Below, one piece after another: positions 1-64,000 of a stretch of DNA of 64,000 nt. The stretch spans positions 68,324,001 to 68,388,000 of the forward strand of contig JBNRSN020000010.1 in the NCBI GenBank assembly GCA_051313645.2. Reading direction: 5' to 3'. This stretch comes from Centroscyllium fabricii (taxonomy: Eukaryota). Under the pieces are notes generated by a model. That model was given only the letters and a program-made list of their open reading frames with translations, was not told where the DNA came from and ran no database searches. The translations under genes and the position numbers were made by a program. The stretch's first letter is position 1. Every line of letters starts with the position of its first letter.

Positions 1-1223
1 CGCCCAGCTTGACCGGCTGAAAACCCTCCATGATCGCCTCTGCCACCCGGGTGTCACCAGACTCGCCCACTTTGTAAAATCCTGTAGCCTCCCGTACTCC
101 ATCACGGAGATTAAGGCTATGACCAAAGAGTGCCCTGTCTGCGCCGAGTGCAAACCCCAATTTTACAGGCCAGACATGGCGCACATCATCAAGGCCACCC
201 GCCCCTTTGAACGCCTGAGTGTGGACTTCAAAGGCCCCCTCCCCTCCACTGACCGCAACTCGTATCTCCTCACGGTCATAGACGAGTTCTCACGCTTCCC
301 CTTTGCCTTCCCCTGCCCAGACATGACGAGCGAAATGGTGATAAAGCACTTCACCGCGCTGTTCGCCATTTCTGGGCTCCCCAGCTACATCCATAGCGAC
401 CGGGGGTCGTCGCTCATGAGCGACGAACTGCGTCAATTTCTGCTTCAGAAAGGGGTTGCCTCAAGCAGAACAACCAGTTACAACCCCCGGGGGAACGGCT
501 AGGTAGAAAGGGAGAACGGGACTATCTGGAAGGCGGTCAACCTGGGCCTGAAGTCCAGAGGCCTTCCAGTCTCCCGTTGGCAGGAGGTCCTCCCAGATGC
601 GCTCAATGCCATTAGCTCTCTGTTGTGTACCACTACCAATTCAACACCTCACGACCTATTATTTTCCTTCCCCTGGAAGTTGACTTCGGGGACAGCACTC
701 CCACTGTGGCTTAGAAAACACGTCCGCGGCCACAAGACCGACCCCCTGGTGGAACGGGTGCATCTGCTGCACGCCAACCCGCAGTATGCCTACGTGACAT
801 TCCAGGACGGGCGCGAGGAGACGGTATCGATCAGGGACCTGGCCAGTGTTGGCCGTGAGCGCGCTAAATGAGCGCGCGTTCACGAGCGCGTTCACATTTT
901 TGTGAACGCTGAACGAGCGCGCTCTTTCCCAGCAGCCTGAGCGAAAACGTGAGCGTCGCTCGTTTTGGAGGGAGTGAGCGGCGCTCTTCACGAGTCTGAA
1001 TCGTTGCTGCCTGGGTCGGCGTCTCCAAGCCATCGGGACGGTAAGTGTCTCTGTCTCACTGNNNNNNNNNNNNNNNNNNNNNNNNNNNNNNNNNNNNNNN
1101 NNNNNNNNNNNNNNNNNNNNNNNNNNNNNNNNNNNNNNNNNNNNNNNNNNNNNNNNNNNNNNNNNNNNNNNNNNNNNNNNNNNNNNNNNNNNNNNNNNNN
1201 NNNNNNNNNNNNNNNNNNNNNNN

Positions 1224-1388
1224 GCAAAATCTCTCTCTCTCTCTCTGTCTCACTGAGTGCTCTGCGGGGCAAAATCTCTCTCTCTCTCTCTCTCTCTGTC
1301 TCACTGAGTGCTCTGCGGGGCAAAATCTCTCTCTCTCTCTCTGTCTCACTGAGTGCTCTGCGGGGCAAAATCTCTCTCTCTCTCTCTT
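1224..1388 (+). repeat. Minisatellite, ~46-50-bp unit GCAAAA(TC)nTGTCTCACTGAGTGCTCTGCGGG, next to an assembly gap
   Basis: At least three tandem units are visible after the N run. Confidence 0.9.
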
Positions 1389-1784
1389 TAGAAAGATAGG
1401 TGCAGGAGTAGGCCATTCAGCCCTTCAAGCCTGCTCCACCATTCAATGAGATCATGGCTGATCATCCAAACCCTGTAACCCGCCCCTGCCCTCTCCCCAT
1501 ATCCCTCGATCCCGCACCGACACATATCCCACCCTATTCCCATATATTCAATCTCCCTAACACTAAGGGTAAATTTATCCTGGCCAATCAACCTAACCCT
1601 GCACAATCAACCTAACCCTGCACATCTTTGGACTGTGGGAGGAAACCGGAGCACCCGGAGGAAACCCACGCAGACACGGGGAGAATGTGCAAACTCCACA
1701 CAGATAGTACCCAAGGCTGGATTTGAACCCGGGTCTCCAGTGCTGTGAGACAGCAGTGCTAAGCACTGTGCCACCGTGCCGCCC
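1389..1784 (-). mobile_element. tRNA-derived V-SINE (HE1-like) with CR1-derived tail
   Basis: Minus strand has the A-box head GGCGGCACGGTGGCACAG, B box GGTTCAAATCC and V-domain GTGTGGAGTTTGCACATTCTCCCC. The tail is shared with the CR1 3' UTR. Confidence 0.85.
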
Positions 1785-2692
1785 TATATACTCAGCCTGT
1801 GTATATACATACAGACAGTTCTCTATATCGGATATTTGTTCCTCCTGCTTCATAATTTGCATTGAGGATGTTCTATTGAAAAATAATAGCTCGGGGCAGC
1901 GCATTAGAAGAAAAGAAAAAAAAAAACGAACTTTGAACGAGTTCATTTTTGAGCTGCGAACTTAAGTTCAAAATTCAAAATTATGAACTATGAACTTGAA
2001 CTAGTTCATTTTAAAATGACTGAACTGAACTTTGAGCTAGCTCTTGTTAAGTGTGAACTTTCCCAACACTGGACCTGGCGCCCGCCAGGAGCACTAGGGC
2101 AGAACCCCCGGTCGATCCTTAGCCCGACCAGCCACCACCCACCGAATACTGGCCCTCATACACACACACACCGGGGCCCTTGACAACACCGACTGACGAC
2201 CCAGGATCGGATACCGCGCCACCGGCACCGTTGGCGGAGAGCCCGATCCCGGCACTGCAACTGGCACCAGCACCGTTACCAGAACCCCGGCGGTCCTCGA
2301 GGCAGACACGACCGCCGGAGAGACTGATGGCGCAGTGCTAACGGACATTTAAAACATTTTCTTGTTACTGCTCCTCTCTCTCTCGTTTACCCCGCCGGAC
2401 TTATTTTTAAAGAAGGGGTGAACGTGGTAACCGTTATTACCAGCTGTATATAGTTGTGGGTTCATCGACGGGACTTGTACACTGTGGGGTCACATAACCT
2501 GTATACTTTTTGTAAGGCCAGGTCAGCCACACCTCTAACTCCTCCCCTCAGGTGGGAGCTTATAGGTGAGGGCCGCCCTGCCCCCGCTCATTCTCTTCTT
2601 GAACTCGACTGGAGACTAGCTCCATTATAATTAATAAATGCCTATAGTTAAGGTAACTACTTGTCTTTCTTGTCTTGATTGACGATACGTCA

Positions 2693-5600
2693 GCACTAAA
2701 AAGTGCTACCGCTGTGGCAAGACCACACATGACCAGAGTAGGTGTTGGGTGAAAGATAAAGACTGTAGACTGTGTGGCAAGATAGGCAACATAGCGGCGG
2801 CTTGTAGATCGGGGAAACAAGCTAAAATACCACAGAGACAACCGCAGAGACAGCCCAAACCTAGGAAAATAAATAAGATAGCGGAAGAAGATTGAGAGAG
2901 TGAATCGGAAAACCTGGACAGAGACCAGTGGGTGCTGGAATGCCTCAAGGTCCAGAACATAGGCAACCACACAGATCGGAGCATTATATGGGTTCCCCTC
3001 AAGGTCGCGGGGGTGGAAATGTCCATGGAGTTGGACACAGGGGCAGCACTATCAGTAGTGAACGAAAATTTTTATAAGAGGGCATTCAAAGGGGCACCTC
3101 TGGAAGAATCCTCAGTCATATTAAAAATGTACATGGGACAAAAATTCAGGACACTGGGGAGATTGCCCGTTACAGTTCAATACAGGGAGCAAGAGACAAA
3201 AGGACTGTACCTGTATGTCCTGAAGGATGGTGGAGCACCACTTTTGGGGAGTGAGTGGATCCGAAAGATCAACCTCGACTGGGGCACAATACATAAAGTG
3301 CAGACCTCAAACAAGACCGATGAGAATCCATCGGCAAAAAAAAAATAGCCACAATTCTGGAAAAGAACCCAGAGGTTTTCCAATCGGGCCTGGGGAAGTT
3401 AAAAAACATTAACGCAAGAGTAACCATTACACAAGGGGCAACCCCAATGTTTGCTTAGGCATGGCCAGTACCTTACACCATCAGACCGGCGGTGGAGGCA
3501 GAACTAGAAACCTTAGAAGCAGAAGTAGTTTTGTCCAAAGTTGAATGGAGTGAGTGGGCAACGCCCATCGTTCCAGTTATCAAGAGAACACAAAATAAGG
3601 AAGGGGAAAAGAAAAAAGTTTGCATTTGTGGGGACTTCAAGATGACCATTAACCCGGTCTTAAAGGTTGTACAATACCCGTTGCCTAGAATTGAGGACAT
3701 TTTTGCTTCTTTAGAAGGTGAGAAACGCTTCAGCAAGATAGACCTCTCACAAGCGTATCTACAAATGGAGGTGGAGCAGGACTCCAGGAAGCTGCTGACC
3801 ATTAATACGCAAAAAGGGTTGTACCAATACAACCGAATGGTTTTCGGCATTGCATCTGCTCCGGCCATATGGCAGAGGGCCATGGATCAGGTATTGCAGG
3901 GTAGTCCAGAGACACAATGCTACCTGGATGACATTTTGGTCATGGGCAAAACGGATGGGGAACACTTGTCCAATTTCGAGGCAGTCTTGGGAAGACTAAA
4001 GGAGTGTGGACTACGGGCCAACAAGCTGAAGTGCGAGTTCTTCAAAGACCGCATTTCATACTGCGGGCACGAAATTGACAGTGAGGGTTTACATAAATCG
4101 CCGGACAAGATTGCGGCAGTGGTAAACGCCCCAAACCCAGAAAATGTTACCCAGTTAAGGTCATTCTTAAGGCTGATCAACTATCACCATAAGTTTTTGC
4201 CCATTGAACACACTACTTCAGGCGGGAACACCCTGGAAGTGGGAGAAAGCCTGTGAAGCAGCCTTCCTAAAAAGTAAAAAGATGATCACCTCGAAAGAGG
4301 TTCTGATCCATTTTGACCCCGGTCTACCCATAAGGCTACCATGCGATGCATCCCCTTACGGCATTGGCGCGGTGTTATCACACAAATGTCCCGACTGGTC
4401 TGAAAGACCGATAGCGTTTGCCTCCAAATCTCTTACCACCGCTGAAAAGAACTATGCACAAATAGATCGGGAAGCACTCAGCCTGGTGTGGGGGGTGAAA
4501 AAGTTTCACCATTACTTACATGGCCAAAGATTTACACTACTAACGGACCACCATCTTCCATCCAGAAAAAGGGGTACCCCAGATGACAGCCCAAAGGCTG
4601 CAAAGGTGGGCACTGTTCTTGGGTGCACACAAATACACCATAGAACACAAAGGGACCAAGAGACATGGTAATGCGGACGGCCTGTCTCGATTACCCCTGC
4701 CAGAAACAGGGGAGGGGGGACAACAGGATCCCCTAGAATTATACCACATGGCAGTAGTGGAGCAGTTGCCCGTTACCAGCCAACAAATTGAAAAGGAAAC
4801 GATGAATGACCCCTGTCTGTCAAAATTGTTTATGTCGTGGTAAGGGGATGGTCCAGGGAGGACCTCAGTCTATGGCCAGAGTATGCCAACAGAAAAGACC
4901 AGTTGTCGGTCTGCCGGGGCACGTTAATGTGCGGGGCCGAGTGGTTATTCCACCAAAACTTCGTCAACAAATTTTGTTTGACTTGCACGTGGGACACTTG
5001 GGCGGCGTAAAAATGAAATCTTTAGCTAGAGCATACGTGTGGTGGCCCAGGATCGATAAAGACATTGAATAATTGGCTAAAGAGGGCACAGGGTGCAAGA
5101 TGGTTCAAAATTCACCACCCCAGGCACCCCTACACCCTTGGGAGTGGCCATCATCCCCATGGCAAAGGGTCCATATAGATTTCGCAGGGTCGTTTATGGA
5201 CGCCATGTTCCTAATTGTTGTGGATGCCCATTCAAAATGGCCAGAGGTGGTAAAGATGTCCTCCACCACAGCTGAGAAGACAATCTCAGTCCTTAGAACC
5301 ATCTTCGCCAGAAATGGCATCCCAGAACAAATCTGCTCCGACAATGGCCCCCAGTTTGTCTCTGAAGAGTTTAGAGCGTTCCTCAAAAGGAACAGGATAC
5401 GGCACTACAAATCAGCACCGTATCACCCGGCCACCAATGGACTGGCCGAAAGGTTCGTCCAAACCTTCAAGAAAGCCATAAAAGCCATGGGGGGAGTAAA
5501 GTTAGATTTACAACACAAAGTAGATAACTTTCTCTTTGCTTATAGGAACGTTGCTCACACAACGACTAACCAGACTCCGGCAGTCTTATTTCTCAACAGG

Positions 5601-6344
5601 AGATTGCGTAACTGACTAGACCTGCTGCAACCAAACATTCGACGCGATGTCGCAAATAGAATTTTCCGAAAGGCTTCTGACCGGGAAACCAGAAGTTTTG
5701 ATGAGGGCCAAGATGTCTTAATAAGAGACTATATACACGATCAATGGCAGGCTGGAACAATCAGCCATCGACAAGGGCCATTATCATATACAGTGGACAC
5801 ATCTGAGGGTCAAGTCAGACGACATGCTGACCAAATTGTAAAGGCTACGGTAGCCAACACTGATTTGCCCCAATCAATGGCGTCAACTGAACGGACAATC
5901 TCCCACGACAACACACCAGCTGAGGAGGCGCCAGATGAAGGCCCCTCGGAGGCAGACATGGATGGTGAGCCAGCCAAGACCATTGCCACGCCAGCCGCCA
6001 GAAGGCGTAACCAATGAGAGACCGCCGACCCCCACAGAAACTGAATCTCTAAATTGTCAATATCTGACATGTATAAATAGTTTTGTTAGTCCTCCCCATT
6101 TACTGATTGTTGTACCGTAAAGGTTAATTAAGAGGGGAGGAATGTGGTGTATGTCCCATTAAGGCTTATACTTTATGTAGTGCCAGGATATTGCAGTACC
6201 GCGGTTCACCACTACTGTATATAAGTTCAAGCGAGGAGCGATACGGGCAGTTCCAGATTCTGTACTGCAGAATAAACATCACTTTGGTTTTGTACCTCTG
6301 AGTCTAGTCCATCGTTATTCTTGTTAGATAGCGCGGACTTAACA
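2693..6344 (+). mobile_element. Ty3/Gypsy element (family C, Mag/K02A2.6-like): gag end, decayed pol and 3' LTR (6143-6344)
   Basis: CCHC knuckle remnant, protease LDTGA, RT CYLDDIL, RNase H CDASPYGIGAVL and integrase VHIDFAG/SDNGPQF, with several frameshifts. PPT AAGAGGGGAGGAA precedes a TG...CA LTR similar to 52154-52365. Confidence 0.9.
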
Positions 6345-6604
6345 CACGTGATCCATGGGGATGCTTCGAACTAACTACGCCCCTGGGATACGCAAGCACT
6401 GCATGCCGGCAGTTGGAGCAGGCCCAGGATCGGAATCCCACGTGGGCCCACAGCACAATGGCTGGCACGTTAGGTAAGTGCAGATCGGAGGCATGTACCT
6501 GCGGGAAGCCTCCGATCCAAATTTCTGGGCCGTTAACTCTGTTTCTCTCTCCACGGATGCTGCCTGGCCTGCTGAGTTTTTCCAGTGTTTTCTGTTGTTA
6601 TTTC

Positions 6605-7075
6605 ACCAGACTGATTTCTGGGATTGGGGATTGTCCTATGAGGAGAGATTGAGTAGACTAGGCCTATATTCTCTCGAGTTTAGAAGAATGAGAGGTGATC
6701 TCATTGAAACATATAAAATTCTTACAGGTTAGATGCAGGGAGGATGTTTCCCCTCGCTGGGGAGTCTAGAACCAGGGGTCACAGTCTCAGAATAAGGGGT
6801 CGGCCATTTATGACTGAGATGAGGAGAAATTTCTTCACTCAGAGGGTGGTGAATCAATTCTCTACCCCAGAGGTCTGTGGAGGCTCAGTCGTTGAATATA
6901 TTCAAGACGGAGATCGATAGATTTTTGGATATTAAGGGAATCAAGAGATATGAGGATAGTGCAGGAAAGTGGAGTTGAGGTAGAAGATCAGCCATGATCT
7001 TATTAAATGGCAGAGCAGGCTCGAGGGGCCAAATAGCCGACTCCTGCTCCTATATCTTATGTCCTTATGTTCTTA
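6605..7075 (+). mobile_element. CR1 LINE 3' fragment
   Basis: Encodes YEERLSRLGLYSLEFRRMRGDLIETYKI, followed by a CR1 3' UTR and TATGTTCT-type tail. Confidence 0.85.
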
Positions 7076-7141
7076 ACTCGCTTCATAAAAACATGCCTCC
7101 TCATCGGCCCTCTGGTTGTTTTTGCCAATTACCTTCATTAA

Positions 7142-8692
7142 ATAACGCCCTTATTTAAAAAGGGTAATAGACAGAAGGCTGGAAATTATAGACCAGTTAG
7201 CCTAACATCTGTGGTTGGCAAAATGTTAGAATCTATTATTAAGGAAACAGTAACAGGGCATTTGGATAAACACCATTTAATAGGACAAAGTCAGCATGGT
7301 TTTACAAAGGGGAAGTCATGTTTGACAAATTTGCTAGAGTTTTTTGAGGACATAACATATAGGGTGGATAAAGGGGAACCAGTGGATGTGGTGTATTTGG
7401 ACTTCCAAAAGGCATTTGACAAGGTGCCCCACAGAAGATTATTACTCAAGATAAAAAATCACGGGGTTGGGGGTAATATTCTGGCATGGGTGGAGGATTG
7501 GCTTTCTAACAGAAAACAGAGAGTTGGGATAAATGGTTCATTCTCAGACTGGCAGTCAGTCACTAGTGGTGTTCCGCAAGGGTCGGTGCTGGGACCCCAA
7601 CTCTTTACAATCTATATTAACGATTTGGAAGAAGGGACCAAGTGCAACATATCAAAGTTTGCAGATGACACAAAAATGGGAGGGAGGGTGATGAATGAGG
7701 AGGACATTAAAAACCTGCAAAAGGACATAGATAGGCTAAGTGAGTGGGCAGAGATTTGGCAGATGGAGTATAATACTGGAAAATGTGAAGTTATGCACTT
7801 TGGCAGGAAAAATAATAGAGCGAGTTATTATCTAAATGGAAAGGAACTGGAAAGTACTTCAGTGCAAAGGGATCTGGGGGTCCTGGTGCAGGGGACACAG
7901 AAAGTTAATATGCAGGTGCAGCAGGTGGTAAGGAAGGCCAACGGAATGTTGGCTTTTATTGCTAAGGGGATTGAGTATAAAAGCAGGGAGGTCTTGTTGC
8001 AGTTGTACAGGGTATTGGTGAGACCACACCTGGAATACTGCGTGCAGTTCTGGTGTCCCTATTTAAGAAAGGACATACTTGCTCTCGAGGCAGTGCAGAG
8101 AAGATTCACTAGGTTAGTTCCGGGGATGAGGGGGCTAACATATGACGAGAGGCTGAGTGGATTGGGCCTCTACTCATTGGAGTTCAGAAGAATGAGAGGC
8201 GATCTTATTGAAATATATAAGATTGTGAGAGGGCTTGATCGGGTGGATGCGGTGAGGATGTTCCCAATGGTGAGTGAGACTAGGACTAGGGGGCATAATC
8301 TTAAAATAAAGGGCTCCCATTTTAAAACTGAGATGAGGGGGAACTTCTTTACTCAGAGGGTGGTGCGGCTGTGGAATTTGCTGCCCCAGAGAGCTGTAGA
8401 AGCTACTACGTTGAATAAATTTAAAACTGAGATAGACAGTTTCCTGGAATTAAAGGGAATTAGGGGTTATGGTGAACGGGCTGGTAAGTGGACGTGAGGC
8501 TAGGTTGAGATCGGCCATGTCTGGTTTTTCACCTCTCCCAGGTGATTACATTGGTTTGGGCGGGGTGGAGAGTAAAAATAAAATTGAGGTTAGGATCAGA
8601 TCAGCCATGATCTTATTGAATGGCGGAGCAGGCTCGAGGGGCCGATTGGCCTACTCCTCCTCCTATTTCTTATGTTCTTATGTTCTTATGTT
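7142..8692 (+). mobile_element. 5'-truncated CR1 LINE
   Basis: Open RT-containing frame followed by a 3' UTR and (TATGTTCT)n tail. Confidence 0.9.
7211..8497 (+). CDS. CR1 ORF2 reverse transcriptase, C-terminal 428 aa (truncated)
   Basis: Motifs YLDFQKAFDKV, GVPQGSVLGP, FADD and VRPHLEYC. Confidence 0.85.
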   Translation: MVGKMLESIIKETVTGHLDKHHLIGQSQHGFTKGKSCLTNLLEFFEDITYRVDKGEPVDVVYLDFQKAFDKVPHRRLLLKIKNHGVGGNILAWVEDWLSNRKQRVGINGSFSDWQSVTSGVPQGSVLGPQLFTIYINDLEEGTKCNISKFADDTKMGGRVMNEEDIKNLQKDIDRLSEWAEIWQMEYNTGKCEVMHFGRKNNRASYYLNGKELESTSVQRDLGVLVQGTQKVNMQVQQVVRKANGMLAFIAKGIEYKSREVLLQLYRVLVRPHLEYCVQFWCPYLRKDILALEAVQRRFTRLVPGMRGLTYDERLSGLGLYSLEFRRMRGDLIEIYKIVRGLDRVDAVRMFPMVSETRTRGHNLKIKGSHFKTEMRGNFFTQRVVRLWNLLPQRAVEATTLNKFKTEIDSFLELKGIRGYGERAGKWT

Positions 8693-9349
8693 CATTGCCT
8701 CCTTTTCTAACAAATGTCAGTGGGGAACAGAGTAGAATTTAATTTTACAGATAATTGCAATCGTTGGGTTGTGCAGTTAAGGATAAAATCTTAATTTCGA
8801 AATCCACTTCCAATTTGTGTTTGCCCTTTGCTTATAATGATCAGCAGGATTTCAGTTGTACGGGTCAGATTAAAATTGATATTCTTCTATGCTTCGCAGG
8901 CAGGAAAGACTATTGCACCTCCGTCGCGGGTAAAGAATTAGCAGCTTGTGGGAATGCCAATTAGAATTGGATTGATGCCTTGGCGCTAATATTGGCCTTG
9001 CTATTGTGTCTACAGTCTTTCTTTTCTGCTAATAAGCATACTTTGGGCAGCATTCCTTGCTGATTCGAAATGCCTGGTGGCCTTTGTTCCACGTCTTTCT
9101 TGTGTGGGAAGTTGGGATTTTGAAGGACATTGAGACAATGCTGAAAACTCGCCGACGATATCTGGTGCAGACTCTTGTAAATCCTGCAATTTTTACTGTC
9201 TAAAATGGTAAAGAATAAAGATAAAATCATGACTCAGATTCCTAGAAATAGCATCTCAGTAAGCTACCAAATATAGATAAATACAGAAATCTGATGACAG
9301 ACAGATATAGAATTTCTTGTAGATCACGTAAAGTCCAACTTTTTTTGGT

Positions 9350-9462
9350 CACCTCCTTATATGGCTCGGTATTAAATTTTTGTTTTTGCTAACGCTCTTG
9401 TGAAGCACCTTGGGACGTTTTACTACGTTAAAGGAGCTAAATAAAAGTAAGTTGTTGTTGTT
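9350..9462 (+). repeat. L2-type LINE/SINE 3' end fragment
   Basis: GTGAAGCACCTTGGGACGTTTTACTACGTTAAAGG followed by a (GTT)n tail, similar to the 26484-26740 tail. Confidence 0.5.
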
Positions 9463-10283
9463 ATCCAAGGAACCCAGTGTGGAAAACCTATATTTAATTC
9501 TGCCTCAATGCAGAGGTGACTTATCCCTAATTTCTACACTGTCCCAATCTGCATCAGTGATTTTTCCACTTCCTTCACCAGACACCTTTATAGACATTCT
9601 AAGTAAGGATCCAATCACACTACAACTACAGCAGTTTTATTTTGTACTGATGTTGCAGTAAGTGCATTGGAAATATGGGGCCTCACTGCGTTTTGCTCTG
9701 GAGACAATGCAGGTCTTCGCACCCAGTTTACAGTTCAAGTTTAGCATTGGTCTGAAGTGCTTTTGGTTTGGCACTAGCGGTAAACTTGTGGAATGTGAAT
9801 GCACGGCTAGATTCCTAATTGTAGGTGTGAATTGTGGGCAGTTTGTGCCATGGGCTAAGTCTCAGTAGCAACTGGGTTTAAACTGTCCAATTCATTTCAA
9901 TTCGGATTCTTGAAGGTAGCCAAACTCTTGGACCTGGATCTGATTCTGCACATGACTAAAGAGATGAACATTTTGCTCTCTGGTGATTAGGGTCCTACAT
10001 CAAGTTAATTTGAGTAATTTCAATCCTGTTCTTTTATCATGGATCCTCAGCATAAAAATACCTATAATGCAGCACTATTTCGCATTAAATTGACAACCAC
10101 CTTCAGAGAAACATCAAGATGGCTGCAATGGGAGATAGGAAGTTACACTCATCTGCCCCTCAGATTAGAGGGGCTTCTGCTCTGCATCTCTCCAATAATC
10201 ATGTCATGAATATGACACTAGAGCAAAAAATTAGAAAATATTCCCCAGCCACCATATCACTCATCTTGATAAGCATAAAAATA

Positions 10284-10370
10284 AAACTCCAAAATGCTGG
10301 AGGTCAGGCAGCAGCTGTGGAGAGTGAAGCAGAGTTAAGGTTTCAGGTTGATGACCTTTCGTCAGAACTG
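10284..10370 (-). repeat. Penelope-type short repeat carrying a minimal hammerhead ribozyme motif (10334-10368)
   Basis: Minus strand reads GUU CUGACGA A AGGU-CAUCA-ACCU GAAA CCUU AAC. Related copies lie at 14143-14240 (+) and ~6530-6600. Confidence 0.6.
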
Positions 10371-11220
10371 ACGAGTGGAGAGTATAATGGGCAGCCATTG
10401 TGATACCTCCTGTTCTGCACTGCCGCCCATTTGGCACTGCCATTCAAGATGAATTTCTACCCCTTTAGCTTTAGTTTGCGCACAGAATAAATGGTTGTGG
10501 TGAAGCTTCTATTTCAAGGAATATAAAAAAAACCCTGCTGTTACAAAGGATAAGTTGAAAATATTTTCAGCTGATAAAATTAATTGAAAATGCCAGTTAA
10601 CATTTTTCCATGTTTAACAGTCCAGTAAATAAACTTGAGGGCGCGCAGCTTTTAAATAAATGACTGCTTCATGGCAGTTATTGTTTCCACTTAAACTCAT
10701 TATGGTTTAGTAAGGTTACCAGATTGTGATGAAGGAGGAGAGAAAGAATGACTAAGTTGTTAAATCAGTTCCAAACCCAGCTACCAGCTACAAAGCAGGA
10801 ACACTGAATGCCAGGTATTGTATTGGGATTTATTGATGTGCAAGCCAAAGAATTGTTATAGGTCACAACTAATGTTATATAAGGTCTAGGATTGCAGAAT
10901 GGTGACGTGGTCATATCCTAGTAAACACCCACTGAAATCTATTTATTGTTGAAATAATTAACCAGAAAACCCAACAGATTTATACACAAAATTCTGTAAA
11001 ACTGGATGGCCTCCTATAATCATCCACTTCATTTTTTTTTAAAGTTCAACTCGCAGGTCACTCTCCCTTATAGCCACACTCCAAAAGAGGTCACAAACAC
11101 TTTTTCACATGAGCTTCCATTCGTGGGCAGATTGAATACACTGCTAAGCTTTAATAATACCCCGATTTAATAATTTTTTTAAATTACGATCCTGAAATTG
11201 CATGAGTCACGCCGTGTCAT

Positions 11221-11631
11221 GGGCGGCACGGTGGCACAGCGGTTAGCACTGTTGTCTCACAGCACTGGAGACCCGGGTTCAAATCCAGCCTCGGTTACTA
11301 TCTGTGTGGAGTTTGCACATTCTCCCCATGTCTGCGTGGGTTTTCTCCGGGTGCTCCGGTTTCCTCCCACAGTCCAAAGATGTGCGGGTTAGGTTGATTG
11401 GCCAAGATAAATTGACCCTTAGTGTTAGGGGGATTAAATATGTGGGGTTATGGGGATAGGGTACGATATGTGTCGAAGGAGGCTAGATAGGGATCGAGGG
11501 ATATGGGGAGAGGGCAGGGGCAGGGTACTGTGTTTGGATGATCAGCCATGATCTCGTTGAATGGCGGAGCAGGCTCGAGGGGCCGAGTGGCCTACTCCTG
11601 CTCCTAGTTTCTATGTTTCTATGTTTCTATG
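11221..11631 (+). mobile_element. HE1-like V-SINE, full length
   Basis: tRNA head with A and B boxes, V domain, CR1-derived 3' end and (TTTCTATG)n tail. Confidence 0.9.
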
Positions 11632-11639
11632 TCAGTGGA

Positions 11640-12143
11640 AGCGCAGTGCAGCAGAACTCTCAGTTGCCCATGGAGAGGGTTCGGGGTGATTAACATACTT
11701 CGAGTGTGCGGCCTGTGCCTGTAAGGGCCCTTCAATGGCGCCCACATCATTCCACTGGGAGAGAAATTAGAGGGTTGCCATCTTGCTGTAGGGATGGAAC
11801 TGATACCTTTGGAAGGCGGAGGAGAAATTCTATGCATCGTTTCTGCTGCCCTTAAGCGAGCAAGTGGGGCTTTTTTGAGTCCACTCTGGGATCAATTATC
11901 ATTTCCCTGGTGCAATTTGGGGACCTTAGTGGAACTCCCATCAAAACTTGGTTTTTCGACTGCAGCACTCCTGTCCAGCTCTCATTGAATCAGAGCCATG
12001 CTTCCACCAAGAACATCATCGAGCAGACCACCAGGCTACTGAAACAACGGTTTCTCTGCCTTACCGTTCATGTGGCGCCCTCCAGTACACGCAGGAGTCC
12101 CATTTCTTGGTGGTCTGCTGCATTCTTCACAACTTGGCCATCA
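11640..12143 (+). pseudogene. PIF/Harbinger transposase (HARBI1-like) C-terminal remnant
   Basis: Frameshifted pieces SHASTKNIIEQTTRLLKQRFLCL, GALQY and VVCCILHNLAI match the DDE_4 C-terminus. Confidence 0.7.
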
Positions 12144-12146
12144 TTA

Positions 12147-12547
12147 AACATAGAAGCATAGAAGATAGGAGCAGGAGTAGGCCATTCGACCCTTCGAGCC
12201 TGCTCCGCCTTTCAATGAGATCATGGCTGATCATCCAAACTCAGTACCCCGCCCCTGCCCTCTCCCCATATCCCTCGATCCGTATCGAGCCTACACCGAC
12301 ACATATCCCACCCTATCCCCGTAACCCCACATATTCAATCCCCCTAACACTAAGGGTCAATTTATCCTGGCCAATCAACCTAACCCGCACATCTTTGGAT
12401 TGTGGGAGGAAACCGGAGGACCCGGAGGAAACCCACGCAGACACGGGGAGAATGTGCAAACTCCACACAGATAGTCACCCGAGGCTGGATTTGAACCCGG
12501 GTCTCTAGTGCTGTAAGGCAACAGTGCTAACCACTATGCCACCGTGC
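12147..12547 (-). mobile_element. HE1-like V-SINE
   Basis: Reverse complement of the 11221-11631 structure. Confidence 0.9.
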
Positions 12548-12799
12548 AGTCCTTCCCATCAGGAATTGCAGGACCACCTCAGGGGAGGAGGAGGAGAAGG
12601 AAGAAGAGGAAGAGGACTAGGAGGGAGGGAGGAGGCAGGCAGCCAATCTCCCTTCCGACGGATTGTCCGTGAATCCCTCATCAGACTCTAATTCCAATGA
12701 ATGAAACCCCAGATCCCTGTTACTCACTACATCCCCATCATACTATCACGGAATGTATTCCCCTGGGCACAAAGCTGAAATGGGTGCCCTTTCCTGTCC

Positions 12800-15320
12800 T
12801 AGTGCACCTATGAAGTGCTCACCCAGTGGCTGCAGCATGGCTGAGTTTCCATGGGGGAGACGTCAGATGGCCTTGCAGGATGACCTCAAGCAGCACTGCC
12901 CCTAGGTGGCCCCGCTGTAGACTACACCACCTCAGCATGGGCGGCAGCAGCCTGGGCTGGCTGGATGAAAGGCAGTGACAAGGGCAATGGCGGAGTGGCA
13001 GTGGTGGGAGCAGTAATGCTGTCATCCTGAGAGATGACAGCAGGTTCCTGCTCCAGTGACCCACTGCCACTCCCCCGGGGCAATGCCTCAGCTCCCTAGG
13101 AGTCTGTTGGAGCACAGATTGCTGGCCTGCTGTGATATCATGAAAGCCCCAATCAACAGTGGTAAACACAGCCTCGGTGGCAGCAGTCTGAGCTTGGGTG
13201 GCACTAAGCAGAGACTGCATGACAGCGGTCTATGTTTCCACCGCAGCACTGAGCTATTGGGTCACTTCTGCCTGTGCTGCATTGGCAGCTGCGACATCGC
13301 CTATCACACGCACCATCACCTCTGGGTTGACACGGTCTCTTCAGGGGTCTTCTATCATTTCCAGCCCGGAAATGCTGAGCTCCAAGCTCTGCACAGAGCT
13401 CCATGCAATGTTGGAGGTGGACCACTGCATGCTCCTTGATATTGCCAAGAGTCTCTCTGGCAGGCTTGACATTGCACCCCTAGCTATTCGGTATGCATGC
13501 CCATCACCCTTCTTCTGGAGGCCGCCCCATCGAGGTCCTCATCTGAGTTCTGCGCAGCAGAACTCGCGAGCGAACTCGCCCTCTGTGGAGCTGGCCCCTG
13601 AGCTACCCTTTCCCCCTGGCCTTGCTGCAGCCCACTCATACCCAGTACATCACCGTGTGCAGATCCTGCTACTACACTAGCCTCTAAAGTACACGCATTA
13701 CAGGTTGTGCACCGTTAATCCGTTACCCGATAAGCCGGCAGCTTCAGTCTTCCGGAACAAATTGCCCCGACTGTCCTGCGCATGCGCAAAATGGCCACAC
13801 CGATCAATGCTTCGGTGAATGATCTGTGCATGTGCCGCTGAACGGTCATTCAAAACGGCTGCCGGAAGAGAAGTGGTGCCTGTGCTCCCAGAATGTGGCA
13901 GGTGAAGAAGCTGGCGCTGAGCGGCCGGCGGTGTGGACACGTAGCGGCTTCCTTGTAAAAGCTGGTCTGAAGCCGGTGGGAGAATAATGCGAGTGTGAAA
14001 TATTTCCCGCGCCGACAATTTGGATGAAAAGGCCTGCTCCCTCTATGTGCGCGAGGAGTGAGAATCTCCGCGGCTGCAGCTATCACATCCATAAACATTC
14101 CCCCACAAGCTTTAAAATCTATCTCCCCTCCGCGCTTCTCTAGTTTTGAAAAAAGGTCATCGACCTGAAACGTCAACTCTGCTCCTCTCTCCACTGATGC
14201 TGCCTGGCCTGCTGAGTTTCTCCAGCGTTTTTCTATTGTTATTTAACATTTCTTTAGGACTCTTCAAAACTTCGTGGCGGCCATTTCCAATGTTATGCGC
14301 ATGCACGCGGCCATTTTGAATTGTGCGTGCTGGTCGGCTTCATTCTCCCATTTTTTTCGGTATACCGGCGCAGGCCTAGTCCTGCCCATGCCGAATTAAT
14401 GGTGCACAACCTGTACCAGTTTCTGAGCTGGTGTCTGCGAGTGACAGATGCAGTGATGGTGTGCCTTCCTCTTCTCCCATCTCGCTCTCGTGCATCACCT
14501 TGAGGATGCTTCTTGTTGATTATCTAAAAGCAGAAAGGCACAAAAGTCAGGTTATGTTGAGGGGAGGGGGCGGGAGCAAGATAACCTTGCATACAGCACC
14601 AGTAACTTGAAAGTGAGACGAGAATGTGGGATGAGGGGGAAGTGGGATGTGAGAAGAAGTATTAGGAATGACCATACCCTTGTCCCCAAGGGCTTCAACC
14701 TCGCAGGTTGCCACGGCCTCGATGATCTGCCACCCAATTATGTCCAGAACTCTCTCCCCCAGCTGGCTGAGGTTGTGGCTGTCTGCCTGCCACCACCTGT
14801 CTGCCGCTGCTCCCTCCAGTTATGTGTGACTTTGGCCTGCAAGAGAAAGAGAAGTATGTGAGTGAGTGTGATGCAATGTGTTCTAGTGATGTGCCTGCCA
14901 TAGTTGAATAGCTGTCAGTGTGTACAAGGCGTGAGTGTTGCAGCAGTGGTAAGGTTGTGAGAGTGAAGTGAAGTTCTAATTGTGAGGGCTGAGTGGTGAT
15001 AAGTAGAGATTGTTGGTCGGTGAGTGATGGGTGCATTGAGCAGTGTATGAGGCTTGTGGCACAGATGGTGGGATATGGTATTTGCTGAAGCCTTCACTCA
15101 CTTTGACCACTCGCGTGAGGTCATTAAACTTCTTCCGACACTGGATGGCCAACCTTGGCACCACAGTGCTGGCCGTCACATGGGCGGCTATCTCCTTCCA
15201 CCACCTGCGGGAGGTGTGTGGTGAGGGCTTGCTTCTAGTGTGTGGGAACAGGACAGCTCACCTCCTCTCCATGGCCACATCAGAAAATCTCCAGGCTCCC
15301 TCCCTTTGAGGACACTCAAC
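12800..15320 (-). pseudogene. PIF/Harbinger Myb/SANT-like second gene remnant (intron-containing), convergent with the transposase
   Basis: QCRKKFNDLTRVVK followed by a GTGAGT donor at ~15100, and a decayed GGG-linker exon near 14770-14840. The orientation is typical of Harbinger. Boundaries are approximate. Confidence 0.6.
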
Positions 15321-16945
15321 CATGGCTTTGCAATTCCTTATTCCTTTTCTTCTTCTGGCAGCTACAGTTCCAACTGGCTTGACAATAAGGTGCTGTAGCC
15401 TCAATGCACCTCCCCTTTAAGTTCTGAATAAAGCTTGTGCCACTCATGACTGGGGATTAGACTGGCGTCGATATTGGTCCACCAAAAAGCAGCAGCTTTA
15501 GCACTGAAATCAAGACTATAGTCATGTTAATAAGGACTGAGTATGAATTTTGCGTACTACCTGGACCATTTTGAGTTTGAGCAGCTTAACATCGTTAGGC
15601 CTTAACACTGCCCGTTTCATGGCTATATCCAACTTCTAAGCCACTTAAACATAAAAGATGAGAAAATGCCACTTGGCTAATCACGCTCATCCCTCTGGCA
15701 TCCCAGCCTAACACCCAATTACATTTTGAATCCTCCTGATAGCTTTGCCTCTATTACTTTATCTGGCAGATCATTCCAATTGTTTATCACCTTTGAGTAA
15801 AGTACTTCTTTTTCATACCTGTTTTAAATGTACTTTTGACTAAACCTACGTTGTTTGATCTGACTCGCTTCACTTACTTTGAAGTTATAAGTTTACCTTA
15901 ACTACATCATATAACATTTTATACAGCTCCAGGGAGGTTCTTGTTTAACCTTTTATTTGGAGTCTGGGGCCCTGAACTTCCTCTCTAGTTATGATGGTAA
16001 ATTGGCTCAATCTGTGCAGCAACTTATTAAAATTCTTTGGAAACCTTGGCTCAGCACCATCGTCTACATTGGTCTGGACTTTGTCTTCAGAACCACGGTG
16101 AGGTTATCAGCGCTCGCCATTATTATGGAGTAAAGCGGACAGCAACTTCACGCATCTGCACACGTGTAGTTAAAAACGGAAATCCAGACGTTGCTGTCCG
16201 ATTTTCCCTGCTCCACCACAAGCTTCGTTACATCGGTACCTTGCTGATACTCGGCATTCAAATCCATGTAAGGGTGTGAAAATTTACTTTTAAAAGCGTG
16301 GAGTCTCATTCGTTCAGAATTTAATTATTGTTAAACGATTAAAAAAAATATATATTAAATTTTTTGTAACTTTTTCTCCCTGTCTCTTTTCTCCCTGTCT
16401 CTTATGTCTCCCTCTCAATCACACCTTTCTTTCCCTCTTCCGATTACACTTTCTGTACATGACTTGACATTGAATTAACTATTCTAATTTATACACGATG
16501 GTTTAGACTCTGAGGCCCTGATCTCGACGGGGGCGGGCTGCGTAGGTGGGGGTGGGGGCGGAGTTTCGATCGGAAAACTGGAAGCTCGGGTTTCCCTGCA
16601 TGCTATGGAGTTTTGATTTCACAGTGTATGCACTTTCAAGGGCTTTCATTAAGACTAACACAGGAAGGGCTGAGATTTAAAGGGAAGAACTCACATTAAA
16701 TTGCCAACAGGGTGTTTGAAAATGTTCTCAAGGGCTTGATAAATGGAATTCAATTTAAAAGACAGGTTTTTAATGACTTGTGAGAGCAGGGTAGGAGTGT
16801 GAACTTGGGCATTGGATAGTATCAGCTCTGTCAAATAAACTTGGACTCAACACTGCCACTTAAGTGTGTGATCAGAGAAGAACCTGACAGAACTAAAGTT
16901 AATTTCTATAATTACAAGCAGAGCACAATTATATGTCTTGATACT

Positions 16946-17445
16946 GCATAGACTGACATAGACTGACATAGACTGACATAGAATGACATAGACTGACATA
17001 GACTGACATAGACTGACATAGAATGACATATGCAAGAAGTCACACAACACCAGATTTATAGTCCAACGGTTTTATTTTAAATCACAAGCTTTCGGAGCGC
17101 TGCTCCTTCCTCAGGTGGACAGACAGAAGAGACTGATTAAAAGATCACACATATCGGAGGAAGACTGACATAGACTGACATAGACTGACATAGACTGACA
17201 TAGAATGACATAGACTGACATAGACTGACATAGAATGACATAGACTGACATAGACTGACATAGACTGACATAGAATGACATAGACTGACATAGAATGACA
17301 TAGACTGACATAGACTGACATAGAATGACATAGACTGACATAGACTGACATAGAATGACATAGACTGACATAGACTGACATAGACTGACATAGACTGACA
17401 TAGAATGACATAGACTGACATAGACTGACATAGACTTACATAGAA
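16946..17445 (+). repeat. Decanucleotide satellite (CATAGACTGA/CATAGAATGA)n, an expanded CR1 tail, interrupted at 17031-17161
   Basis: Tandem array directly visible, abutting the CR1 3' end at 17446+. Confidence 0.95.
17083..17117 (-). ncRNA. Minimal type I hammerhead ribozyme in a Penelope-like terminal repeat fragment
   Basis: CAC CUGAGGA A GGAGC-AGC-GCUCC GAAA GCUU GUG: intact core boxes, 5-bp stem II, palindromic AGCU stem III and stem I CAC/GUG. Confidence 0.65.
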
Positions 17446-17845
17446 TTTCTGGCATAGAAACAGGCCATTCGGCCCAACTGGTCTGTGCCAGTATTTATGC
17501 TCCACATGAACCCCCTCCCACCGCTCTTCAGCTCACCCTATCAGCATATCCTTCTATTCCTTTCTCCCTCATGTACTTATCTAGCTTCCCCTTGAATGTG
17601 ACTGTGCTATTCGTCTCAACTACTCCCTGTGGTAGCAAGTTCAACATTCTCATCACTCTCTGAGTAAATAAGTTTCTCCTTAATTCCTGATTGGATTTAT
17701 TAGTGACTATCCTATATTTATGACCCCTGGATTTAGATTCCCACACAAGTGGAAACATCTTCTCTACATCTACTCCATCAAACTCCTTCATAATTTTAAA
17801 GATCTCTGTTAGGTCACCCTTTCACCATCTCTTTTCTAGAGAAAA
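17446..17845 (-). mobile_element. CR1 LINE 3' fragment
   Basis: Encodes MFPLVWESKSRGH...FTQRVMRMLNLLP, followed by a 3' UTR. Confidence 0.85.
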
Positions 17846-19974
17846 GTTCAACCTTATAGTTATAACCTCTTATTTTTGCTATTATACTTGCACATCTTTT
17901 GTACATACTCTCCGGTGCCTCTATATCCTTTACCAATCCAAATGGTCCTAATATCATTTTGATTAGGCTTGTGCCATCGACCGTTGAATCTTGGCATACT
18001 TGATTTATTTAAATTGTGGAAGTATAGCATTTCAATATGCAAACAACAGGATGAAGGTCCGGCAATTACAACCTGTATCATATTCATTTTCAAGTTCCAG
18101 AAGAGAGCGAAAGAAATCTATGACAAAGAATCTGTGCCTCAATCACCATAGCCCAGGTGTTGGCAGGTGCTGAAGGTTAACCATCAGACATAAAGGAGAA
18201 TATTGCATTGGCTTTTAGCAAGATTATGACCTAGAAATTGGTTTGCGCCAACAGAGTAAGCCAAGGCACACCCGATATTCGGCTTTGGGCCTCATTTAAA
18301 TGAGACCGGTCTGCTGTGCACCCATGCTAGGTGTCCTCATGCAGCTCGGCGCCAAATTGGCATTGGACTTTGGATCACTGCATTGCCTGGAGTGGACATT
18401 GGGTAGATCCTAGAAGCTGGAGGGGACAATCAGGAGGGAGGGGGAGCCAATCAGATGGGGGCTGAGCAGGTCCTGGCAAAGGTCTTTGACGTATCGTCAA
18501 TCAAATGCAAAAGACGAGTAGTTACCCAAACTATAGGCTTTTATTCACTTACAATGGAGCTAGTCTCCTGTCAAGTTCAAGGCGAGAGTGAGCGGGGGCA
18601 GGGCAGCCCTCACCTATATGCTCCAACCTGAGGGGAGGAGTTAGGAGTGTGGCTGACCTGACCTGGCATACAATGTCAAGGTGAGCACATCAATTAATAC
18701 ACTGGTAATACACAGTTACCACATTCACCCCTTCTTTAAAAACAAGTCCGGCGGGGTGAACGTGCCTTCTCATGAGAGGAAGAGAGAGGAGGAAAAAAAT
18801 AAATCAATATGTCCATTATACGCAATCAGCATTGCACTATTCGTCTCTCCGGCGGTCGCGTCTGCCTGGAGGACCGCCGGGGTGCCGGTAATGGTGGTGG
18901 TGCCAGTTGCAGGGCCGGGATCGAGCTCACCACCAACGATGCCGGCGGTGCGGTGTCCGATCCCAGGTCGTCGATCGGTGGTGTTGAGGGCCCCGGTGTG
19001 TGTATGTATGGGAGCCAGTATTCGGTGGGTGGTGGCTGGTCGGGCTGAGGATCAACCGGGGGTTCTGCCCTAGTGCTCCCGGCGGGCGCCAGGTCCCTGA
19101 TCGAGACTGTATCCTCGCGCCCGTCCGGGAATGTCACCGTGTCACATACGCATATTGTGGGTTGGCGTGGAGCAGGTGCACCCGTTCCACCAGGGGGTCG
19201 GTCTTGTGGCCGCGGACGTGTTTCCTAAGCAACACCGGCCCCTGCGCTGTGAGCCACAGTGGCAGTGCTGTCCCCGAAGTCGAATTACTGGGGAAGGAAA
19301 ATAACAGGTCATGAGGTGTTGAGTTAGTAGCGGTACACAACAGAGAGCGAATGGCATGGAGCGCGTCGGGGAGGACCTCATGCCAATGGGAAACTGGAAG
19401 GCCTATGGACTTCAGGCCCAGGTTGACCGCCTTCCAGATGGTCCCGTTCTCCCTTTCTACCTGGCCGTTGCCCCCGGGGGTTGTAACTGGTTGTTCTGTT
19501 TGAGGCAACCCCTTTCTGAAGCAGAAACTGACGCAGTTCGTCGCTCATGAACGACGACCCCCGGTCGCTATAGATGTAGCTGGGGAGACTGAAAATGGCG
19601 AACAGCGTGGTGAAGTGCTTGATCACCGTTGCGCTCGTCATGTCTGGGCAGGGGAAGGCAAAGGGGAAGCGTGAGAACTCGTCTATGACTGTGAGGAAAT
19701 ACGAGTTGCAGTCAGTGGAGGGGAGGGGGCCTTTGAAGTCCACGCTCAGGCGTTCAAAGGGGCGGGTGGCCTTGATGACGTGCGCCGTGTCTGGCCTGTA
19801 GAATTGGGGTTTGCACTCGGCGCAGACAGGGCACTCTTTGGTCATAGCCTTTATCTCCGTGATGGAGTAGGGGAGGCTACGTGATTTGACGAAGTGGGCG
19901 AGTCTGGTGACACCCGGGTGGCAGAGACGATCGTGGAGGGCCTTCAGCCGGTCAAGCTGGGTGCTGGCGCACGT

Positions 19975-22239
19975 TCACCTGGACAGAGCATCCGGGGGTT
20001 CGTTGAGTTTGCCTGGACGGTAAAGAATGTTGTACTCGTAAGTCGAGAGTTCGATCCGCCACCGCAGGATCTTATCATTCTTGATCTTACCCCGTTGTTT
20101 ATTATTAAACATAAACGCCACCGACCGTTGGTCGGTGAGCAGGGTAAAATGCTTACCAGCCAGGTAATGATGCCAGTAGCGCACTGCCTCCACGATGGCC
20201 TGGGCCTCCTTTTCCACCGCTGAGTGGTGAGTTTCGGGTCCCTGTAGGGTCCGGGAGAAAAATGCTACGGGCCTGCCTGCCTGGTTCAGGGTGGCGGCAA
20301 GGGCGAAATCCGAAGCGTCACTCTCCACCTGGAAAGGGATGGACTCATCAACAGCGTGCATGGTCGCCTTGATGATGTCTTCCTTAATCCAAGCGAATGC
20401 CGTTTGGGCTTCTTCCGAGAGGGGGAAGATGTCGGCCTTATCCGTGTACTGGGGGACACATTGCGCGTAATAAGAAAAGAACCCTAGACATCTCCTCAGG
20501 GCTTTGGTGTTGTGAGGTAAGGGCAGCTCTTGCAAGGGGCGCATACGCTGTGGGTCGGGGCCGAGGACCCCGTTTTCCACCACGTATCCGAGGATAGCGA
20601 GCCGATCTGTACTAAAGACACACTTGTCTTTATTGTACGTGAGGTCCAGCCGTTTCGCCGTGTGCAGGAATTTGGCGAGGTTGGCATCGTGGTCCTGCTG
20701 GTCATGGCTGCAGATGGTCACGTTGTCCAAGTAGGGGAAGGTGGCCTGCAACCCGTTCTGGTCAACCATGCGGTCCATCTCCCTCTGGAACACTGACACC
20801 CCGTTGGTCACACCGAAGGGGACCTGGAGGAAGTGGTAGAGCCGGCCGTTCGCCTCGAAGGCGGTGTACTGGCGGTCGGCTTTCCGGATGGGGAGTTGGT
20901 GATACGCCGACTTGAGGTCGATTGTGGAAACGACCTTGTACTGGGTGATCTGGTTTACCATATCCGAGATGCGGGGGAGGGGGGAGGCGTCGAGCCCGGT
21001 GTAGCGGTTAATCGTCTGGCTATAGTCGATGACCATGCGCAGTTTCTCGCCCGTCTTAACCACTACGACCTGGGCCCGCCAGGGGCTGGTGCTGGCCTCA
21101 ATGATCCCTTCTTTCAGCATGCGCTTGACCTCCGACCTGATAAACGCCCGGTCCCCTGCACTGTAACACCGACTTTTGGTAGCAATGGGCTTGCATTTGG
21201 GGTCGAGATTGGTGAACAGTGAGGGGGAGTCGACTTTTAATGTGGACAGGCCGCAAGTCGAGCTCCGCTTTAAGTTGGGATTGTCCCGCCTACTGACGGT
21301 GAGGGGGGCCAGGGTTCCACCAAAATCCATCATCACGCTCTTCAGATGGCACTGGAAATCGAGTCCCAGTAAGACTGGGGCGCACAGCTGCTGGAGTACG
21401 TACAACTTAAAGTTGTGGTAAATGCAGTCCCTGATCGTGAGCGTGACGCTGCAGTAGCCGGTAAAGTCCGCCGTGTGGGACTTTGAGGCAAGGGAGACTT
21501 GGTAGTGTGTGGGCTGGGTCTGCAGTGCGTAGCGCCGCACTGTGTCGGGATGAATAAAGCTCTCTGCGCTACCGGTGTCGAACAGGCAGTTAGTGACGTG
21601 CCCGTCCACCTTAATCCCCATCATGAAGTTGGACAAGGTGTGCGGCCTAGCCTGATCGACGGTGGCTGAGGCCGAAGTGTATGTGTGTGAGTGGGGGCCC
21701 TCCGCTAGCTGGTGACCCGGCCGGGGCAGTTTGCAAGACGGCCGCTCAGAAGATGGCGGCGCTGGCGATGCGCCTGTGTCCGGCTGCTGTGGACAAGATG
21801 GCGGCGCCCGTGGTTCGCTCGCAGGTGACCGCTGTGGATAAGATGGCGGCACCCATGGTTCGCACACGGCCGACCGCAGTGGACAAGATGGCGGTGCCAG
21901 GGGTTCGCATATGGCCGGCCGCTGTCGATAAGATGGCGGCGCCGGGGGGTCGCATATGGCCGGTCGCAGTCGGGTTTGGAGTGGCTGCGCCTGTGCCGTG
22001 CGCACGGCAGGCCTCCGCCGTATAGTTAAAGGGGATTGAGGCGCCTGCGATTTACCCCTGGCTGACCGCTGCTGGGTCGCGCAGCAACACCGTACCTGGA
22101 GCCATGGAGTGGCATCACTGTTCTCACAGGTCGCACTGTTGGGTCTGGAGGTGGAGGCTGGGATGGACTTGCACACCTTCGCGTAGTGCCCCTTATTCGC
22201 GCACCGCTCGCAGGTCGCATTCCTCGCAGGGCACTGCAC
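19975..22239 (-). CDS. Gag C-terminus, protease, RT and RNase H of family A (largest open segment)
   Basis: CERCANKGHYAKVC knuckle, LFDTGS, IDLKSAYHQL, PFGVTNG, YLDN and ESDASD. Confidence 0.85.
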   Translation of the reverse strand: MQCPARNATCERCANKGHYAKVCKSIPASTSRPNSATCENSDATPWLQVRCCCATQQRSARGKSQAPQSPLTIRRRPAVRTAQAQPLQTRLRPAICDPPAPPSYRQRPAICEPLAPPSCPLRSAVCEPWVPPSYPQRSPASEPRAPPSCPQQPDTGASPAPPSSERPSCKLPRPGHQLAEGPHSHTYTSASATVDQARPHTLSNFMMGIKVDGHVTNCLFDTGSAESFIHPDTVRRYALQTQPTHYQVSLASKSHTADFTGYCSVTLTIRDCIYHNFKLYVLQQLCAPVLLGLDFQCHLKSVMMDFGGTLAPLTVSRRDNPNLKRSSTCGLSTLKVDSPSLFTNLDPKCKPIATKSRCYSAGDRAFIRSEVKRMLKEGIIEASTSPWRAQVVVVKTGEKLRMVIDYSQTINRYTGLDASPLPRISDMVNQITQYKVVSTIDLKSAYHQLPIRKADRQYTAFEANGRLYHFLQVPFGVTNGVSVFQREMDRMVDQNGLQATFPYLDNVTICSHDQQDHDANLAKFLHTAKRLDLTYNKDKCVFSTDRLAILGYVVENGVLGPDPQRMRPLQELPLPHNTKALRRCLGFFSYYAQCVPQYTDKADIFPLSEEAQTAFAWIKEDIIKATMHAVDESIPFQVESDASDFALAATLNQAGRPVAFFSRTLQGPETHHSAVEKEAQAIVEAVRYWHHYLAGKHFTLLTDQRSVAFMFNNKQRGKIKNDKILRWRIELSTYEYNILYRPGKLNEPPDALSR
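21745..21965. repeat. 45-bp coding tandem repeat (5 units), each containing AAGATGGCGG (YY1-type motif)
   Basis: AAGATGGCGG recurs at 21750, 21795, 21840, 21885 and 21930. Confidence 0.85.
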
Positions 22240-24885
22240 CCGCGGGTGCTTCCCTTGGGCTCAGAAGTAGCATCTGTGTCCCGCCGGTGTCTTCGCAGCC
22301 GCCGCTGCCATCGTGGGGGTCTCGGCCAGTCGCTGTGTCACCCAGGGTTCAGGGATATCGTGTGGGCCGTGGTCTCCGTACGCCTCCAGCTTTCGGAGCG
22401 CTCCGTCCACCGCATTAGAAAGAGTTATTGCGGACTTGAACGACAGTGTGTCCTGCTCCAGCAGCCGCTGGCGGGCCTGGCTGGACCTGAGTCCAGCTAC
22501 ATAGGCATCCCGGATTAGGAGGTTCACTTCAGGCCCGTGCGAGGGCTTGAAGCGCTAGTAGGAACTGTTCGTTAGACTCACCGAGTCATTGTCTTCTGGT
22601 CGCCAGAACATGCCTGGCATAGACCGAGTGAGCCGGGCGCATGTAGCAGTCCTTTAGTTTCTGAACCGCTTCCCCGTACATCTTGAGGCCGCGGATAAAG
22701 GAATATATCCGGCCGCTGATCCGTGATGAGAGTACCTGGAGTTTGTCCTCATCACGCGTAGCCTTTACGGCCTTCATGTAGGCCTCGACCAGGCCGAACC
22801 AATGTTCGAAGTTGTTAGCAGCATCGGGTGCCTGAGTATTGATGTCGAGGCGATCCGGTTTCACTGCGTTACTCTCCATGTTTTAAAATTAAGTGAATAA
22901 AATTGACGTATCGTCAATCAAATGCAAAAGACGAGTAGTTACCCAAACTATAGGCTTTTATTCACTTACAATGGAGCTAGTCTCCTGTCGAGTTCAAGGC
23001 GAGAGTGAGCGGGGGCAGGGCAGCCCTCACCTATATGCTCCAACCTGAGGGGAGGAGTTAGGGGTGTGGCTGACCTGACCTAGCATACAATGTCAAGGTG
23101 AACACATCAATATATACACTGGTAATACACGGTTACCACAGTCTTCAGCACTGCAGTGGAGCTGGGAGGTGGGCTCCTGCTTCTCCTGGCTCTATATTCC
23201 GGTAAGATTTTTTTTTTAAAAGGCACTTTTATCGTGCCCGTCTCCAGCAGTCTTTTTAAAAACCACGGATTAGGCCGCATGTAGACCATGTTTTCCTGAA
23301 CACAGCTGGCCAATTTTGCAAAAGGGACCTCAAACAGGTTTATTTGTATATGCAAAGGGCCTAATGCTTGTTTCAGATGTGGGGCCTGGACGTCTCTTTT
23401 TCTACCTTTACCAATGTGCACTTGCTGCCTGCCAGTTTGGATGCTTTACAGCCCATTTTACAGCATTTTATGCGTGTAAGTATCAAAGATATGGCAATTT
23501 GAAGTGGGTGCTCTTTGGTTTATGGAAATCATACCTAATTGCAGTATGCCATGATTCACGACTACAGGATATTTATATACAACTTCAAAACGTTAAAGCA
23601 GATTTTCTATAAGACCATTTAATGATCTAAATCATAGCAACACATTTTACTTTTAGATCTGCTGAAACATTAAAATGCGCATTTCAGAACATTAATCAAA
23701 AAGTAGCATTGTAAGAAACATCCAATGGTGAATAAAGGCAGATAATCGTTTCTATAAGACATTGTTGAATGTTGTCTGTGGTATATATACACACTGAACC
23801 TGTGTGAATACACTTCATAACATCTGCTAGTACTCTGCAGTATATTTATTTTTTGTAACGATTAGAATTATGAGAACATCATACTGTAATAAAAGCAGTT
23901 TTATGAATCTTAAGGGATGCAAATTTGAAATATTGCATCACCTGTTTATCCACAGTTTAACTAAAAATGCTGGCACGTGTCTCTTAGCAGTGTCATTTTG
24001 GGAAAAAATAAACTTTTAGTGCCATTCCAATTTATTGCTTTAAAAGAAATATCCAATTTCTCTCTTCAGTTTCCCACAGGAGCCAAGTTCCAGGAGGAAG
24101 ATTGCTTCAGCACGCCGGGGTAATGCCAGAATGACTAGGCGCCCACCTGTGGCGTTGCTCCGGGGAAGTTGGGAGTAATTGCAGTTTTCGGGCCAAGCAG
24201 GGTGAGAGGACACAGAGAGATGATTGGAGCCAGGTGGGGGTTAAAGGGAGGGGTTGGATGGGAGGGGAATGGGGGAAAATAGACAGGGGATAGGGAGAGG
24301 CAGGCTGGGGAAGGGGGATGAAAGTGGAATAGGAGAGGGGGCAGTGGGAGCAGGAGCAAGTGGAGGAGAAGGGTAATGAGGGAAGGGATGAGGCAGGTGG
24401 AGGAAAGCTGGAAAAAACAAAGGGTTGGGGGAGGGGCAGTTATTACCCTTCCCTCACCCAAGCCTGGATCTTCTTGTCTATGTGGGTGAAGGTGGGGGGG
24501 CGGGTGATGATAGGCGCCTTCCATTCTCCTTGTCCTGCATTTATGCTGAGTGGGGTGTGACTGAATTATCTTCTAACGAGGGGAGAGGTCACTTGACATT
24601 CCTCTCTAGTCAAGAATTCTTTCTCATTTGGGAGAAGGGTGAGTGTACTCCCCGTAATCACAGGTCGGACTCAGCAGTGAGGGAAGGCGCATAAGGGAGG
24701 GAGGTGGACATTCTCACCTGAGCCATGGGCACGGCTTTGTGCTTGCTGGGGGGCGGGGAGGAAGGTATTCACATTTGAGGCCATAATTTGTGCTCAGTGA
24801 GGGTGTGTATGTGTGGGAAGGCTTCACTGTAGTCCCAGCAGGACTTTGTGCTGAGAGGAGGAAAGCATGAGTGAGTTCAGTGATG

Positions 24886-25265
24886 ACCTGGTGGCGCAGT
24901 GGTTAGCACTGCTGCCTCGCAACAAGGAGCTCCTGGGTTCAAATCCTGCTTGACCCGGGACCTCTCTGCGTGGAGTTTGCATGTTCTCCCCGTGTTCGTG
25001 TGAGTTTCCTCCGGGTACTCTGGTTTCCTCCCACCACCCAAAGACATGCAGGTTAGGTGAATTGGAAATACTAAAAAAAATTGCCCATGAGTATGTGTGT
25101 GAGATATAGTTCTTAGAGTTGGGGGTGTCGGGGGATGTGGGGAGAGGGTAGGAGGGGTGCGCTGGGTTTGGATGATCAGCCATGATCTCATCCAATGGCG
25201 GAGCAGGCTCGAAGGGCCGACTGGCCTACTCCTGCTCCTATCTTCTGTGTTTCTGTGTTTCTGTA
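24886..25265 (+). mobile_element. V-SINE (HE1-related subfamily)
   Basis: GGTGGCGCAGTGGTTAGC head, GGTTCAAATCC B box, V domain and CR1-like tail. Confidence 0.85.
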
Positions 25266-25674
25266 TTACTGGTTGGGCTTTGAGCTCGGCAGGGAGTGGG
25301 AGTGGGGTGGGAGGGAAGGGTGGTGAGAGGGGCTGGTGAGGAAGGTTCTTTGACAGTGATGCTGGCCTACTTCCTCCTCTTTGAATGGTTGCTTGGACTG
25401 GCTCCTGTTTACTAAGTGAAGGGGGCCACAGTCTACGATCCATGCATCAGGGAACTTAAATTATTGCAGGAGACTGCTTCACTAGATATACACTTTGCTT
25501 CAATATTAGGATATTTTGATCAGAAAGAATAACACTACGTCAACTTTAACAATGTTAAGACAGCAGTCAAGTTCTACGGTCATTGAAGCACATTGTATTT
25601 CAGGAAACAATCTCATGAGTTCTTGTTCAGGCAAGTTACTTCTGTTACACTTAAGAGGAGCAACAGAACGCTTA

Positions 25675-25995
25675 TCATAGAATCATAGAATCATAGAATC
25701 CCTACAGTGCAGATAGAGGCCATTTCGGCCCATCGAGCCTGCACCGACACATATCCCACCCTATCCCTGTAACCCCACATATTCAATCCCCCTAACACTG
25801 AATGTCAATTTATCATGGCCAATCAACCTAACCCGCACATCTTTGGACTGTGGGAGGAAACCGGAGCACCCGGAGGAAACCCACGCAGACACGGGGAGAA
25901 TGTGCAAACTCCACACAGATAGTCACCCGAGGCCGGATTTGAACCCGGGCCCCTGGCACTGTGAGGCAACAGTGCTAACCACTATGCCACCGTGC
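25675..25995 (-). mobile_element. V-SINE with (ATCATAGA)n tail
   Basis: Same head and V domain as the other copies, with a different LINE-derived tail. Confidence 0.85.
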
Positions 25996-26483
25996 TATTA
26001 TATAAATTGATAGCACGGCATAATGTAAGGTTCAGTCTCTGTGTATGGGGGTTGGATGGAGATTCTCAGTCCTAAGACCCAGGGCTTTACACGTAGAATT
26101 ACTCAATGGGCATTTCATAATGAAATTACCAATCACAGCGCCATCTACGGGCATAACTGGTACTGCCGGCAATGCTGACACTTTTAGGATGCATTTTCCT
26201 GTTGGGATGATGTGACATCGGATTTTTCAATAATTTTGAAATGGAATGTTCTGACCCACTCAGTGACTTTAATATCTAACTGTTTGAAATCTAAACTTTG
26301 GAAGGTCAATATGTTTGCATAACGCTGCTTCACAGAGCTCTCTGACACTGTCTCATCTGCTGAGACATTAAGCTTGTTATGATTTTTCTGGTTTATATTG
26401 TGGTAAATTCTCCATGTTGACTTGCCTAAGCTCTGTAATCATTAAAAAGTGAATATCCAGGTAAGTTTATTGAGGACTTCTGC

Positions 26484-26740
26484 AACAACAACAACAGCAA
26501 CAACTTGTATTTATATAGCGCCAAGGCGCTGCACAGGAGTATTTTAAGACAAAAAAATTGACACCAATCCACATAAGGAGAAATTAGGGCAGATGGCCGA
26601 AAGAGGAAAGAGAGGTAGAGAGGCGGACAGGTTTAGGCAAGGAATTCCAGAGCTTAGGGCCTAGGTAACTGAAGGCACGGCCACCAAAGGTTGAGCGATT
26701 ATAATCAGGGATGCTCAGGAGGGCAGAATTAGAGGACTGG
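26484..26740 (-). mobile_element. L2-clade LINE 3' fragment
   Basis: Encodes TFGGRAFSYLGPKLWNSLP, followed by a 3' UTR and (GTT)n tail. Confidence 0.75.
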
Positions 26741-28394
26741 TGGAAGTAGGTTTTACAAAAGATTGTTATGACCTGCCTGTTTAACAATCCTGATAATCAG
26801 ACTAAATAGTCTGTGATTTAAAAAAAATCCTGTTTAATGTGCCAAACTTTATAGATGTACAAATGTTTATAAATATATATGTGTGTGTGTATGTATTAAA
26901 TACTTTGTGATATATTGTGACTTTGTTAAGTGTATTCACTGCAACATGAATCTCACATCTTTTAGATATGGTTGATGAATTGTTCGATTGGCTTGGTTAT
27001 AACACTCCATTATAATGCAGCTAAATGGAGGTCAGAATAATAAGAATTTCTAGGTCTGCTGTTGAACTTTTGCTTCAAATGAAGTCCTGCCAATCAATGA
27101 TTTCCTTGCTGCTGCTGTACGGTGAGGCATTTTCTGATGTTGACATGATGGTGTTTATTCTCAGCCTTACCCCTAGTCTTTTGTGACATTGCAACTTTGT
27201 GTTAAGCATTTTCCCAGGGTTACCAACAGTTCTTGTCCTAGCCTGCACCTTGATTGTACCACTCGTTCCCATCCTGGATTTAATCTCTGCTGTGCTTAAC
27301 ACTCTGGTCGCTGCTGTTTATCTTTCCTCTTAACGCCCTGTATTCTGAATACAGATCAAATCCTGCAATAAAGCCCAGATTACAGTAGTTTAACCCAGGG
27401 TGACAGTGACAACTACTTAACTCCAGGTGCAAATATGGTCATGTGCAAATCTACATATATACAAATAAACAAAACGTACGAGATTTTTGTGAAGAGTGTG
27501 GGAACTAGACTTAGCTCTTCTGGAAAATATTTAAGCTCTGCCTGCATTTAATTAGCATATATGAAACTATCGGTTTAGCTGCTGGCTCTTGCTATTGTGG
27601 CTAAGTTAAAAGGTCGTGTGCTAGTATTATTTTTATTTGTGTCTGACTGGGCCAAAGCTTCTGTGCCATGCTGCAGTAACAGAGTAATGTTGTTTTTTCC
27701 TTTCCTTCGTTTAAACCTGCCCAGGAACATATTTTCTGTGGTAGACAGAAGCTTTTTATTGCACTCACTTCTATTTTCTTTTGTTTCATAACTTTTTATG
27801 AAATTTTGTTCATGTATCAAACCTCAAATATTCAGAAAAAAAGCAGGATTGATTTATTTTTGGACAAGAATTCCTAGAATATGATGCAAAGAAAACTTGC
27901 TGGAGACAATTCTGAAGCTGTGAGGAAAATTATAAAATTATTCCTCACCTTGTATCGAGAACTCCCCCCACCTCCCACCGCACCCCCACCCCCACCAATT
28001 CGTGACTTCCACAGCTATGCTTGACAGATGAAAACAGCTGGCTAAGCTAAAGCCATGGACATCAGGTGACCTTAACTCTTCTGGTTATGGCGGAATTCCC
28101 TTGTAATGCACACTTTTATTTTCACTATTTTCGTGCTCCTGGCCTTTGCCAAATTTCTCCATGCTACTGTACAATCCAGACAAAATATAGCATATTGGCC
28201 AATATCAATACAGTCTTTCCTGGAGCTGAAGTGACATTCCGTTTGAACTAGTAGAAAGCACACGCATGACGATGATTAATGTGGATGAGTTGGTGTTCTT
28301 GAGTCATGCGGAATGAGCCAGAAGATGGGCGATCTCACAGAGACATGATATATTCCACAAGTTTCCCCCATACTATACAGTTAGGAAATGAAGT

Positions 28395-30044
28395 TGTAAA
28401 ATTCGCAATTACCGCGATTCAATAACCACAGGAGAAGCCAGTTTAATTGAACATTTTATTAGACAAAATGGCTGCAACATAGAAAAGGGCTGCTGCTCTT
28501 TGAAAGAGAGAGAGAGAGAGGGGCCTCTAAGATGGCCGCCAGACCTCGTGACCAACCGACCAGAACTTTCCAGTACATTTCCCGAATTCCAGTAACTGCT
28601 GTCCAGACAGCATTATGTATTGGCTTTGCAAAAGCCCGCGAAAACCCACCAGCGCCCAGACATGTAGGCGCTGAGGAATGACACTTCTTTTAAGATTAAA
28701 CAAAGTCCTACCCGAAACCGATCGCCTGGCCCGTTTAGCCAGACAATGGGGTACATTTTAACAAGTTTAAATATAACACTGCCAGAAACCGATTGACTGG
28801 CCCGGTTAGCCAGACAATAAAACATCACTATCTTTCAGCAGCAAGGCCATCCAGCCCCATCAGTACACCATTAGCATAACTACCCGACAAAGGAAAAACA
28901 CTTCACGGGTAGTTGGGACCGTTCTCGGGCAATCCCGGAACGAGTTAATGGACAAAGGAGGTTTCAGAGCCATCACTTTTACAAAGACTTATCATGATTT
29001 GGGCGGGAGATAAGGCCACATTTTCAATAATATAATAAGACTACAGAGTCCAGGCAGTCAGTTCATGTTCCAGTTCAGTTCGTTCGAGTACGCAGTTTCA
29101 GAGACGCAGTTCGGGGAGCGAGTGTTCCAGAGATCAGCCCGGCAGTTGAGTTGAGTTCGGGACGGGGCAGTGCAGCCCGACGGGACGATCTAGCGAACGG
29201 AGAGAGAGCGGGTCGGAGGAGAGCGAGACGAGTGTTCGCTAGAGGCAGACAGTCACAGATCGGCTCGATAGTGCAGGCCGGCTCGACACAGGGCCCGGTT
29301 CAGCGAGGAAGACAGCGCAGTCCAGTGCGCCACACGGCAGACAGTTGAGTTCCCGAAGGAAGGTAGAGAAAGAAGGCCGGTTTCAACGCAGGATGGCCTT
29401 TCTTGTGAATTTCACCGACTACTACACGACAAGAGCGTGTCCCCGCATCTTGTGAAACCTGCCCGGGGCCAGCCCGAGCAGAGCCAACCGCCACCACGAG
29501 GGAGAAGTAAACAAGTGATCTCCCGAAGCTTCCACAGCCACGTGACAACCAGAGCTGCAACGGAAAACACGAACCTCGTTGCAAAACCCCGAGTTTAGCC
29601 GACGGGTGAGCATGTTTCCCGATCCTACACACCTGGACATAGTTTAGGCAATAGAGGGAAGGGTGATTTTTAATAGGGTAATCAGTAATGTATTGCCCCT
29701 TTTCGATGTGTCGTGTGTTCCCCGTTTGCGAAGGAAACAGTTTTATAGAGGTTTATATTTTATGATATTGTCGTTCAAGTACAGAACATGTATGTCCTAA
29801 CATGATCATGTATTTTATTATGGTGATTGCAGCGCAATAAAGATTCATTTAAACTTTTGTCCAAGCCAAGTCTGATCGAGTCCTTTCTCTGCATTACTCC
29901 TCCCTGCACCTAAGTCCAGCGTATAGAACCGTAAGGGTGAGTGGGTCGAACCACTCACGGGTGATCATTGCGTGAGGCCTGGCCGGAGACCAGAGCAAGG
30001 CAATAGGACCCTAGGTCGCGAAAGCACGGCGCAAACCCCTTACA
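28395..30044 (+). mobile_element. Probable ~1.65-kb solo LTR
   Basis: TGTAA...TTACA termini flanked by AGT on both sides, a TATA-like TATATAA near 29029, a CpG-rich middle, AATAAA near 29836 and no credible ORF. Confidence 0.55.
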
Positions 30045-30479
30045 AGTATTCAGGAAAATCTGTGATTGTATTCCAAATTTCCACACCTTTCTTGATTTCA
30101 CACCCTTTTGAATATTGTAGGGATTCTGTTTGTGACCAAAAGTCTGTTAACTGTTGGTGTTGGAGGTTAGCTTTCTTGTCATTACTGTCATGTGGTTGCC
30201 AGTTTACAGGGTATAATGGCATTATAAAAGGGATGGAGACCCACAGTGCCCTTTTGCACGCGACATGTCTTTCCAGTGGACAATTGGGCAGACATGTGAA
30301 GCTCCCACACGCTTGGGAATAATGTGCTAATGACACAGAAGTGATGCAATACCACCTTCCATGGCATTTTCTCTTGTTTATCTTCAGTACATCCTATTTC
30401 TAATTACTCCTTGTACAAAGTGAGCTTTAGAGTTGCTAGGCTGGGCCTTTAGTTTCTGTGCGTGTTTTGGTCAGATCTT

Positions 30480-31220
30480 CAGCCTTTTTAAGCCAGGGAG
30501 GTGATGACAGAGTTGTGCAACATGCTTCAGGATGACCTCCAGCTGAACTCCAGGCCAGGCAGTGCCAGTAACTCTGAAAGTCTCTGTGGACCTGAACCTC
30601 TTTTTTGCCTCAGGCCCTTTCCAAGCTGAGAGGAATGCATAGAGCAGAGAACTGGTCTCTTGTTTGCAGCAGCAAGCCATCCCATAATTCCTCCTGTGGG
30701 TAACAGTGGAAGAAACTCAACAGGAAGGAGACCTAGGCAACTTTCAACTGGCAGGATTTCCTAAAGTTCAGGGTGTGATTGATTGCATGCTTGTCGCCCA
30801 ATGTACACCTGCTATTTACGTGAACCACAAGGACTTTTTAATCTATATATAGCTTGTCTGTGGCCACGCGAACAGGTTAACATAGGTGAATAAACATTTC
30901 CCCAACAGCAGCCGCGACGCCATTGTTTTATGGCGGTACACAATTACCTTATTATTCACTACCATCTAGAAGATGCAGGGTTGGATCCTGGGAGTACCGG
31001 CTACACCTCTGACCCATGTCCTCTCTGTGTGGCATCCACAGATGGCAATGAAGGAGGGGTACAATGAGGCCCTGTGCCTTCACCAGAGCCATCATATAAT
31101 AATAATAAATTCAGCAGCGATTCTGATGCCTCGACAGGTCAGTAATCGTCCTCCAGTACAGCCCATGGCCAGGATCATGATTGAGTGCTGCATGCTGCAC
31201 AATTTCACCATTCAATGAGG
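30480..31220 (+). pseudogene. PIF/Harbinger transposase remnant
   Basis: AGFPKVQGVIDC near 30750-30790 and IECCMLHNF at the end; heavily decayed. Confidence 0.7.
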
Positions 31221-32794
31221 TATTCCTGCGGAGTAGCCGAAGAAAGTGAAGGAGGTCTCTGAAAAGTGTTGCTGAGAAACCAGAGGATGTCGCAGCACAA
31301 GCACCTTTGCCAGCCACAAGAGATATTCGGAGGACTCTCATGCAGAGTATTTTATTTTTAATAAACCCTTCCACCCTTTTGCATAAAGTTTCCCCCCATC
31401 TTTCCACAACCAGCCTTGAGATTTGTACAACCAGCCCATTCCTCTGAACTGCACATTTCACTCCCATAGCCATAGAAGTGCACTTGCTGGCCCGCAATCA
31501 CAGCTCAGTGACCCCTGATTCCATTGCTTCCCCATGCTGAAGGTTTGTGCTTCTTCTCGGTGCATCCCCTTGTGGCTGGAACCTGTGAGATGCCTGGCAG
31601 TTGTTTCTGATCCATGAAAGTGAATCAGGGAGTGCAAAATGCTGATGTTGGCTGCCAAAAGTATTCCTTCACTGTGACCAGTGCCAAAACTGCCTAAGAA
31701 TGCAAATAGGAACAAATGATAGGAAGTACAAAAAGAGGGTAGATTTTCCTCTGCATTGTGCTTGGAGAACTGACATTCCCTGCTCACAGGGCAGAGGATA
31801 ACGGGGCAGAGACTCGTCAGGGCTCTGCTTCATTGCGCTACCCTGGAATTTTCTAAGGCTTTTCGACAAAGCCTACTGGACCTTTTCCTTGAATAGGCAC
31901 AGGCCCAGTAAGAAGGTGGAGGGGCAGCTATTTTATTAAGGTGGTAATGGTCCTTCCGAGCCTCCTGCCTCATTTTCAGAGGACTGTGATAGGTTAGCAC
32001 CCCTGTGGAGGGACGTAAGAAGCGTCTTCCCCTGATACCCCACAGACATTTTGTTTAAGGTTGAATTAGATTCTGTGCACACGCTAAATTCCATGGCTGC
32101 AGAGGAGTGAATGAAGGGGAGAGTAAACGACCCTAAACTGGTGGCGCCACACTACAAATTGCAACATCCTTCCAATCACTTATATACCTTGACCTACTCT
32201 TTACACGGATGAGGGAACCTCACCATATTTTATACATTCTGGTGGGTCAGAGACAGAGATTCCTGGCGGCACAATCCCGGCACTTAAACTGATACCAAAG
32301 GTCTGCAAATTTCTGGCCTGTGTTTGTGTGTGTGTGCAAACATGCACAAAGTGAAGCCAAGAACAAGAAGGAGAGAAAATAAATCAAATGGTGTTTTTAA
32401 TAAATAAATGAGAATTAAATCATGACATCTTCGGTGAGTTTCTATTTGAATCACTCAACATAGAGTCATAGTCCTCAATGTTCCTTGAGCCGTCAGGCAG
32501 GCTTTTCGGCAGCCGGGGAGGCAAAATAGCAAAAGTGGAGGGTCGGGACCCCTTCCGCTGGATTCCCCACACATCGCCTCCCACCGGATTCCCCACACAT
32601 CGTGATTTTCCCCCTGCCGTGTCTGTTCGACCCGTTTCAGTCCCGCCCGTGACCGGCGGGAATGGTCTTTAGGCACCTTAATCACCATTAATTGGCACCT
32701 ATAATGCCATTTTAGGGGGCCCTTGCAATTTTCAGCCTTTTCCACACAAAACCCGGCAGTTGGAAACCCCGCCGGTGATACCTGGCGGGGGCAT

Positions 32795-34046
32795 TGCGAC
32801 GGTTTACTGCAACCTGCCTCATCCAGGAACTGCCCCTAAATAAGTTGACTTCCTATTTCACCGCGCTGCTCTAAACAGTCATTGATCCAATGGTCAGAAG
32901 TTATTCTATATTGAACTAGGCTATATATCCCTTCTATAAGAACAGGGTTCTTTCAGTAAGTCACTGATTTCTATCCGACTTAGGGTCTGTAGGTTAAAAC
33001 CGTAAGAAGAACCTGCTATGGTCCTGAATCGAGATGAGTGCTTAGTGCCGAATGCGGTCTATTTTGCTAACTTAAAAGTATTTGAATCAAGACTGGTTGT
33101 TGGATATAAATGGTTCAAGAGATCTTGAATTATTTATTTTCTTTTAACATTTGCATTTTAGTTCGGTCATATATATATTTAGATTGTTACAAGGTTATAC
33201 TTTATCACAGAAAATAATGTAATAATTAATAACAGTAGTACAGCAAACCAACATAAAAGTTTTTCATCTCACCAACGTCAGGTGCTTTTCGGATTGGAAG
33301 CTAAACCATCGATCAAACAACAAGCCTGTATGTTTGAGAGGAAAGCTGCATTCACTCGAACTCTGGAAACAGCTTAGAAGCTGGAGTCAATTCGATCGAT
33401 CGATTTGACTAGCTATTTAGCTGGAGCCAGCCTGATCTTGATGGCTGACTAACTTTCTGTCTGAATTGGGCTGCTTTTTATACACATAAATTGCTGAATT
33501 GCAATACGTCATGCCCCCTATCTGTGGGGGGGGGGGGTCAGTTAGACACGTGGTCAATTTTTAACTTCTTTATAATATATATTTCTTTACCTTTCAAAAA
33601 CTAACTGACCTTTTGGTCATGGATTACTTCGGCCATTTTCTTAACAAGGTGTTTCCTGTTTTTGTTACAATGATATCTAAAAATTGTTAGGTCAGATCAT
33701 CACTTTCTGGGAACTGGACTTTGTGGTCAGTTGTTTTTCATACTGCGATCCTTAGGAGATAGGCCAGACTTTTCATAATGAAACTCCAGTATCCTGCCTT
33801 TCCATCTCTCAAAATAGTTCTAATCTTGTGGTCAAGCTTTCTACGCCTTCAGAGACCCACCATCTGCTCTCAAAAGGGAACTTTAGGCAATTATCATTCA
33901 AGTTAATTTGACAGGCTTTCATTCTGCATTCTAAGCAGTTTGTTTCTTTAAAAAGACATTCTAAATCAGCCCTTTTTTTCTACAAAGTTTGGAAAGTACA
34001 TTTAATCAATCTTATAGCTGCGAGAAATTAAACAATTACCGCCACA
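32795..34046 (-). repeat. 3' LTR of the foamy provirus (1252 bp)
   Basis: Near-identical to 47366-48624 (about 10 substitutions by eye plus a poly-G length difference). Preceded on the minus strand by the purine tract GAGGGGGG. AATAAA at 33133-33138 (minus). Confidence 0.96.
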
Positions 34047-34071
34047 CCCCCCTCATGGACTTTTCAAATCT

Positions 34072-34476
34072 CTATCTCAAGCTTCCCATCGTATTTTTTC
34101 TTAACTTTACATACACAAGAATCCATAATATAATCATACACACAATTAGTATGTTACATAGTGATAATAGACTAACAAGGGTCCATCCCATAATCATCTC
34201 GGTGTGATCCAGATTCCGGGTCGTATTTTCTGGTTTCTTTAACAGTTTCCATCCTAGGACAAGTCCTATTACTGACATAACTAATACCCAAATTATTACT
34301 GTTAAAGTCATCCATATTTTACATTTCCACAACTTTTTTAATGTCCATCTTCTAAATGGGTCATGGCTTCGTTTTGATTTCTTTTGTTTCTCCTTTAATC
34401 TTTTATTTCGTCTGGGATGTCCATCTGGCATCTTGTGCTTTGGATTAAGCTTTCTTTCTATAAAGGAAGGGTACAT
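34072..34476 (-). CDS. Accessory ORF, 134 aa, basic N-terminus plus two transmembrane helices
   Basis: RRNKRLKEKQKKSKR tract, two ~22-aa hydrophobic segments with an NTT sequon between them. Ends just before the PPT. Confidence 0.75.
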   Translation of the reverse strand: MYPSFIERKLNPKHKMPDGHPRRNKRLKEKQKKSKRSHDPFRRWTLKKLWKCKIWMTLTVIIWVLVMSVIGLVLGWKLLKKPENTTRNLDHTEMIMGWTLVSLLSLCNILIVCMIILWILVYVKLRKNTMGSLR

Positions 34477-34514
34477 AAGTTAGACTGATACTCCTAAGAG
34501 GATCAGGACTCATT

Positions 34515-36272
34515 TTACTGGCATTGTCCGGTATCTCCACTATGATTCCATTCGTCATAATATTCATCATCAGCTTCATCTTCCGATATTGATTCCAACA
34601 TGGCTAATCGTAACCACAAGGGTGTTGATGTAGAACCTCCAGTGGGGTACATAGTCATGTATTCTTCCTTTGTGAAGATATCTTCTCCTCCGTTAGCTTC
34701 ATCTCCATCTTCCTCTGAGTTTTCATAGGAAGTGTCAAATTCTTCTTTCTTCCAGTAGTATTTTTCTCGATTAGTTGTTTCCTGAGTATTTTCCCAGGTG
34801 GGAATCCAGGAAGGGTAAAAACATTCTTCCATCTCTACTTCTTCTCCGAGAGATTTCTGTTTAGTTTGTCTTTCTTCTTTCCATTTGTTAAATGGGGTTG
34901 TGATATAGGCTCCTTCTGCCCACCATATGTTTTTCAATGGTTCTTCTCTATCTTTAGAGTATCCTGTGACTCTGTTCTTTTCTTCATCTGTTAGGTCTAC
35001 ACTTTCCCATGTAGCCATTGTTATTCGATTTTTTCCTTGTCGACTCATTTCTAATTCAAAGTGATTTCTGAAGGTGTGGCTTGGTTCATTATCTTTTTCA
35101 GGACAGGGTATGTCTGTATTTATATCTTGTACCAATTTTGTCATGCCTGCTGTCAGCGGTATTGTCCATTTTTCTGGTTCATCACACAACCATTTTAAGG
35201 TTGTCAGTAGCTGAGGGTTTAATCCATGGCAATATTCCAGGGGTCTGCCTCTTTCTAGAGGTCCCAATAGGCTGAGAAATAGGGCCATTTGTTGTCCTTT
35301 TCTTTCTTCCATTATGGTAAATACTTCTCCTGCACAAGTGTGTTTTTCTCCTTCGCTTAAATCTTTTTCTTCTTCTACTGAAGCGGTTATCATAGCAAAT
35401 GATGGCCAGCATATAATATTGGGCCAAAAATGTTCTGGTTTAAGGAATATTTCTCTAATTCCTTTACATATGTCTGTCCATGTAAAACCTGTTTGTAGGT
35501 TATTATTTCTTCCCCAGATTAGTTGGCATAGTGATTTTAGTTGGTCATTTTTCCATTCTTCTATTTCTTTATCCAGTACTCCTGTTTTCGGAGCGCGTTT
35601 TGTAAAATTACTTTTTGCGTGGCTGCTGTCCCAATGATCTAGTGTATAGATTATTTTTATTCTTAAGATTATTCCTGCCTTCTTTCCTATCCTCTTACAT
35701 TTGTTGCAGCACGGTGTTTGGTTTTTGTTTGAGGTATAGCATAAGACACATTGATTTGCGTGTCCTGTTTCGTGGTATTTTATGCATACAGTTCCTGGTA
35801 CCTCCTGATTCATTGTCCACATGGTACGGGTATAGATCATTCTACATCCTCGAGCCTCGGTGATTATTTGTCTCATTAGGCCATGTTTTGCAAAAGGTAC
35901 TGTTAATGTTTCAGGAGTTGATTTTCTAGTCATTAAAGTGACTATAGTAGTTATGGGTTTATCATTGTCTATTGGTTCTTGCCATTCTGCATCTATGAAG
36001 GCCGGGTTGTGTTCTTTTTGATTATTTCTTACAACCGTGTTATCGGTTTCCTCAGTTCGGGTGAGCCATCCCTCCTTGGTCCATCCTCCTGAGGGTAGGG
36101 TGGTGGAGCGGTTGGTCCCTGAATCTGATGTACTTGTTTCAGTTTGGGATTTTTCGCTTTCCCGGTTACCAGGTAGATAACTCCTTCTACTTCCAGAAGG
36201 CCTGGTAGTTCCTGATCGTTGTTGAAGTGAGGGGAACGAGTGAAGGCTATAGCTGAGCTGCAGGTGGGACAT
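34515..36272 (-). CDS. Accessory ORF, 585 aa, Cys/His cluster and acidic C-terminus (candidate transactivator/Bet-like)
   Basis: Long open frame in viral sense with CIKYHETGHANQCVLC...CCNKC and an acidic-aromatic tail. Confidence 0.85.
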   Translation of the reverse strand: MSHLQLSYSLHSFPSLQQRSGTTRPSGSRRSYLPGNRESEKSQTETSTSDSGTNRSTTLPSGGWTKEGWLTRTEETDNTVVRNNQKEHNPAFIDAEWQEPIDNDKPITTIVTLMTRKSTPETLTVPFAKHGLMRQIITEARGCRMIYTRTMWTMNQEVPGTVCIKYHETGHANQCVLCYTSNKNQTPCCNKCKRIGKKAGIILRIKIIYTLDHWDSSHAKSNFTKRAPKTGVLDKEIEEWKNDQLKSLCQLIWGRNNNLQTGFTWTDICKGIREIFLKPEHFWPNIICWPSFAMITASVEEEKDLSEGEKHTCAGEVFTIMEERKGQQMALFLSLLGPLERGRPLEYCHGLNPQLLTTLKWLCDEPEKWTIPLTAGMTKLVQDINTDIPCPEKDNEPSHTFRNHFELEMSRQGKNRITMATWESVDLTDEEKNRVTGYSKDREEPLKNIWWAEGAYITTPFNKWKEERQTKQKSLGEEVEMEECFYPSWIPTWENTQETTNREKYYWKKEEFDTSYENSEEDGDEANGGEDIFTKEEYMTMYPTGGSTSTPLWLRLAMLESISEDEADDEYYDEWNHSGDTGQCQ

Positions 36273-37039
36273 TTTTCCGAAGTTTTTGGCGCTTTCACTC
36301 GAGGTGGGACTACGATTTTTTCAGCCGATAAGGTTTTTAAATAAAATCTAATAAAGTATAATATAAAAATACCAAGTGAAATTGTACATACTAGTCTTCC
36401 TGGTATAGTCCTTTCCCATCCTAGGAACAAAAGTCCTAAGATGTATATTCCTATCACGGCTTGTAATATGGCATTATACCTAGGTCGGTTTTCTTTATTA
36501 TGTAACATTAAAAACTTTTGTTTGTTACAGTAGGACTTGTAAGCCAGGTTTATCAATATCCATGTAAAAAACATAGCCGTGGGTATCCCATAGTCTAAGT
36601 ATTTCTTTGCTTCTGTTTCCATAAGCCACAAACTTTGTGATGTTACAGTAACTAGGCAAATTACGAGGGATATGATAAACTGCCATCTTCCTAAGAAGGT
36701 ATCTGTTTGTGTTTTATATTGTCCGTATGAGAATTGATAACTGAGGGTAATCATAAAAGGAAAGGCTGCATGATATCCTGCTTGAGTCCAGTTATGAATA
36801 TGGTTGTGGTTTCTAACAGCGGTTGTTAGGTTTTGTAGGGTTTCTCCCCCCTCACCACTGTTATAAGCCACAAATGCCTCTAAAGCAGTCAAAATACAAA
36901 GCGGTAGTGCCATCATAACGTAATATGGGCCTCCCGATTTTCTTAGTCGTTTAAATTTTAGCCTGAGCACTACGATGATTATGACCATGATAAATAATGT
37001 GTAATTAACGACACATCCCCAGTATCCTTTGATTCCCAT
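36029..37039 (-). CDS. Accessory ORF, 336 aa, predicted seven-pass membrane protein with PTAPPPY tail motif
   Basis: Seven hydrophobic segments in aa ~5-232 and a polar tail with CPTC and PTAPPPY (36095-36115). Confidence 0.85.
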   Translation of the reverse strand: MGIKGYWGCVVNYTLFIMVIIIVVLRLKFKRLRKSGGPYYVMMALPLCILTALEAFVAYNSGEGGETLQNLTTAVRNHNHIHNWTQAGYHAAFPFMITLSYQFSYGQYKTQTDTFLGRWQFIISLVICLVTVTSQSLWLMETEAKKYLDYGIPTAMFFTWILINLAYKSYCNKQKFLMLHNKENRPRYNAILQAVIGIYILGLLFLGWERTIPGRLVCTISLGIFILYFIRFYLKTLSAEKIVVPPRVKAPKTSEKCPTCSSAIAFTRSPHFNNDQELPGLLEVEGVIYLVTGKAKNPKLKQVHQIQGPTAPPPYPQEDGPRRDGSPELRKPITRL

Positions 37040-37077
37040 CGTCTGTTGTTCCTATAATGATAAAAATAAGTTTTATT

Positions 37078-37554
37078 TTACAGATTCAATAAATCGTCCA
37101 ATGTAGGAGCATAAGAAGGTTCATATGTGAACTCTTGATTCCATTCAAAGGTGAAATTCACAGGTTCTGATATGAATTTTTCTTCTATTTTGTTTCGGTA
37201 CTTCTGGTTCTTTACATTGAACTTTTTCCAGTTTATTTGCCCCTTGGTTAATGCAAGAGGTGGTTTCTGAGGTGGAAACAGTGTTTTCCATTAGCATTCT
37301 TTTTGGTGAGACCCACGTCATCAAATTTGGGCTAAATTTTGCAGTATTGAGTGGGATCCCATCAAAGGTTTGATAAGTGCCGGAAATCCGGTTTTTTCAC
37401 TTATTTGAAAGTCAAAAGCTTGTGATTTTGATAATGTTGATGCGGCCAATTGATACATAATGATTTCATTTCTTTATTCAGGGTGTTGGTCAATTTCCTT
37501 TAGGGCTTGTTTTTGACATGTGTCACTGAATTGGTGATTTCTGAGCGAATTCAT
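37078..37554 (-). pseudogene. Decayed 158-codon accessory ORF immediately after env
   Basis: The ATG overlaps the env stop (ATGA). One frame runs to TAA at 37078 with four internal stops and ends APTLDDLLNL (hand-translated). Confidence 0.55.
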
Positions 37555-38855
37555 TTTCTTCGGCACAGAAGTGGTTGAAGGATTTTAATGGCCACCAATC
37601 CACCTATAGCGAACAAGCCATATTTTAAATATGATCCAAAACCCATGAAGTCGTTAAAGGAACTCATTATTCCGCCGAACATTGATCCAAAGAAGCCAAA
37701 TATGCCTGAGAAGGCATCCCCCATAGCGGGTAATATGTCTCCCAGAGCTTCTCCTAACGCATTAAAAACGTCTGCTATTTGTGCACCATATGAGGTGTCT
37801 ATCTCATTTAGGTGTGTTCTTAGGTTATTGATTTGTTCCTTAATGTTCCAATTGGTATAGGTGACTATTAATGTTGTTTTTCTTGTGGCTGCTAATACGT
37901 CAGCTAATTTTGAGATCATGATATTGATATCATAATCAATTTCTGGTATTATTGTAATGGTGTTTTTACCTAATTGAGGGTATAGTGTTTTACCACAGCA
38001 TTTAGCTTTAGTACTAGGGGTAACCATCCAGGTACCTATTCCCATTTGACAGCTATCATTACATGTTTTAATTGTCGAGATCATATATGATCCGTTATTT
38101 AATGAAGTGATTTGATCATAATCCTTGTCTATAGGGATCATTTGGACAGGACATGCTCTGCGTGAGCAGGGTTCAATTTTATCCCATTCGTAGAGCATAT
38201 TCCCTTGGCGTTCTGTTCTAATAATTCCTTTGTACGGGTACATGTTTCCTGATTCATTGAAGGCTATGGTGTAATCATGTTTAATTTTCTGTTTATAACA
38301 TGATTTACCAGTACAGTAAGGTACTCCGTGGTTGATCATGGTGTAGGTTATGTTGTTCATTGTATCCTCCGTAATCATTGGGATGGATATTATAATTTGT
38401 AGTTCTACGGTAATGGCATAGTATATTTGGGTACCTCGTTCGGTGACTGGTTCAACTATAACTATGTTCATTAACCGACAATTTGCCATGATAATTTGGG
38501 TGCTACTGATGTATTGATATTGACTTAATACGTCCCTTGGTATCCAGTCTATTTCCGGAATTCCCAATCTCATTGCATCTTCTGTTTTTTGTATAATAGT
38601 ATCTATGATTTTATCCTGGTTGGCCGTATTAACTAAATTTAGAGCTTCTATGATTTGTTCTAGGCCCATAATATGGGTTTCGTGTAGGGCGAGAGAAAAT
38701 GCAGTTAAATTTTGTTGATTAGTAGTTAGATCGTTTACCCATTCTCCTAGGTCACTTAATATGTCAGTAGACATTTGTTGTCCCTTTTTTAAATTTTCTG
38801 GGACATTTCCCGTTGTTAAAGTTATTATTGCTAAGAGGAGAAGGACGATCAACAT
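37551..38855 (-). CDS. env: Env TM (fusion) subunit encoded as a separate ORF with its own signal peptide
   Basis: MLIVLLLLAIITLTTG leader, heptad-like region, IDW motif, Cys-rich ectodomain, amphipathic membrane-proximal region, C-terminal anchor and short basic tail CRRK. Confidence 0.85.
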   Translation of the reverse strand: MLIVLLLLAIITLTTGNVPENLKKGQQMSTDILSDLGEWVNDLTTNQQNLTAFSLALHETHIMGLEQIIEALNLVNTANQDKIIDTIIQKTEDAMRLGIPEIDWIPRDVLSQYQYISSTQIIMANCRLMNIVIVEPVTERGTQIYYAITVELQIIISIPMITEDTMNNITYTMINHGVPYCTGKSCYKQKIKHDYTIAFNESGNMYPYKGIIRTERQGNMLYEWDKIEPCSRRACPVQMIPIDKDYDQITSLNNGSYMISTIKTCNDSCQMGIGTWMVTPSTKAKCCGKTLYPQLGKNTITIIPEIDYDINIMISKLADVLAATRKTTLIVTYTNWNIKEQINNLRTHLNEIDTSYGAQIADVFNALGEALGDILPAMGDAFSGIFGFFGSMFGGIMSSFNDFMGFGSYLKYGLFAIGGLVAIKILQPLLCRRK

Positions 38856-38867
38856 GTTACCTTATTC

Positions 38868-40544
38868 CTAAATTACAGTAGTATTTATGAAGGTCCACTG
38901 AAGAGCCGGCGTTAGGTCGAAGAACGTCAGTTTTTCTGGCTCCCGGTCTATCTCGCTGCACCTTAGTGCTGTGCCAAAATGACAGGAAATATAGTGAGTT
39001 AAATTATCGCCTATATCTACTTTGGTCAGTTTATTTGTTTCTTTTGGTACTTTGAATACCCATTTTATCTCTGATTCCCAGTTTTCAATGCTGGCTTTAA
39101 TTTGTTCTATTGTGGGTTTAGATTTGTCTTTGTTTAGAGTTTCATTTCTCATTATGTTCCACACTGAGTGCCAAGTAGCTTGTGTTAATTTTCCAGTTTC
39201 TATTTTGTTAAAGTTTTTGTTAAGAGGTCCTACTCCCTCCTTTGCCCTATATATTTTCCATGGAAATTCGATTATATTTTTAGTCTGTCCTCTGGCATTC
39301 GTAATATTTGTACTACATTTTCCGTATCCTGTTTCATTTTTACAGGTGACTTGTCCCCAGGTTTTTTTGCTGTTATTTTTTAACATCGTGTAGTAGGGTC
39401 TCATACAGAATTCAGGGGGATCTGAGTTTCGGAAGAAATTTCTACCAATAGGCTGTTTTAGCTTGGTTTTTAGGTCTTCTATGGGTCTGATACTTTTATC
39501 AAACCATCTGCCGTAGTTTCGGTTATCACATATCATATGCCATCCTTGCTCAATTTTTGGGATGGTGTATGTTATATTTCCAACGTTTTTGGTTAGAAAT
39601 GTTTCGGCCGGGGAGAAGAAAACCCTTTTGGAATTAGTATAACTGCAATTACATCGACTACTTTTACTTTCGCAACTTGTAGTCTGTTGGCACCATAATT
39701 TTTGTTGGTTTATGAGCCATAATGACTGGTGATGGGTTCCTTCATCTCCCATATTATCATTCTGGTAAGGCCATGCACAATGGTCCATCCTCACAGACTG
39801 AGGTTGTCGGGTAGTTTTTACAAAGGTAATTAAGCAGTGTAGGTATTTATTTATATCTTCTCTTTCTTCCTTAAATTGTGGTAATTTAATCTGAGGAGAT
39901 AACTTCATGATCCTGTCAGAAAATTCTTGTAATTTTCGTCTAACCATTATCCGGGGAGTTCCTGCTTTAAGATTCATCATATTAATGATTATTCCTGAGT
40001 CCAAGACTATTTTTAAAGGGACTAATACTTGTCCCTGGTCACGGTAAATAGGCTTGGGTTCCTTTTTCCAGCAGATACCATTTTTTATTGGTCTAACTTG
40101 ACACAAAGGGTGATTGTTATTATTGTTATTATTTGTGTCATTTTCTAGTGCTGACTGTGTCATAGGTCGGCAGGATTGGTTTAATGTCCCTGCTACTGCC
40201 GATACTAGTATTATTCCGATAAGGAATAGAAAAAGTATGGTAAGTAGCAGTACCGTGAAACATTTTTCACATCGTCCCATATTTTTATGGGTCTGTTCTT
40301 TTCTGGCGCAGTTAGTGATGTTAATTTTCACCTCTTCTTTTGGTCGATTGTTTTGACCTTTCATTTTATTAAATTTATTCTGTAGGGGTTTCTTATTTAT
40401 TATTACTTTTCTCCTTTTTTGTAATCTATTCCTTATGTGTCTAAAAGGATCTATTAGTGATTCTAATTCGATAGTGGTCTGGTAATGATTTGGTTCCGCA
40501 GGGATCTGGTCTTCCTCCAGGCGGTTCATCCAATCGCGACTCAT
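38868..40544 (-). CDS. env: Env leader peptide plus SU subunit (type II membrane topology)
   Basis: ~95-aa cytoplasmic N-terminus, hydrophobic anchor and many N-glycosylation sequons. Foamy SU-like blocks IKNGICWKKEPKPI, DHCAWP and HYISC. Confidence 0.88.
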   Translation of the reverse strand: MSRDWMNRLEEDQIPAEPNHYQTTIELESLIDPFRHIRNRLQKRRKVIINKKPLQNKFNKMKGQNNRPKEEVKINITNCARKEQTHKNMGRCEKCFTVLLLTILFLFLIGIILVSAVAGTLNQSCRPMTQSALENDTNNNNNNNHPLCQVRPIKNGICWKKEPKPIYRDQGQVLVPLKIVLDSGIIINMMNLKAGTPRIMVRRKLQEFSDRIMKLSPQIKLPQFKEEREDINKYLHCLITFVKTTRQPQSVRMDHCAWPYQNDNMGDEGTHHQSLWLINQQKLWCQQTTSCESKSSRCNCSYTNSKRVFFSPAETFLTKNVGNITYTIPKIEQGWHMICDNRNYGRWFDKSIRPIEDLKTKLKQPIGRNFFRNSDPPEFCMRPYYTMLKNNSKKTWGQVTCKNETGYGKCSTNITNARGQTKNIIEFPWKIYRAKEGVGPLNKNFNKIETGKLTQATWHSVWNIMRNETLNKDKSKPTIEQIKASIENWESEIKWVFKVPKETNKLTKVDIGDNLTHYISCHFGTALRCSEIDREPEKLTFFDLTPALQWTFINTTVI

Positions 40545-40788
40545 CGTCTTAGGGAGCTTTAAATCCTTTTGATACTGGTCTACAGTTATCTATCGATATA
40601 GTTCTGCTTGCGCCGGAATCAAGTCCTATGGTCACTGTGCGTTCTCCAACAGAGGTGACCTGTTGAGGAAGGCGAAATCTTGTTTTAAGTGCTTTTCCGG
40701 CTTTGTGAGACTTTTTCTCCTGTATAAAATCCCCTACCTGGGGTTGCCAGTGTTTAAAAGTGTTATTCTTTACTGCCTCCTGCGCCCT

Positions 40789-41310
40789 TTCTTCTGATAT
40801 TTTTGACATCATGTCTCTTAATTCGTCTCTTAAATCGGTATCATACAAACTATTTGGATTACTTAGTTTTGTATGAAGTTGTATCCCAAATTGTAAAAAG
40901 TAGGGGGTAATATGTTTCTCTGGTCCTAAGACATTCAGGGGAGTATTATTTCTTCTGATATTTTAGTCATCATATCCCTTAGTTCCTCCCGTAAATCGGT
41001 ATAGGGTACTGGGGTTACTTAATATTCAAGGGAGTTTTATTTCTTCTGATATTTTAATCATCATATCCCATAGTTCCTCCCGTAAATCGGTATAGGGTAC
41101 TGGGGTTACTTAATTTTATATTTAACTGAAACCCATATTGTAAATAATACGAGGTCCTAAGATATTTTAAATTTATATTATATTTAACTGAACACCATAT
41201 TGTAAATAATACGGGGTCCTAAGATATTTTAAATTTATATTATATTTAACTGAACACCATATTGTAAATAATACGGGGTCCTAAGATATTCAAGGGAGCT
41301 TTGTTAATTG
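40789..41310. repeat. Complex tandem duplications inside integrase (62-bp unit ~3x; ~73-bp block 2x plus a diverged third copy)
   Basis: CCATATTGTAAATAATACG(G/A)GGTCCTAAGATATT occurs three times at 62-bp spacing. TTCTTCTGATATTTTA...GGGGTTACTTAAT occurs at ~40950 and ~41041. Confidence 0.9.
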
Positions 41311-43978
41311 CCAGCTGTACATCACTCGACAGTTTAGCCCACTATGCTCCGCGTACGGTGCACATCTTAGATATGGCCATTTTGGCATCTTGATTTTTCC
41401 TTTCTACCATACCACTTAATTGTGGATGTAAAGGGGTGCTGAATTCCAATTTTATGCCCCGTAAATTGACAGAACTCGAGAAAGACGCCAGAAGTAAATG
41501 CAGGGCCTTAATCGGAATGAATTATCACGGGTGGTCCAGCACCTGTAAGAGCCATGTTGACGGCTTAAATAGCATCAGTGCTTAGTACAGCTTTTTGTGG
41601 GCCCTAACTGTGTTTTAGGAGGTGCAGACATCAACAATAACCAAGACATATACGTTTATTCGACTGTAAGGGGGGTTTCCTTTTGAAGGCGGCAATGATC
41701 CAATAAAGTCTATTTGCCATTTTATTCCAGGTTGGTCAGGTTTAATTTGTACTATATGAGGCGGTCTAATTATGCCAGCCCCTTTAGTAAATTGTAGGCA
41801 GATTTGACAATTAGTGACATAAGCCTTACATTCTTCCAATCAGAATTGCCACCAGTATTTTTACATTAAATGGGATGCAGTAGTCTTACACCCCCATGGG
41901 TTGCTCCTGTCCCTGTATGAGCTTCTTTAATTAGGCTTTGTCTGTCTTTTTCAGGCAGTATTATTTTACATTTATAATCCGGTTCTCCTGCCTTTTTAAC
42001 CAATATGTCTCCGTTATTTCCCACTGAATATACATAGTATGAAGGATATCCCTTAGGATAAATTCCTTTAATGAGTTCTTTTTGAGTGTTATCTTGTTTT
42101 GCTGTAACAGTTGCTCTTGTAACAATGCAAATTTTTAATTATCTCAATCCAATGGTAGAGTCTAGTGCCTTTTTGGCAGCCAGATCTGCTAGTCCATCTC
42201 CATAAGCATGTATTCCTGTTTTCTGATGTGCAGGTACATGTTTAACCATTAAATTTGGCATATTTCTTATAAATTGATCTATTTTTCTCCACCATTTTAC
42301 GTGGAGTATAGGTTTCCCTCTATGATCCTTGAAACCATTATCCGTCCAGTCTGTAAGCAATTCACTACAGCCTCTATGGCAATAGAGGCTGTCGGTACAT
42401 AGTAATATTGCTTTTTATTTCTATCCTGGGGGTAACTCCCTTTAAAGCTCTATATATGGCTATTACTTCGGCCATTTGAGCGGAGTGTTTTTCCCCTACA
42501 TAATATAATTCAGTATGGATAGGTATAAAACCATCCGGGGACCAATGTCCTTTAACAATACCGGCTCCATCTGATAATATGGCTGCTTGGGCTGATCCAT
42601 CAGCATATATTGCTAAGTTGAATTCATCTTCAGGCTTAGTCTCTCCCTTGTCTTTTTGTTTTGAGCTTGCAAACTCGGGTAGGTTCCAACTAACTACTGG
42701 TGTATTGGCGTCTTTGCACCATTTAATGGGGGTATCTATTTTAACGATATCCCATTTATCATATCTGGCCCTATGTACTTTGTGATCCCTCTTGATGCTG
42801 TCCCTGCTGTAATTTAGTTCAGGTAGGTTAGTATATACATATATACTGCCGTTTCCTTGATACTTACTAATATGTATCAGTCCGTTTGTTAACAGAGTAA
42901 GAGTTTCTTCTAGTTTTTGAAACTTTTGTTCTGTCCTGCTAAAATTCATTGAATAATACTGAAAAGTGGTACTCACTATTTCAATGTGAGGGGTTTTCTT
43001 TCCCTCAGTTTCTCTTTAAATTCTGAAGTCAATCCTCTTCCTTGATCTGTTATTTCTACTCCTAAAAAGGTTACTGTACTTTTGGCTATAGTTGATTTTT
43101 TCAACGTTACTTTATATCCGGTATTCATTAGAATTTCTAGGATTTTGTGTAGAACTATAAAGTGTTCCTCTAGGCCAGTAGTAGATATGTATATATCATC
43201 TACATGAGTATTCTTGCCTTAAGGGGGCTAATACTTTTAATACTTCTGAGGAGAAAATTTGCGGTGAATTAACATATCCTTGGGGTAATCTTGTCCAGCA
43301 ATATTGTTTTCCTTCTGGAGAAGTAATTGCTGTGTATTTGTAATCATTCTCATGTATGGGGTGACTCCAAAATCCATTGGCTAGGTCAAGAGTAGTTTTA
43401 TATTTTTTCCTTTCAAGTTGTAAAGTTTGAGTGGTCAGATTCAGAAAGGCTCCTTTGTACGATACCGAAGCTTCGTTTAGAGCTCGATAATCACAGACGA
43501 GTCTAAATATTCCTGCTTCTTTCTTTTTTACCCCTATTATCGGGGTATTGAACTCTGATGATTTTTCTATCAGAACACCTTGTTTTTCTAGATCTTTAAT
43601 TATTTCCGTAACCGCCCTTCTGGCTTCTTTTTTGTGTATTATATATTGTGGGGGTACAGTGAATCTGTTCATTCCCGTCGGATCAGGGGTTTTTTGATGG
43701 AGAAATCCACAGTGATTTCTATGTTTTTGCCATACTTCCCAGTGTGTCTGTACTAAGTTTTTGATTCTTGCTCTTACTGTTGGATTTGTTTCAGTATCCA
43801 TTTGGATCTGTAGGTGTTCTGATCGGTCATCAGGGTTTTTAATCAATAACCCGTATCTATTGATCTCTGATATTCCTAATACCATTTTTACATCTAGTTC
43901 TTGTTCTATATTTGGTATTCCAGCGGCCCAACATTGAAATGTGGTGCCGTTGTCTAATTGCACTGATACTTTGTAGGT

Positions 43979-45240
43979 CCAGGGTGGCATCCCCGCCACC
44001 CTGGACCAATACCAGTTCGCCTACCGGGGGAACAGATCTACAGAGGATGCTATCACTACGGCTCTTCACTCTGCACTAAACCACCTGGATAGCAAAGATA
44101 CATATATCAGAATGCTGTTTATTGACTACAGCTCAGCATTCAACACCATCGTCCCCAGCAAATTGTCTACCAAACTCCTCACCCTCGGCCTGAACACCTC
44201 CCTCTGCAACTGGACCCTGGACTTCCTAACCAACAGACCACAGTCTGTGAAGTTAGGCAACCTCACCTCCCCCCCCCTTACCCTGAACACGGGGGCCCCA
44301 CAAGGTTGTGTGCTCAGCCCCCTCCTCTACTCCCTCTTCACTCACGACTGTGCGGCTGTCCATGGCTCCAACACGATCATCAAGTTCGCGGATGACACCA
44401 CGGTGGTTGGCCAGATCACCAACAACGACGAGTCAGCCTACAGGGATGAGATCCAGCACCTTGTGGGTTGGTGTGCCGACAACAACCTGGCACTGAACAC
44501 CAAGAAAACGAAGGAGATCATAGTGGACTTCCGGAGGACTGGAAGCAGAAGACACACACCCATCTTCATCCAAGGGGCTGAGGTGGAAAGGGTGTCCAGC
44601 TTCAAGTTCCTCGGGGTCCACATCTCGGAAGATCTCTCCTGGTCACTAAACACCTCCTCTCTGGTTAAGAAGGCCCAACAGCGCCTGTACTTCCTTAGGA
44701 AGCTGAAGAAAGCCAGGCTGTCATCCGGCATCCTCTCCAACTTCTACCGCTGCACAATAGAAAGCATACTGACAAGCTGCATCACTGTCTGGTATGGTAA
44801 TTGCACTATCTCGGGCCGGAAAACCCTGCAGCGGGTAGTCAAAACTGCCCAACGAATTACCGGTACACAGCTACCGTCAGTGGAAAGCATCTACCTCAAA
44901 CGCTGCTTACGGAGGTCTATGAACATTATAAAAGACCCCACACACCCCAGCCACAGTCTGTTCGCCCCTCTGCCCTCCGGGAGACGCTACAGAGCAATTT
45001 GCACCCGCACGACTAGATTTCAGAACAGCTTCTTCCCCAGGGCTGTCAGCCTCCTGAACTCTAAAAAGAAACTCCGGTACCTGCACGCCTGATAATGAAC
45101 TTTACTGTATGCAATTTATTTATGTAATTTATTTATTTTGTCTACACTACTCTCGGGAGAGTTGAGTCTTCGTCTCGTTGTATTGTACTAGTACTCTGCA
45201 ATGACAATAAAACTTGAATTGAATTGAATTGAATTGAATT
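43979..45240 (+). mobile_element. 5'-truncated Rex1/Babar-type LINE inserted antisense into the viral protease
   Basis: RT motifs [22 protein letters not shown] and KFADDT, AATAAA and a (TGAAT)n tail. Removing it restores the protease frame VVDTYKVSV. Confidence 0.9.
44112..45092 (+). CDS. Rex1-type reverse transcriptase C-terminal part
   Basis: [22 protein letters not shown] and [10 protein letters not shown]. Confidence 0.85.
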
Positions 45241-47084
45241 GTATCTACTACCATTGTTTGTCCGGAGAAGCCTTTTATTTTTAATTGTTCCCCTTTTTTA
45301 CATTCTAATCTTTTGGCGAGGTCTTCATCAATGGCTGAGCCCTCTGCACCGGTATCTATTAGAGTTTGGGCCCAAAACCAATCTTTGTTTCTTCCAGTGA
45401 CCTGGGTCTTTATATATGGAAATTGATTTTCTTCTGACTCATGATGTCCCGAGGGAGGGTTGGGTGTGGCATTTCTGATCATTCTGAATTGTCTTGGGGC
45501 CTGATTATTTCCTTGTCCTCTGTTTCCTCCCCCTCTGCCTCTGCTATTTCCTCTACCCCTAGGTGGCTGTCCACCTCGAGTAGATTGGGTAGGTCCTTGA
45601 TTTCGACCTTGGTTTCCTTGGTAATTTGTTCCTTGCCTCCAGTCTCCCCCCTCATATCTAGCTCCCTGGTATGAGGTCTGAGCCTGGCCCTGGGAATTTC
45701 GGTCCCTGAAATTATAGTTTCTATTTTGATAATTTTGATTTCGTTGGAAACTCTGGGCTGGGGGCTCCGAGGCTCCGGTGGGAGTCGGGGTTCCTTGATA
45801 TCGTTGGACTCTAGGCTGGTCATTTTGATAGTTTCTTTGAGGGGCTCTAGTTGGGGGGGTGGCATCAGGTTGAACCCATCTGGGCGTATATCTCTGATCT
45901 GCCTGTGGTCTAGGCGGTCCTTGTCCTCGCACTCGGGCTCTGCCTCTAGGTGCGGGAGGTCGTGGACCCGTAGGTGCTACACCGGTCCCATATTCTCCTG
46001 TTTCTCCTCCTATTCTTGCTTTTTGTCCTACTTCTCTCGTAGGTACTGTGTATAGGCCAGCAATTCCATTAACACTGTCTGCCAATGTTATCCAAGGATT
46101 TACTCCTAGGCCTCTATCACGGATATCTGCTCTAATCATATTTTCATGTGTCCCATTATTCAATGATCTGAATACAGTATTCTTAGCTTTGTCCCAATCT
46201 AGACCTAGGGCGCCAGCTGTTTCTGCCACTGCCACTAAATCTCCACAATGTTTTATCAGATTTTTTATTATAATGTTAGTGGCTGCCTCTAAGCCTTGTC
46301 CGTATATATTCTGGTGAGCTTGTGCTAGCATTGTTAGGAAATTACCGCAATGGTGTATCTCCATTTTGAAACATGCCAGTCCGGTGGCTTTCATCATATC
46401 GCATCTTTCCTGATTTGTCAGGTTTCTCAAAAAGACACTAATCTGTTCAAAGTGGTTCAAACCATATTTTATAGCTTCCTTATCTTGTTTTGGAAAATCC
46501 GGGAATGTAGTATGGAATGATTGTACGGTAGTTTTACCATATATCGACCATGGGTCTTGTCTACGGCCTGCTCTTGCGGGACGCTCGGCAAGCCACTCGG
46601 CTTGTTCGTGGCCTGCTTGGGCTATAGCCGTAGCTGCTGTCCTTTGGTTATTTGCGGGTATTAATGTCAGACGATGGGGGGTTACTCTCTTTATCTTAGC
46701 TGGGTCTCGTGGGAAGGCATATGTAGTCATTCCGGGGCACAGAGGGTGTTCTGAAGGACGTAATTCTGATTCTAATCTTTCTATTATGCACATGTGTATT
46801 GGATTCTGAACATTTCCAGAGGGTCCAGGTCCATTTGCCCTATCATCGGGTACTTCACAATCATAATCATGCTCTGTCTCGTTGTCATAAATTATCCTTA
46901 ACGTAAACCTGACTCCTGCTGCTATTGCTCCATTATTCCTTCTATCTAATACATCGTACAGGGATTCATCTCTTGCAGCTCTTTCTACCCCGCCTCTTAA
47001 TGCTACGGGGAAATTATCTCCATAAGCAAGGGCTTGGGGTTGTACATTGGGTCTCCAGTGTTCTCCTGGAGGATCATAGGCCAT
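45241..47084 (-). CDS. gag: Foamy Gag, reading in frame into protease
   Basis: No zinc knuckle. C-terminal Gly/Arg boxes (RGRGNSRGRGGG) and YNFRDR, resembling the foamy chromatin-binding YxLRxR motif. No stop before LIDTGA. Confidence 0.9.
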
Positions 47085-47345
47085 GTTAAGATTTTAAATA
47101 CTTAACTATTTCACTGAAAAGTGGAACTCACTATCTCAATGTCAGTACTGATTTCTAGGGAGGTTGTTTATAGTTGTCCTACCTTTTTACTACGGTATAA
47201 TTTTCTAGTACCTTTATTTTGACTCTCTTTAGTTAGTTTAAAATGTGGGGGGATAGAAGCTAGTGCCCTTTCAAAGACTCACTGCTCTTTAGACTATCAC
47301 TTGATACTTCCTATTTCTAGGTTCGTATCAACTCGACTCAGTCCA

Positions 47346-47363
47346 GCCCCACGTTGGGCGCCA
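47346..47363 (-). promoter_or_regulatory. Primer binding site, tRNA-Lys1,2
   Basis: TGGCGCCCAACGTGGGGC, 2 nt downstream of the 5' LTR. Confidence 0.95.
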
Positions 47364-47365
47364 AC

Positions 47366-48624
47366 TGCGATGGTTTACTGCAACCTGCCTCATCCAGGAA
47401 CTGCCCCTAAATAAGTTGACTTCCTATTTCACTGCGCTGCTCTAAACAGTCATTGATCCAATGGTCAGAAGTTATTCTATATTGAACTAGGCTATATATC
47501 CCTTCTATAAGAACAGGGTTCTTTCAGTAAGTCACTGATTTCTATCCGACTTAGGGTCTGTAGGTTAAAACCGTAAGAAGAACCTGCTATGGTCCTGAAT
47601 CGAGATGAGTGCTTAGTGCCGAATGCGGTCTATTTTGCTAACTTAAAAGTACTTGAGTCAAGACTGGTTGTTGGATATAAATGGTTCAAGAGATCTTGAA
47701 TTATTTATTTTCTTTTAACATTTGCATTTTAGTTTGGTCATATATATATTTAGATTGTTACAAGGTTATACTTTATCACAGAAAATAATGTAATAATTAA
47801 AAACAGTAGTACAGCAAACCAACATAAAGGTTTTTCATCTCACCAATGTCAGGTGCTTTTCGGATTGGAAGCTAAACCATCGATCAAACAACAAGCCTGT
47901 ATGTTTGAGAGGAAAGCTGCATTCACTCGAACTCTGGAAACAGCTTAGAAGCTGGAGTCAATTCGATCGATCGATTTGACTAGCTATTTAGCCGGAGCCA
48001 GCCCGATCTTGATGGCTGACTAACTTTCTGTCTGAATTGGGCTGCTTTTTATACACATAAATTGCTGAATTGCAATACGTCATGCCCCCTATCTGTGTGG
48101 GGGGGGGGGGGGTGGTCAGTTAGACACGTGGTCAATTTTTAACTTCTTTATAATATATATTTCTTTACCTTTCAAAAACTAACTGACCTTTTGGTCATGG
48201 ATTACTTCGGCCATTTTCTTAACAAGGTGTTTCCTGTTTTTGTTACAATGATATCTAAAAATTGTTAGGTCAGATCATCACTTTCTGGGAACTGGACTTT
48301 GTGGTCAGTTGTTTTTCATACTGCGATCCTTAGGAGATAGGCCAGACTTTTCATAATGAAACTCCAGTATCCTGCCTTTCCATCTCTCAAAATAGTTCTA
48401 ATCTTGTGGTCAAGCTTTCTACGCCTTCAGAGACCCACCATCTGCTCTCAAAAGGGAACTTTAGGCAATTATCATTCAAGTTAATTTGACAGGCTTTCAT
48501 TCTGCATTCTAAGCAGTTTGTTTCTTTAAAAAGACATTCTAAATCAGCCCTTTTTTTCTACAAAGTTTGGAAAGTACATTTAATCAATCTTATAGCTGCG
48601 AGAAATTAAACAATTACCGCCACA
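47366..48624 (-). repeat. 5' LTR of the foamy provirus (1259 bp)
   Basis: Matches 32795-34046 and abuts the PBS and TSD. Confidence 0.96.
48046..48053 (-). promoter_or_regulatory. LTR TATA box (TATAAAAA)
   Basis: TATAAAAAGCAGCCC about 570 bp into the LTR, upstream of a GGTGAG donor (47839-47844) and AATAAA. Confidence 0.7.
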
Positions 48625-48819
48625 GCATATTCGGCTTGCTGACTCTCAGCTGCAATCCATCATAAATTATGAGATTGAATCACCCATCATATGCAGGTGG
48701 CAGGACTTTATTTTTTCAGGATTGGGGCAACTTTTAGAAGTCTTAAGCACACCTGTGAAAGGTTGGAACCTCACACATATCTCCAGTGTGAACTCCTGGG
48801 AAACCCCTCTCGGCACCTT

Positions 48820-50210
48820 CACTCAGTGCTTCCTCAACGGAAGCATATGGCAGAAGTGTGGAAGCCATTTATTTAATTCCTTTCTGGGCGTTAGATGAGC
48901 TCCCACACCAGCCGCAGCACCAGGAGAACCAGGAACAACAGCAGCAGCAACAGGAATGCCAGGCTGCTGCTCACCCATCCATTCCTGAATCTGTTCCTGG
49001 AATTCCAGCACCGCCGAACTTGTGGATGGACCCAAAGGCAGAGGGTCGACATGCAGCTGAGCTGAGCTGGCAGAGTCCTGCGCCCTCTGACTAGGACTCT
49101 CCACTGCTGTCCCTGTCTCCACCATCTGCTGATGCTCACTTGTGAGCTGTGAGGCACCAGGTGCTAACACTACTCGATGTCCCAAAGGTCCCCCCGAGGT
49201 GTGTGTGGCTGCGCTGTTGCTGGGTGCGCTGAATTCTGTTGATGCTGCACCCTCAGAGGTTGCAGCTTCCTCTGAGGAGTCTGGATACTCAGGCTGTTCA
49301 TCCTGCCTAGTGGGGACGGCTGCTTGCAATGGTCCTGTGGGGGAGTAAAGGAAAGAGTCAGAGATGTGATGCCAAATTTACATGCACTTTGCATATTGCA
49401 GATGATCATAAGTCCATCTGTTAGATCTTCAGAATCATTATCAGTGACTCATGCAATGTCAATGAGAGAGATGGAGAACGAATCTGTCACCAGCTTGCTG
49501 TGATGCACCCATCTGTCCATCCCCCACTTGCGCTTCTTCCTCCACTCCTGCAATCTCCAGGACCACCTCCTCCCAGGGGGTGAGATGGGCTAGTGAGGGT
49601 GGCCCTCCTCCTGTCCTCACTCTTTCTCGCTTATTGTGAGCTCTCTTTTCTTGCAATGAAGGAGACAAGTGTAGGTTGAGTGAGAATGAAAGAGTGAGTG
49701 TTGAGATTCCAGAGCATAGATACTTAGAAGGAGACAAAGATGGAGTGAGGTTGCAAGACCAAGGGCCCTCCTTGTGTGTTGTCAGTTATGTTCAAAGCAT
49801 CAGAGTGACAGGGAGTGTGAGGGCTGCATGGTGGAATAGTTATGCTAATGTGAGCATAGAGAGAGAGAGAGAGGGAATGGGTAAGGGTGCATGGATGTGG
49901 AGGAAGGGATTGCTGAAGCTTAGTGCTGGTGAGAAAAGGCATTGGGGATAAGATTGAGGGTGATGGGAATTCCGTCCTCACTTTTCCAGTGCGCAGAAGG
50001 TCATGAAATCTCTTTCCGCACTGGATGTAGGTTCTGAGGGGTACTGATGATGAGTTGCTCTCCTCTGCCACCTGGATGCACACAGCCTGCTGGGGAGACT
50101 TCTTCCTCCCTGAAGAAGGGAAAAGCACCACTTTATGAGCTCTTGCTCCCTCAACTGAAGCTTGCAGGGCCACATCATCAAACCCTGAAGCAGACCTAGG
50201 TCTTTCGATG
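48820..50210 (-). pseudogene. PIF/Harbinger Myb/SANT-like gene remnant with introns
   Basis: QCGKRFHDLLRTGK followed by a donor; the next exon reads EKRAHNKRERVRTGGGPP...LTPWEEVVLEIAG. Confidence 0.7.
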
Positions 50211-51269
50211 GTCATTCTGCCTCCAGGTCCCTCTGGCATGAAAGGGCAAAAGGTTGGAAGTGCGCAGTCGAAGCAAGGCTTGCTGTGGACCTGAAATGCA
50301 CCAGCAACGATTACATCATATTGTGCGGCTTTCTGACTGGAAATACTCACTTGCCAAGGGGTCCCACACACTGGAAATCAATTGGCCAATTGAGCCAAAA
50401 TTGCATGGGGCTCCCAGACCCTTTAAGATTTGTGTGGGAAACCTGACCTGCCGGAAACCCGCCAATTCCCCACACCTGAGGGAAAATCCAGGCCACAGAG
50501 TCATAGGGCTTGATTTTCCAAGCCCCGAGGAGGTGGGCAAGGGGGCGGGACAGCACGTAAAATCATAGAAATTGGGGGCAGGTGGCAAACCCACTCCCAT
50601 CCCGCCTCAGTGCCCTTTTGCCAGGAGGTGGGAAGATGTCCAGCTTCAGGTCCCATCTCCTGGAGATGGGAATGGCTTTTAATCCTTTTAACTGCCTGTT
50701 AACAAGTAGTTAACATGCAAAACGAGGGATTCGTGCCATTTCACCTTCACCAGTGAAGGCTTCCCGACCTCGGAGAACCCCGCCGGGTTGGAGGAGACAT
50801 GGAGGAGGTCTGCGGCGGTCGGAGGCACCTGGAAGTAAGGTGTAGAGGTGAGTGATGGGTGCAAGTGTGGAGTGGTAAATATGCAAGGTGAGTGATTAGT
50901 TTACAAAAGTGTTCACTCACCTCTTTTTGCTTCTGCAGTCTTTCGCCATGCTGGATCAGGAGAGCGGATATCCACCTTGTCAATTTCAGGTAATGGCTGA
51001 TGGACCCTCCGATGTTTTTTCAGTCCTCACCACAAAAACGAATCAAACTCAAGAGAATGTCAGTGTTTGACAGCTTCACAGAACTGTCGAACGCTGCCAT
51101 TTCTTCTTTCAAGAAGTTTTGACAGATAGCTTGTTTGACGTTGACATGATCTGTCAGTGATTTCTTCCCTAATTGGCTTGCTGAGCCCGCTGGGTGGGCT
51201 TACAAGCTCAATCAGGAGAAAATCCCTCTGAATGATCAGGCGAGGATGGAGGTGGGACATTGACACGAC

Positions 51270-51850
51270 AATCATAGAATCATAGAAGATAGGAGCAGGA
51301 GTAGGCCATTCAGCCCTTCGAGCCTGCTCCGCCATTCAATGAGATCATGGCTGATCTTTAGCAAGCTAATACCCCGCCCCTGCCTTTTCTCCATAACCTT
51401 TAATCCCTTTAGCTTGAAGAAATATATCCAATTCCCTCTTGAATATGTTTAATGAACTGGCCTCCACCAAGCAGCAGTCCCACCTCCAAGTCGCCTCCAT
51501 TGACAAAATCCAACCCATAGAGTCAGAACGGCACAGAAGGAGATCATTTGGCCCATCGAGTCCATGCCAGCTCTTTGTAGAGCAATCAAGTCAGTCTCAT
51601 TCCCCCCTCTATCCCTGTAGCCCTGCAAGTTTATTTCCCTCAAGTGCCTATCCCATCTCCCCTTGAAAACATTGAGTGTCTCCGTTTCCACCACTTCTGT
51701 CAGCAGCGAGTTCCAGATCCTCACCACTCGCTCCGTAAAAAGGTTTTTCCTCACGTCCCCCCTGTATCTCTTGCCCAAAACCTTAAATCTGTGTCCCCTA
51801 GTTGTTGTACCATCTACTAGTGGGAACAGCCTTTCCCCATCTAGCCTATC
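51270..51850 (-). mobile_element. Two CR1 3' fragments
   Basis: (ATCATAGA) tail with a 3' UTR, and NLFTERVVRIWNSL coding remnant. Confidence 0.8.
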
Positions 51851-53606
51851 TGTTCTGGACTTGTTAGATGTTGGTAGCGCCCCCAGTGGTAGTTATTGTA
51901 TAGCCGTGTGTTATTTGACCTTCTTCCTGTCTACATAGGAAGTAGTATTCGAGGAAGTGTTTTCTCAGTTGTGAACAAGGCCCAACTGTGGCAGCTCGTT
52001 TTCTATCCTCCTCCATCCTTCTTTATATGCTAGGCAAGACACAATGTCTGTGAGTATCCTTGTTTGATAACATAATAACAAACTTGTTGGTATAGTATTT
52101 TGACAATGCTTTGTAAATAAGAAGTTTATCAGCTGATAGCTGCTAAGGGTTAGTGTTGTGTATGTGCCTTTAAGAAATAATACTGGGCACTGCTTTGTGT
52201 AGTGCTGTAATACTGCAGTACCGCAGTCTACCACAGTTGTATATAAGTTCGTACGTGGAGCGATATGCTCAGTTCCAGACTCTGTAATGAAGAATAAACA
52301 CCTCCTTGTTTTGCACCTTGGAGTCTAGTCTGTTATTATTATAGATACATAGCACGGACTCAACAATGATGACGAGGTCGGTCGAATCCACAGCAGTGTA
52401 ATCGGGTTTTAAGAAAATAAAAAATAAATTCTTACCGGCGACCATCAACCACAACGACACATCCTGCACTCCAAAAGAGGGAGCGGCAGTGATTCTCCAG
52501 TAAAGCAGAGGGAACAGCAACGGCCATCACTCCAACATCGGGAGTGGCGTTGGCACTAACAGAGACAACCGGCACTCCAATATCAGGAGTAGCGTTGGCA
52601 CTATCAGCACAGTCAGCTCTTCAACATCGCAGAGAGAAGCGTTGACAAGAGCGTTGGTGGCAAGAAGCAGCAGAAATCGGGGACCCAGCTCAGCAACGGC
52701 AGGTAGGCCGCAGAGGCAGGGACTCAGACCAGCAACGGCAGCCAGACATCAGACGTCGACGGCGAGGCAGTCGGACATCGGACGTCGAAAAGAGAGGCAG
52801 ACAACGGCAGCGGCAGTCGGACGTCGGGCGTCGACAGAAGAGATCCAGCGCAGCAGAGCCAGTCGTACACAGAGGCTGTTGAGGATCAGGGTTGGTTCTC
52901 CAGCCAAGGTACAACGGGCGAGTGCAGGTAGAGCGCAATCCTTCCCAGCGATCGTGGGTAATTGGAAACTCAGCGAGGAAGGAGAGAAAAAGGTGGGAAA
53001 ATGCCATTTTGAGGTGGGAAAAGCACCAGAAGAGAAGCAAAAAGGCGGGAAAAGACGCCATTTTGGTCACATCGGTAAATTAAACATGGCAAAATCAAAC
53101 ACATTCGGGGCCTTCCAACCAGAAAAGGAAGACTGGGAGGCATACCTAGAATGCTTTGACATTTATTGCCAAGTACAGGCAGTCACTGATGCAAACAAAG
53201 CCAGCACTCTACTGAATGCTATGGGGACTGAAACTTACGGGTTGTTGAGAACCCTGGTGTCCCCAGTGGACAAAACGCTATGAGGGATTAAAGACATTCT
53301 AAAAGCAAACTTAAACCCCAAACCCCCATTTATAGCAGAACGCTTCAACTTCTTTAAACGGGACCAACTAAAAGGAGAGTCACAGTCAGAGTACTTTACG
53401 GAACTCAGGAGACTGTCGAAGAACTGTGAATTTGGGGATGAGCTACCAAACTATCTAAGGGACAGATTTGTGTGCGGGATTTTGGATGAATTTACCCAAA
53501 AGAGACAATTAGCCAAAAAGACGTTCATTCTGGAGCAGGCAATAGAAACCGCAGCAGCACATGAGGCAGCTGCTGTGGGAGCAGCTGAGATAAGAAACAA
53601 GGGGAT

Positions 53607-56600
53607 TGTGGTAAACCAGTATTGTACATAGTTGCCATGATGACACTCTGTATCCCTGTACCTGTATTGTAGATAGTTACCATAACAACACTCTGTATTC
53701 CTGTATTCATGTCTCTGTATATAGTTGCCTCTTGGCCACCTTAAGTGGCCACCTTAAGATATCTGGGATGCCACAGCCGGCTCCGCCTCCGGGCGGCGCC
53801 CAGTTGATACCAGTACAAAGGCAGCAACCCTGCTGCCCTCGTGGCATTCCAGGACTAGATGATGATACAACCTACACTTCAGTTTAAAGTTAATAAAAGC
53901 CTCAGTTATTAAACTTCGCTGTTTCTCAGTAATTGATTGCTCATCAATTTTATTAACTTTATTTTAATTGTGAGATGGAGAAGCCATGAACAAAATACTG
54001 CTACCCGCTCACCTGGAGTTGGAGCCACACGCGCCGGACGCACCCCGTAGATTCGCCCATTGGCTGCGGGTGTTTGAACTCTTTCTGGAAGCCTCCCAGG
54101 AGACGGTCGACACGGAAGAGAATAAGCTGGCGGTCCTGCTATCCCGGGTCAGCCCGACGGTTTACACGTTGATTGAGAACGAAACCACCTACACTGGCGC
54201 CCTAGCAACTTTGAAAGACCAGTATGAGACTCCCATGAACGAGGTCTACGTGAGGCATCTGCTGGTGACCCGCAAACAACGGCCCGGTGAGTCCACAGCT
54301 GAATTATTTGGGAGCTGCGAGTCCTTGTGCGGGCCTGCCACTGCAAGGCAGTCTCTGCACAGGACTCTGCTGACAACCTGGTCCGAGATGCCATAGTAGC
54401 AGGGCTCAGGTCGAGCTACACCCGCCAGCGGCTCCTGGAGCAGGAGACGCTGGATCTGAAGAAGGCTGCCGCGCTGGCTCAGGCGCTGGATGCAGCACAT
54501 CAAAATATGGAGGCTTTTGAGCAGCCGTCGGCCTCCTGGGCTGCCCGAGCGCAGCCGTCGTGGACCGGAGGATCGACCCCCGCTGCGCCGCCCCCGCTAA
54601 CGTCCGCCGCCGCCGCCTCGAACCCCGCAGCCGCCGCCTCGAACCCCGCAGCCGCCGCCTCGAACCCCGCAGCGCTGCCCCAGATAGCGAAGTGCCACTT
54701 CTGTGGCCAGTCCAGGTACTCCAGGCAGCGCTGCCCAGCGCGGGAAGCAACCTGCTCGCACTGTAGGAAGAAGGGGCACTACGCGAAAGTCTGCAGGGCC
54801 AGGGCCAGACCCTCCCCCAACGCCTACAGCGCTGCTTGCTATCCGGCGGGGCAGCCATCTTGGAGTCCACCACGAGGTGAGCCTGGGAGCGGCCATTTTG
54901 ATTCTCGTCCTGGGAGCGGCCATTTTGAATCATCTCCGGCCGTGTTTGATCCATGGGCGCAGCCATCTTCACTTTTCCCCTCTGCAGGTTCGTCGACGGA
55001 TCAAGATCTGCTGCTGCCTCAACTGGCCTCCATCACGCTGGACCAGACTCGCCCCCATCAGCTCGCTAAGTCGACGATGGACATCGAGGTAAACGGACAT
55101 GTAATTAATTGCCTTTTTGACTCAGGGAGCACCGAGAGCTTCATCAGCCCGGACACGGTGCGGAAGCTTGCGCTCACAGTCCTCCCGGCACGCCAACGGA
55201 TCTCCCTGGCTTCTCAATCGCAAACCGCGGACGCTACTGGTTACTGTGTTGTCACGCTGACGGTGTGCGGTACTGTTTATAACTGTTTTAGACTCTTTGT
55301 TCTTCCCCACCTTTGCGCTGCCGTTCTACTCGGGCTTGATTTCCAGAGCCACCTGGACAGCGTTACTATGAGGTACGGTGGGCCCCTTCCCCCCATCACT
55401 GTCGGTAGTCAGCAATTTTCAAAGGTACAGCCACACACTGTTTGCAGCCTCTCGACTCTTAAAGTCGCCCCTCCCCCACTGTTCGCTAACCTCAACCCAG
55501 ACTGTAAGCCAATAGCTACTAAGAGCAGGCGCTACAGTGCGGGAGACAGACTTTTCATTAAGTCTGATGTTCAGCGGCTGCTGAGAGAGGGGGTCATTGA
55601 GGCTAGCAACAGCCCCTGGAGAGCTCAGGTTGTAGTCGTAAGGACCGGCGATAAGAATCGTTTGGTTATCGACTACAGCCAAACCATAAACCGGTTTACG
55701 CAGCTGGATGCTTACCCCTTACCGTGCATTTCTGACATGGTCAACCAGATTGCGCAGTATCGGGTATTTTCCACAATTGACCTAAAGTCTGCGTATCATC
55801 AGCTCCCCATCCGTCCCGAAGACCGCCAGTTCACCGCCTTTGAGGCGAACGGCCGCCTTTTTCATTTTCTTAGGGTCCCGTTCGGGGTCACCAACGGGGT
55901 CTCGGTTTTTCAGCGAGAAATGGACCGTATGGTGGACCAGAGTGGGCTGCTGGCTACCTTCCCCTATCTGGATAACGTTACGATCTGCGGCCATGACCTG
56001 CAGGACCATGACGTTAACCTCGCCAAATTCCTTCACATGGCGCAGGCGCTTAACCTTACTTTTAATAAGGAAAAGTGTGTTTTCCGCACCACCCGCCTAC
56101 CCATTCTGGGCTGTGTCGTGGAAAACGGGGTTATTGGCCCTGACCCGGAGCGCATGCGTCCCCTCATGGACCTTCCCCTCCCCCACGGAACCAAGTCCCT
56201 GAAAAGATGCCTGGGCCTGTTCGCTTACTACGCCCAGTGGGTCCCCAGTTATGCGGATAGAGCCCGCCCCCTCCTCAAATCTGTCTCTTTCCCCTTGACG
56301 GCCGAGGCTCGCGCAGCCTTCGAGAGCATCAAGTCAGACATCGCCAAGGCGACCATGCACGCTGTCGACGAGTCCATCCCGTTCCAGGTGGAAAGTGATG
56401 CCTCTGACTTTGCCCTAGCCGCTATCCTCAACCAGGCGGGGAGGCCAGTGGCCTTCTTCTCCCGCACCCTCCAAGGCCCTGAGATCAGACACTCCTCCGT
56501 AGAGAAGGAAGCGCAGGCCATCGTGGAAGCGGTGCGGCACTGGAGACATTACCTGGCCGGTAGAAGATTCACCCTGCTCACTGACCAGCGCTCAGTGGCT

Positions 56601-58251
56601 TTCATGTTCAATAATAAACAGCGGGGCAAGATCAAAAATGATAAGATCCTGAGGTGGAGAATTGAACTGTCCACCTATAACTATGATATCTTGTACCGGC
56701 CCGGTAAACTCAATGAGCCCCCGGATGCGCTATCCCGTGGAACCTGTGCCAAAGCACAAGTGGATAGGCTGCAAGCCCTCCACAATGACCTCTGCCACCC
56801 GGGTGTTACCCGCCTTTTCCATTTTGTCAAGTCCCGCAATCTGCCCTACTCCGTTTTGGAGGTCCGGGACATTACCAGGAGCTGCTCTGTCTGCGCCGAG
56901 TGCAAACCGCACTTCTTCAGGCCGGACAGAGCTAACTTGATAAAGGCCACCCGCCCCTTTGAGCGCCTGAGCGTCGATTTCAAAGGGCCCCTTCCCTCCA
57001 CTGACCGCAACGTGTATTTTTTGACCGTCATTGACGAGTTTTCACGTTTCCCTTTTGCAATCCCCTGCCCTGACATGACCGCAGCCACAGCCATCAAGTG
57101 CCTGCACCGGATCTTTACTATTTTCGGCCTCCCTAACTATATCCACAGTGACCGGGGCTCCTCATTCATGAGCGAGGAGCTGCGCCAATACCTGCTTGCA
57201 AAAGGAGTGGCTACCAGCAGAACCACCAGCTACAACCCCCAGGGGAACGGGCAGGTGGAAAGGGAGAATGGGACGGTCTGGAAGGCCACCCTTCTGGCCC
57301 TACGGTCCAGGGGCCTCCCTATCTCCTGCTGGCAAGAGGTCCTCCCCGATGCCCTTCACTCCATTAGGCGTTTGCTCTGCACTGCAACTAATACCACCCC
57401 CCACGAGCGAATGTTCTCCTTCCCGCGGAAGTCCACCTCAGGGACCTCACTTCCTGCATGGCTGACGTCCCCGGGGCCCGTCCTCCTCAGGAGACATGTG
57501 AGGGCCCACAAGACGGATCCCTTGGTGGATACGGTGCAACTCCTCCATGCCAACCCCCAGTACACCTACGTGGCGTTCCCTGATGGGCGAGAGGACACGG
57601 TCTCCATCCGGGACCTCGCACCCTCGGGTGTCCCCGTACCGACCATTCCCCACACCGCCCCCACCGCCGTTCCTCATAGTGACGCCCTCCCGTTACCTTT
57701 TTTTTCTCTAGCCCCTGTAGAAGGAGCACCTGCGACCCGGGATCGGCGAACGACGCTCACCGCCTCGCCACCAGTGACCCCGGAGGGCCCAACATATCAG
57801 CAGGAGCTGCGTCACTCACAGAGGGATACCAGACCTCCAGAGAGACTGTCGTACTCTGCCCTCGGCAGGGCCGCTTCACCCTGAAGGACTTTATCTTAAA
57901 CAAGGGGTGAATGTGGTAAACCAGTATTGTACATAGTTGCCATGACGACACTCTGTATCCCTGTACCTGTATTGTAGATAGTTACCATAACAACACTCTG
58001 TATTCCTGTATTCATGTCTCTGTATATAGTTGCCTCTTGGCCACCTTAAGTGGCCACCTTAAGATATCTGGGATGCCACAGCCGGCTCCGCCTCCGGGCG
58101 CCGCCCAGTTGATACCAGTACAAAGGCAGCAACCCTGCTGCCCTCGTGGCATTCCAGGACTAGATGATGATACAACCTACACTTCAGTTTAAAGTTAATA
58201 AAAGCCTCAGTTATTAAACTTCGCTGTTTCTCAGTAATTGATTGCTCATCA
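53607..58251 (+). mobile_element. Full-length young Ty3/Gypsy element (family B, related to A)
   Basis: 340-bp LTRs at 53607-53946 and 57912-58251 differing at about 2 sites, 5-bp TSD GGGAT and PPT AAACAAGGGGTGAA. Confidence 0.96.
53986..57884 (+). CDS. Gag-Pol polyprotein of family B (one frameshift near 54300-54330)
   Basis: ORFs 53986-54396 and 54327-57884 join. Knuckle CSHCRKKGHYAKVC, FDSGS, YLDN, RNase H and HHCC/DDE integrase; 21-bp repeat encoding AAAASNP x3. Confidence 0.9.
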
Positions 58252-58502
58252 GGGATCTACCACGATACCCATGAAATTACAACTCGCACTAAAAAGTGCT
58301 ACTGCTGTGGCAAGACCACACACGACCAGAGCAAGTGTTGTGCTAAAGATAAAGATTGTCGACAGTGCGGCAAGATAGGCCACATAGCGGTGGTTTGCAG
58401 ATCTGGGAAACTACCTAAACGTTTCAGAAACAGACCAGGTCTAAGAAATTACACAAACGCTCTGAGGATGGTTCAGGTAACAAACCAGAAAATTCAAATA
58501 GA

Positions 58503-59117
58503 GAACATAACATAGAACATAGAACATACAGCACTGTACAGGCCCTTGGGCCCTCAATGTAGTGCCGCCCTTAGTCCATCTCTGATTTTTCCCTTCCCCC
58601 CTACTGTTCCTTCCCCTCCATGTACCTGTCTATCATCCTTTTAAAAGCACCCAGACTGTCCGCATCCACTATTTCAGATGGTAGCCTATTCCATTCCCCT
58701 ACCACTCTCTGTGTAAAGAACCTGCCCCTGCCATCCCTTCTGAATCTTCCTCCTTGAATCTTGTGCTCGTGTCCTCTTGTTGACGTTCTTCCCGCCCGGG
58801 GAAACAGTCTTTGCACGTTTACTCTATCGATCCCCTTCATCATTTTAAACATCTCTATCAAGTCCCCTCTCTTCCTTCTCCGTTCCAGGGAGAAGAGTCC
58901 CAGCTCCCTCAACCTCTCCTCGTATGACCTTCCTCCCATTCCCGGCAGCATCCTGGTGAATCTCCTCTGCACCCTCTCCAGCGCCTCCACATCTCTCCTG
59001 TAGTACGGTGCCCAGAACTGCACACAGTACTCCAAGTGTGGTCTCACCAGTGACCTGTACAGCTGTAGCATGACCTCCCGGTTCCTAAACTCTATTCCCC
59101 TGTTGATGAAGGCCAAT
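58503..59117 (-). mobile_element. CR1 LINE 3' fragment inserted in the family C element
   Basis: LVRPHLEYCVQFWAP...FFTQRVV and an (ACATAGA)n tail. Confidence 0.9.
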
Positions 59118-59818
59118 ACGAAGTATTGGGTCTCGGAAGTCTCAAAGTCCACAATATGGCCAATTCTACAGACCGCAGTGTTATGTGGGCTCCCCTCAAA
59201 GTTGCAGGAGTTGAGATATCGATGGAAGTTGGGAGAAAACCTGTGAGGCAGCTTTTCTGAAAAGTAAAAACATGATCACCACCAGAGAGGTGTTGGTTCA
59301 TTTTGATCCCAGCTTACCCATCAGATTGGCATGTGATGTATCCCCGTATGGCATTGGTGCGGTGCTATTACACAAATGTCGAGATGGTTCAGAAAGACCA
59401 ATCACATTTGTGTCTAAATCACTCACTACAGCAGAGAAGAATTACGCCCAGATAGACCGAGATGCACTCAGCCTCGTGTGGGGAGTGAAAAAGTTTCATC
59501 ACTACTTACATGGGCAAAAATTCACTCTATTAATGGACCACCAACCCTTGGTCTCGATATTTCACCCAGAGAAAGGGGTACCCCAGATGACAGCTCAGAG
59601 GCTACAGCGGTGGGCATTTTTCTTGGGTGAACATCAGTACACCATCGAACACAAGGGAACCAAGCGGCATGGCAATGCGGATGGCCTGTCTCGGTTACCC
59701 TTGCCCGAAACAGGAGAGGGGGGACAACAAGATCCTTTAGAACTGTATCACATGGCTGTGGTGGAACAATTGCCTGTTACCAGCCAACAAATAGAAAGGG
59801 AGACAAGGAATGACACTC

Positions 59819-62800
59819 TGGCGACACGCCCACCAGGACCATCGAATCCGCCTCGGGAGGACTGTGAGACGGCCCCGCCCGCCGGGCGGCGTGATGACGT
59901 CACCGCGACTTCCGGCGTGATGACGTCGCCAGGTGGACACCCGGCAGTGACGTCACCAACCGCGGGTCCTTTAAATACCTTGGTTCCAGGTGGCTCAGTC
60001 TCTTCGCTACCTGGCCATAGCTGTGTTAACATTAAATGATTGTTTTCCGAATCCTCTGTGTCCAGCGTGGTTCTTCAGGCCTGCATGCCTCTACAGTGGT
60101 GACCTCGATACTTGGAACGAATTCCAAGGGAACATGATGAAGCAGTTGCTGCAGGACTGAGGGCCAAGCTGCCTCAGTGGACCCACAACCAACATGCCAG
60201 CAGGGAGCCAAACAGCACGACTCCACAGACTGGGCCAGAACTACGGGCAAATTCCAAACTTGCCAGAGTTCTGGGAACTACGTCCAGCGGCCTGGTTCCT
60301 CAGCACAGAGAACACCTACCGCATCCATGGCGTACAGGGGGACGATCGATACAGCCTGCTCTTCGCGGCCCTTTCACAGACCACGGTCGACCGAATGTGG
60401 TCATCGATACAGCACGAACCAACTGCTGGCAGGTACGAATCGCTTAAGGCCGCGCTGCTAAAAAAATTCACCCCCACCCAATTCGAGCGCGACTGCCAGC
60501 TCATTAACCTCCCCGAGCTCGGGGACGCAGACCCATCGGACCTCTGGGCCCAAATGGAAGCGCTCAATTGCGACCCGGCCACCATTAAGCGCGCCTTGTT
60601 CCTCCTCAAACTGCCTCCCACCGTCAGACCGGCTCTGACGATCCTTGATCACTACACCAAAGAGCAACTGGCTGAGGAGGCCGACAAGCTGATGAGGGCC
60701 GAGCGCACCCGAGCCGCCACGTGCCAACCCACTACTGCTCCACCGGAGCAGTACTACGCGCACCCCAGGTCCGGCCCCAAGTCCGAACCCAGGCCAGTGC
60801 TTACCCATAAAAAGCCACGCACCACAGGCCCCGGCTGGTGCTACTATCACACCAGGTTTGAAAACAAAGCGCAGCGCTGCGTCCAGCCCTGCACCTTCAA
60901 ACCCCAAACCAGCCCAAGCCCCACCATGTCCGTAGGCCGCTCTGGAGCACTGCTCTTCGTCATGGACAGTGGCTCAGGCCTCTGCTTCCTCTGCGACACA
61001 GGCGCGCAGCACAGCATAGTGCCAGCCTCCTCGGCAGAAACCAAGCAACGCACCCAAGGCCCACCACTTGAAGCCGCAAACGGCTCCGAGATAGTTACGT
61101 TCAGCACCCGCCAGCTTACCAGCAAGCTGGCAGGCCACACATACAAGTGGGACTTTATCACAGCCCAAGTCAAAATACCCCTACTCGGGGCCGACTTTCT
61201 GTGCGCCCACGGCCTACTGGTCGATGTTACCCGACGCCGTCTGGTCGACATCCACAACATGTCGACCATCCCATGCTCCACAGGGCCGGCACACCAGACC
61301 CACGCGGCATCCCACTGCCGAGCCCGGAACTCCGACACGTACGCCACGCTCCTCGCGGAGTTCCCAGCCCTAACCAACCCCACCTTCACAGCCCGTACGG
61401 CCAAGCACGGGGTGGAGCACCACATCACCACCACAGGCCTCCCAGTCCATGCCCACGCACGTAGGCTGGACCCGGCCAAGCTAGAGATCGCGCGTGCCGA
61501 GTTCCACATCATGGAACAACTCGGCATCATCCGCCGCTCCAGCAGCCCCTGGGCCTCCCCCCTCCACATTGCCCCCAAACCCGGCGGCGGCTGGCGCCCC
61601 TGCGGAGACTACCGCCGCCTCAACAACGCCACCACCCCAGACAGGTACCCCGTCCCCCACATCCAAGACTTCTCAGCAAGGCTACCCGGCTACACGTTCT
61701 TTTCAAAGATCGACCTGGTACGGGGCTACCACCAGGTACCAGTGCACCTGGCGGACGTCCCTAAGACAGCCGTCATTACCCCATTCGGCCTTTTTAAATT
61801 TCTCCGAATGCCCTTCGGACTTAAAAACGCGGCCCAGGCCTTCCAACGCCTCATGGACTCAGTCCTCCGAGACTTGCAGTTCACGTTCGTCTACCTAGAC
61901 AACATCCTCGTGGCCAGCACCTCCCCCCAGGAACACCTCCTCCATCTCAAGGCCCTTTTCAACCGCCTGGTCGAACACGGCCTCATATTAAGCCCCTCCA
62001 AATGTCGATTCGGCCTCGAGACGATCGACTTCCTCGGCCACCATATCTCCCAGACCGGGGCCATACCCCTGCCCTCCAAGGTGCAGGCGGTCCAGGAATT
62101 CCCCCACCCGCACTCCATCAAGGGGCTGCAGGAATTCCTTGGGATGGTTAATTTCTATAACCGCTTCATCCCTGGAGCAGCCGCCCTCATGGCCCCCCTC
62201 TACCTCGCCACCCGTGGCCAGTCCAACAAGGCTGCGGTCGAGTGGACGGCCGAAGCCACCACCGCCTTTACCGCAACCAAAACCGCCCTGGCCAACGCCA
62301 CGCTCCTCACCCACCCTAGGCCCAACGCCAGAGTAGCCCTCACCACCGACGCCTCCGACCGCGCCGTCGGAGCAGTCTTTGAGCAGTGGACAGGTGACTC
62401 CTGGCAACCCCTGGCCTTTTTCAGCCGACAACTCCGGCCCCCGGAGGTCAAGTACAGCGCCTTCGATAGGGAGCTACTCGCTCTCTACCTCGCGGTGCGC
62501 CACTTCTGCTTCCTCCTAGAGGGCCGCCACTTTACAGCCTTCGTGGATCACAAGCCACTTGTGTCCGCAATGGCCAAGATCTCCGAACCCTGGTCGGCCA
62601 GGCAGCAGCACCAGCTCGCGGCTGTGTCAGAATTTACCACCGACATTCAGCACATCGCCGGCCGCGACAACGTGGTCGCTGACTGCCTCTCACGCCCCAC
62701 CATCAACCCCGTTCAAACGGCCGTCGACTACGCCAAACTGGCGGCCGACCAACTGACTGACCCCGATCTGCTCGACCCAGCTACCAACCTCCCTGGCCTG

Positions 62801-64000
62801 CTCTTGGCCACCGTAGCACACGGGCCCACAGCCACGGAGGTCCGCTGCGACGTCTCCCTCCCGCAGCCCAGACCCGTCGTCCCCCACGCATGGAGGCGAC
62901 ACATCTTCCAGACCCTCCATGACCTGTCCCACCCCGGCGTCCGCGCGTCCACAAAGCTGATTTCTGCGCGTTTCGTTTGGCGCGGCCTGCGCAAGGATGT
63001 CCGCGCCTGGACCAACACCTGCAATGCCTGCCAGCGCGCCAAATTGCACAAGCACATCAAGGCGCCACTTGAAACGATCGCCATCCCAGCTAGACGCTTC
63101 AGCCACGTCCACCTTGACCTGGTCGGACCACTACCACCATCACGGGGACATACACATGTCATGACCATGGTCGACCGCAGCACCCGCTGGCCAGAAGCGG
63201 TCCCCCTCACCGCTACCACCACCGCGGACCTGGCCAGGGCCTTCATTGCCACCTGGGTCGCACGTTTCGGCGTCCCCACCGACATTACATCAGACAGGGG
63301 CCCCCAATTTACCTCAACCCTATGGGCAACCATCGCCCATGACCTCAGGGCAACCCTGCACTGAACCACCGCCTACCACCCACAGGCCAATGGCCTCTGC
63401 GAGAGGTTCCACCGCTCCATCAAAGCTTCCCTACGGGCCAGCCTTAAGGACGCAACCTGGACCGACCGCCTGCCCTGGGTAATGCTCGGCCTACGTTCAG
63501 CGGCCAAAGAAGACCTGCATGCCTCAGCGGCGGAACTCGTGTATGGCCAACCCCTAACCGTACCGGGCGAGTTCGTCGCGGAAACCAACGAACCCTGGTC
63601 AGCCGACCGCTGCCTCAAGGAGTTCAATAACCAGGCAGCGGCGTTCAAACCACTTCCGGTGGCCCGGCACAGAGAGCCAGCAGCACGTGTTCCTGATGGC
63701 ATCGAGAATGCCAAGTATGTGTTTGTCCGCCACGACGCACATCGAACACCACTACAGCCACCGTACGACGGACCGTACAGAGTGCTTCGGGCGGGACCTA
63801 AAACGTTCCAGATAAAAATGGGCAACAGAGCTGAGACTGTCTCAATCGACCGGCTCAAACCGGCACACATAATGGCGGGCGAGACAACAGTCCCCGCGCA
63901 GCCACCAAAACGCGGACGCCCTACCGCACCAAAACCCGCCCACACTCCCACGCAGAACAAGGAGCAGCGCACGACACGTGCTGGCCGCATCATCAGGCCA
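59819..64000 (+). mobile_element. CsRN1-clade Gypsy element (5' LTR ~59819-60095; runs off the window)
   Basis: PBS TGGTGACCTCGA (tRNA-Trp type) at 60097 and Gag CHCC motif CYYH-x9-C-x3-C. Confidence 0.88.
60194..64000 (+). CDS. CsRN1-type Gag-Pol; one nonsense codon at 63362-63364, integrase continues in frame
   Basis: CDTGA, WRPCGDYRRLN, IDLVRGYHQ, TDASD, HLDLVGPLP, SDRGPQF, then TTAYHPQANG after the stop. Confidence 0.88.

Follow-up and report, generated by a model that had tools for sequence, protein, structure and literature searches.

We report that a foamy-like retrovirus family in the genome of the cartilaginous fish Centroscyllium fabricii carries its envelope as two separate genes, env1 and env2, which are homologous to the LP-SU part and the TM part, respectively, of the foamy virus Env. 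The family was followed through 7.2 Gb of genome sequence starting from one provirus in a 64,000-nucleotide stretch of contig JBNRSN020000010.1 (the window). We consider it likely that this provirus is a pol-defective, probably helper-mobilised copy with a two-gene env whose products come together again as one fusion complex, with signal peptidase and not furin doing the priming; what we propose for the two products, their cleavage and their association is read from sequence. A previous sequence-only reading had listed envSU and envTM frames, and both ORFs are real, but the fixed two-gene env had not been remarked upon as the surprise. In window coordinates, the features are as follows.

48624 to 32795, minus strand: foamy-like provirus
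47366..48624, minus strand: 5' LTR (TG...CA), with a TATA-like box at 48053 and a polyA-like signal at 47709
32795..34046, minus strand: 3' LTR
48625..48628 and 32791..32794: target-site duplication GCAT, on both flanks of the provirus
47346..47363, minus strand: primer-binding site (PBS), equal to the mammalian foamy virus PBS
45381..47084, minus strand: gag
45378..45380, minus strand: gag-pol junction codon, Trp in this copy
43979..45241, plus strand: 5'-truncated LINE with a (TTGAA)n tail inside pro, ends approximate
40552..43978, minus strand: remainder of pro-pol, with a broken RT, RNase H and integrase in pieces and a foamy-type SH3 tail
38868..40544, minus strand: env1, 558 aa plus stop, LP-SU homologue
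38856..38867, minus strand: 12-nt env1-env2 spacer with a second in-frame stop inside
37551..38855, minus strand: env2, 434 aa plus stop, foamy TM homologue
37081..37554, minus strand: acc1 relic, end approximate
36032..37039, minus strand: acc2, 336 aa, multi-pass membrane protein
34518..35933, minus strand: acc3, 472 aa, soluble
34075..34476, minus strand: acc4, 134 aa, two hydrophobic segments, gene status uncertain
34047..34054, minus strand: polypurine tract with a GGG/TG border

The order gag-pol-envSU-envTM followed by four further frames had been recognised before and was recovered here on the minus strand, as were the two LTRs of about 99% identity (10 mismatches in 1,252 aligned bases, 0.8%) with GCAT on either side; the suspected cartilaginous-fish host was borne out. 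For the acetylcholinesterase of this genome, one group of solved entries matches at 965-990 bits, followed by 781 and then about 685; the best of them (1ACJ, 1EVE, 2W6C) are enzymes of electric rays, in support of such a host. The PBS, which we take to be of the tRNA-Lys1,2 type, agrees at all 18 nt with the PBS of 13 of the 14 mammalian foamy genomes, in line with the earlier claim, and the motif was not found in the fourteenth. The LINE in pro, identified by its RT and by PF09004, is missing from all four other copies that retain the pro region and entered pro after the provirus had integrated; a short inverted duplication lies at its 5' end (43960-44010). The window as a whole is dense in young retroelements, including three Ty3/gypsy pol frames plus one LINE RT, with long open reading frames (19978-22260, 54303-57881, 60161-63361, 7142-8494).

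In an RT tree, the family and the Logan protein P0007 group together (100/99) as sister to 15 mammalian foamy rows (100/99), apart from nine gamma-like rows, one other retrovirus and four gypsy rows. The RT/IN phylogeny called for by the sequence-only reading is thereby answered in part: RT joins the foamy viruses as represented by mammals, in a tree whose foamy rows, apart from the family and P0007, are all mammalian and in which long branches meet. The foamy identity proposed earlier is upheld by the RT tree, PF03408, PF18103, the PBS and matching 4-bp duplications in all 12 complete copies. Hallmarks present in the family are the RT grouping, foamy-type Env homology, the Lys1,2 PBS, the 4-bp duplication and the GGG/TG border; those that fail, at the DNA level, are the single furin-cut Env precursor and Pol in a separate frame. 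The C-terminal part of Gag is rich in Gly, Arg and Gln (30% Gly+Arg) and has no CCHC (Cys-His) box, which agrees with its earlier description as a GR-box Gag. Gag has no detectable sequence match to mammalian foamy Gag and is 30% identical to the N-terminus of P0007. Foamy-virus-like in priming, integration, Gag and Env fold, the element is most fittingly classed as a foamy-like sister lineage. A metagenome scan returned only distant RTs (26-35% identity). Two Logan sequences, P0001 and P0006, encode full-length foamy Env proteins about 38-43% identical to named ones and are possibly undescribed foamy viruses.

The homology of env2 is to the TM part of the foamy Env only (PF03408, E 3e-21; hhalign to foamy Env, 98%; solved foamy Env, E 4e-10). 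It has its own ATG and a 16-residue uncharged hydrophobic leader, positioned where the furin site would be and predicted to be a signal peptide from hydrophobicity and position rather than by a dedicated predictor. After this leader, env2 starts where the mammalian TM starts, and it ends in a C-terminal anchor. The match of env1 is to LP-SU (hhalign 91%, E 9e-7); on a profile of 20 Envs it scores 14.3 bits, versus at most 2.3 for 100 shuffled sequences, and its N-terminal SU elements are the best-aligned part. It has one membrane helix near residues 96-114 (a type II anchor), has no counterpart of the LP/SU furin region and stops at the C-terminal end of SU. Both env1 and env2 are colinear with 12 mammalian Envs, and the motif R-X-K/R-R occurs in neither. 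WxxW is missing at the N-terminus of env1's leader, which has one Trp within its first 15 residues.

The arrangement of a stop, a second stop and an ATG at the env junction was seen in 30 of 30 loci and kept in 39 of 40 copies, one copy not fitting the pattern; these two sets overlap, and half of the 40 were picked by an independent profile. Among 47 scored PF03408 matches the longest open frame was 437 codons, and four public runs list no variant at the junction. The split is also kept in a divergent lineage that is present in two public runs and has one decayed copy in the genome. There, env is 76% identical (about 24% diverged) and the junction has a different stop codon, a 9-nt spacer and a different but hydrophobic leader. 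Compared between the lineages, the env1 ectodomain has a dN/dS of 0.06 and env2 one of 0.12, dS being above 1; within the family, pN/pS for variants common to three or more of 41 copies is 0.54 for env1 (p 0.01) and 0.27 for env2 (p 2e-5). By these ratios, env1 and env2 are under purifying selection, and the split is older than the divergence of two lineages with near-saturated synonymous sites; it is known from one genome and these two lineages, one of them a single decayed copy. The env1 of this divergent copy is interrupted by a SINE-like insertion (L112:9230-9630), and its 3' part is replaced by gypsy elements. Homologue searches with env2 alone or env1 alone found nothing, and a search of a representative library returned six full-length foamy Envs and nothing else. 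A literature search, mostly at the level of titles and abstracts and including PMC6955096, PMC10581153, bioRxiv 2020.12.18.423569 and bioRxiv 2021.11.23.469661, found no retroviral env split into SU and TM genes.

How could two such genes yield a functional envelope? In mammalian foamy viruses, the fusion peptide at the N-terminus of TM is released by furin, as described in PMC11468914. Because env2 is predicted to bring a signal peptide of its own and lacks a furin site, fusion is likely primed without this usual protease cut. In our proposal, env1 would be a type II membrane protein that is not cleaved and stays as a membrane-anchored LP-SU, and env2 a type I protein that loses its signal peptide; the signal-peptidase cut would create the fusion-peptide end at the position at which furin does so in mammalian foamy viruses. 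Both proteins would then co-fold in the ER. Translation of env2 might use its own spliced mRNA, an internal promoter or reinitiation 9-12 nt past the env1 stop. Contigs from public runs contained no splice joints and are uninformative on expression.

An ordinary LP-SU-TM precursor could instead be restored if splicing rejoined the env frames in RNA, removing the stops and the leader. Foamy viruses splice extensively (reported in PMC7828637), a donor-like AG/GTA stands right before the env2 ATG in both lineages, and an acceptor-like TTTAG/G is present in the main family. The donor-like motif, however, sits past the env1 stop, so its use would leave that stop in place, and upstream of the stop no donor is conserved between the lineages. 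The env2 leader, moreover, is still hydrophobic despite its divergence, and a rejoined Env would remain without a furin motif, which together make this route quite improbable.

For two separate chains, assembly is demanding, because SU and TM build shared domains in the solved foamy Env, which has an F-like fold (PMC11468914). In co-folding, env1 and env2 reached 0.54 (best control 0.00), passing a mark that 116 of 157 solved and 2 of 215 mismatched pairs also passed; with scores of 0.60 or less there were just 18 solved pairs, alongside both mismatches. Contacts agreed between runs to at least 41%, and partner pLDDT was at least 49; single-sequence folding of env1 gave a pLDDT of 37. The pass weakly suggests that env1 and env2 associate, and it may be due to likeness to the solved foamy Env. 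The two halves might also have parted, in an arrangement likened to the attachment protein plus F of paramyxoviruses: env2 would act alone as a fusogen, in receptor interference or as a host-useful protein, and env1 as a separate attachment protein, with no stable complex between them. The type II and type I topologies of env1 and env2 would suit such a division, as would the F-protein fold reported for the foamy Env (PMC11468914), and nothing at the env1 C-terminus aligns with the Cys that joins SU to TM in the mammalian Env. Yet env1 retains those N-terminal SU elements that, in the solved structure, contribute to the fusion core, and the co-folding result, weak as it is, points to association; we therefore regard parted halves as unlikely and prefer reassembly into one complex.

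The second departure from the foamy layout lies at the gag-pol junction. Here gag and pro-pol share one frame, with a junction codon 8 codons ahead of the protease DTG. Exact genome-wide patterns found UGA, in a leaky context, at this codon in 162 loci and Trp in 38, this copy included, with 0 hits for the controls; among P0007-ranked matches, a stop stands 8 codons ahead of DTG in 8 of 10 loci. At this codon the divergent lineage reads TGA CTA, a leaky stop context, and its copy has a one-base shift just upstream of the junction that would reflect decay. The idea that gag-pol is one open frame, based on 24 of 24 motif loci (of 30), was rejected by the 162 UGA loci; it arose because the first sample was biased toward the sub-lineage of this copy. 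In the sequence-only reading, too, the gag-pol order held, but the in-frame UGA was missed, masked by the Trp of this copy. Rows with Trp are nested in UGA rows (21 of 22; SH-aLRT of the Trp clade, 85%), and we infer that the Trp sub-lineage is a derived, constitutive Gag-Pol fusion. By motif spacing, the junction stop would lie within the protease N-terminus, and a Pol spliced to an upstream Met would then still meet it. Pol is likely made as a Gag-Pol fusion by UGA readthrough rather than as spliced Pol, readthrough being the simplest route to it. Counting against readthrough, no unusual RNA structure was detected 3' of the UGA (z -0.3 and -0.7), and P0007 has Glu at this codon.

Downstream of env2, four frames had been read as accessory ORFs. 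All four frames are present and acc2 is selected, but acc1 is a relic, and acc3 and acc4 fall short of significance. The acc1 frame starts at an ATG overlapping the env2 stop and is broken in this copy; it is an internally deleted relic of varying length that is shorter than a Cys-rich ORF of the divergent lineage. That first accessory ORF of the divergent lineage (L113:2285-2900) encodes about 200 aa, is Cys/His-rich and has no Pfam match; in the 40 kb that were examined, the divergent copy showed no 3' accessory region. An acceptor-like site lies 12 nt ahead of the acc2 ATG, the length of acc2 is 336 codons or within 8 of that in 33 of 41 copies, and its shared-variant pN/pS is 0.30 (p 0.002), making it the only accessory ORF with clear selection. 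Five helices of acc2 are over threshold and there are probably seven by prediction. Atlas leads were GPR137_N and THH1/TOM1 (0.82-0.85; model pLDDT 48; best Z 6.9), and the model had no Foldseek match; a seven-helix (7TM GPCR-like) fold is only a lead. The start Met of acc3 is present in 41 of 41 copies, and the protein has an acidic tail, no atlas or Pfam match and no known family. Its pN/pS is 0.66 and that of acc4 is 0.63, neither significant. None of the accessory ORFs matched 28 Tas/Bel2 proteins, and for an internal promoter a simple pattern search showed no TATA-like box in env2; such genes diverge fast. Several accessory genes are not unusual, because teleost foamy-like ERVs are described with up to five (PMC5210030, PMC5512871) and multiple accessory genes are also known from PMC12642411; the multi-gene 3' half, formerly singled out as atypical, is not unusual in this respect.

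The family has at least 700 internal copies in the genome. Rough first-look searches yielded 703 candidates with the env junction, 724 with PF03408, 261 with pro-RT and 1,919 with an LTR end. Twenty copies were fetched by closeness in env; 12 of them had two complete LTRs, which differ by 0.08-1.08%. The provirus in the window had been called young, and it is so in relative terms (0.8% LTR divergence), but its absolute age of 2-8 Myr depends on the rate: about 1.8 Myr under a mammal-like rate and about 8 Myr at 0.5e-9, the rate applied to a catshark (PMC10699275). The LTRs of other copies are 82-94% identical to those of this copy (47366-48624), versus 97-100% in env, a contrast that suggests fast LTR turnover or recombination. 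The small-share run X10 is not counted as evidence for a second host.

Most copies have lost part of pol. The pro-RT region is missing from 16 of the 20 fetched copies, mostly via a few recurring deletions. The provirus in the window, described before as full-length, lacks about 270 nt of RT near 43000 and has its pol in at least six frames. The same gap is crossed continuously by 29 of 39 other scored loci, and several of the frame breaks are common to RT-deleted loci. The start of its pro-RT is 98-100% identical to RT-bearing copies, and the next kilobase is 81-93% identical to all compared copies but one. We infer from this pattern a recombinant mobilised in trans: pol-deleted copies would have spread in trans and then recombined with pol-competent genomes. 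This copy is probably a helper-dependent derivative that was already pol-defective at integration, and for that reason its gene set is not a snapshot of a recently circulating virus, as had been supposed. The integrase remnant (40788-41295) holds tandem duplications of 62 nt and 91 nt whose number differs from copy to copy. All pro-RT-deleted copies showing the motif lack 19 nt near the gag end (window 45490-45510), so that Gag terminates prematurely in another frame; this loss occurs in none of the RT-bearing copies examined. Many RT-bearing copies crowd within a few megabases on contigs C1377 and C800, possibly through segmental or tandem amplification.

With most copies defective and a Trp-to-stop change being a common nonsense mutation, the env split and the UGA could be viewed as ancient disabling mutations of an intracellular retrotransposon in which env is a passenger. 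The dN/dS of 0.06-0.12 argues that this is largely refuted: both env genes are under purifying selection between and within lineages, the stop codons and spacer lengths differ between the two lineages, and an ATG with a hydrophobic leader replaces the cleavage site. The UGA, moreover, stands at the same codon across synonymous saturation, and env outlasts pro-RT (703-724 versus 261 first-look candidates). We give the passenger explanation hardly any credence. The usual pattern in expanding ERVs is env loss; this family, which keeps env and sheds pol in most copies, does the opposite.

It is tempting to go one step further, and with confidence a little above even we propose that in a basal chondrichthyan branch of foamy viruses two genes, each translated separately, supply a class I fusion machine that signal peptidase primes in place of furin, and that this branch makes its Pol through readthrough of a UGA. 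If true, spliced Pol and a tripartite Env precursor would mark one branch of Spumaretrovirinae and not the subfamily, and in nature the receptor-binding half of an F-like retroviral Env could be genetically uncoupled from its fusion half. Class I fusion proteins are normally one chain that is armed by a proteolytic cut. A selected two-gene Env raises the question of how a metastable prefusion state forms with the fusion peptide freed in the ER, and offers a case in which the link of foamy Env to paramyxovirus F can be tested. An in-frame UGA in a basal position of the foamy lineage is also relevant to the question of whether Pol splicing is derived.

Among known systems, the closest relative found is P0007 (Logan, 1,687 aa), with 46% RT identity, a homologous Gag, and Gag and Pol in one frame; its junction codon is Glu and not a stop. 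Wang, Chen and Cui (2023, J Virol 97:e0181622) reportedly described a cartilaginous fish endogenous foamy virus in a basal position. Host class and basal position are the same as here; our lineage is probably the same broad lineage, and that study or its supplements may already cover it. Mammalian foamy viruses are alike in the sister RT, the same PBS, the 4-bp duplication, the GGG/TG border, a GR-rich Gag without a Cys-His box, LP-SU-TM homology, YVDD and the integrase SH3 tail. They differ in having one env with two furin-type cuts, where here there are two genes and none, and in WxxW, Tas and Bel2, to which this family has no counterpart or match. Their pol lies in another frame from gag (14 of 14 genomes), and separate-frame Pol from a spliced mRNA, described as a subfamily hallmark in PMC7828637, contrasts with the in-frame UGA of this family. 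A precedent for the latter is the frog class III element XtERV-S (reported in PMC8278194), which has an in-frame TGA between gag and pol and a GQR-rich Gag, but its genome is a simple one of 8 kb, and its only env is of class I (gamma-type) and not a foamy Env.

Teleost foamy-like ERVs (DrFV, PpERV, AcERV/AciFLERV) share large genomes, several accessory ORFs, a Lys PBS and the 4-nt duplication, and some of their Env-like ORFs are described with signal peptides and without furin sites (PMC5210030, PMC5512871). As described there, however, their env has no detectable homology to foamy Env, whereas both halves are recognisably foamy here; the report of no membrane motifs in the teleost ORFs between pol and env (PMC5210030) runs counter to the idea of a split-off SU. 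An element published from a catshark (9,220 nt, with one env CDS; PMC10699275) was set aside, its reported layout being different. Lokiretroviruses (PMC7947760) and the F proteins of paramyxoviruses and pneumoviruses belong to the same fusion-protein fold family (PMC11468914), but are described as having a single precursor with an RXKR cleavage site, which is lacking here. Moreover, lokiretroviruses are placed as sister to all retroviruses, whereas the RT of this family joins the foamy viruses.

Follow-up and report, generated by a model that had tools for sequence, protein, structure and literature searches.

To our knowledge, the accessory proteins described in retroviruses are soluble, lipid-anchored, or cross the membrane once or twice. 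Elsewhere, EBV LMP2A is a viral membrane protein with a larger number of passes, whose cytosolic PPxY redirects NEDD4-family ligases and whose PY motifs set its own turnover. The available text of PMC5735641 describes Nef, EIAV S2, and MLV glycoGag as retroviral accessory proteins that use AP-2 to remove host membrane proteins (Nef through the AP-binding motif ExxxLL) and that send SERINC to lysosomes. Similarly, in the part of PMC5849660 consulted, the herpesvirus proteins UL56, ORF0, UL42, and U24 are membrane proteins with a cytosolic PPxY that redirect NEDD4-family ligases; they bind the ligase Itch, and U24 reduces CD3 at the surface.

The foamy-like endogenous retroviruses of fish and amphibians carry accessory frames (acc1/acc2, ORF-3 to -5) that are orphan and lie after env, and some of them were under purifying selection before endogenisation (passages of PMC5210030, PMC5512871, and bioRxiv 2020.12.18.423569). 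The accessible portion of PMC3705266 reports that all non-primate foamy Gags are without P(S/T)AP, and it poses the question of how foamy viruses gain access to ESCRT without a PSAP in Gag; bovine foamy Gag uses the non-canonical PLPI and YGPL (extract of PMC8952818). The gene described here, which we call ORF A and which is likewise an orphan after env, bears on that question.

The window, by which we mean the whole 64,000-nucleotide stretch of Centroscyllium fabricii DNA that was analysed, holds a minus-strand provirus whose LTRs differ at 10 of 1252 aligned bases (0.8%), and which is thus young (Table 1). Its genes run in the order gag-pro-pol, env as two ORFs, a spacer of ~510 nt, ORF A, ORF B, and ORF C. 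Foamy Pol ranks top for the reverse transcriptase (Pr125Pol and the 7ksf and 7kse chains, E 5e-34 to 4e-32, vs 5e-19 for HIV RT), a placement that is a ranking by similarity only and not a tree. The provirus also has a primer site that we take to be of the tRNA-Lys type, GGGTG at the junction of polypurine tract and LTR, a 4-nt target duplication, long LTRs, and a Gag without a Cys-His box. The same set of features is given for fish foamy-like endogenous retroviruses (PMC5210030, section 3.4). By RT similarity, Env type, and LTR and primer features alike, the provirus is classed as a foamy-like retrovirus. The family nevertheless departs from the strict mammalian Spumaretrovirinae pattern of a Pol apart from Gag and a single furin-cut Env precursor: gag-pro-pol is one open frame of ~1740 aa, without stop or frameshift, in many genome copies (found with window 45150-47084), whereas mammalian foamy viruses make Pol separately from Gag.

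Table 1. Features of the provirus and of ORF A, with positions in the window
Feature	Position	Strand	Basis and remarks
5' LTR	47366..48624	(-)	followed by a primer site, presumably tRNA-Lys-type; 4-nt target duplication
gag-pro-pol	40549..47084	(-)	window copy split into several frames; LINE-type insertion near 44000-45200
env leader/surface part	38868..40544	(-)	assigned by position and N-terminal membrane anchor; no database match
env TM subunit, separate ORF	37551..38855	(-)	own hydrophobic N-terminus; PF03408 E 3e-21 (75 bits, cut-off 27)
Splice-acceptor-like pyrimidine tract and AG (predicted)	37040..37070	(-)	AG 12 nt before ORF A ATG
ORF A, 336-aa orphan multipass accessory protein	36029..37039	(-)	intact ATG to stop; after env; purifying selection
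Predicted 7-helix membrane domain, residues 8-234	36338..37018	(-)	hydropathy, charge bias, helices in both low-confidence models
Helix 3, weakly hydrophobic	36784-36725	(-)	within ORF A membrane domain
CxxC (CPTC)	36260..36271	(-)	single pair, 56/56 covered copies
Acidic dileucine ExxxLL (ELPGLL)	36194..36211	(-)	predicted clathrin-adaptor (AP) sorting signal; 56/56 copies
Overlapping PTAP and PPPY	36095..36115	(-)	predicted TSG101 and NEDD4-family WW ligands; exact in 51/55 covered copies (12/67 copies are without coverage of the motif region)
C-terminal T-R-L, PDZ-type end	36032..36040	(-)	56/56 copies
ORF B, soluble, Cys-containing, acidic C-terminus	34515..36272	(-)	orphan, bel1/Tas-like position; weak constraint (0.72)
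ORF C, two hydrophobic helices	34072..34476	(-)	orphan, often disrupted; 15/45 copies open as in window; weak constraint (0.70)
3' LTR	32795..34046	(-)	polypurine tract with GGGTG junction directly before

A genome search returned 927 candidate copies of the ORF A family. A second, older foamy-like family is also present, with copies ~87% alike and an integrase 30-47% identical to that of the window provirus; it appears to stop ~2 kb past the integrase, seemingly without env, and 40 downstream stretches held no relative of env or ORF A. The window further contains Gypsy-type LTR elements at 53601-58205, 18486-23143, and 60194-63364, which are ordinary; one retains a long open reading frame for pol, and its LTRs are 99% identical.

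The division of env is itself a family trait, as the two in-frame stops and the next ATG (window 38845-38885, minus strand) are present in 65/65 copies. The TM ORF, which also matches the 988-aa Env chain 8ozh (E 4e-10), starts with a signal-peptide-like stretch and, as in ORF A, has an acceptor-like AG 12 nt before its ATG. Neither env part contains an RxK/RR furin site, and both are under purifying selection. SU and TM are thus likely, from the sequence, to be made as separate chains, unlike foamy Env, which is arguably as surprising as ORF A itself.

ORF A had been proposed, from the letters of the window, to be an intact 336-aa frame with about seven hydrophobic helices and a polar tail of ~100 aa, and these points hold. 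Kyte-Doolittle 19-residue peaks fall at residues 8-27 (2.5), 39-59 (2.0), 118-139 (2.0), 150-167 (1.1), 189-207 (2.0), and 215-234 (1.7), and the seventh candidate helix, residues 86-105, peaks at only 0.5; "about seven" is therefore a fair description, with strong peaks at five places, a moderate one at 150-167, and a weak one at 86-105. Both AlphaFold2 models place a helix at ~85-104, with low confidence. A seven-pass model with the N-terminus outside puts 18 K+R inside vs 5 outside, with the two sequons of the predicted luminal loop 60-85 (N70 and N83) on the luminal side and the tail in the cytosol. If helix 3 is omitted, the six-pass model gives 15 vs 8, and its better orientation keeps the tail cytosolic but leaves the most basic loop outside. 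Charge bias and the two predicted glycosylation sites favour seven passes with a cytosolic tail; fewer helices combined with a luminal tail, the outcome that would have told against the original proposal, did not emerge, the tail being predicted cytosolic in both plausible topologies. The protein would then sit N-out/C-in with its first luminal loop glycosylated. The same loop carries three His, and a His cluster at 78, 80, 82, and 90, spanning the loop and the start of helix 3 (window 36770-36808, minus strand), could bind metal or sense pH. Expression would be from a spliced mRNA, through the acceptor 12 nt upstream of an ATG in good context (A at -3, G at +4); the acceptor-like pattern is likewise found ahead of the env TM ORF and at two other sense-strand sites.

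It is important to ask whether such a frame is a gene or merely open. In a sample biased by score, 120 copies of ORF A are 97-100% identical and 116/120 have no internal stop. An unbiased set came from gag, which located 67 other copies, and the accessory region of every one was taken: ORF A is free of stop and frameshift in 45/56 covering copies (window copy included). In none of the 12 copies lacking full coverage is ORF A cleanly deleted; coverage is lost to an insertion or because the fetched stretch stops, and five of the 12 have their insertion at the same site, so that they are probably duplicates of one another. Variants were classed against the commonest codon per column, expected sites were weighted according to the spectrum of private mutations, and each count refers to variant sites rather than to events along a tree.

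On this footing, the private changes of ORF A fit neutral evolution (N79/S30, dN/dS 1.03, 7 stops), the pattern expected of copies that have already inserted, and changes common to at least 4 copies are purified (N21/S34, dN/dS 0.24, p=1.9e-7), in the membrane part (0.25, p=5e-5) as in the tail (0.23, p=0.001). The shifted frames give 0.93 and 2.38 for shared variants. When near-identical copies are collapsed to 53 or 42 of 57, the private-vs-shared contrast persists (Fisher p 0.0002 and 0.0013); for the tail only it is p=0.006 and 0.067, weaker at the stricter collapse. Since shared changes are purified and private ones neutral, the protein mattered during virus replication: purifying selection acted on ORF A, as a viral gene, during the spread of the foamy-like family, and nothing points to co-option by the host afterwards. 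Neutral evolution, which would have spoken against the sequence-only reading, is not what we see. The constraint is on par with that of the env fusion subunit (shared-variant dN/dS 0.30 for env TM and 0.39 for env SU, 0.72 for ORF B, 0.70 for ORF C) and above that of ORF B, ORF C, and the first 350 gag codons. One copy has an open frame of 146 codons in the spacer between env and ORF A; we discounted it, as many copies carry frameshifting indels in common at this place and clear selection is seen in none of the spacer's frames.

The tail of ORF A overlaps the first 81 codons of ORF B, which had gone unmentioned before. Within the overlap (codons 257-336) the ORF A frame gives 0.16, the ORF B frame 0.73 (p=0.41), and the third frame N9/S2, so that in the dual-open region selection acts on the ORF A frame and not detectably on that of ORF B. 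That the frame is open through the youth of the copies and the motif a by-product of ORF B is highly improbable: the copies are indeed young, the motif does lie in the dual-open region, and ORF A is known from DNA alone, but purification of shared variants is confined to the ORF A frame, against both the overlap and the shifted frames, the motif is rare by chance (below), and for the ORF this explanation is already largely refuted.

The two motifs first noticed in the tail are CPTC (residues 257-260) and PTAPPPY (309-315). In 200,000 shuffles of the 101-residue tail, an overlapping P[ST]APPxY arises at 5e-5 and both motifs anywhere at 6e-4. Two further signals, the dileucine (0.09 in tail shuffles) and the PDZ-type end (0.026), are weak individually and were noticed post hoc; the T-R-L end presumably fits the class I PDZ-binding pattern. 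Together, four trafficking motifs lie within 60 residues on the predicted cytosolic side, and at least 3 of the 4 appear in 1.7e-4 of shuffles. PTAPPPY was kept, not lost, in the related copies (Table 1), as would be expected even without selection from copies so young (median 2.9% apart). Selection on PTAPPPY itself falls short of significance (residues 296-336, the motif end, taken alone: 0.27, p=0.15). Four copies carry an extra 21 or 42 nt, in frame, directly upstream of the CxxC (near window 36280), which suggests a tolerant linker. With PPxY and P(S/T)AP on the predicted cytosolic side of a membrane protein, ORF A has the motif layout of the viral NEDD4/ESCRT membrane adaptors, a class further marked by motif-dependent binding of WW ligases and TSG101 with an effect on trafficking or release. 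Selection and charge bias thus support a real, selected, multipass accessory gene with a probably cytosolic, late-domain-type tail.

We tentatively rank first the reading that ORF A is a seven-pass membrane adaptor which may route partner membrane proteins into endosomes and lysosomes, as Nef and UL56 do. From motif biology, the helix bundle would bind a host (or viral) membrane protein, and PPPY would recruit a NEDD4-family ligase to place ubiquitin on the cargo or on the tail's ten lysines. ExxxLL would engage clathrin adaptors, PTAP would engage TSG101/ESCRT-I for sorting into multivesicular bodies, and T-R-L would dock a PDZ scaffold. The virus would likely gain by clearing the producer cell of a restriction factor, an entry receptor, or an immune protein, in the manner of Nef, S2, and herpes UL56/U24. 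We place this first because the motifs together spell out a single path (ligase, clathrin adaptor, ESCRT-I, scaffold), which follows the logic of Nef, S2, glycoGag, and the herpes PPxY proteins. A receptor-downregulating adaptor had been one option of the sequence-only reading, and the additional dileucine and PDZ-type signals fit it somewhat better. Against it, constraint as strong as that on env would be more in keeping with a core part in replication than with an accessory gene in an arms race, and PTAP is not typical of the cited down-regulators. Both structure models, too, are of low confidence (pLDDT 45 and 43).

Rather unlikely, but not mutually exclusive with the adaptor, is a role as release factor: ORF A would gather where Env and Gag bud and provide the late domain in trans, much as NS3 serves the bluetongue capsid. 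Gag had been noted to have no visible P(S/T)AP or PPxY, and this stands: none of P[ST]AP, PPxY, YPxnL, or an FPIV-type motif occurs in 43/43 natural copies (30 best-scoring and 13 more diverged, of 68 found), and the window env frames hold no canonical late domain except one YPQL in the TM ectodomain. Overlapping PTAP/PPxY is a proven late domain in Ebola VP40 (excerpt of PMC8402826), NS3 bridges particles to ESCRT as a membrane protein with PSAP and PPRY (portion of PMC7409164), and for foamy Gag budding ubiquitin on trans-acting proteins suffices (portion of PMC2958808). Constraint at the level of the fusion subunit and the lack of a clean deletion among the 12 incompletely covered copies also argue for it. 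On the other hand, non-primate foamy Gags bud without P(S/T)AP, the bovine one through PLPI and YGPL (PMC3705266 and PMC8952818, as far as available), so absence from Gag does not require relocation. The earlier suggestion of a late domain moved out of Gag therefore keeps its premise but is weakened in the move itself. Gag here has proline-rich candidates of its own in PPAP (43/43) and PTRAP (42/43), a dileucine signal would tend to take the protein off the surface, and a seven-helix bundle exceeds the needs of a tether. In the first 350 gag codons (window 47084-46035), shared variants show no purification (N56/S20), in contrast to those of the protease (N4/S13) and of ORF A; diversifying selection on capsid is a possible cause.

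A broader scheme, which we consider unlikely, would split the assembly jobs over membrane proteins: Env as two chains, and a seven-pass protein, perhaps from a captured GPCR-like host gene, driving budding in trans with the late domain absent from Gag. If true, this would be the first retrovirus with a late domain outside Gag, on a fourth structural gene.

More doubtful again is that ORF A descends from a eukaryotic 7-TM protein (GPR137/TOM1/PRRT3-like or GPCR-like) captured long ago and serves as receptor, channel, or signalling scaffold, with tail motifs that do no more than set its own turnover, like the PY motifs of LMP2A. Origin and function are separable here, and capture could hold under the adaptor or the release-factor reading too. 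A captured host gene had been suggested at the outset, and it has gained a sub-threshold lead from a language-model Atlas (TOM1-3, GPR137_N, and PRRT3 clusters, all scores <0.9) and no support from sequence. These clusters share 141-161 of 256 features with ORF A, below the 170 typical of true family members. ORF A had no relative at 184-588 aa in an index of 5.8 billion proteins, nor at 589-2000 aa (weak evidence), and no match by phmmer over 1.84 billion representatives or among PDB sequences with a 64-copy profile; the best Pfam E was 0.089. The env TM ORF was likewise blank in the 5.8-billion-protein index despite clear foamy Env relatives, so this index is blind to the lineage and its blank for ORF A says little; the absence of relatives is soft. 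PF06454 had no match in the host genome, nor in the controls, and therefore shows nothing.

DRY/ERY, NPxxY, and CWxP are all absent from ORF A, in line with the original remark on DRY and NPxxY, and no Pfam 7tm profile matches, which sets it apart from class A and viral GPCRs. CREST/PAQR hydrolases are marked by SxxxH and helix-7 HxxxH metal motifs, and microbial rhodopsins by a DxxxK with the retinal lysine in helix 7; ORF A has neither SxxxH nor DxxxK, and its sole HxxxH, at 78-82, lies in the predicted luminal loop. AlphaFold2 was run on the single sequence (pLDDT 45) and on residues 1-245 with 64 near-identical copies (pLDDT 43). Five fold searches on these low-confidence models yielded nothing usable: the rhodopsin and GPCR rows stayed below threshold and differed between the models, the rhodopsin ranking of the first not recurring with the second.

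We regard the ORF A protein as real, under selection, and so far without a match, and as a probable variant among the viral NEDD4/ESCRT membrane adaptors. As a single gene, it is open to study in cells without any virus. In the openly accessible article texts searched, a multipass late-domain accessory protein is not described for any retrovirus, and the available text of PMC8227577 and bioRxiv 2021.11.23.469661 adds nothing further on equivalents of ORF A. The descriptions set it apart from the teleost foamy-like accessory genes, for which the accessible part of PMC5210030 reports no TM motifs detected, whereas ORF A is multipass with a motif-rich tail.

Among retroviruses, JSRV orf-x is the only precedent we came across of a hydrophobic ORF that weakly resembles a GPCR; as the portions of PMC2238898 and PMC3185594 consulted describe it, orf-x overlaps pol, resembles part of a receptor, and is of doubtful function, whereas ORF A is free-standing, whole, and selected. 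Nef, S2, and glycoGag are myristoylated or single-pass and, in the available text of PMC5735641, without the late-domain pair. The UL56 group is tail-anchored, and neither for it (in the part of PMC5849660 at hand) nor for LMP2A is a PTAP described. Ebola VP40 has the same overlapping PTAP and PPxY, but on a soluble matrix protein (excerpt of PMC8402826). Bluetongue NS3 is, like ORF A, a viral membrane protein with a cytosolic PSAP/PTAP-type motif and PPxY, glycosylated as is predicted for ORF A; it differs in its two passes, its separate N-terminal motifs, and its non-enveloped dsRNA virus, and no homology was detected (portion of PMC7409164). A protein that crosses the membrane seven times, is under selection, and combines signals of the ESCRT, NEDD4, clathrin-adaptor, and PDZ types would add to the retroviral repertoire an architecture familiar from herpesviruses and orbiviruses.

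What the first reader, a model, noticed from the sequence alone, without database searches (positions are those of the whole stretch)
37551..40544. Bipartite envelope: SU and TM are separate genes and a signal peptide replaces the furin site
Seen: LP-SU ends ...TVI TAG GAA TAA GGT AAC ATG (two in-frame stops, 12-nt gap). A new ORF then opens with a classical signal peptide, MLIVLLLLAIITLTTG|NVPENLKKG. There is no R-x-K/R-R after the leader anchor or after HYISC; a 37-aa extension sits there instead. Known (recalled, needs alignment): prototype foamy Env has HYTSC..RKRR followed directly by the TM N-terminus, and is furin-cleaved into LP, SU and TM. Inference: this virus made a type II anchored attachment protein and a separate type I fusion protein matured by signal peptidase. 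That paramyxovirus-like division of labour is not standard for retroviruses. Random decay would not be expected to create a signal peptide exactly at the TM start.
Basis: partly seen in the sequence, partly recalled or inferred. Interest (0 to 1): 0.9.

Follow-up and report, generated by a model that had tools for sequence, protein, structure and literature searches.

The report
Foamy-like retrovirus with split envelope gene
This animal genome carries hundreds of copies of a foamy-like retrovirus whose envelope gene is split in two at the spot where relatives have a protease cut site, so the two halves likely assemble into one fusion machine that needs no activating cut.

Summary
In this young foamy-like provirus, env is two genes: ORF1 (558 aa; leader, anchor, SU) ends in TAG; 12 nt later ORF2 (434 aa) opens with a signal-peptide-like segment whose predicted cut yields the foamy TM N-terminus to the residue. 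96 of 97 distinct copies examined keep both stops and the ATG (1 lacks the region); none has a continuous env. A second lineage in the same genome (74% nt, dS 1.4-1.9) has the same split with another stop codon, a 9-nt spacer and a signal peptide changed at 10 of 16 residues; both ORFs are under purifying selection (dN/dS 0.07, 0.10). Neither ORF has an R-x-K/R-R site. TM is likely made from a spliced mRNA (weak support). Cleavage, association and fusion are untested; structure models failed. I found no description in print, but could not read the cartilaginous-fish foamy virus paper.

The parts
38868..40544 (-). env ORF1: leader peptide + membrane anchor + SU (F2-like segment and receptor-binding-domain homolog), 558 aa
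   Evidence: hhalign to six foamy Envs 149-397 vs 141-398, prob. 88.9, E 2.4e-6; top of 301 sequences against a foamy LP-SU HMM, 7.7 bits vs best of 300 shuffles 5.5; no Pfam or PDB hit alone
40203..40259 (-). ORF1 hydrophobic anchor (aa 96-114), followed by AVA|G (possible signal-peptidase site), no furin-like site after it
   Evidence: KD peak 3.14; VSAVAGTLNQSC identical in lineage B; all six foamy Envs have an R-x-x-R at 123-139
39879..40100 (-). ORF1 aa 149-222: homolog of the foamy N-SU strands, HRC helix and linker that belong to the fusion core
   Evidence: structure roles from PMC11468914 section 6
38856..38870 (-). TAG stop, 12-nt spacer with second in-frame TAA
   Evidence: lineage B has TAA and a 9-nt spacer
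38856..39060 (-). 205-nt AUG-free stretch before the ORF2 start, with a CTAAC...YYCAG acceptor-like motif at 38915-38898 (likely splice acceptor; inferred)
   Evidence: longest AUG gap of 34 in lineage A and of 31 in lineage B; 1 of 3 among 94 YAG sites with 9+ pyrimidines and a CTRAY; motif kept in B; not a synonymous-conservation outlier
37551..38855 (-). env ORF2: signal peptide + foamy TM homolog, 434 aa (418 after predicted cut; foamy TMs 411-419)
   Evidence: PF03408 E 3.4e-21; PDB 8ozh 739-971 E 3.8e-10; hhalign prob. 98.8; landmark spacing
38808..38855 (-). predicted signal peptide, 16 aa
   Evidence: KD peak 2.15 at residue 1; 6 of 16 identical in lineage B yet still hydrophobic with small -3/-1 residues
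38706..38807 (-). aa 17-50: position of the foamy fusion peptide and start of HRA; amphipathic but more acidic than in foamy viruses
   Evidence: best window vs six foamy TM N-termini, 31 of 20000 shuffles as high; 30 of 34 identical in lineage B; 4 acidic, 1 Gly/Ala vs 1 and 3-6
37563..37619 (-). ORF2 C-terminal membrane anchor
   Evidence: KD peak 1.86 at 413
47366..48624 (-). 5' LTR (TG...CA), 4-nt target duplication GCAT outside both LTRs
   Evidence: 11 mismatches in 1252 aligned bases plus a 7-nt indel
32795..34046 (-). 3' LTR, preceded by a polypurine tract with the GGGTG border
47346..47363 (-). primer-binding site (tRNA-Lys type; assignment recalled)
40549..47084 (-). gag-pro-pol, broken in this copy by a LINE-like insertion, frameshifts and tandem duplications
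34072..37039 (-). three accessory ORFs (336, 585, 134 aa) between env and the 3' LTR
   Evidence: no informative Pfam hit; present at 91-97% in other copies

Best explanation
This foamy-like retrovirus encodes its envelope as two genes split where foamy Env has its SU/TM furin site, and the two products likely co-fold in the ER into one F-type fusion trimer whose fusion-peptide end is predicted to be made by signal peptidase instead of furin. Shown: two ORFs, homology of ORF1 to LP-SU and of ORF2 to TM, the register of the predicted cut, absence of furin motifs, fixation in two lineages, purifying selection. Inferred: ORF1 enters the ER by its long leader anchor and supplies the F2-like strands and HRC helix plus the receptor-binding domain; ORF2 is translated from its own, likely spliced, mRNA, enters by its signal peptide and supplies fusion peptide, heptad repeats and anchor; the complex is primed from birth and is held in the prefusion state by SU until low pH triggers it (foamy fusion is endosomal, PMC11468914; the acidic face of this fusion peptide would fit a pH switch, which is a guess).
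For: Split in 96 of 97 distinct copies, 6 of 6 and 1 of 1 more, and in lineage B with different stop, spacer and signal-peptide sequence. dN/dS A vs B 0.068 over 466 ORF1 codons and 0.098 over 433 ORF2 codons; variants shared by 5+ copies pN/pS 0.31 and 0.23, below singletons 0.48 and 0.49. Signal peptide drifts (6 of 16 identical) while the next 34 residues are held (30 of 34), the pattern of a cleaved signal before a functional N-terminus. Mature length and landmarks match foamy TM: 418 vs 411-419 aa; N30 vs 28-31; W88 vs 84-87; NGSY 238 vs 230-237. N-SU and C-SU both build the three core domains in foamy Env (PMC11468914), and ORF1 holds the N-SU homolog. AUG-free stretch with acceptor-like motif in both lineages. 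A 1994 paper's title reports uncoupled expression of MLV SU and TM (reference line in PMC3917443; that it gave some function is recalled, paper not held).
Against: ORF1 homology is weak (prob. 88.9; 7.7 bits; none alone in Pfam or PDB) and unresolved beyond about residue 430. An HMM of foamy TM 1-150 did not detect ORF2 17-170 (0.3 bits, below many shuffles); the register rests on an ungapped block test and anchored global alignments (0-15 of 500 shuffles as high). The fusion-peptide segment is less hydrophobic (0.16 vs 0.20-0.39) and more acidic than in six foamy viruses. The acceptor region is not a synonymous-conservation outlier. Only one genome was seen; lineage B is one decayed copy. pN/pS site counts ignore transition bias, so absolute values are low-biased.
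Confidence: 0.68

Rival explanations
1. One reading: ORF1 is a free type II attachment protein and ORF2 a self-sufficient fusion protein, as with paramyxovirus H/HN/G and F.
For: Two separate genes; ORF1 has an N-terminal anchor with no furin site and the RBD homolog; ORF2 is type I with its own signal peptide.
Against: ORF2 starts at the fusion peptide and so lacks the F2-like part; that part is in ORF1 and is structural in foamy Env. Paramyxovirus F keeps F2 and F1 in one gene, and its attachment protein is unrelated to F (established knowledge).
Confidence: 0.1
2. The split proteins are kept for budding, receptor interference or another role, and TM no longer fuses; the family spreads inside cells or by helper complementation.
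For: Acidic, Gly/Ala-poor fusion-peptide segment; several hundred copies (about 700-830 first-look candidates) are typical of intracellular spread; a fusogen primed in the ER risks early triggering.
Against: Whole ectodomain, cysteines and the fusion-peptide segment are under strong purifying selection across dS 1.4-1.9 and during the expansion; high-copy intracellular ERVs usually lose env (established knowledge); the hydrophobic face and amphipathic moment (0.43 vs 0.29-0.40) are kept.
Confidence: 0.14
3. One Env polyprotein is still made by stop readthrough or by a splice that rejoins the frames, and the hydrophobic segment is an internal cleavage signal.
For: Both spacers keep the frame (12 and 9 nt); AGGTA just before the ATG in both lineages looks weakly like a splice donor.
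Against: Two in-frame stops in lineage A, a different stop in B; no stable RNA structure at the junction (z -0.93 and +1.56); a single hydrophobic segment after a luminal SU would act as a stop-transfer and put the TM ectodomain in the cytosol (inference from ER topology).
Confidence: 0.05
4. Post-integration decay or assembly error: a founder copy gained stops and was amplified.
For: The window copy is defective in pol; most copies examined were the closest hits.
Against: Same split with other letters in a lineage at saturated synonymous distance; no variant at the stops in contigs of up to 2 samples; no furin site left at the junction; selection on both ORFs.
Confidence: 0.02

Closest known systems
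Foamy virus (Spumaretrovirinae) Env gp130, PF03408, PDB 8ozh/8rm0/8rm1
   Same: Long cytoplasmic leader with membrane anchor, N-SU segment, RBD cysteine and aromatic motifs, TM of equal length with matching landmarks, C-terminal anchor, short tail; accessory ORFs after env.
   Different: Two genes instead of one; no furin site at LP/SU or SU/TM; new signal peptide; acidic fusion-peptide face; one Trp in the leader, no WxxW; Gag-Pro-Pol in one frame.
Paramyxo/pneumovirus F (class Ib fusogens)
   Same: Same core fold as foamy Env by PMC11468914; ORF1/ORF2 boundary equals the F2/F1 boundary.
   Different: F2 and F1 come from one precursor cut by a protease; receptor binding is on a separate unrelated protein, here it is inserted in the F2-like chain.
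Teleost foamy-like ERVs (AciFLERV/AcERV, AliFLERV, XmERV, PfERV, PrERV, LcERV, DrFV, PpERV)
   Same: One or two conserved ORFs of 421-465 codons (plus a 334-aa one) between pol and env under purifying selection; env-like protein with an N-terminal signal peptide; no furin site found in four of them, which the authors call hard to explain (PMC5210030, PMC5512871).
   Different: [quoted passage not shown] Homology to ORF1 could not be tested here.
Uncoupled MLV SU and TM (engineered; Ragheb and Anderson 1994, title seen in a reference list only)
   Same: SU and TM made from separate reading frames.
   Different: Laboratory construct of a class Ia Env whose SU is not woven into the fusion core; here natural, selected, and in an intertwined F-type fold.

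Membership tests
Foamy viruses (Spumaretrovirinae) | RT closest to foamy Pol | tested here: met
   PDB search: five Pr125Pol/foamy chains at E 4e-34 to 4e-32, next HIV RT 4.5e-19; no tree built
Foamy viruses (Spumaretrovirinae) | Env homologous to foamy gp130 (PF03408) | tested here: met
   ORF2 E 3.4e-21; ORF1 weak, prob. 88.9; the only 6 hits among 1.84 billion representatives are 980-999-aa Envs
Foamy viruses (Spumaretrovirinae) | Single env ORF cut by furin into LP, SU, TM | tested here: not met
   Two ORFs; no R-x-K/R-R in lineage A; all six foamy Envs have both sites
Foamy viruses (Spumaretrovirinae) | Long leader peptide with membrane anchor | tested here: met
   95-aa N-terminal part, anchor 96-114
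Foamy viruses (Spumaretrovirinae) | WxxW Gag-binding motif in the leader | tested here: not met
   One Trp (W5) in residues 1-95
Foamy viruses (Spumaretrovirinae) | 4-nt target duplication, GGGTG at the PPT/LTR border, tRNA-Lys PBS | tested here: met
   criteria from PMC5210030; PBS identity recalled
Foamy viruses (Spumaretrovirinae) | Pol in its own frame, made apart from Gag (recalled) | tested here: not met
   14 of 150 listed copies have a stop-free frame of 1,700+ codons across the Gag/protease junction (counted by eye)
Foamy viruses (Spumaretrovirinae) | Gag_spuma and Spuma_A9PTase domains | tested here: inconclusive
   Not detected in either lineage's Gag; protease hits only generic aspartyl-protease families below cut-off; divergence may hide them
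Foamy viruses (Spumaretrovirinae) | Accessory genes after env with an internal promoter in env | tested here: inconclusive
   Three ORFs, no Tas/Bet match; synonymous-invariant stretch with a TATA-like motif at the env 3' end
Paramyxovirus-type attachment + F pair | Fusion gene holds both F2 and F1 | tested here: not met
   ORF2 begins at the fusion peptide; the F2-like part is in ORF1
Paramyxovirus-type attachment + F pair | Attachment protein unrelated to F | tested here: not met
   ORF1 is the foamy LP-SU homolog
Class I fusogen | Fusion peptide freed at the N-terminus of the membrane-anchored subunit | tested here: inconclusive
   Register fits; cleavage predicted only; segment less hydrophobic than in foamy viruses
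Class I fusogen | Trimeric prefusion complex and membrane fusion | not testable with these tools
   Single-chain models too poor to use

The most novel reading that the evidence does not exclude
A natural class I viral fusogen whose two interwoven subunits are encoded by separate genes and matured by signal peptidase alone, with no priming protease at all (the leader may be released the same way), kept by selection in a retroviral lineage; the same design may explain the 'accessory gene plus furin-less env' of several fish foamy-like viruses.
Probability: 0.5. Interest if true: 0.88.

Novelty: new variant of a known kind. Interest (0 to 1): 0.78.

Why it matters
Synthesis as one precursor followed by a priming cut is the textbook rule for class I fusion proteins (PMC11468914, introduction), and for the F-type fold both halves build the same sheets and helical core. 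A selected, two-gene version would show that the precursor link and the priming protease are dispensable, and makes a long-standing question testable: whether the covalent precursor is needed for folding into the metastable state, or SU alone can clamp it. It also offers a concrete re-reading of unexplained ORFs between pol and env in fish foamy-like viruses, and warns that annotation pipelines will call such env genes broken.

Tried and rejected
Continuous env in other copies: the two frames longer than 438 codons among 150 scored copies were checked; 972 is a downstream LINE insertion, 453 keeps the split. Relatives outside this genome: none for ORF2 at 238-760 aa, none for ORF1 120-558 at 306-977 aa, only foamy Envs and one SFV-like fragment with the alignment (10 hits among 7999 scored), none in metagenome or viral contigs; ESM Atlas gave only sub-0.9 generic viral-glycoprotein leads. 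AlphaFold: ORF2 alone mean pLDDT 36.7, ORF1 with 8 rows 32.0; no fold search was run on them. The ORF1-ORF2 complex was not folded: no verdict. MAFFT scattered the ORF2 N-terminus over full-length Envs, and a TM 1-150 HMM missed it. No RNA holder listed, so splicing is untested. Junction RNA structure: no signal. Synonymous conservation at the acceptor: not an outlier. First duplicate filter failed (109 loci), redone by sequence identity (97). 3 of 9 divergent-gag copies had no env in the 10 kb fetched. Earlier scan notes: nothing. Literature: 9 searches showed no report of a split foamy env; PMC9972966 (cartilaginous-fish EFV) and PMC236812 were not held; no supplements were read, and genome maps there may bear on novelty.
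Full report
1. Observation. On the minus strand ORF1 (40544-38868, 558 aa) ends in TAG; 12 nt with a second in-frame TAA follow; ORF2 (38855-37551, 434 aa) opens with a 16-residue hydrophobic segment. Neither ORF has R-x-K/R-R; six full-length foamy Envs fetched here have a furin-like site after the leader anchor and another before TM.

2. Context. The ORFs lie in a provirus with 1.25-kb LTRs (47366-48624 and 32795-34046; 11 mismatches in 1252 bases plus a 7-nt indel), a 4-nt target duplication, a Lys-type PBS (assignment recalled) and a PPT with the GGGTG border. RT is closest to foamy Pol. This copy's pol is broken by a 1.26-kb LINE-like insert and other lesions. The 7.2-Gb genome gives about 700-830 first-look candidates for env; these are not copy numbers. 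The host looks like a cartilaginous fish from recalled SINE likeness only; I did not test this.

3. Is the split fixed? Of 109 loci from four searches, 97 were distinct by sequence; 96 keep both stops and the ATG and 1 lacks the region. These were top-scoring hits, so they lean to close copies (median 98.7% identity). Nine copies picked for divergent gag gave 6 with env in reach, all split. Of 150 scored copies the two with unusually long frames are not continuous envs. Contigs of 4 runs (at most 2 samples, 1 study, possibly including the assembled one) list no variant at the stops or the ATG at a 2% threshold.

4. A second lineage. The same contigs showed a low-depth diverged relative, located at one place in the genome (74% nucleotide identity). 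It ends ORF1 at the same residue with TAA, has a 9-nt spacer, and starts ORF2 with a signal peptide identical at only 6 of 16 residues but still hydrophobic with small residues at -3 and -1; the next 34 residues are 30 of 34 identical. Pairwise Nei-Gojobori: ORF1 dN 0.13, dS 1.93, ratio 0.068 (466 codons); ORF2 dN 0.13, dS 1.36, ratio 0.098 (433 codons) (one stop codon per ORF skipped, this copy is decayed). Within the large family, variants shared by 5 or more copies have pN/pS 0.31 (ORF1) and 0.23 (ORF2), against 0.48 and 0.49 for singletons (equal-rate site counts, so absolute values run low). The split therefore predates both lineages and both halves were under selection: it is a viral design, not decay.

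5. What the halves are. ORF2 is foamy TM (PF03408 E 3.4e-21; PDB 8ozh; hhalign 98.8). Its predicted mature length (418) and landmark positions match six foamy TMs, and of all 34-residue windows in ORF2 the best match to their N-termini starts at residue 17, the predicted signal-peptidase cut (score 11.8, next 4.3; 31 of 20000 shuffles). I had noticed this register by eye before the test, and an HMM of TM 1-150 did not detect it, so the support is moderate. ORF1 is foamy LP-SU: residues 149-397 align to 141-398 (hhalign 88.9; best of 301 against an LP-SU HMM; collinear motifs). Beyond about residue 430 the alignment is unreliable, so the claimed 37-aa extension cannot be placed.

6. Mechanism. 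In the solved foamy Env, domains I-III are nested and built from both N-SU and C-SU, which correspond to F2 and F1 of paramyxovirus F, with the RBD (217-543) inserted before the furin site (PMC11468914; sections 6 and 9 and passages read). ORF1 149-222 is the N-SU part. The break is thus F2/F1, not attachment/fusion, and ORF2 should not fold alone. Most likely (inferred) the chains are made separately, meet in the ER and co-fold; signal peptidase gives the free fusion-peptide end that furin gives in foamy viruses; SU holds the prefusion state until low pH. The fusion-peptide segment keeps its hydrophobic face but has four acidic residues and one Gly/Ala (foamy: one and three to six), which may mean a pH switch or lost fusion. 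ORF1's anchor is followed by AVA|G in both lineages, so SU may be anchored or released by signal peptidase; either way no furin motif is used. ORF2 cannot be reached by scanning (34 upstream AUGs in ORF1); the longest AUG-free gap in both lineages (205 and 202 nt) lies right before its AUG and holds a shared CTAAC...YYCAG motif, 1 of 3 such among 94 YAG sites. A spliced mRNA is the best guess; stop-restart is not excluded; no RNA holder was listed. Readthrough is unlikely: two stops, no structure, wrong topology.

7. What failed. Single-chain AlphaFold models were unusable; the complex was not folded; no relative outside this genome other than ordinary foamy Envs was found.

8. Comparison. It works like a foamy Env and is best filed as a foamy-like ERV; it fails three canonical foamy features (single furin-cut env, WxxW, separate Pol frame). 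Teleost foamy-like ERVs have conserved ORFs between pol and env, env-like proteins with N-terminal signal peptides, and in four cases no furin site, which the authors could not explain (PMC5210030, passages and section 13; PMC5512871, passages and section 6). That is a lead; against it, no TM motif was found in those ORFs and four other elements have a putative SU-TM site. Amphibian EFVs are described with ordinary gag-pol-env (bioRxiv 2020.12.18.423569, passages). Passages or term look-ups in bioRxiv 2021.11.23.469661, PMC10699275, PMC8227577 and PMC6955096 added nothing. Nine searches found no report of a split foamy env, but the 2023 paper on cartilaginous-fish endogenous foamy viruses was not held, so the family, and perhaps its two-ORF map, may be in print.

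9. Verdict. Real, fixed, selected split of a foamy-type envelope at the SU/TM boundary (about 0.95); co-folded, signal-peptidase-matured fusogen as the mechanism (0.68). New variant of a known kind; interest 0.78.

Noticed in passing
window 45147-47084 and family copies: Gag and protease are in one frame; 14 of 150 listed copies have a stop-free frame of 1,700+ codons across the junction, i.e. a single Gag-Pro-Pol ORF with no stop or frameshift, unlike foamy viruses (separate Pol; recalled). How Gag:Pol ratio is set is unexplained. Lineage B has a frameshift there (one decayed copy).
   Followed up: partly
window 37562-37637 (-): ORF2 codons 407-432 have an unbroken run of identical synonymous codons between the two lineages and a TATA-like TATTTAAAA at 37631-37623: likely an internal promoter or other cis element for the accessory genes.
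   Followed up: partly
window 34072-37039 (-): Three accessory ORFs (336, 585, 134 aa) without informative Pfam match; the 336- and 134-aa products look like multi-pass membrane proteins by eye; the 585-aa one has an acidic tail.
   Followed up: no
window 43979-45240: LINE-like RT fragment (RVT_1, ALKBH8_N; ORF 44112-45092, + strand) inserted into pro-pol.
   Followed up: partly
window 40788-41295: Tandem 62-nt and 54-nt duplications inside integrase in this copy.
   Followed up: no
L120-L128: Copies whose gag-pro region is only 67-81% identical in protein to the window (one at 91%) carry env at 94-98% where env was in reach: possible recombination or a deletion-bearing subfamily.
   Followed up: no
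L092:1-10000, L093:1-400: Lineage B is a single decayed copy with a SINE-like insert in the leader region of ORF1 and another retroelement right after env; its accessory genes were not in the fetched stretch.
   Followed up: partly
window 1062-1223: The only N run in the window; far from the provirus.
   Followed up: no
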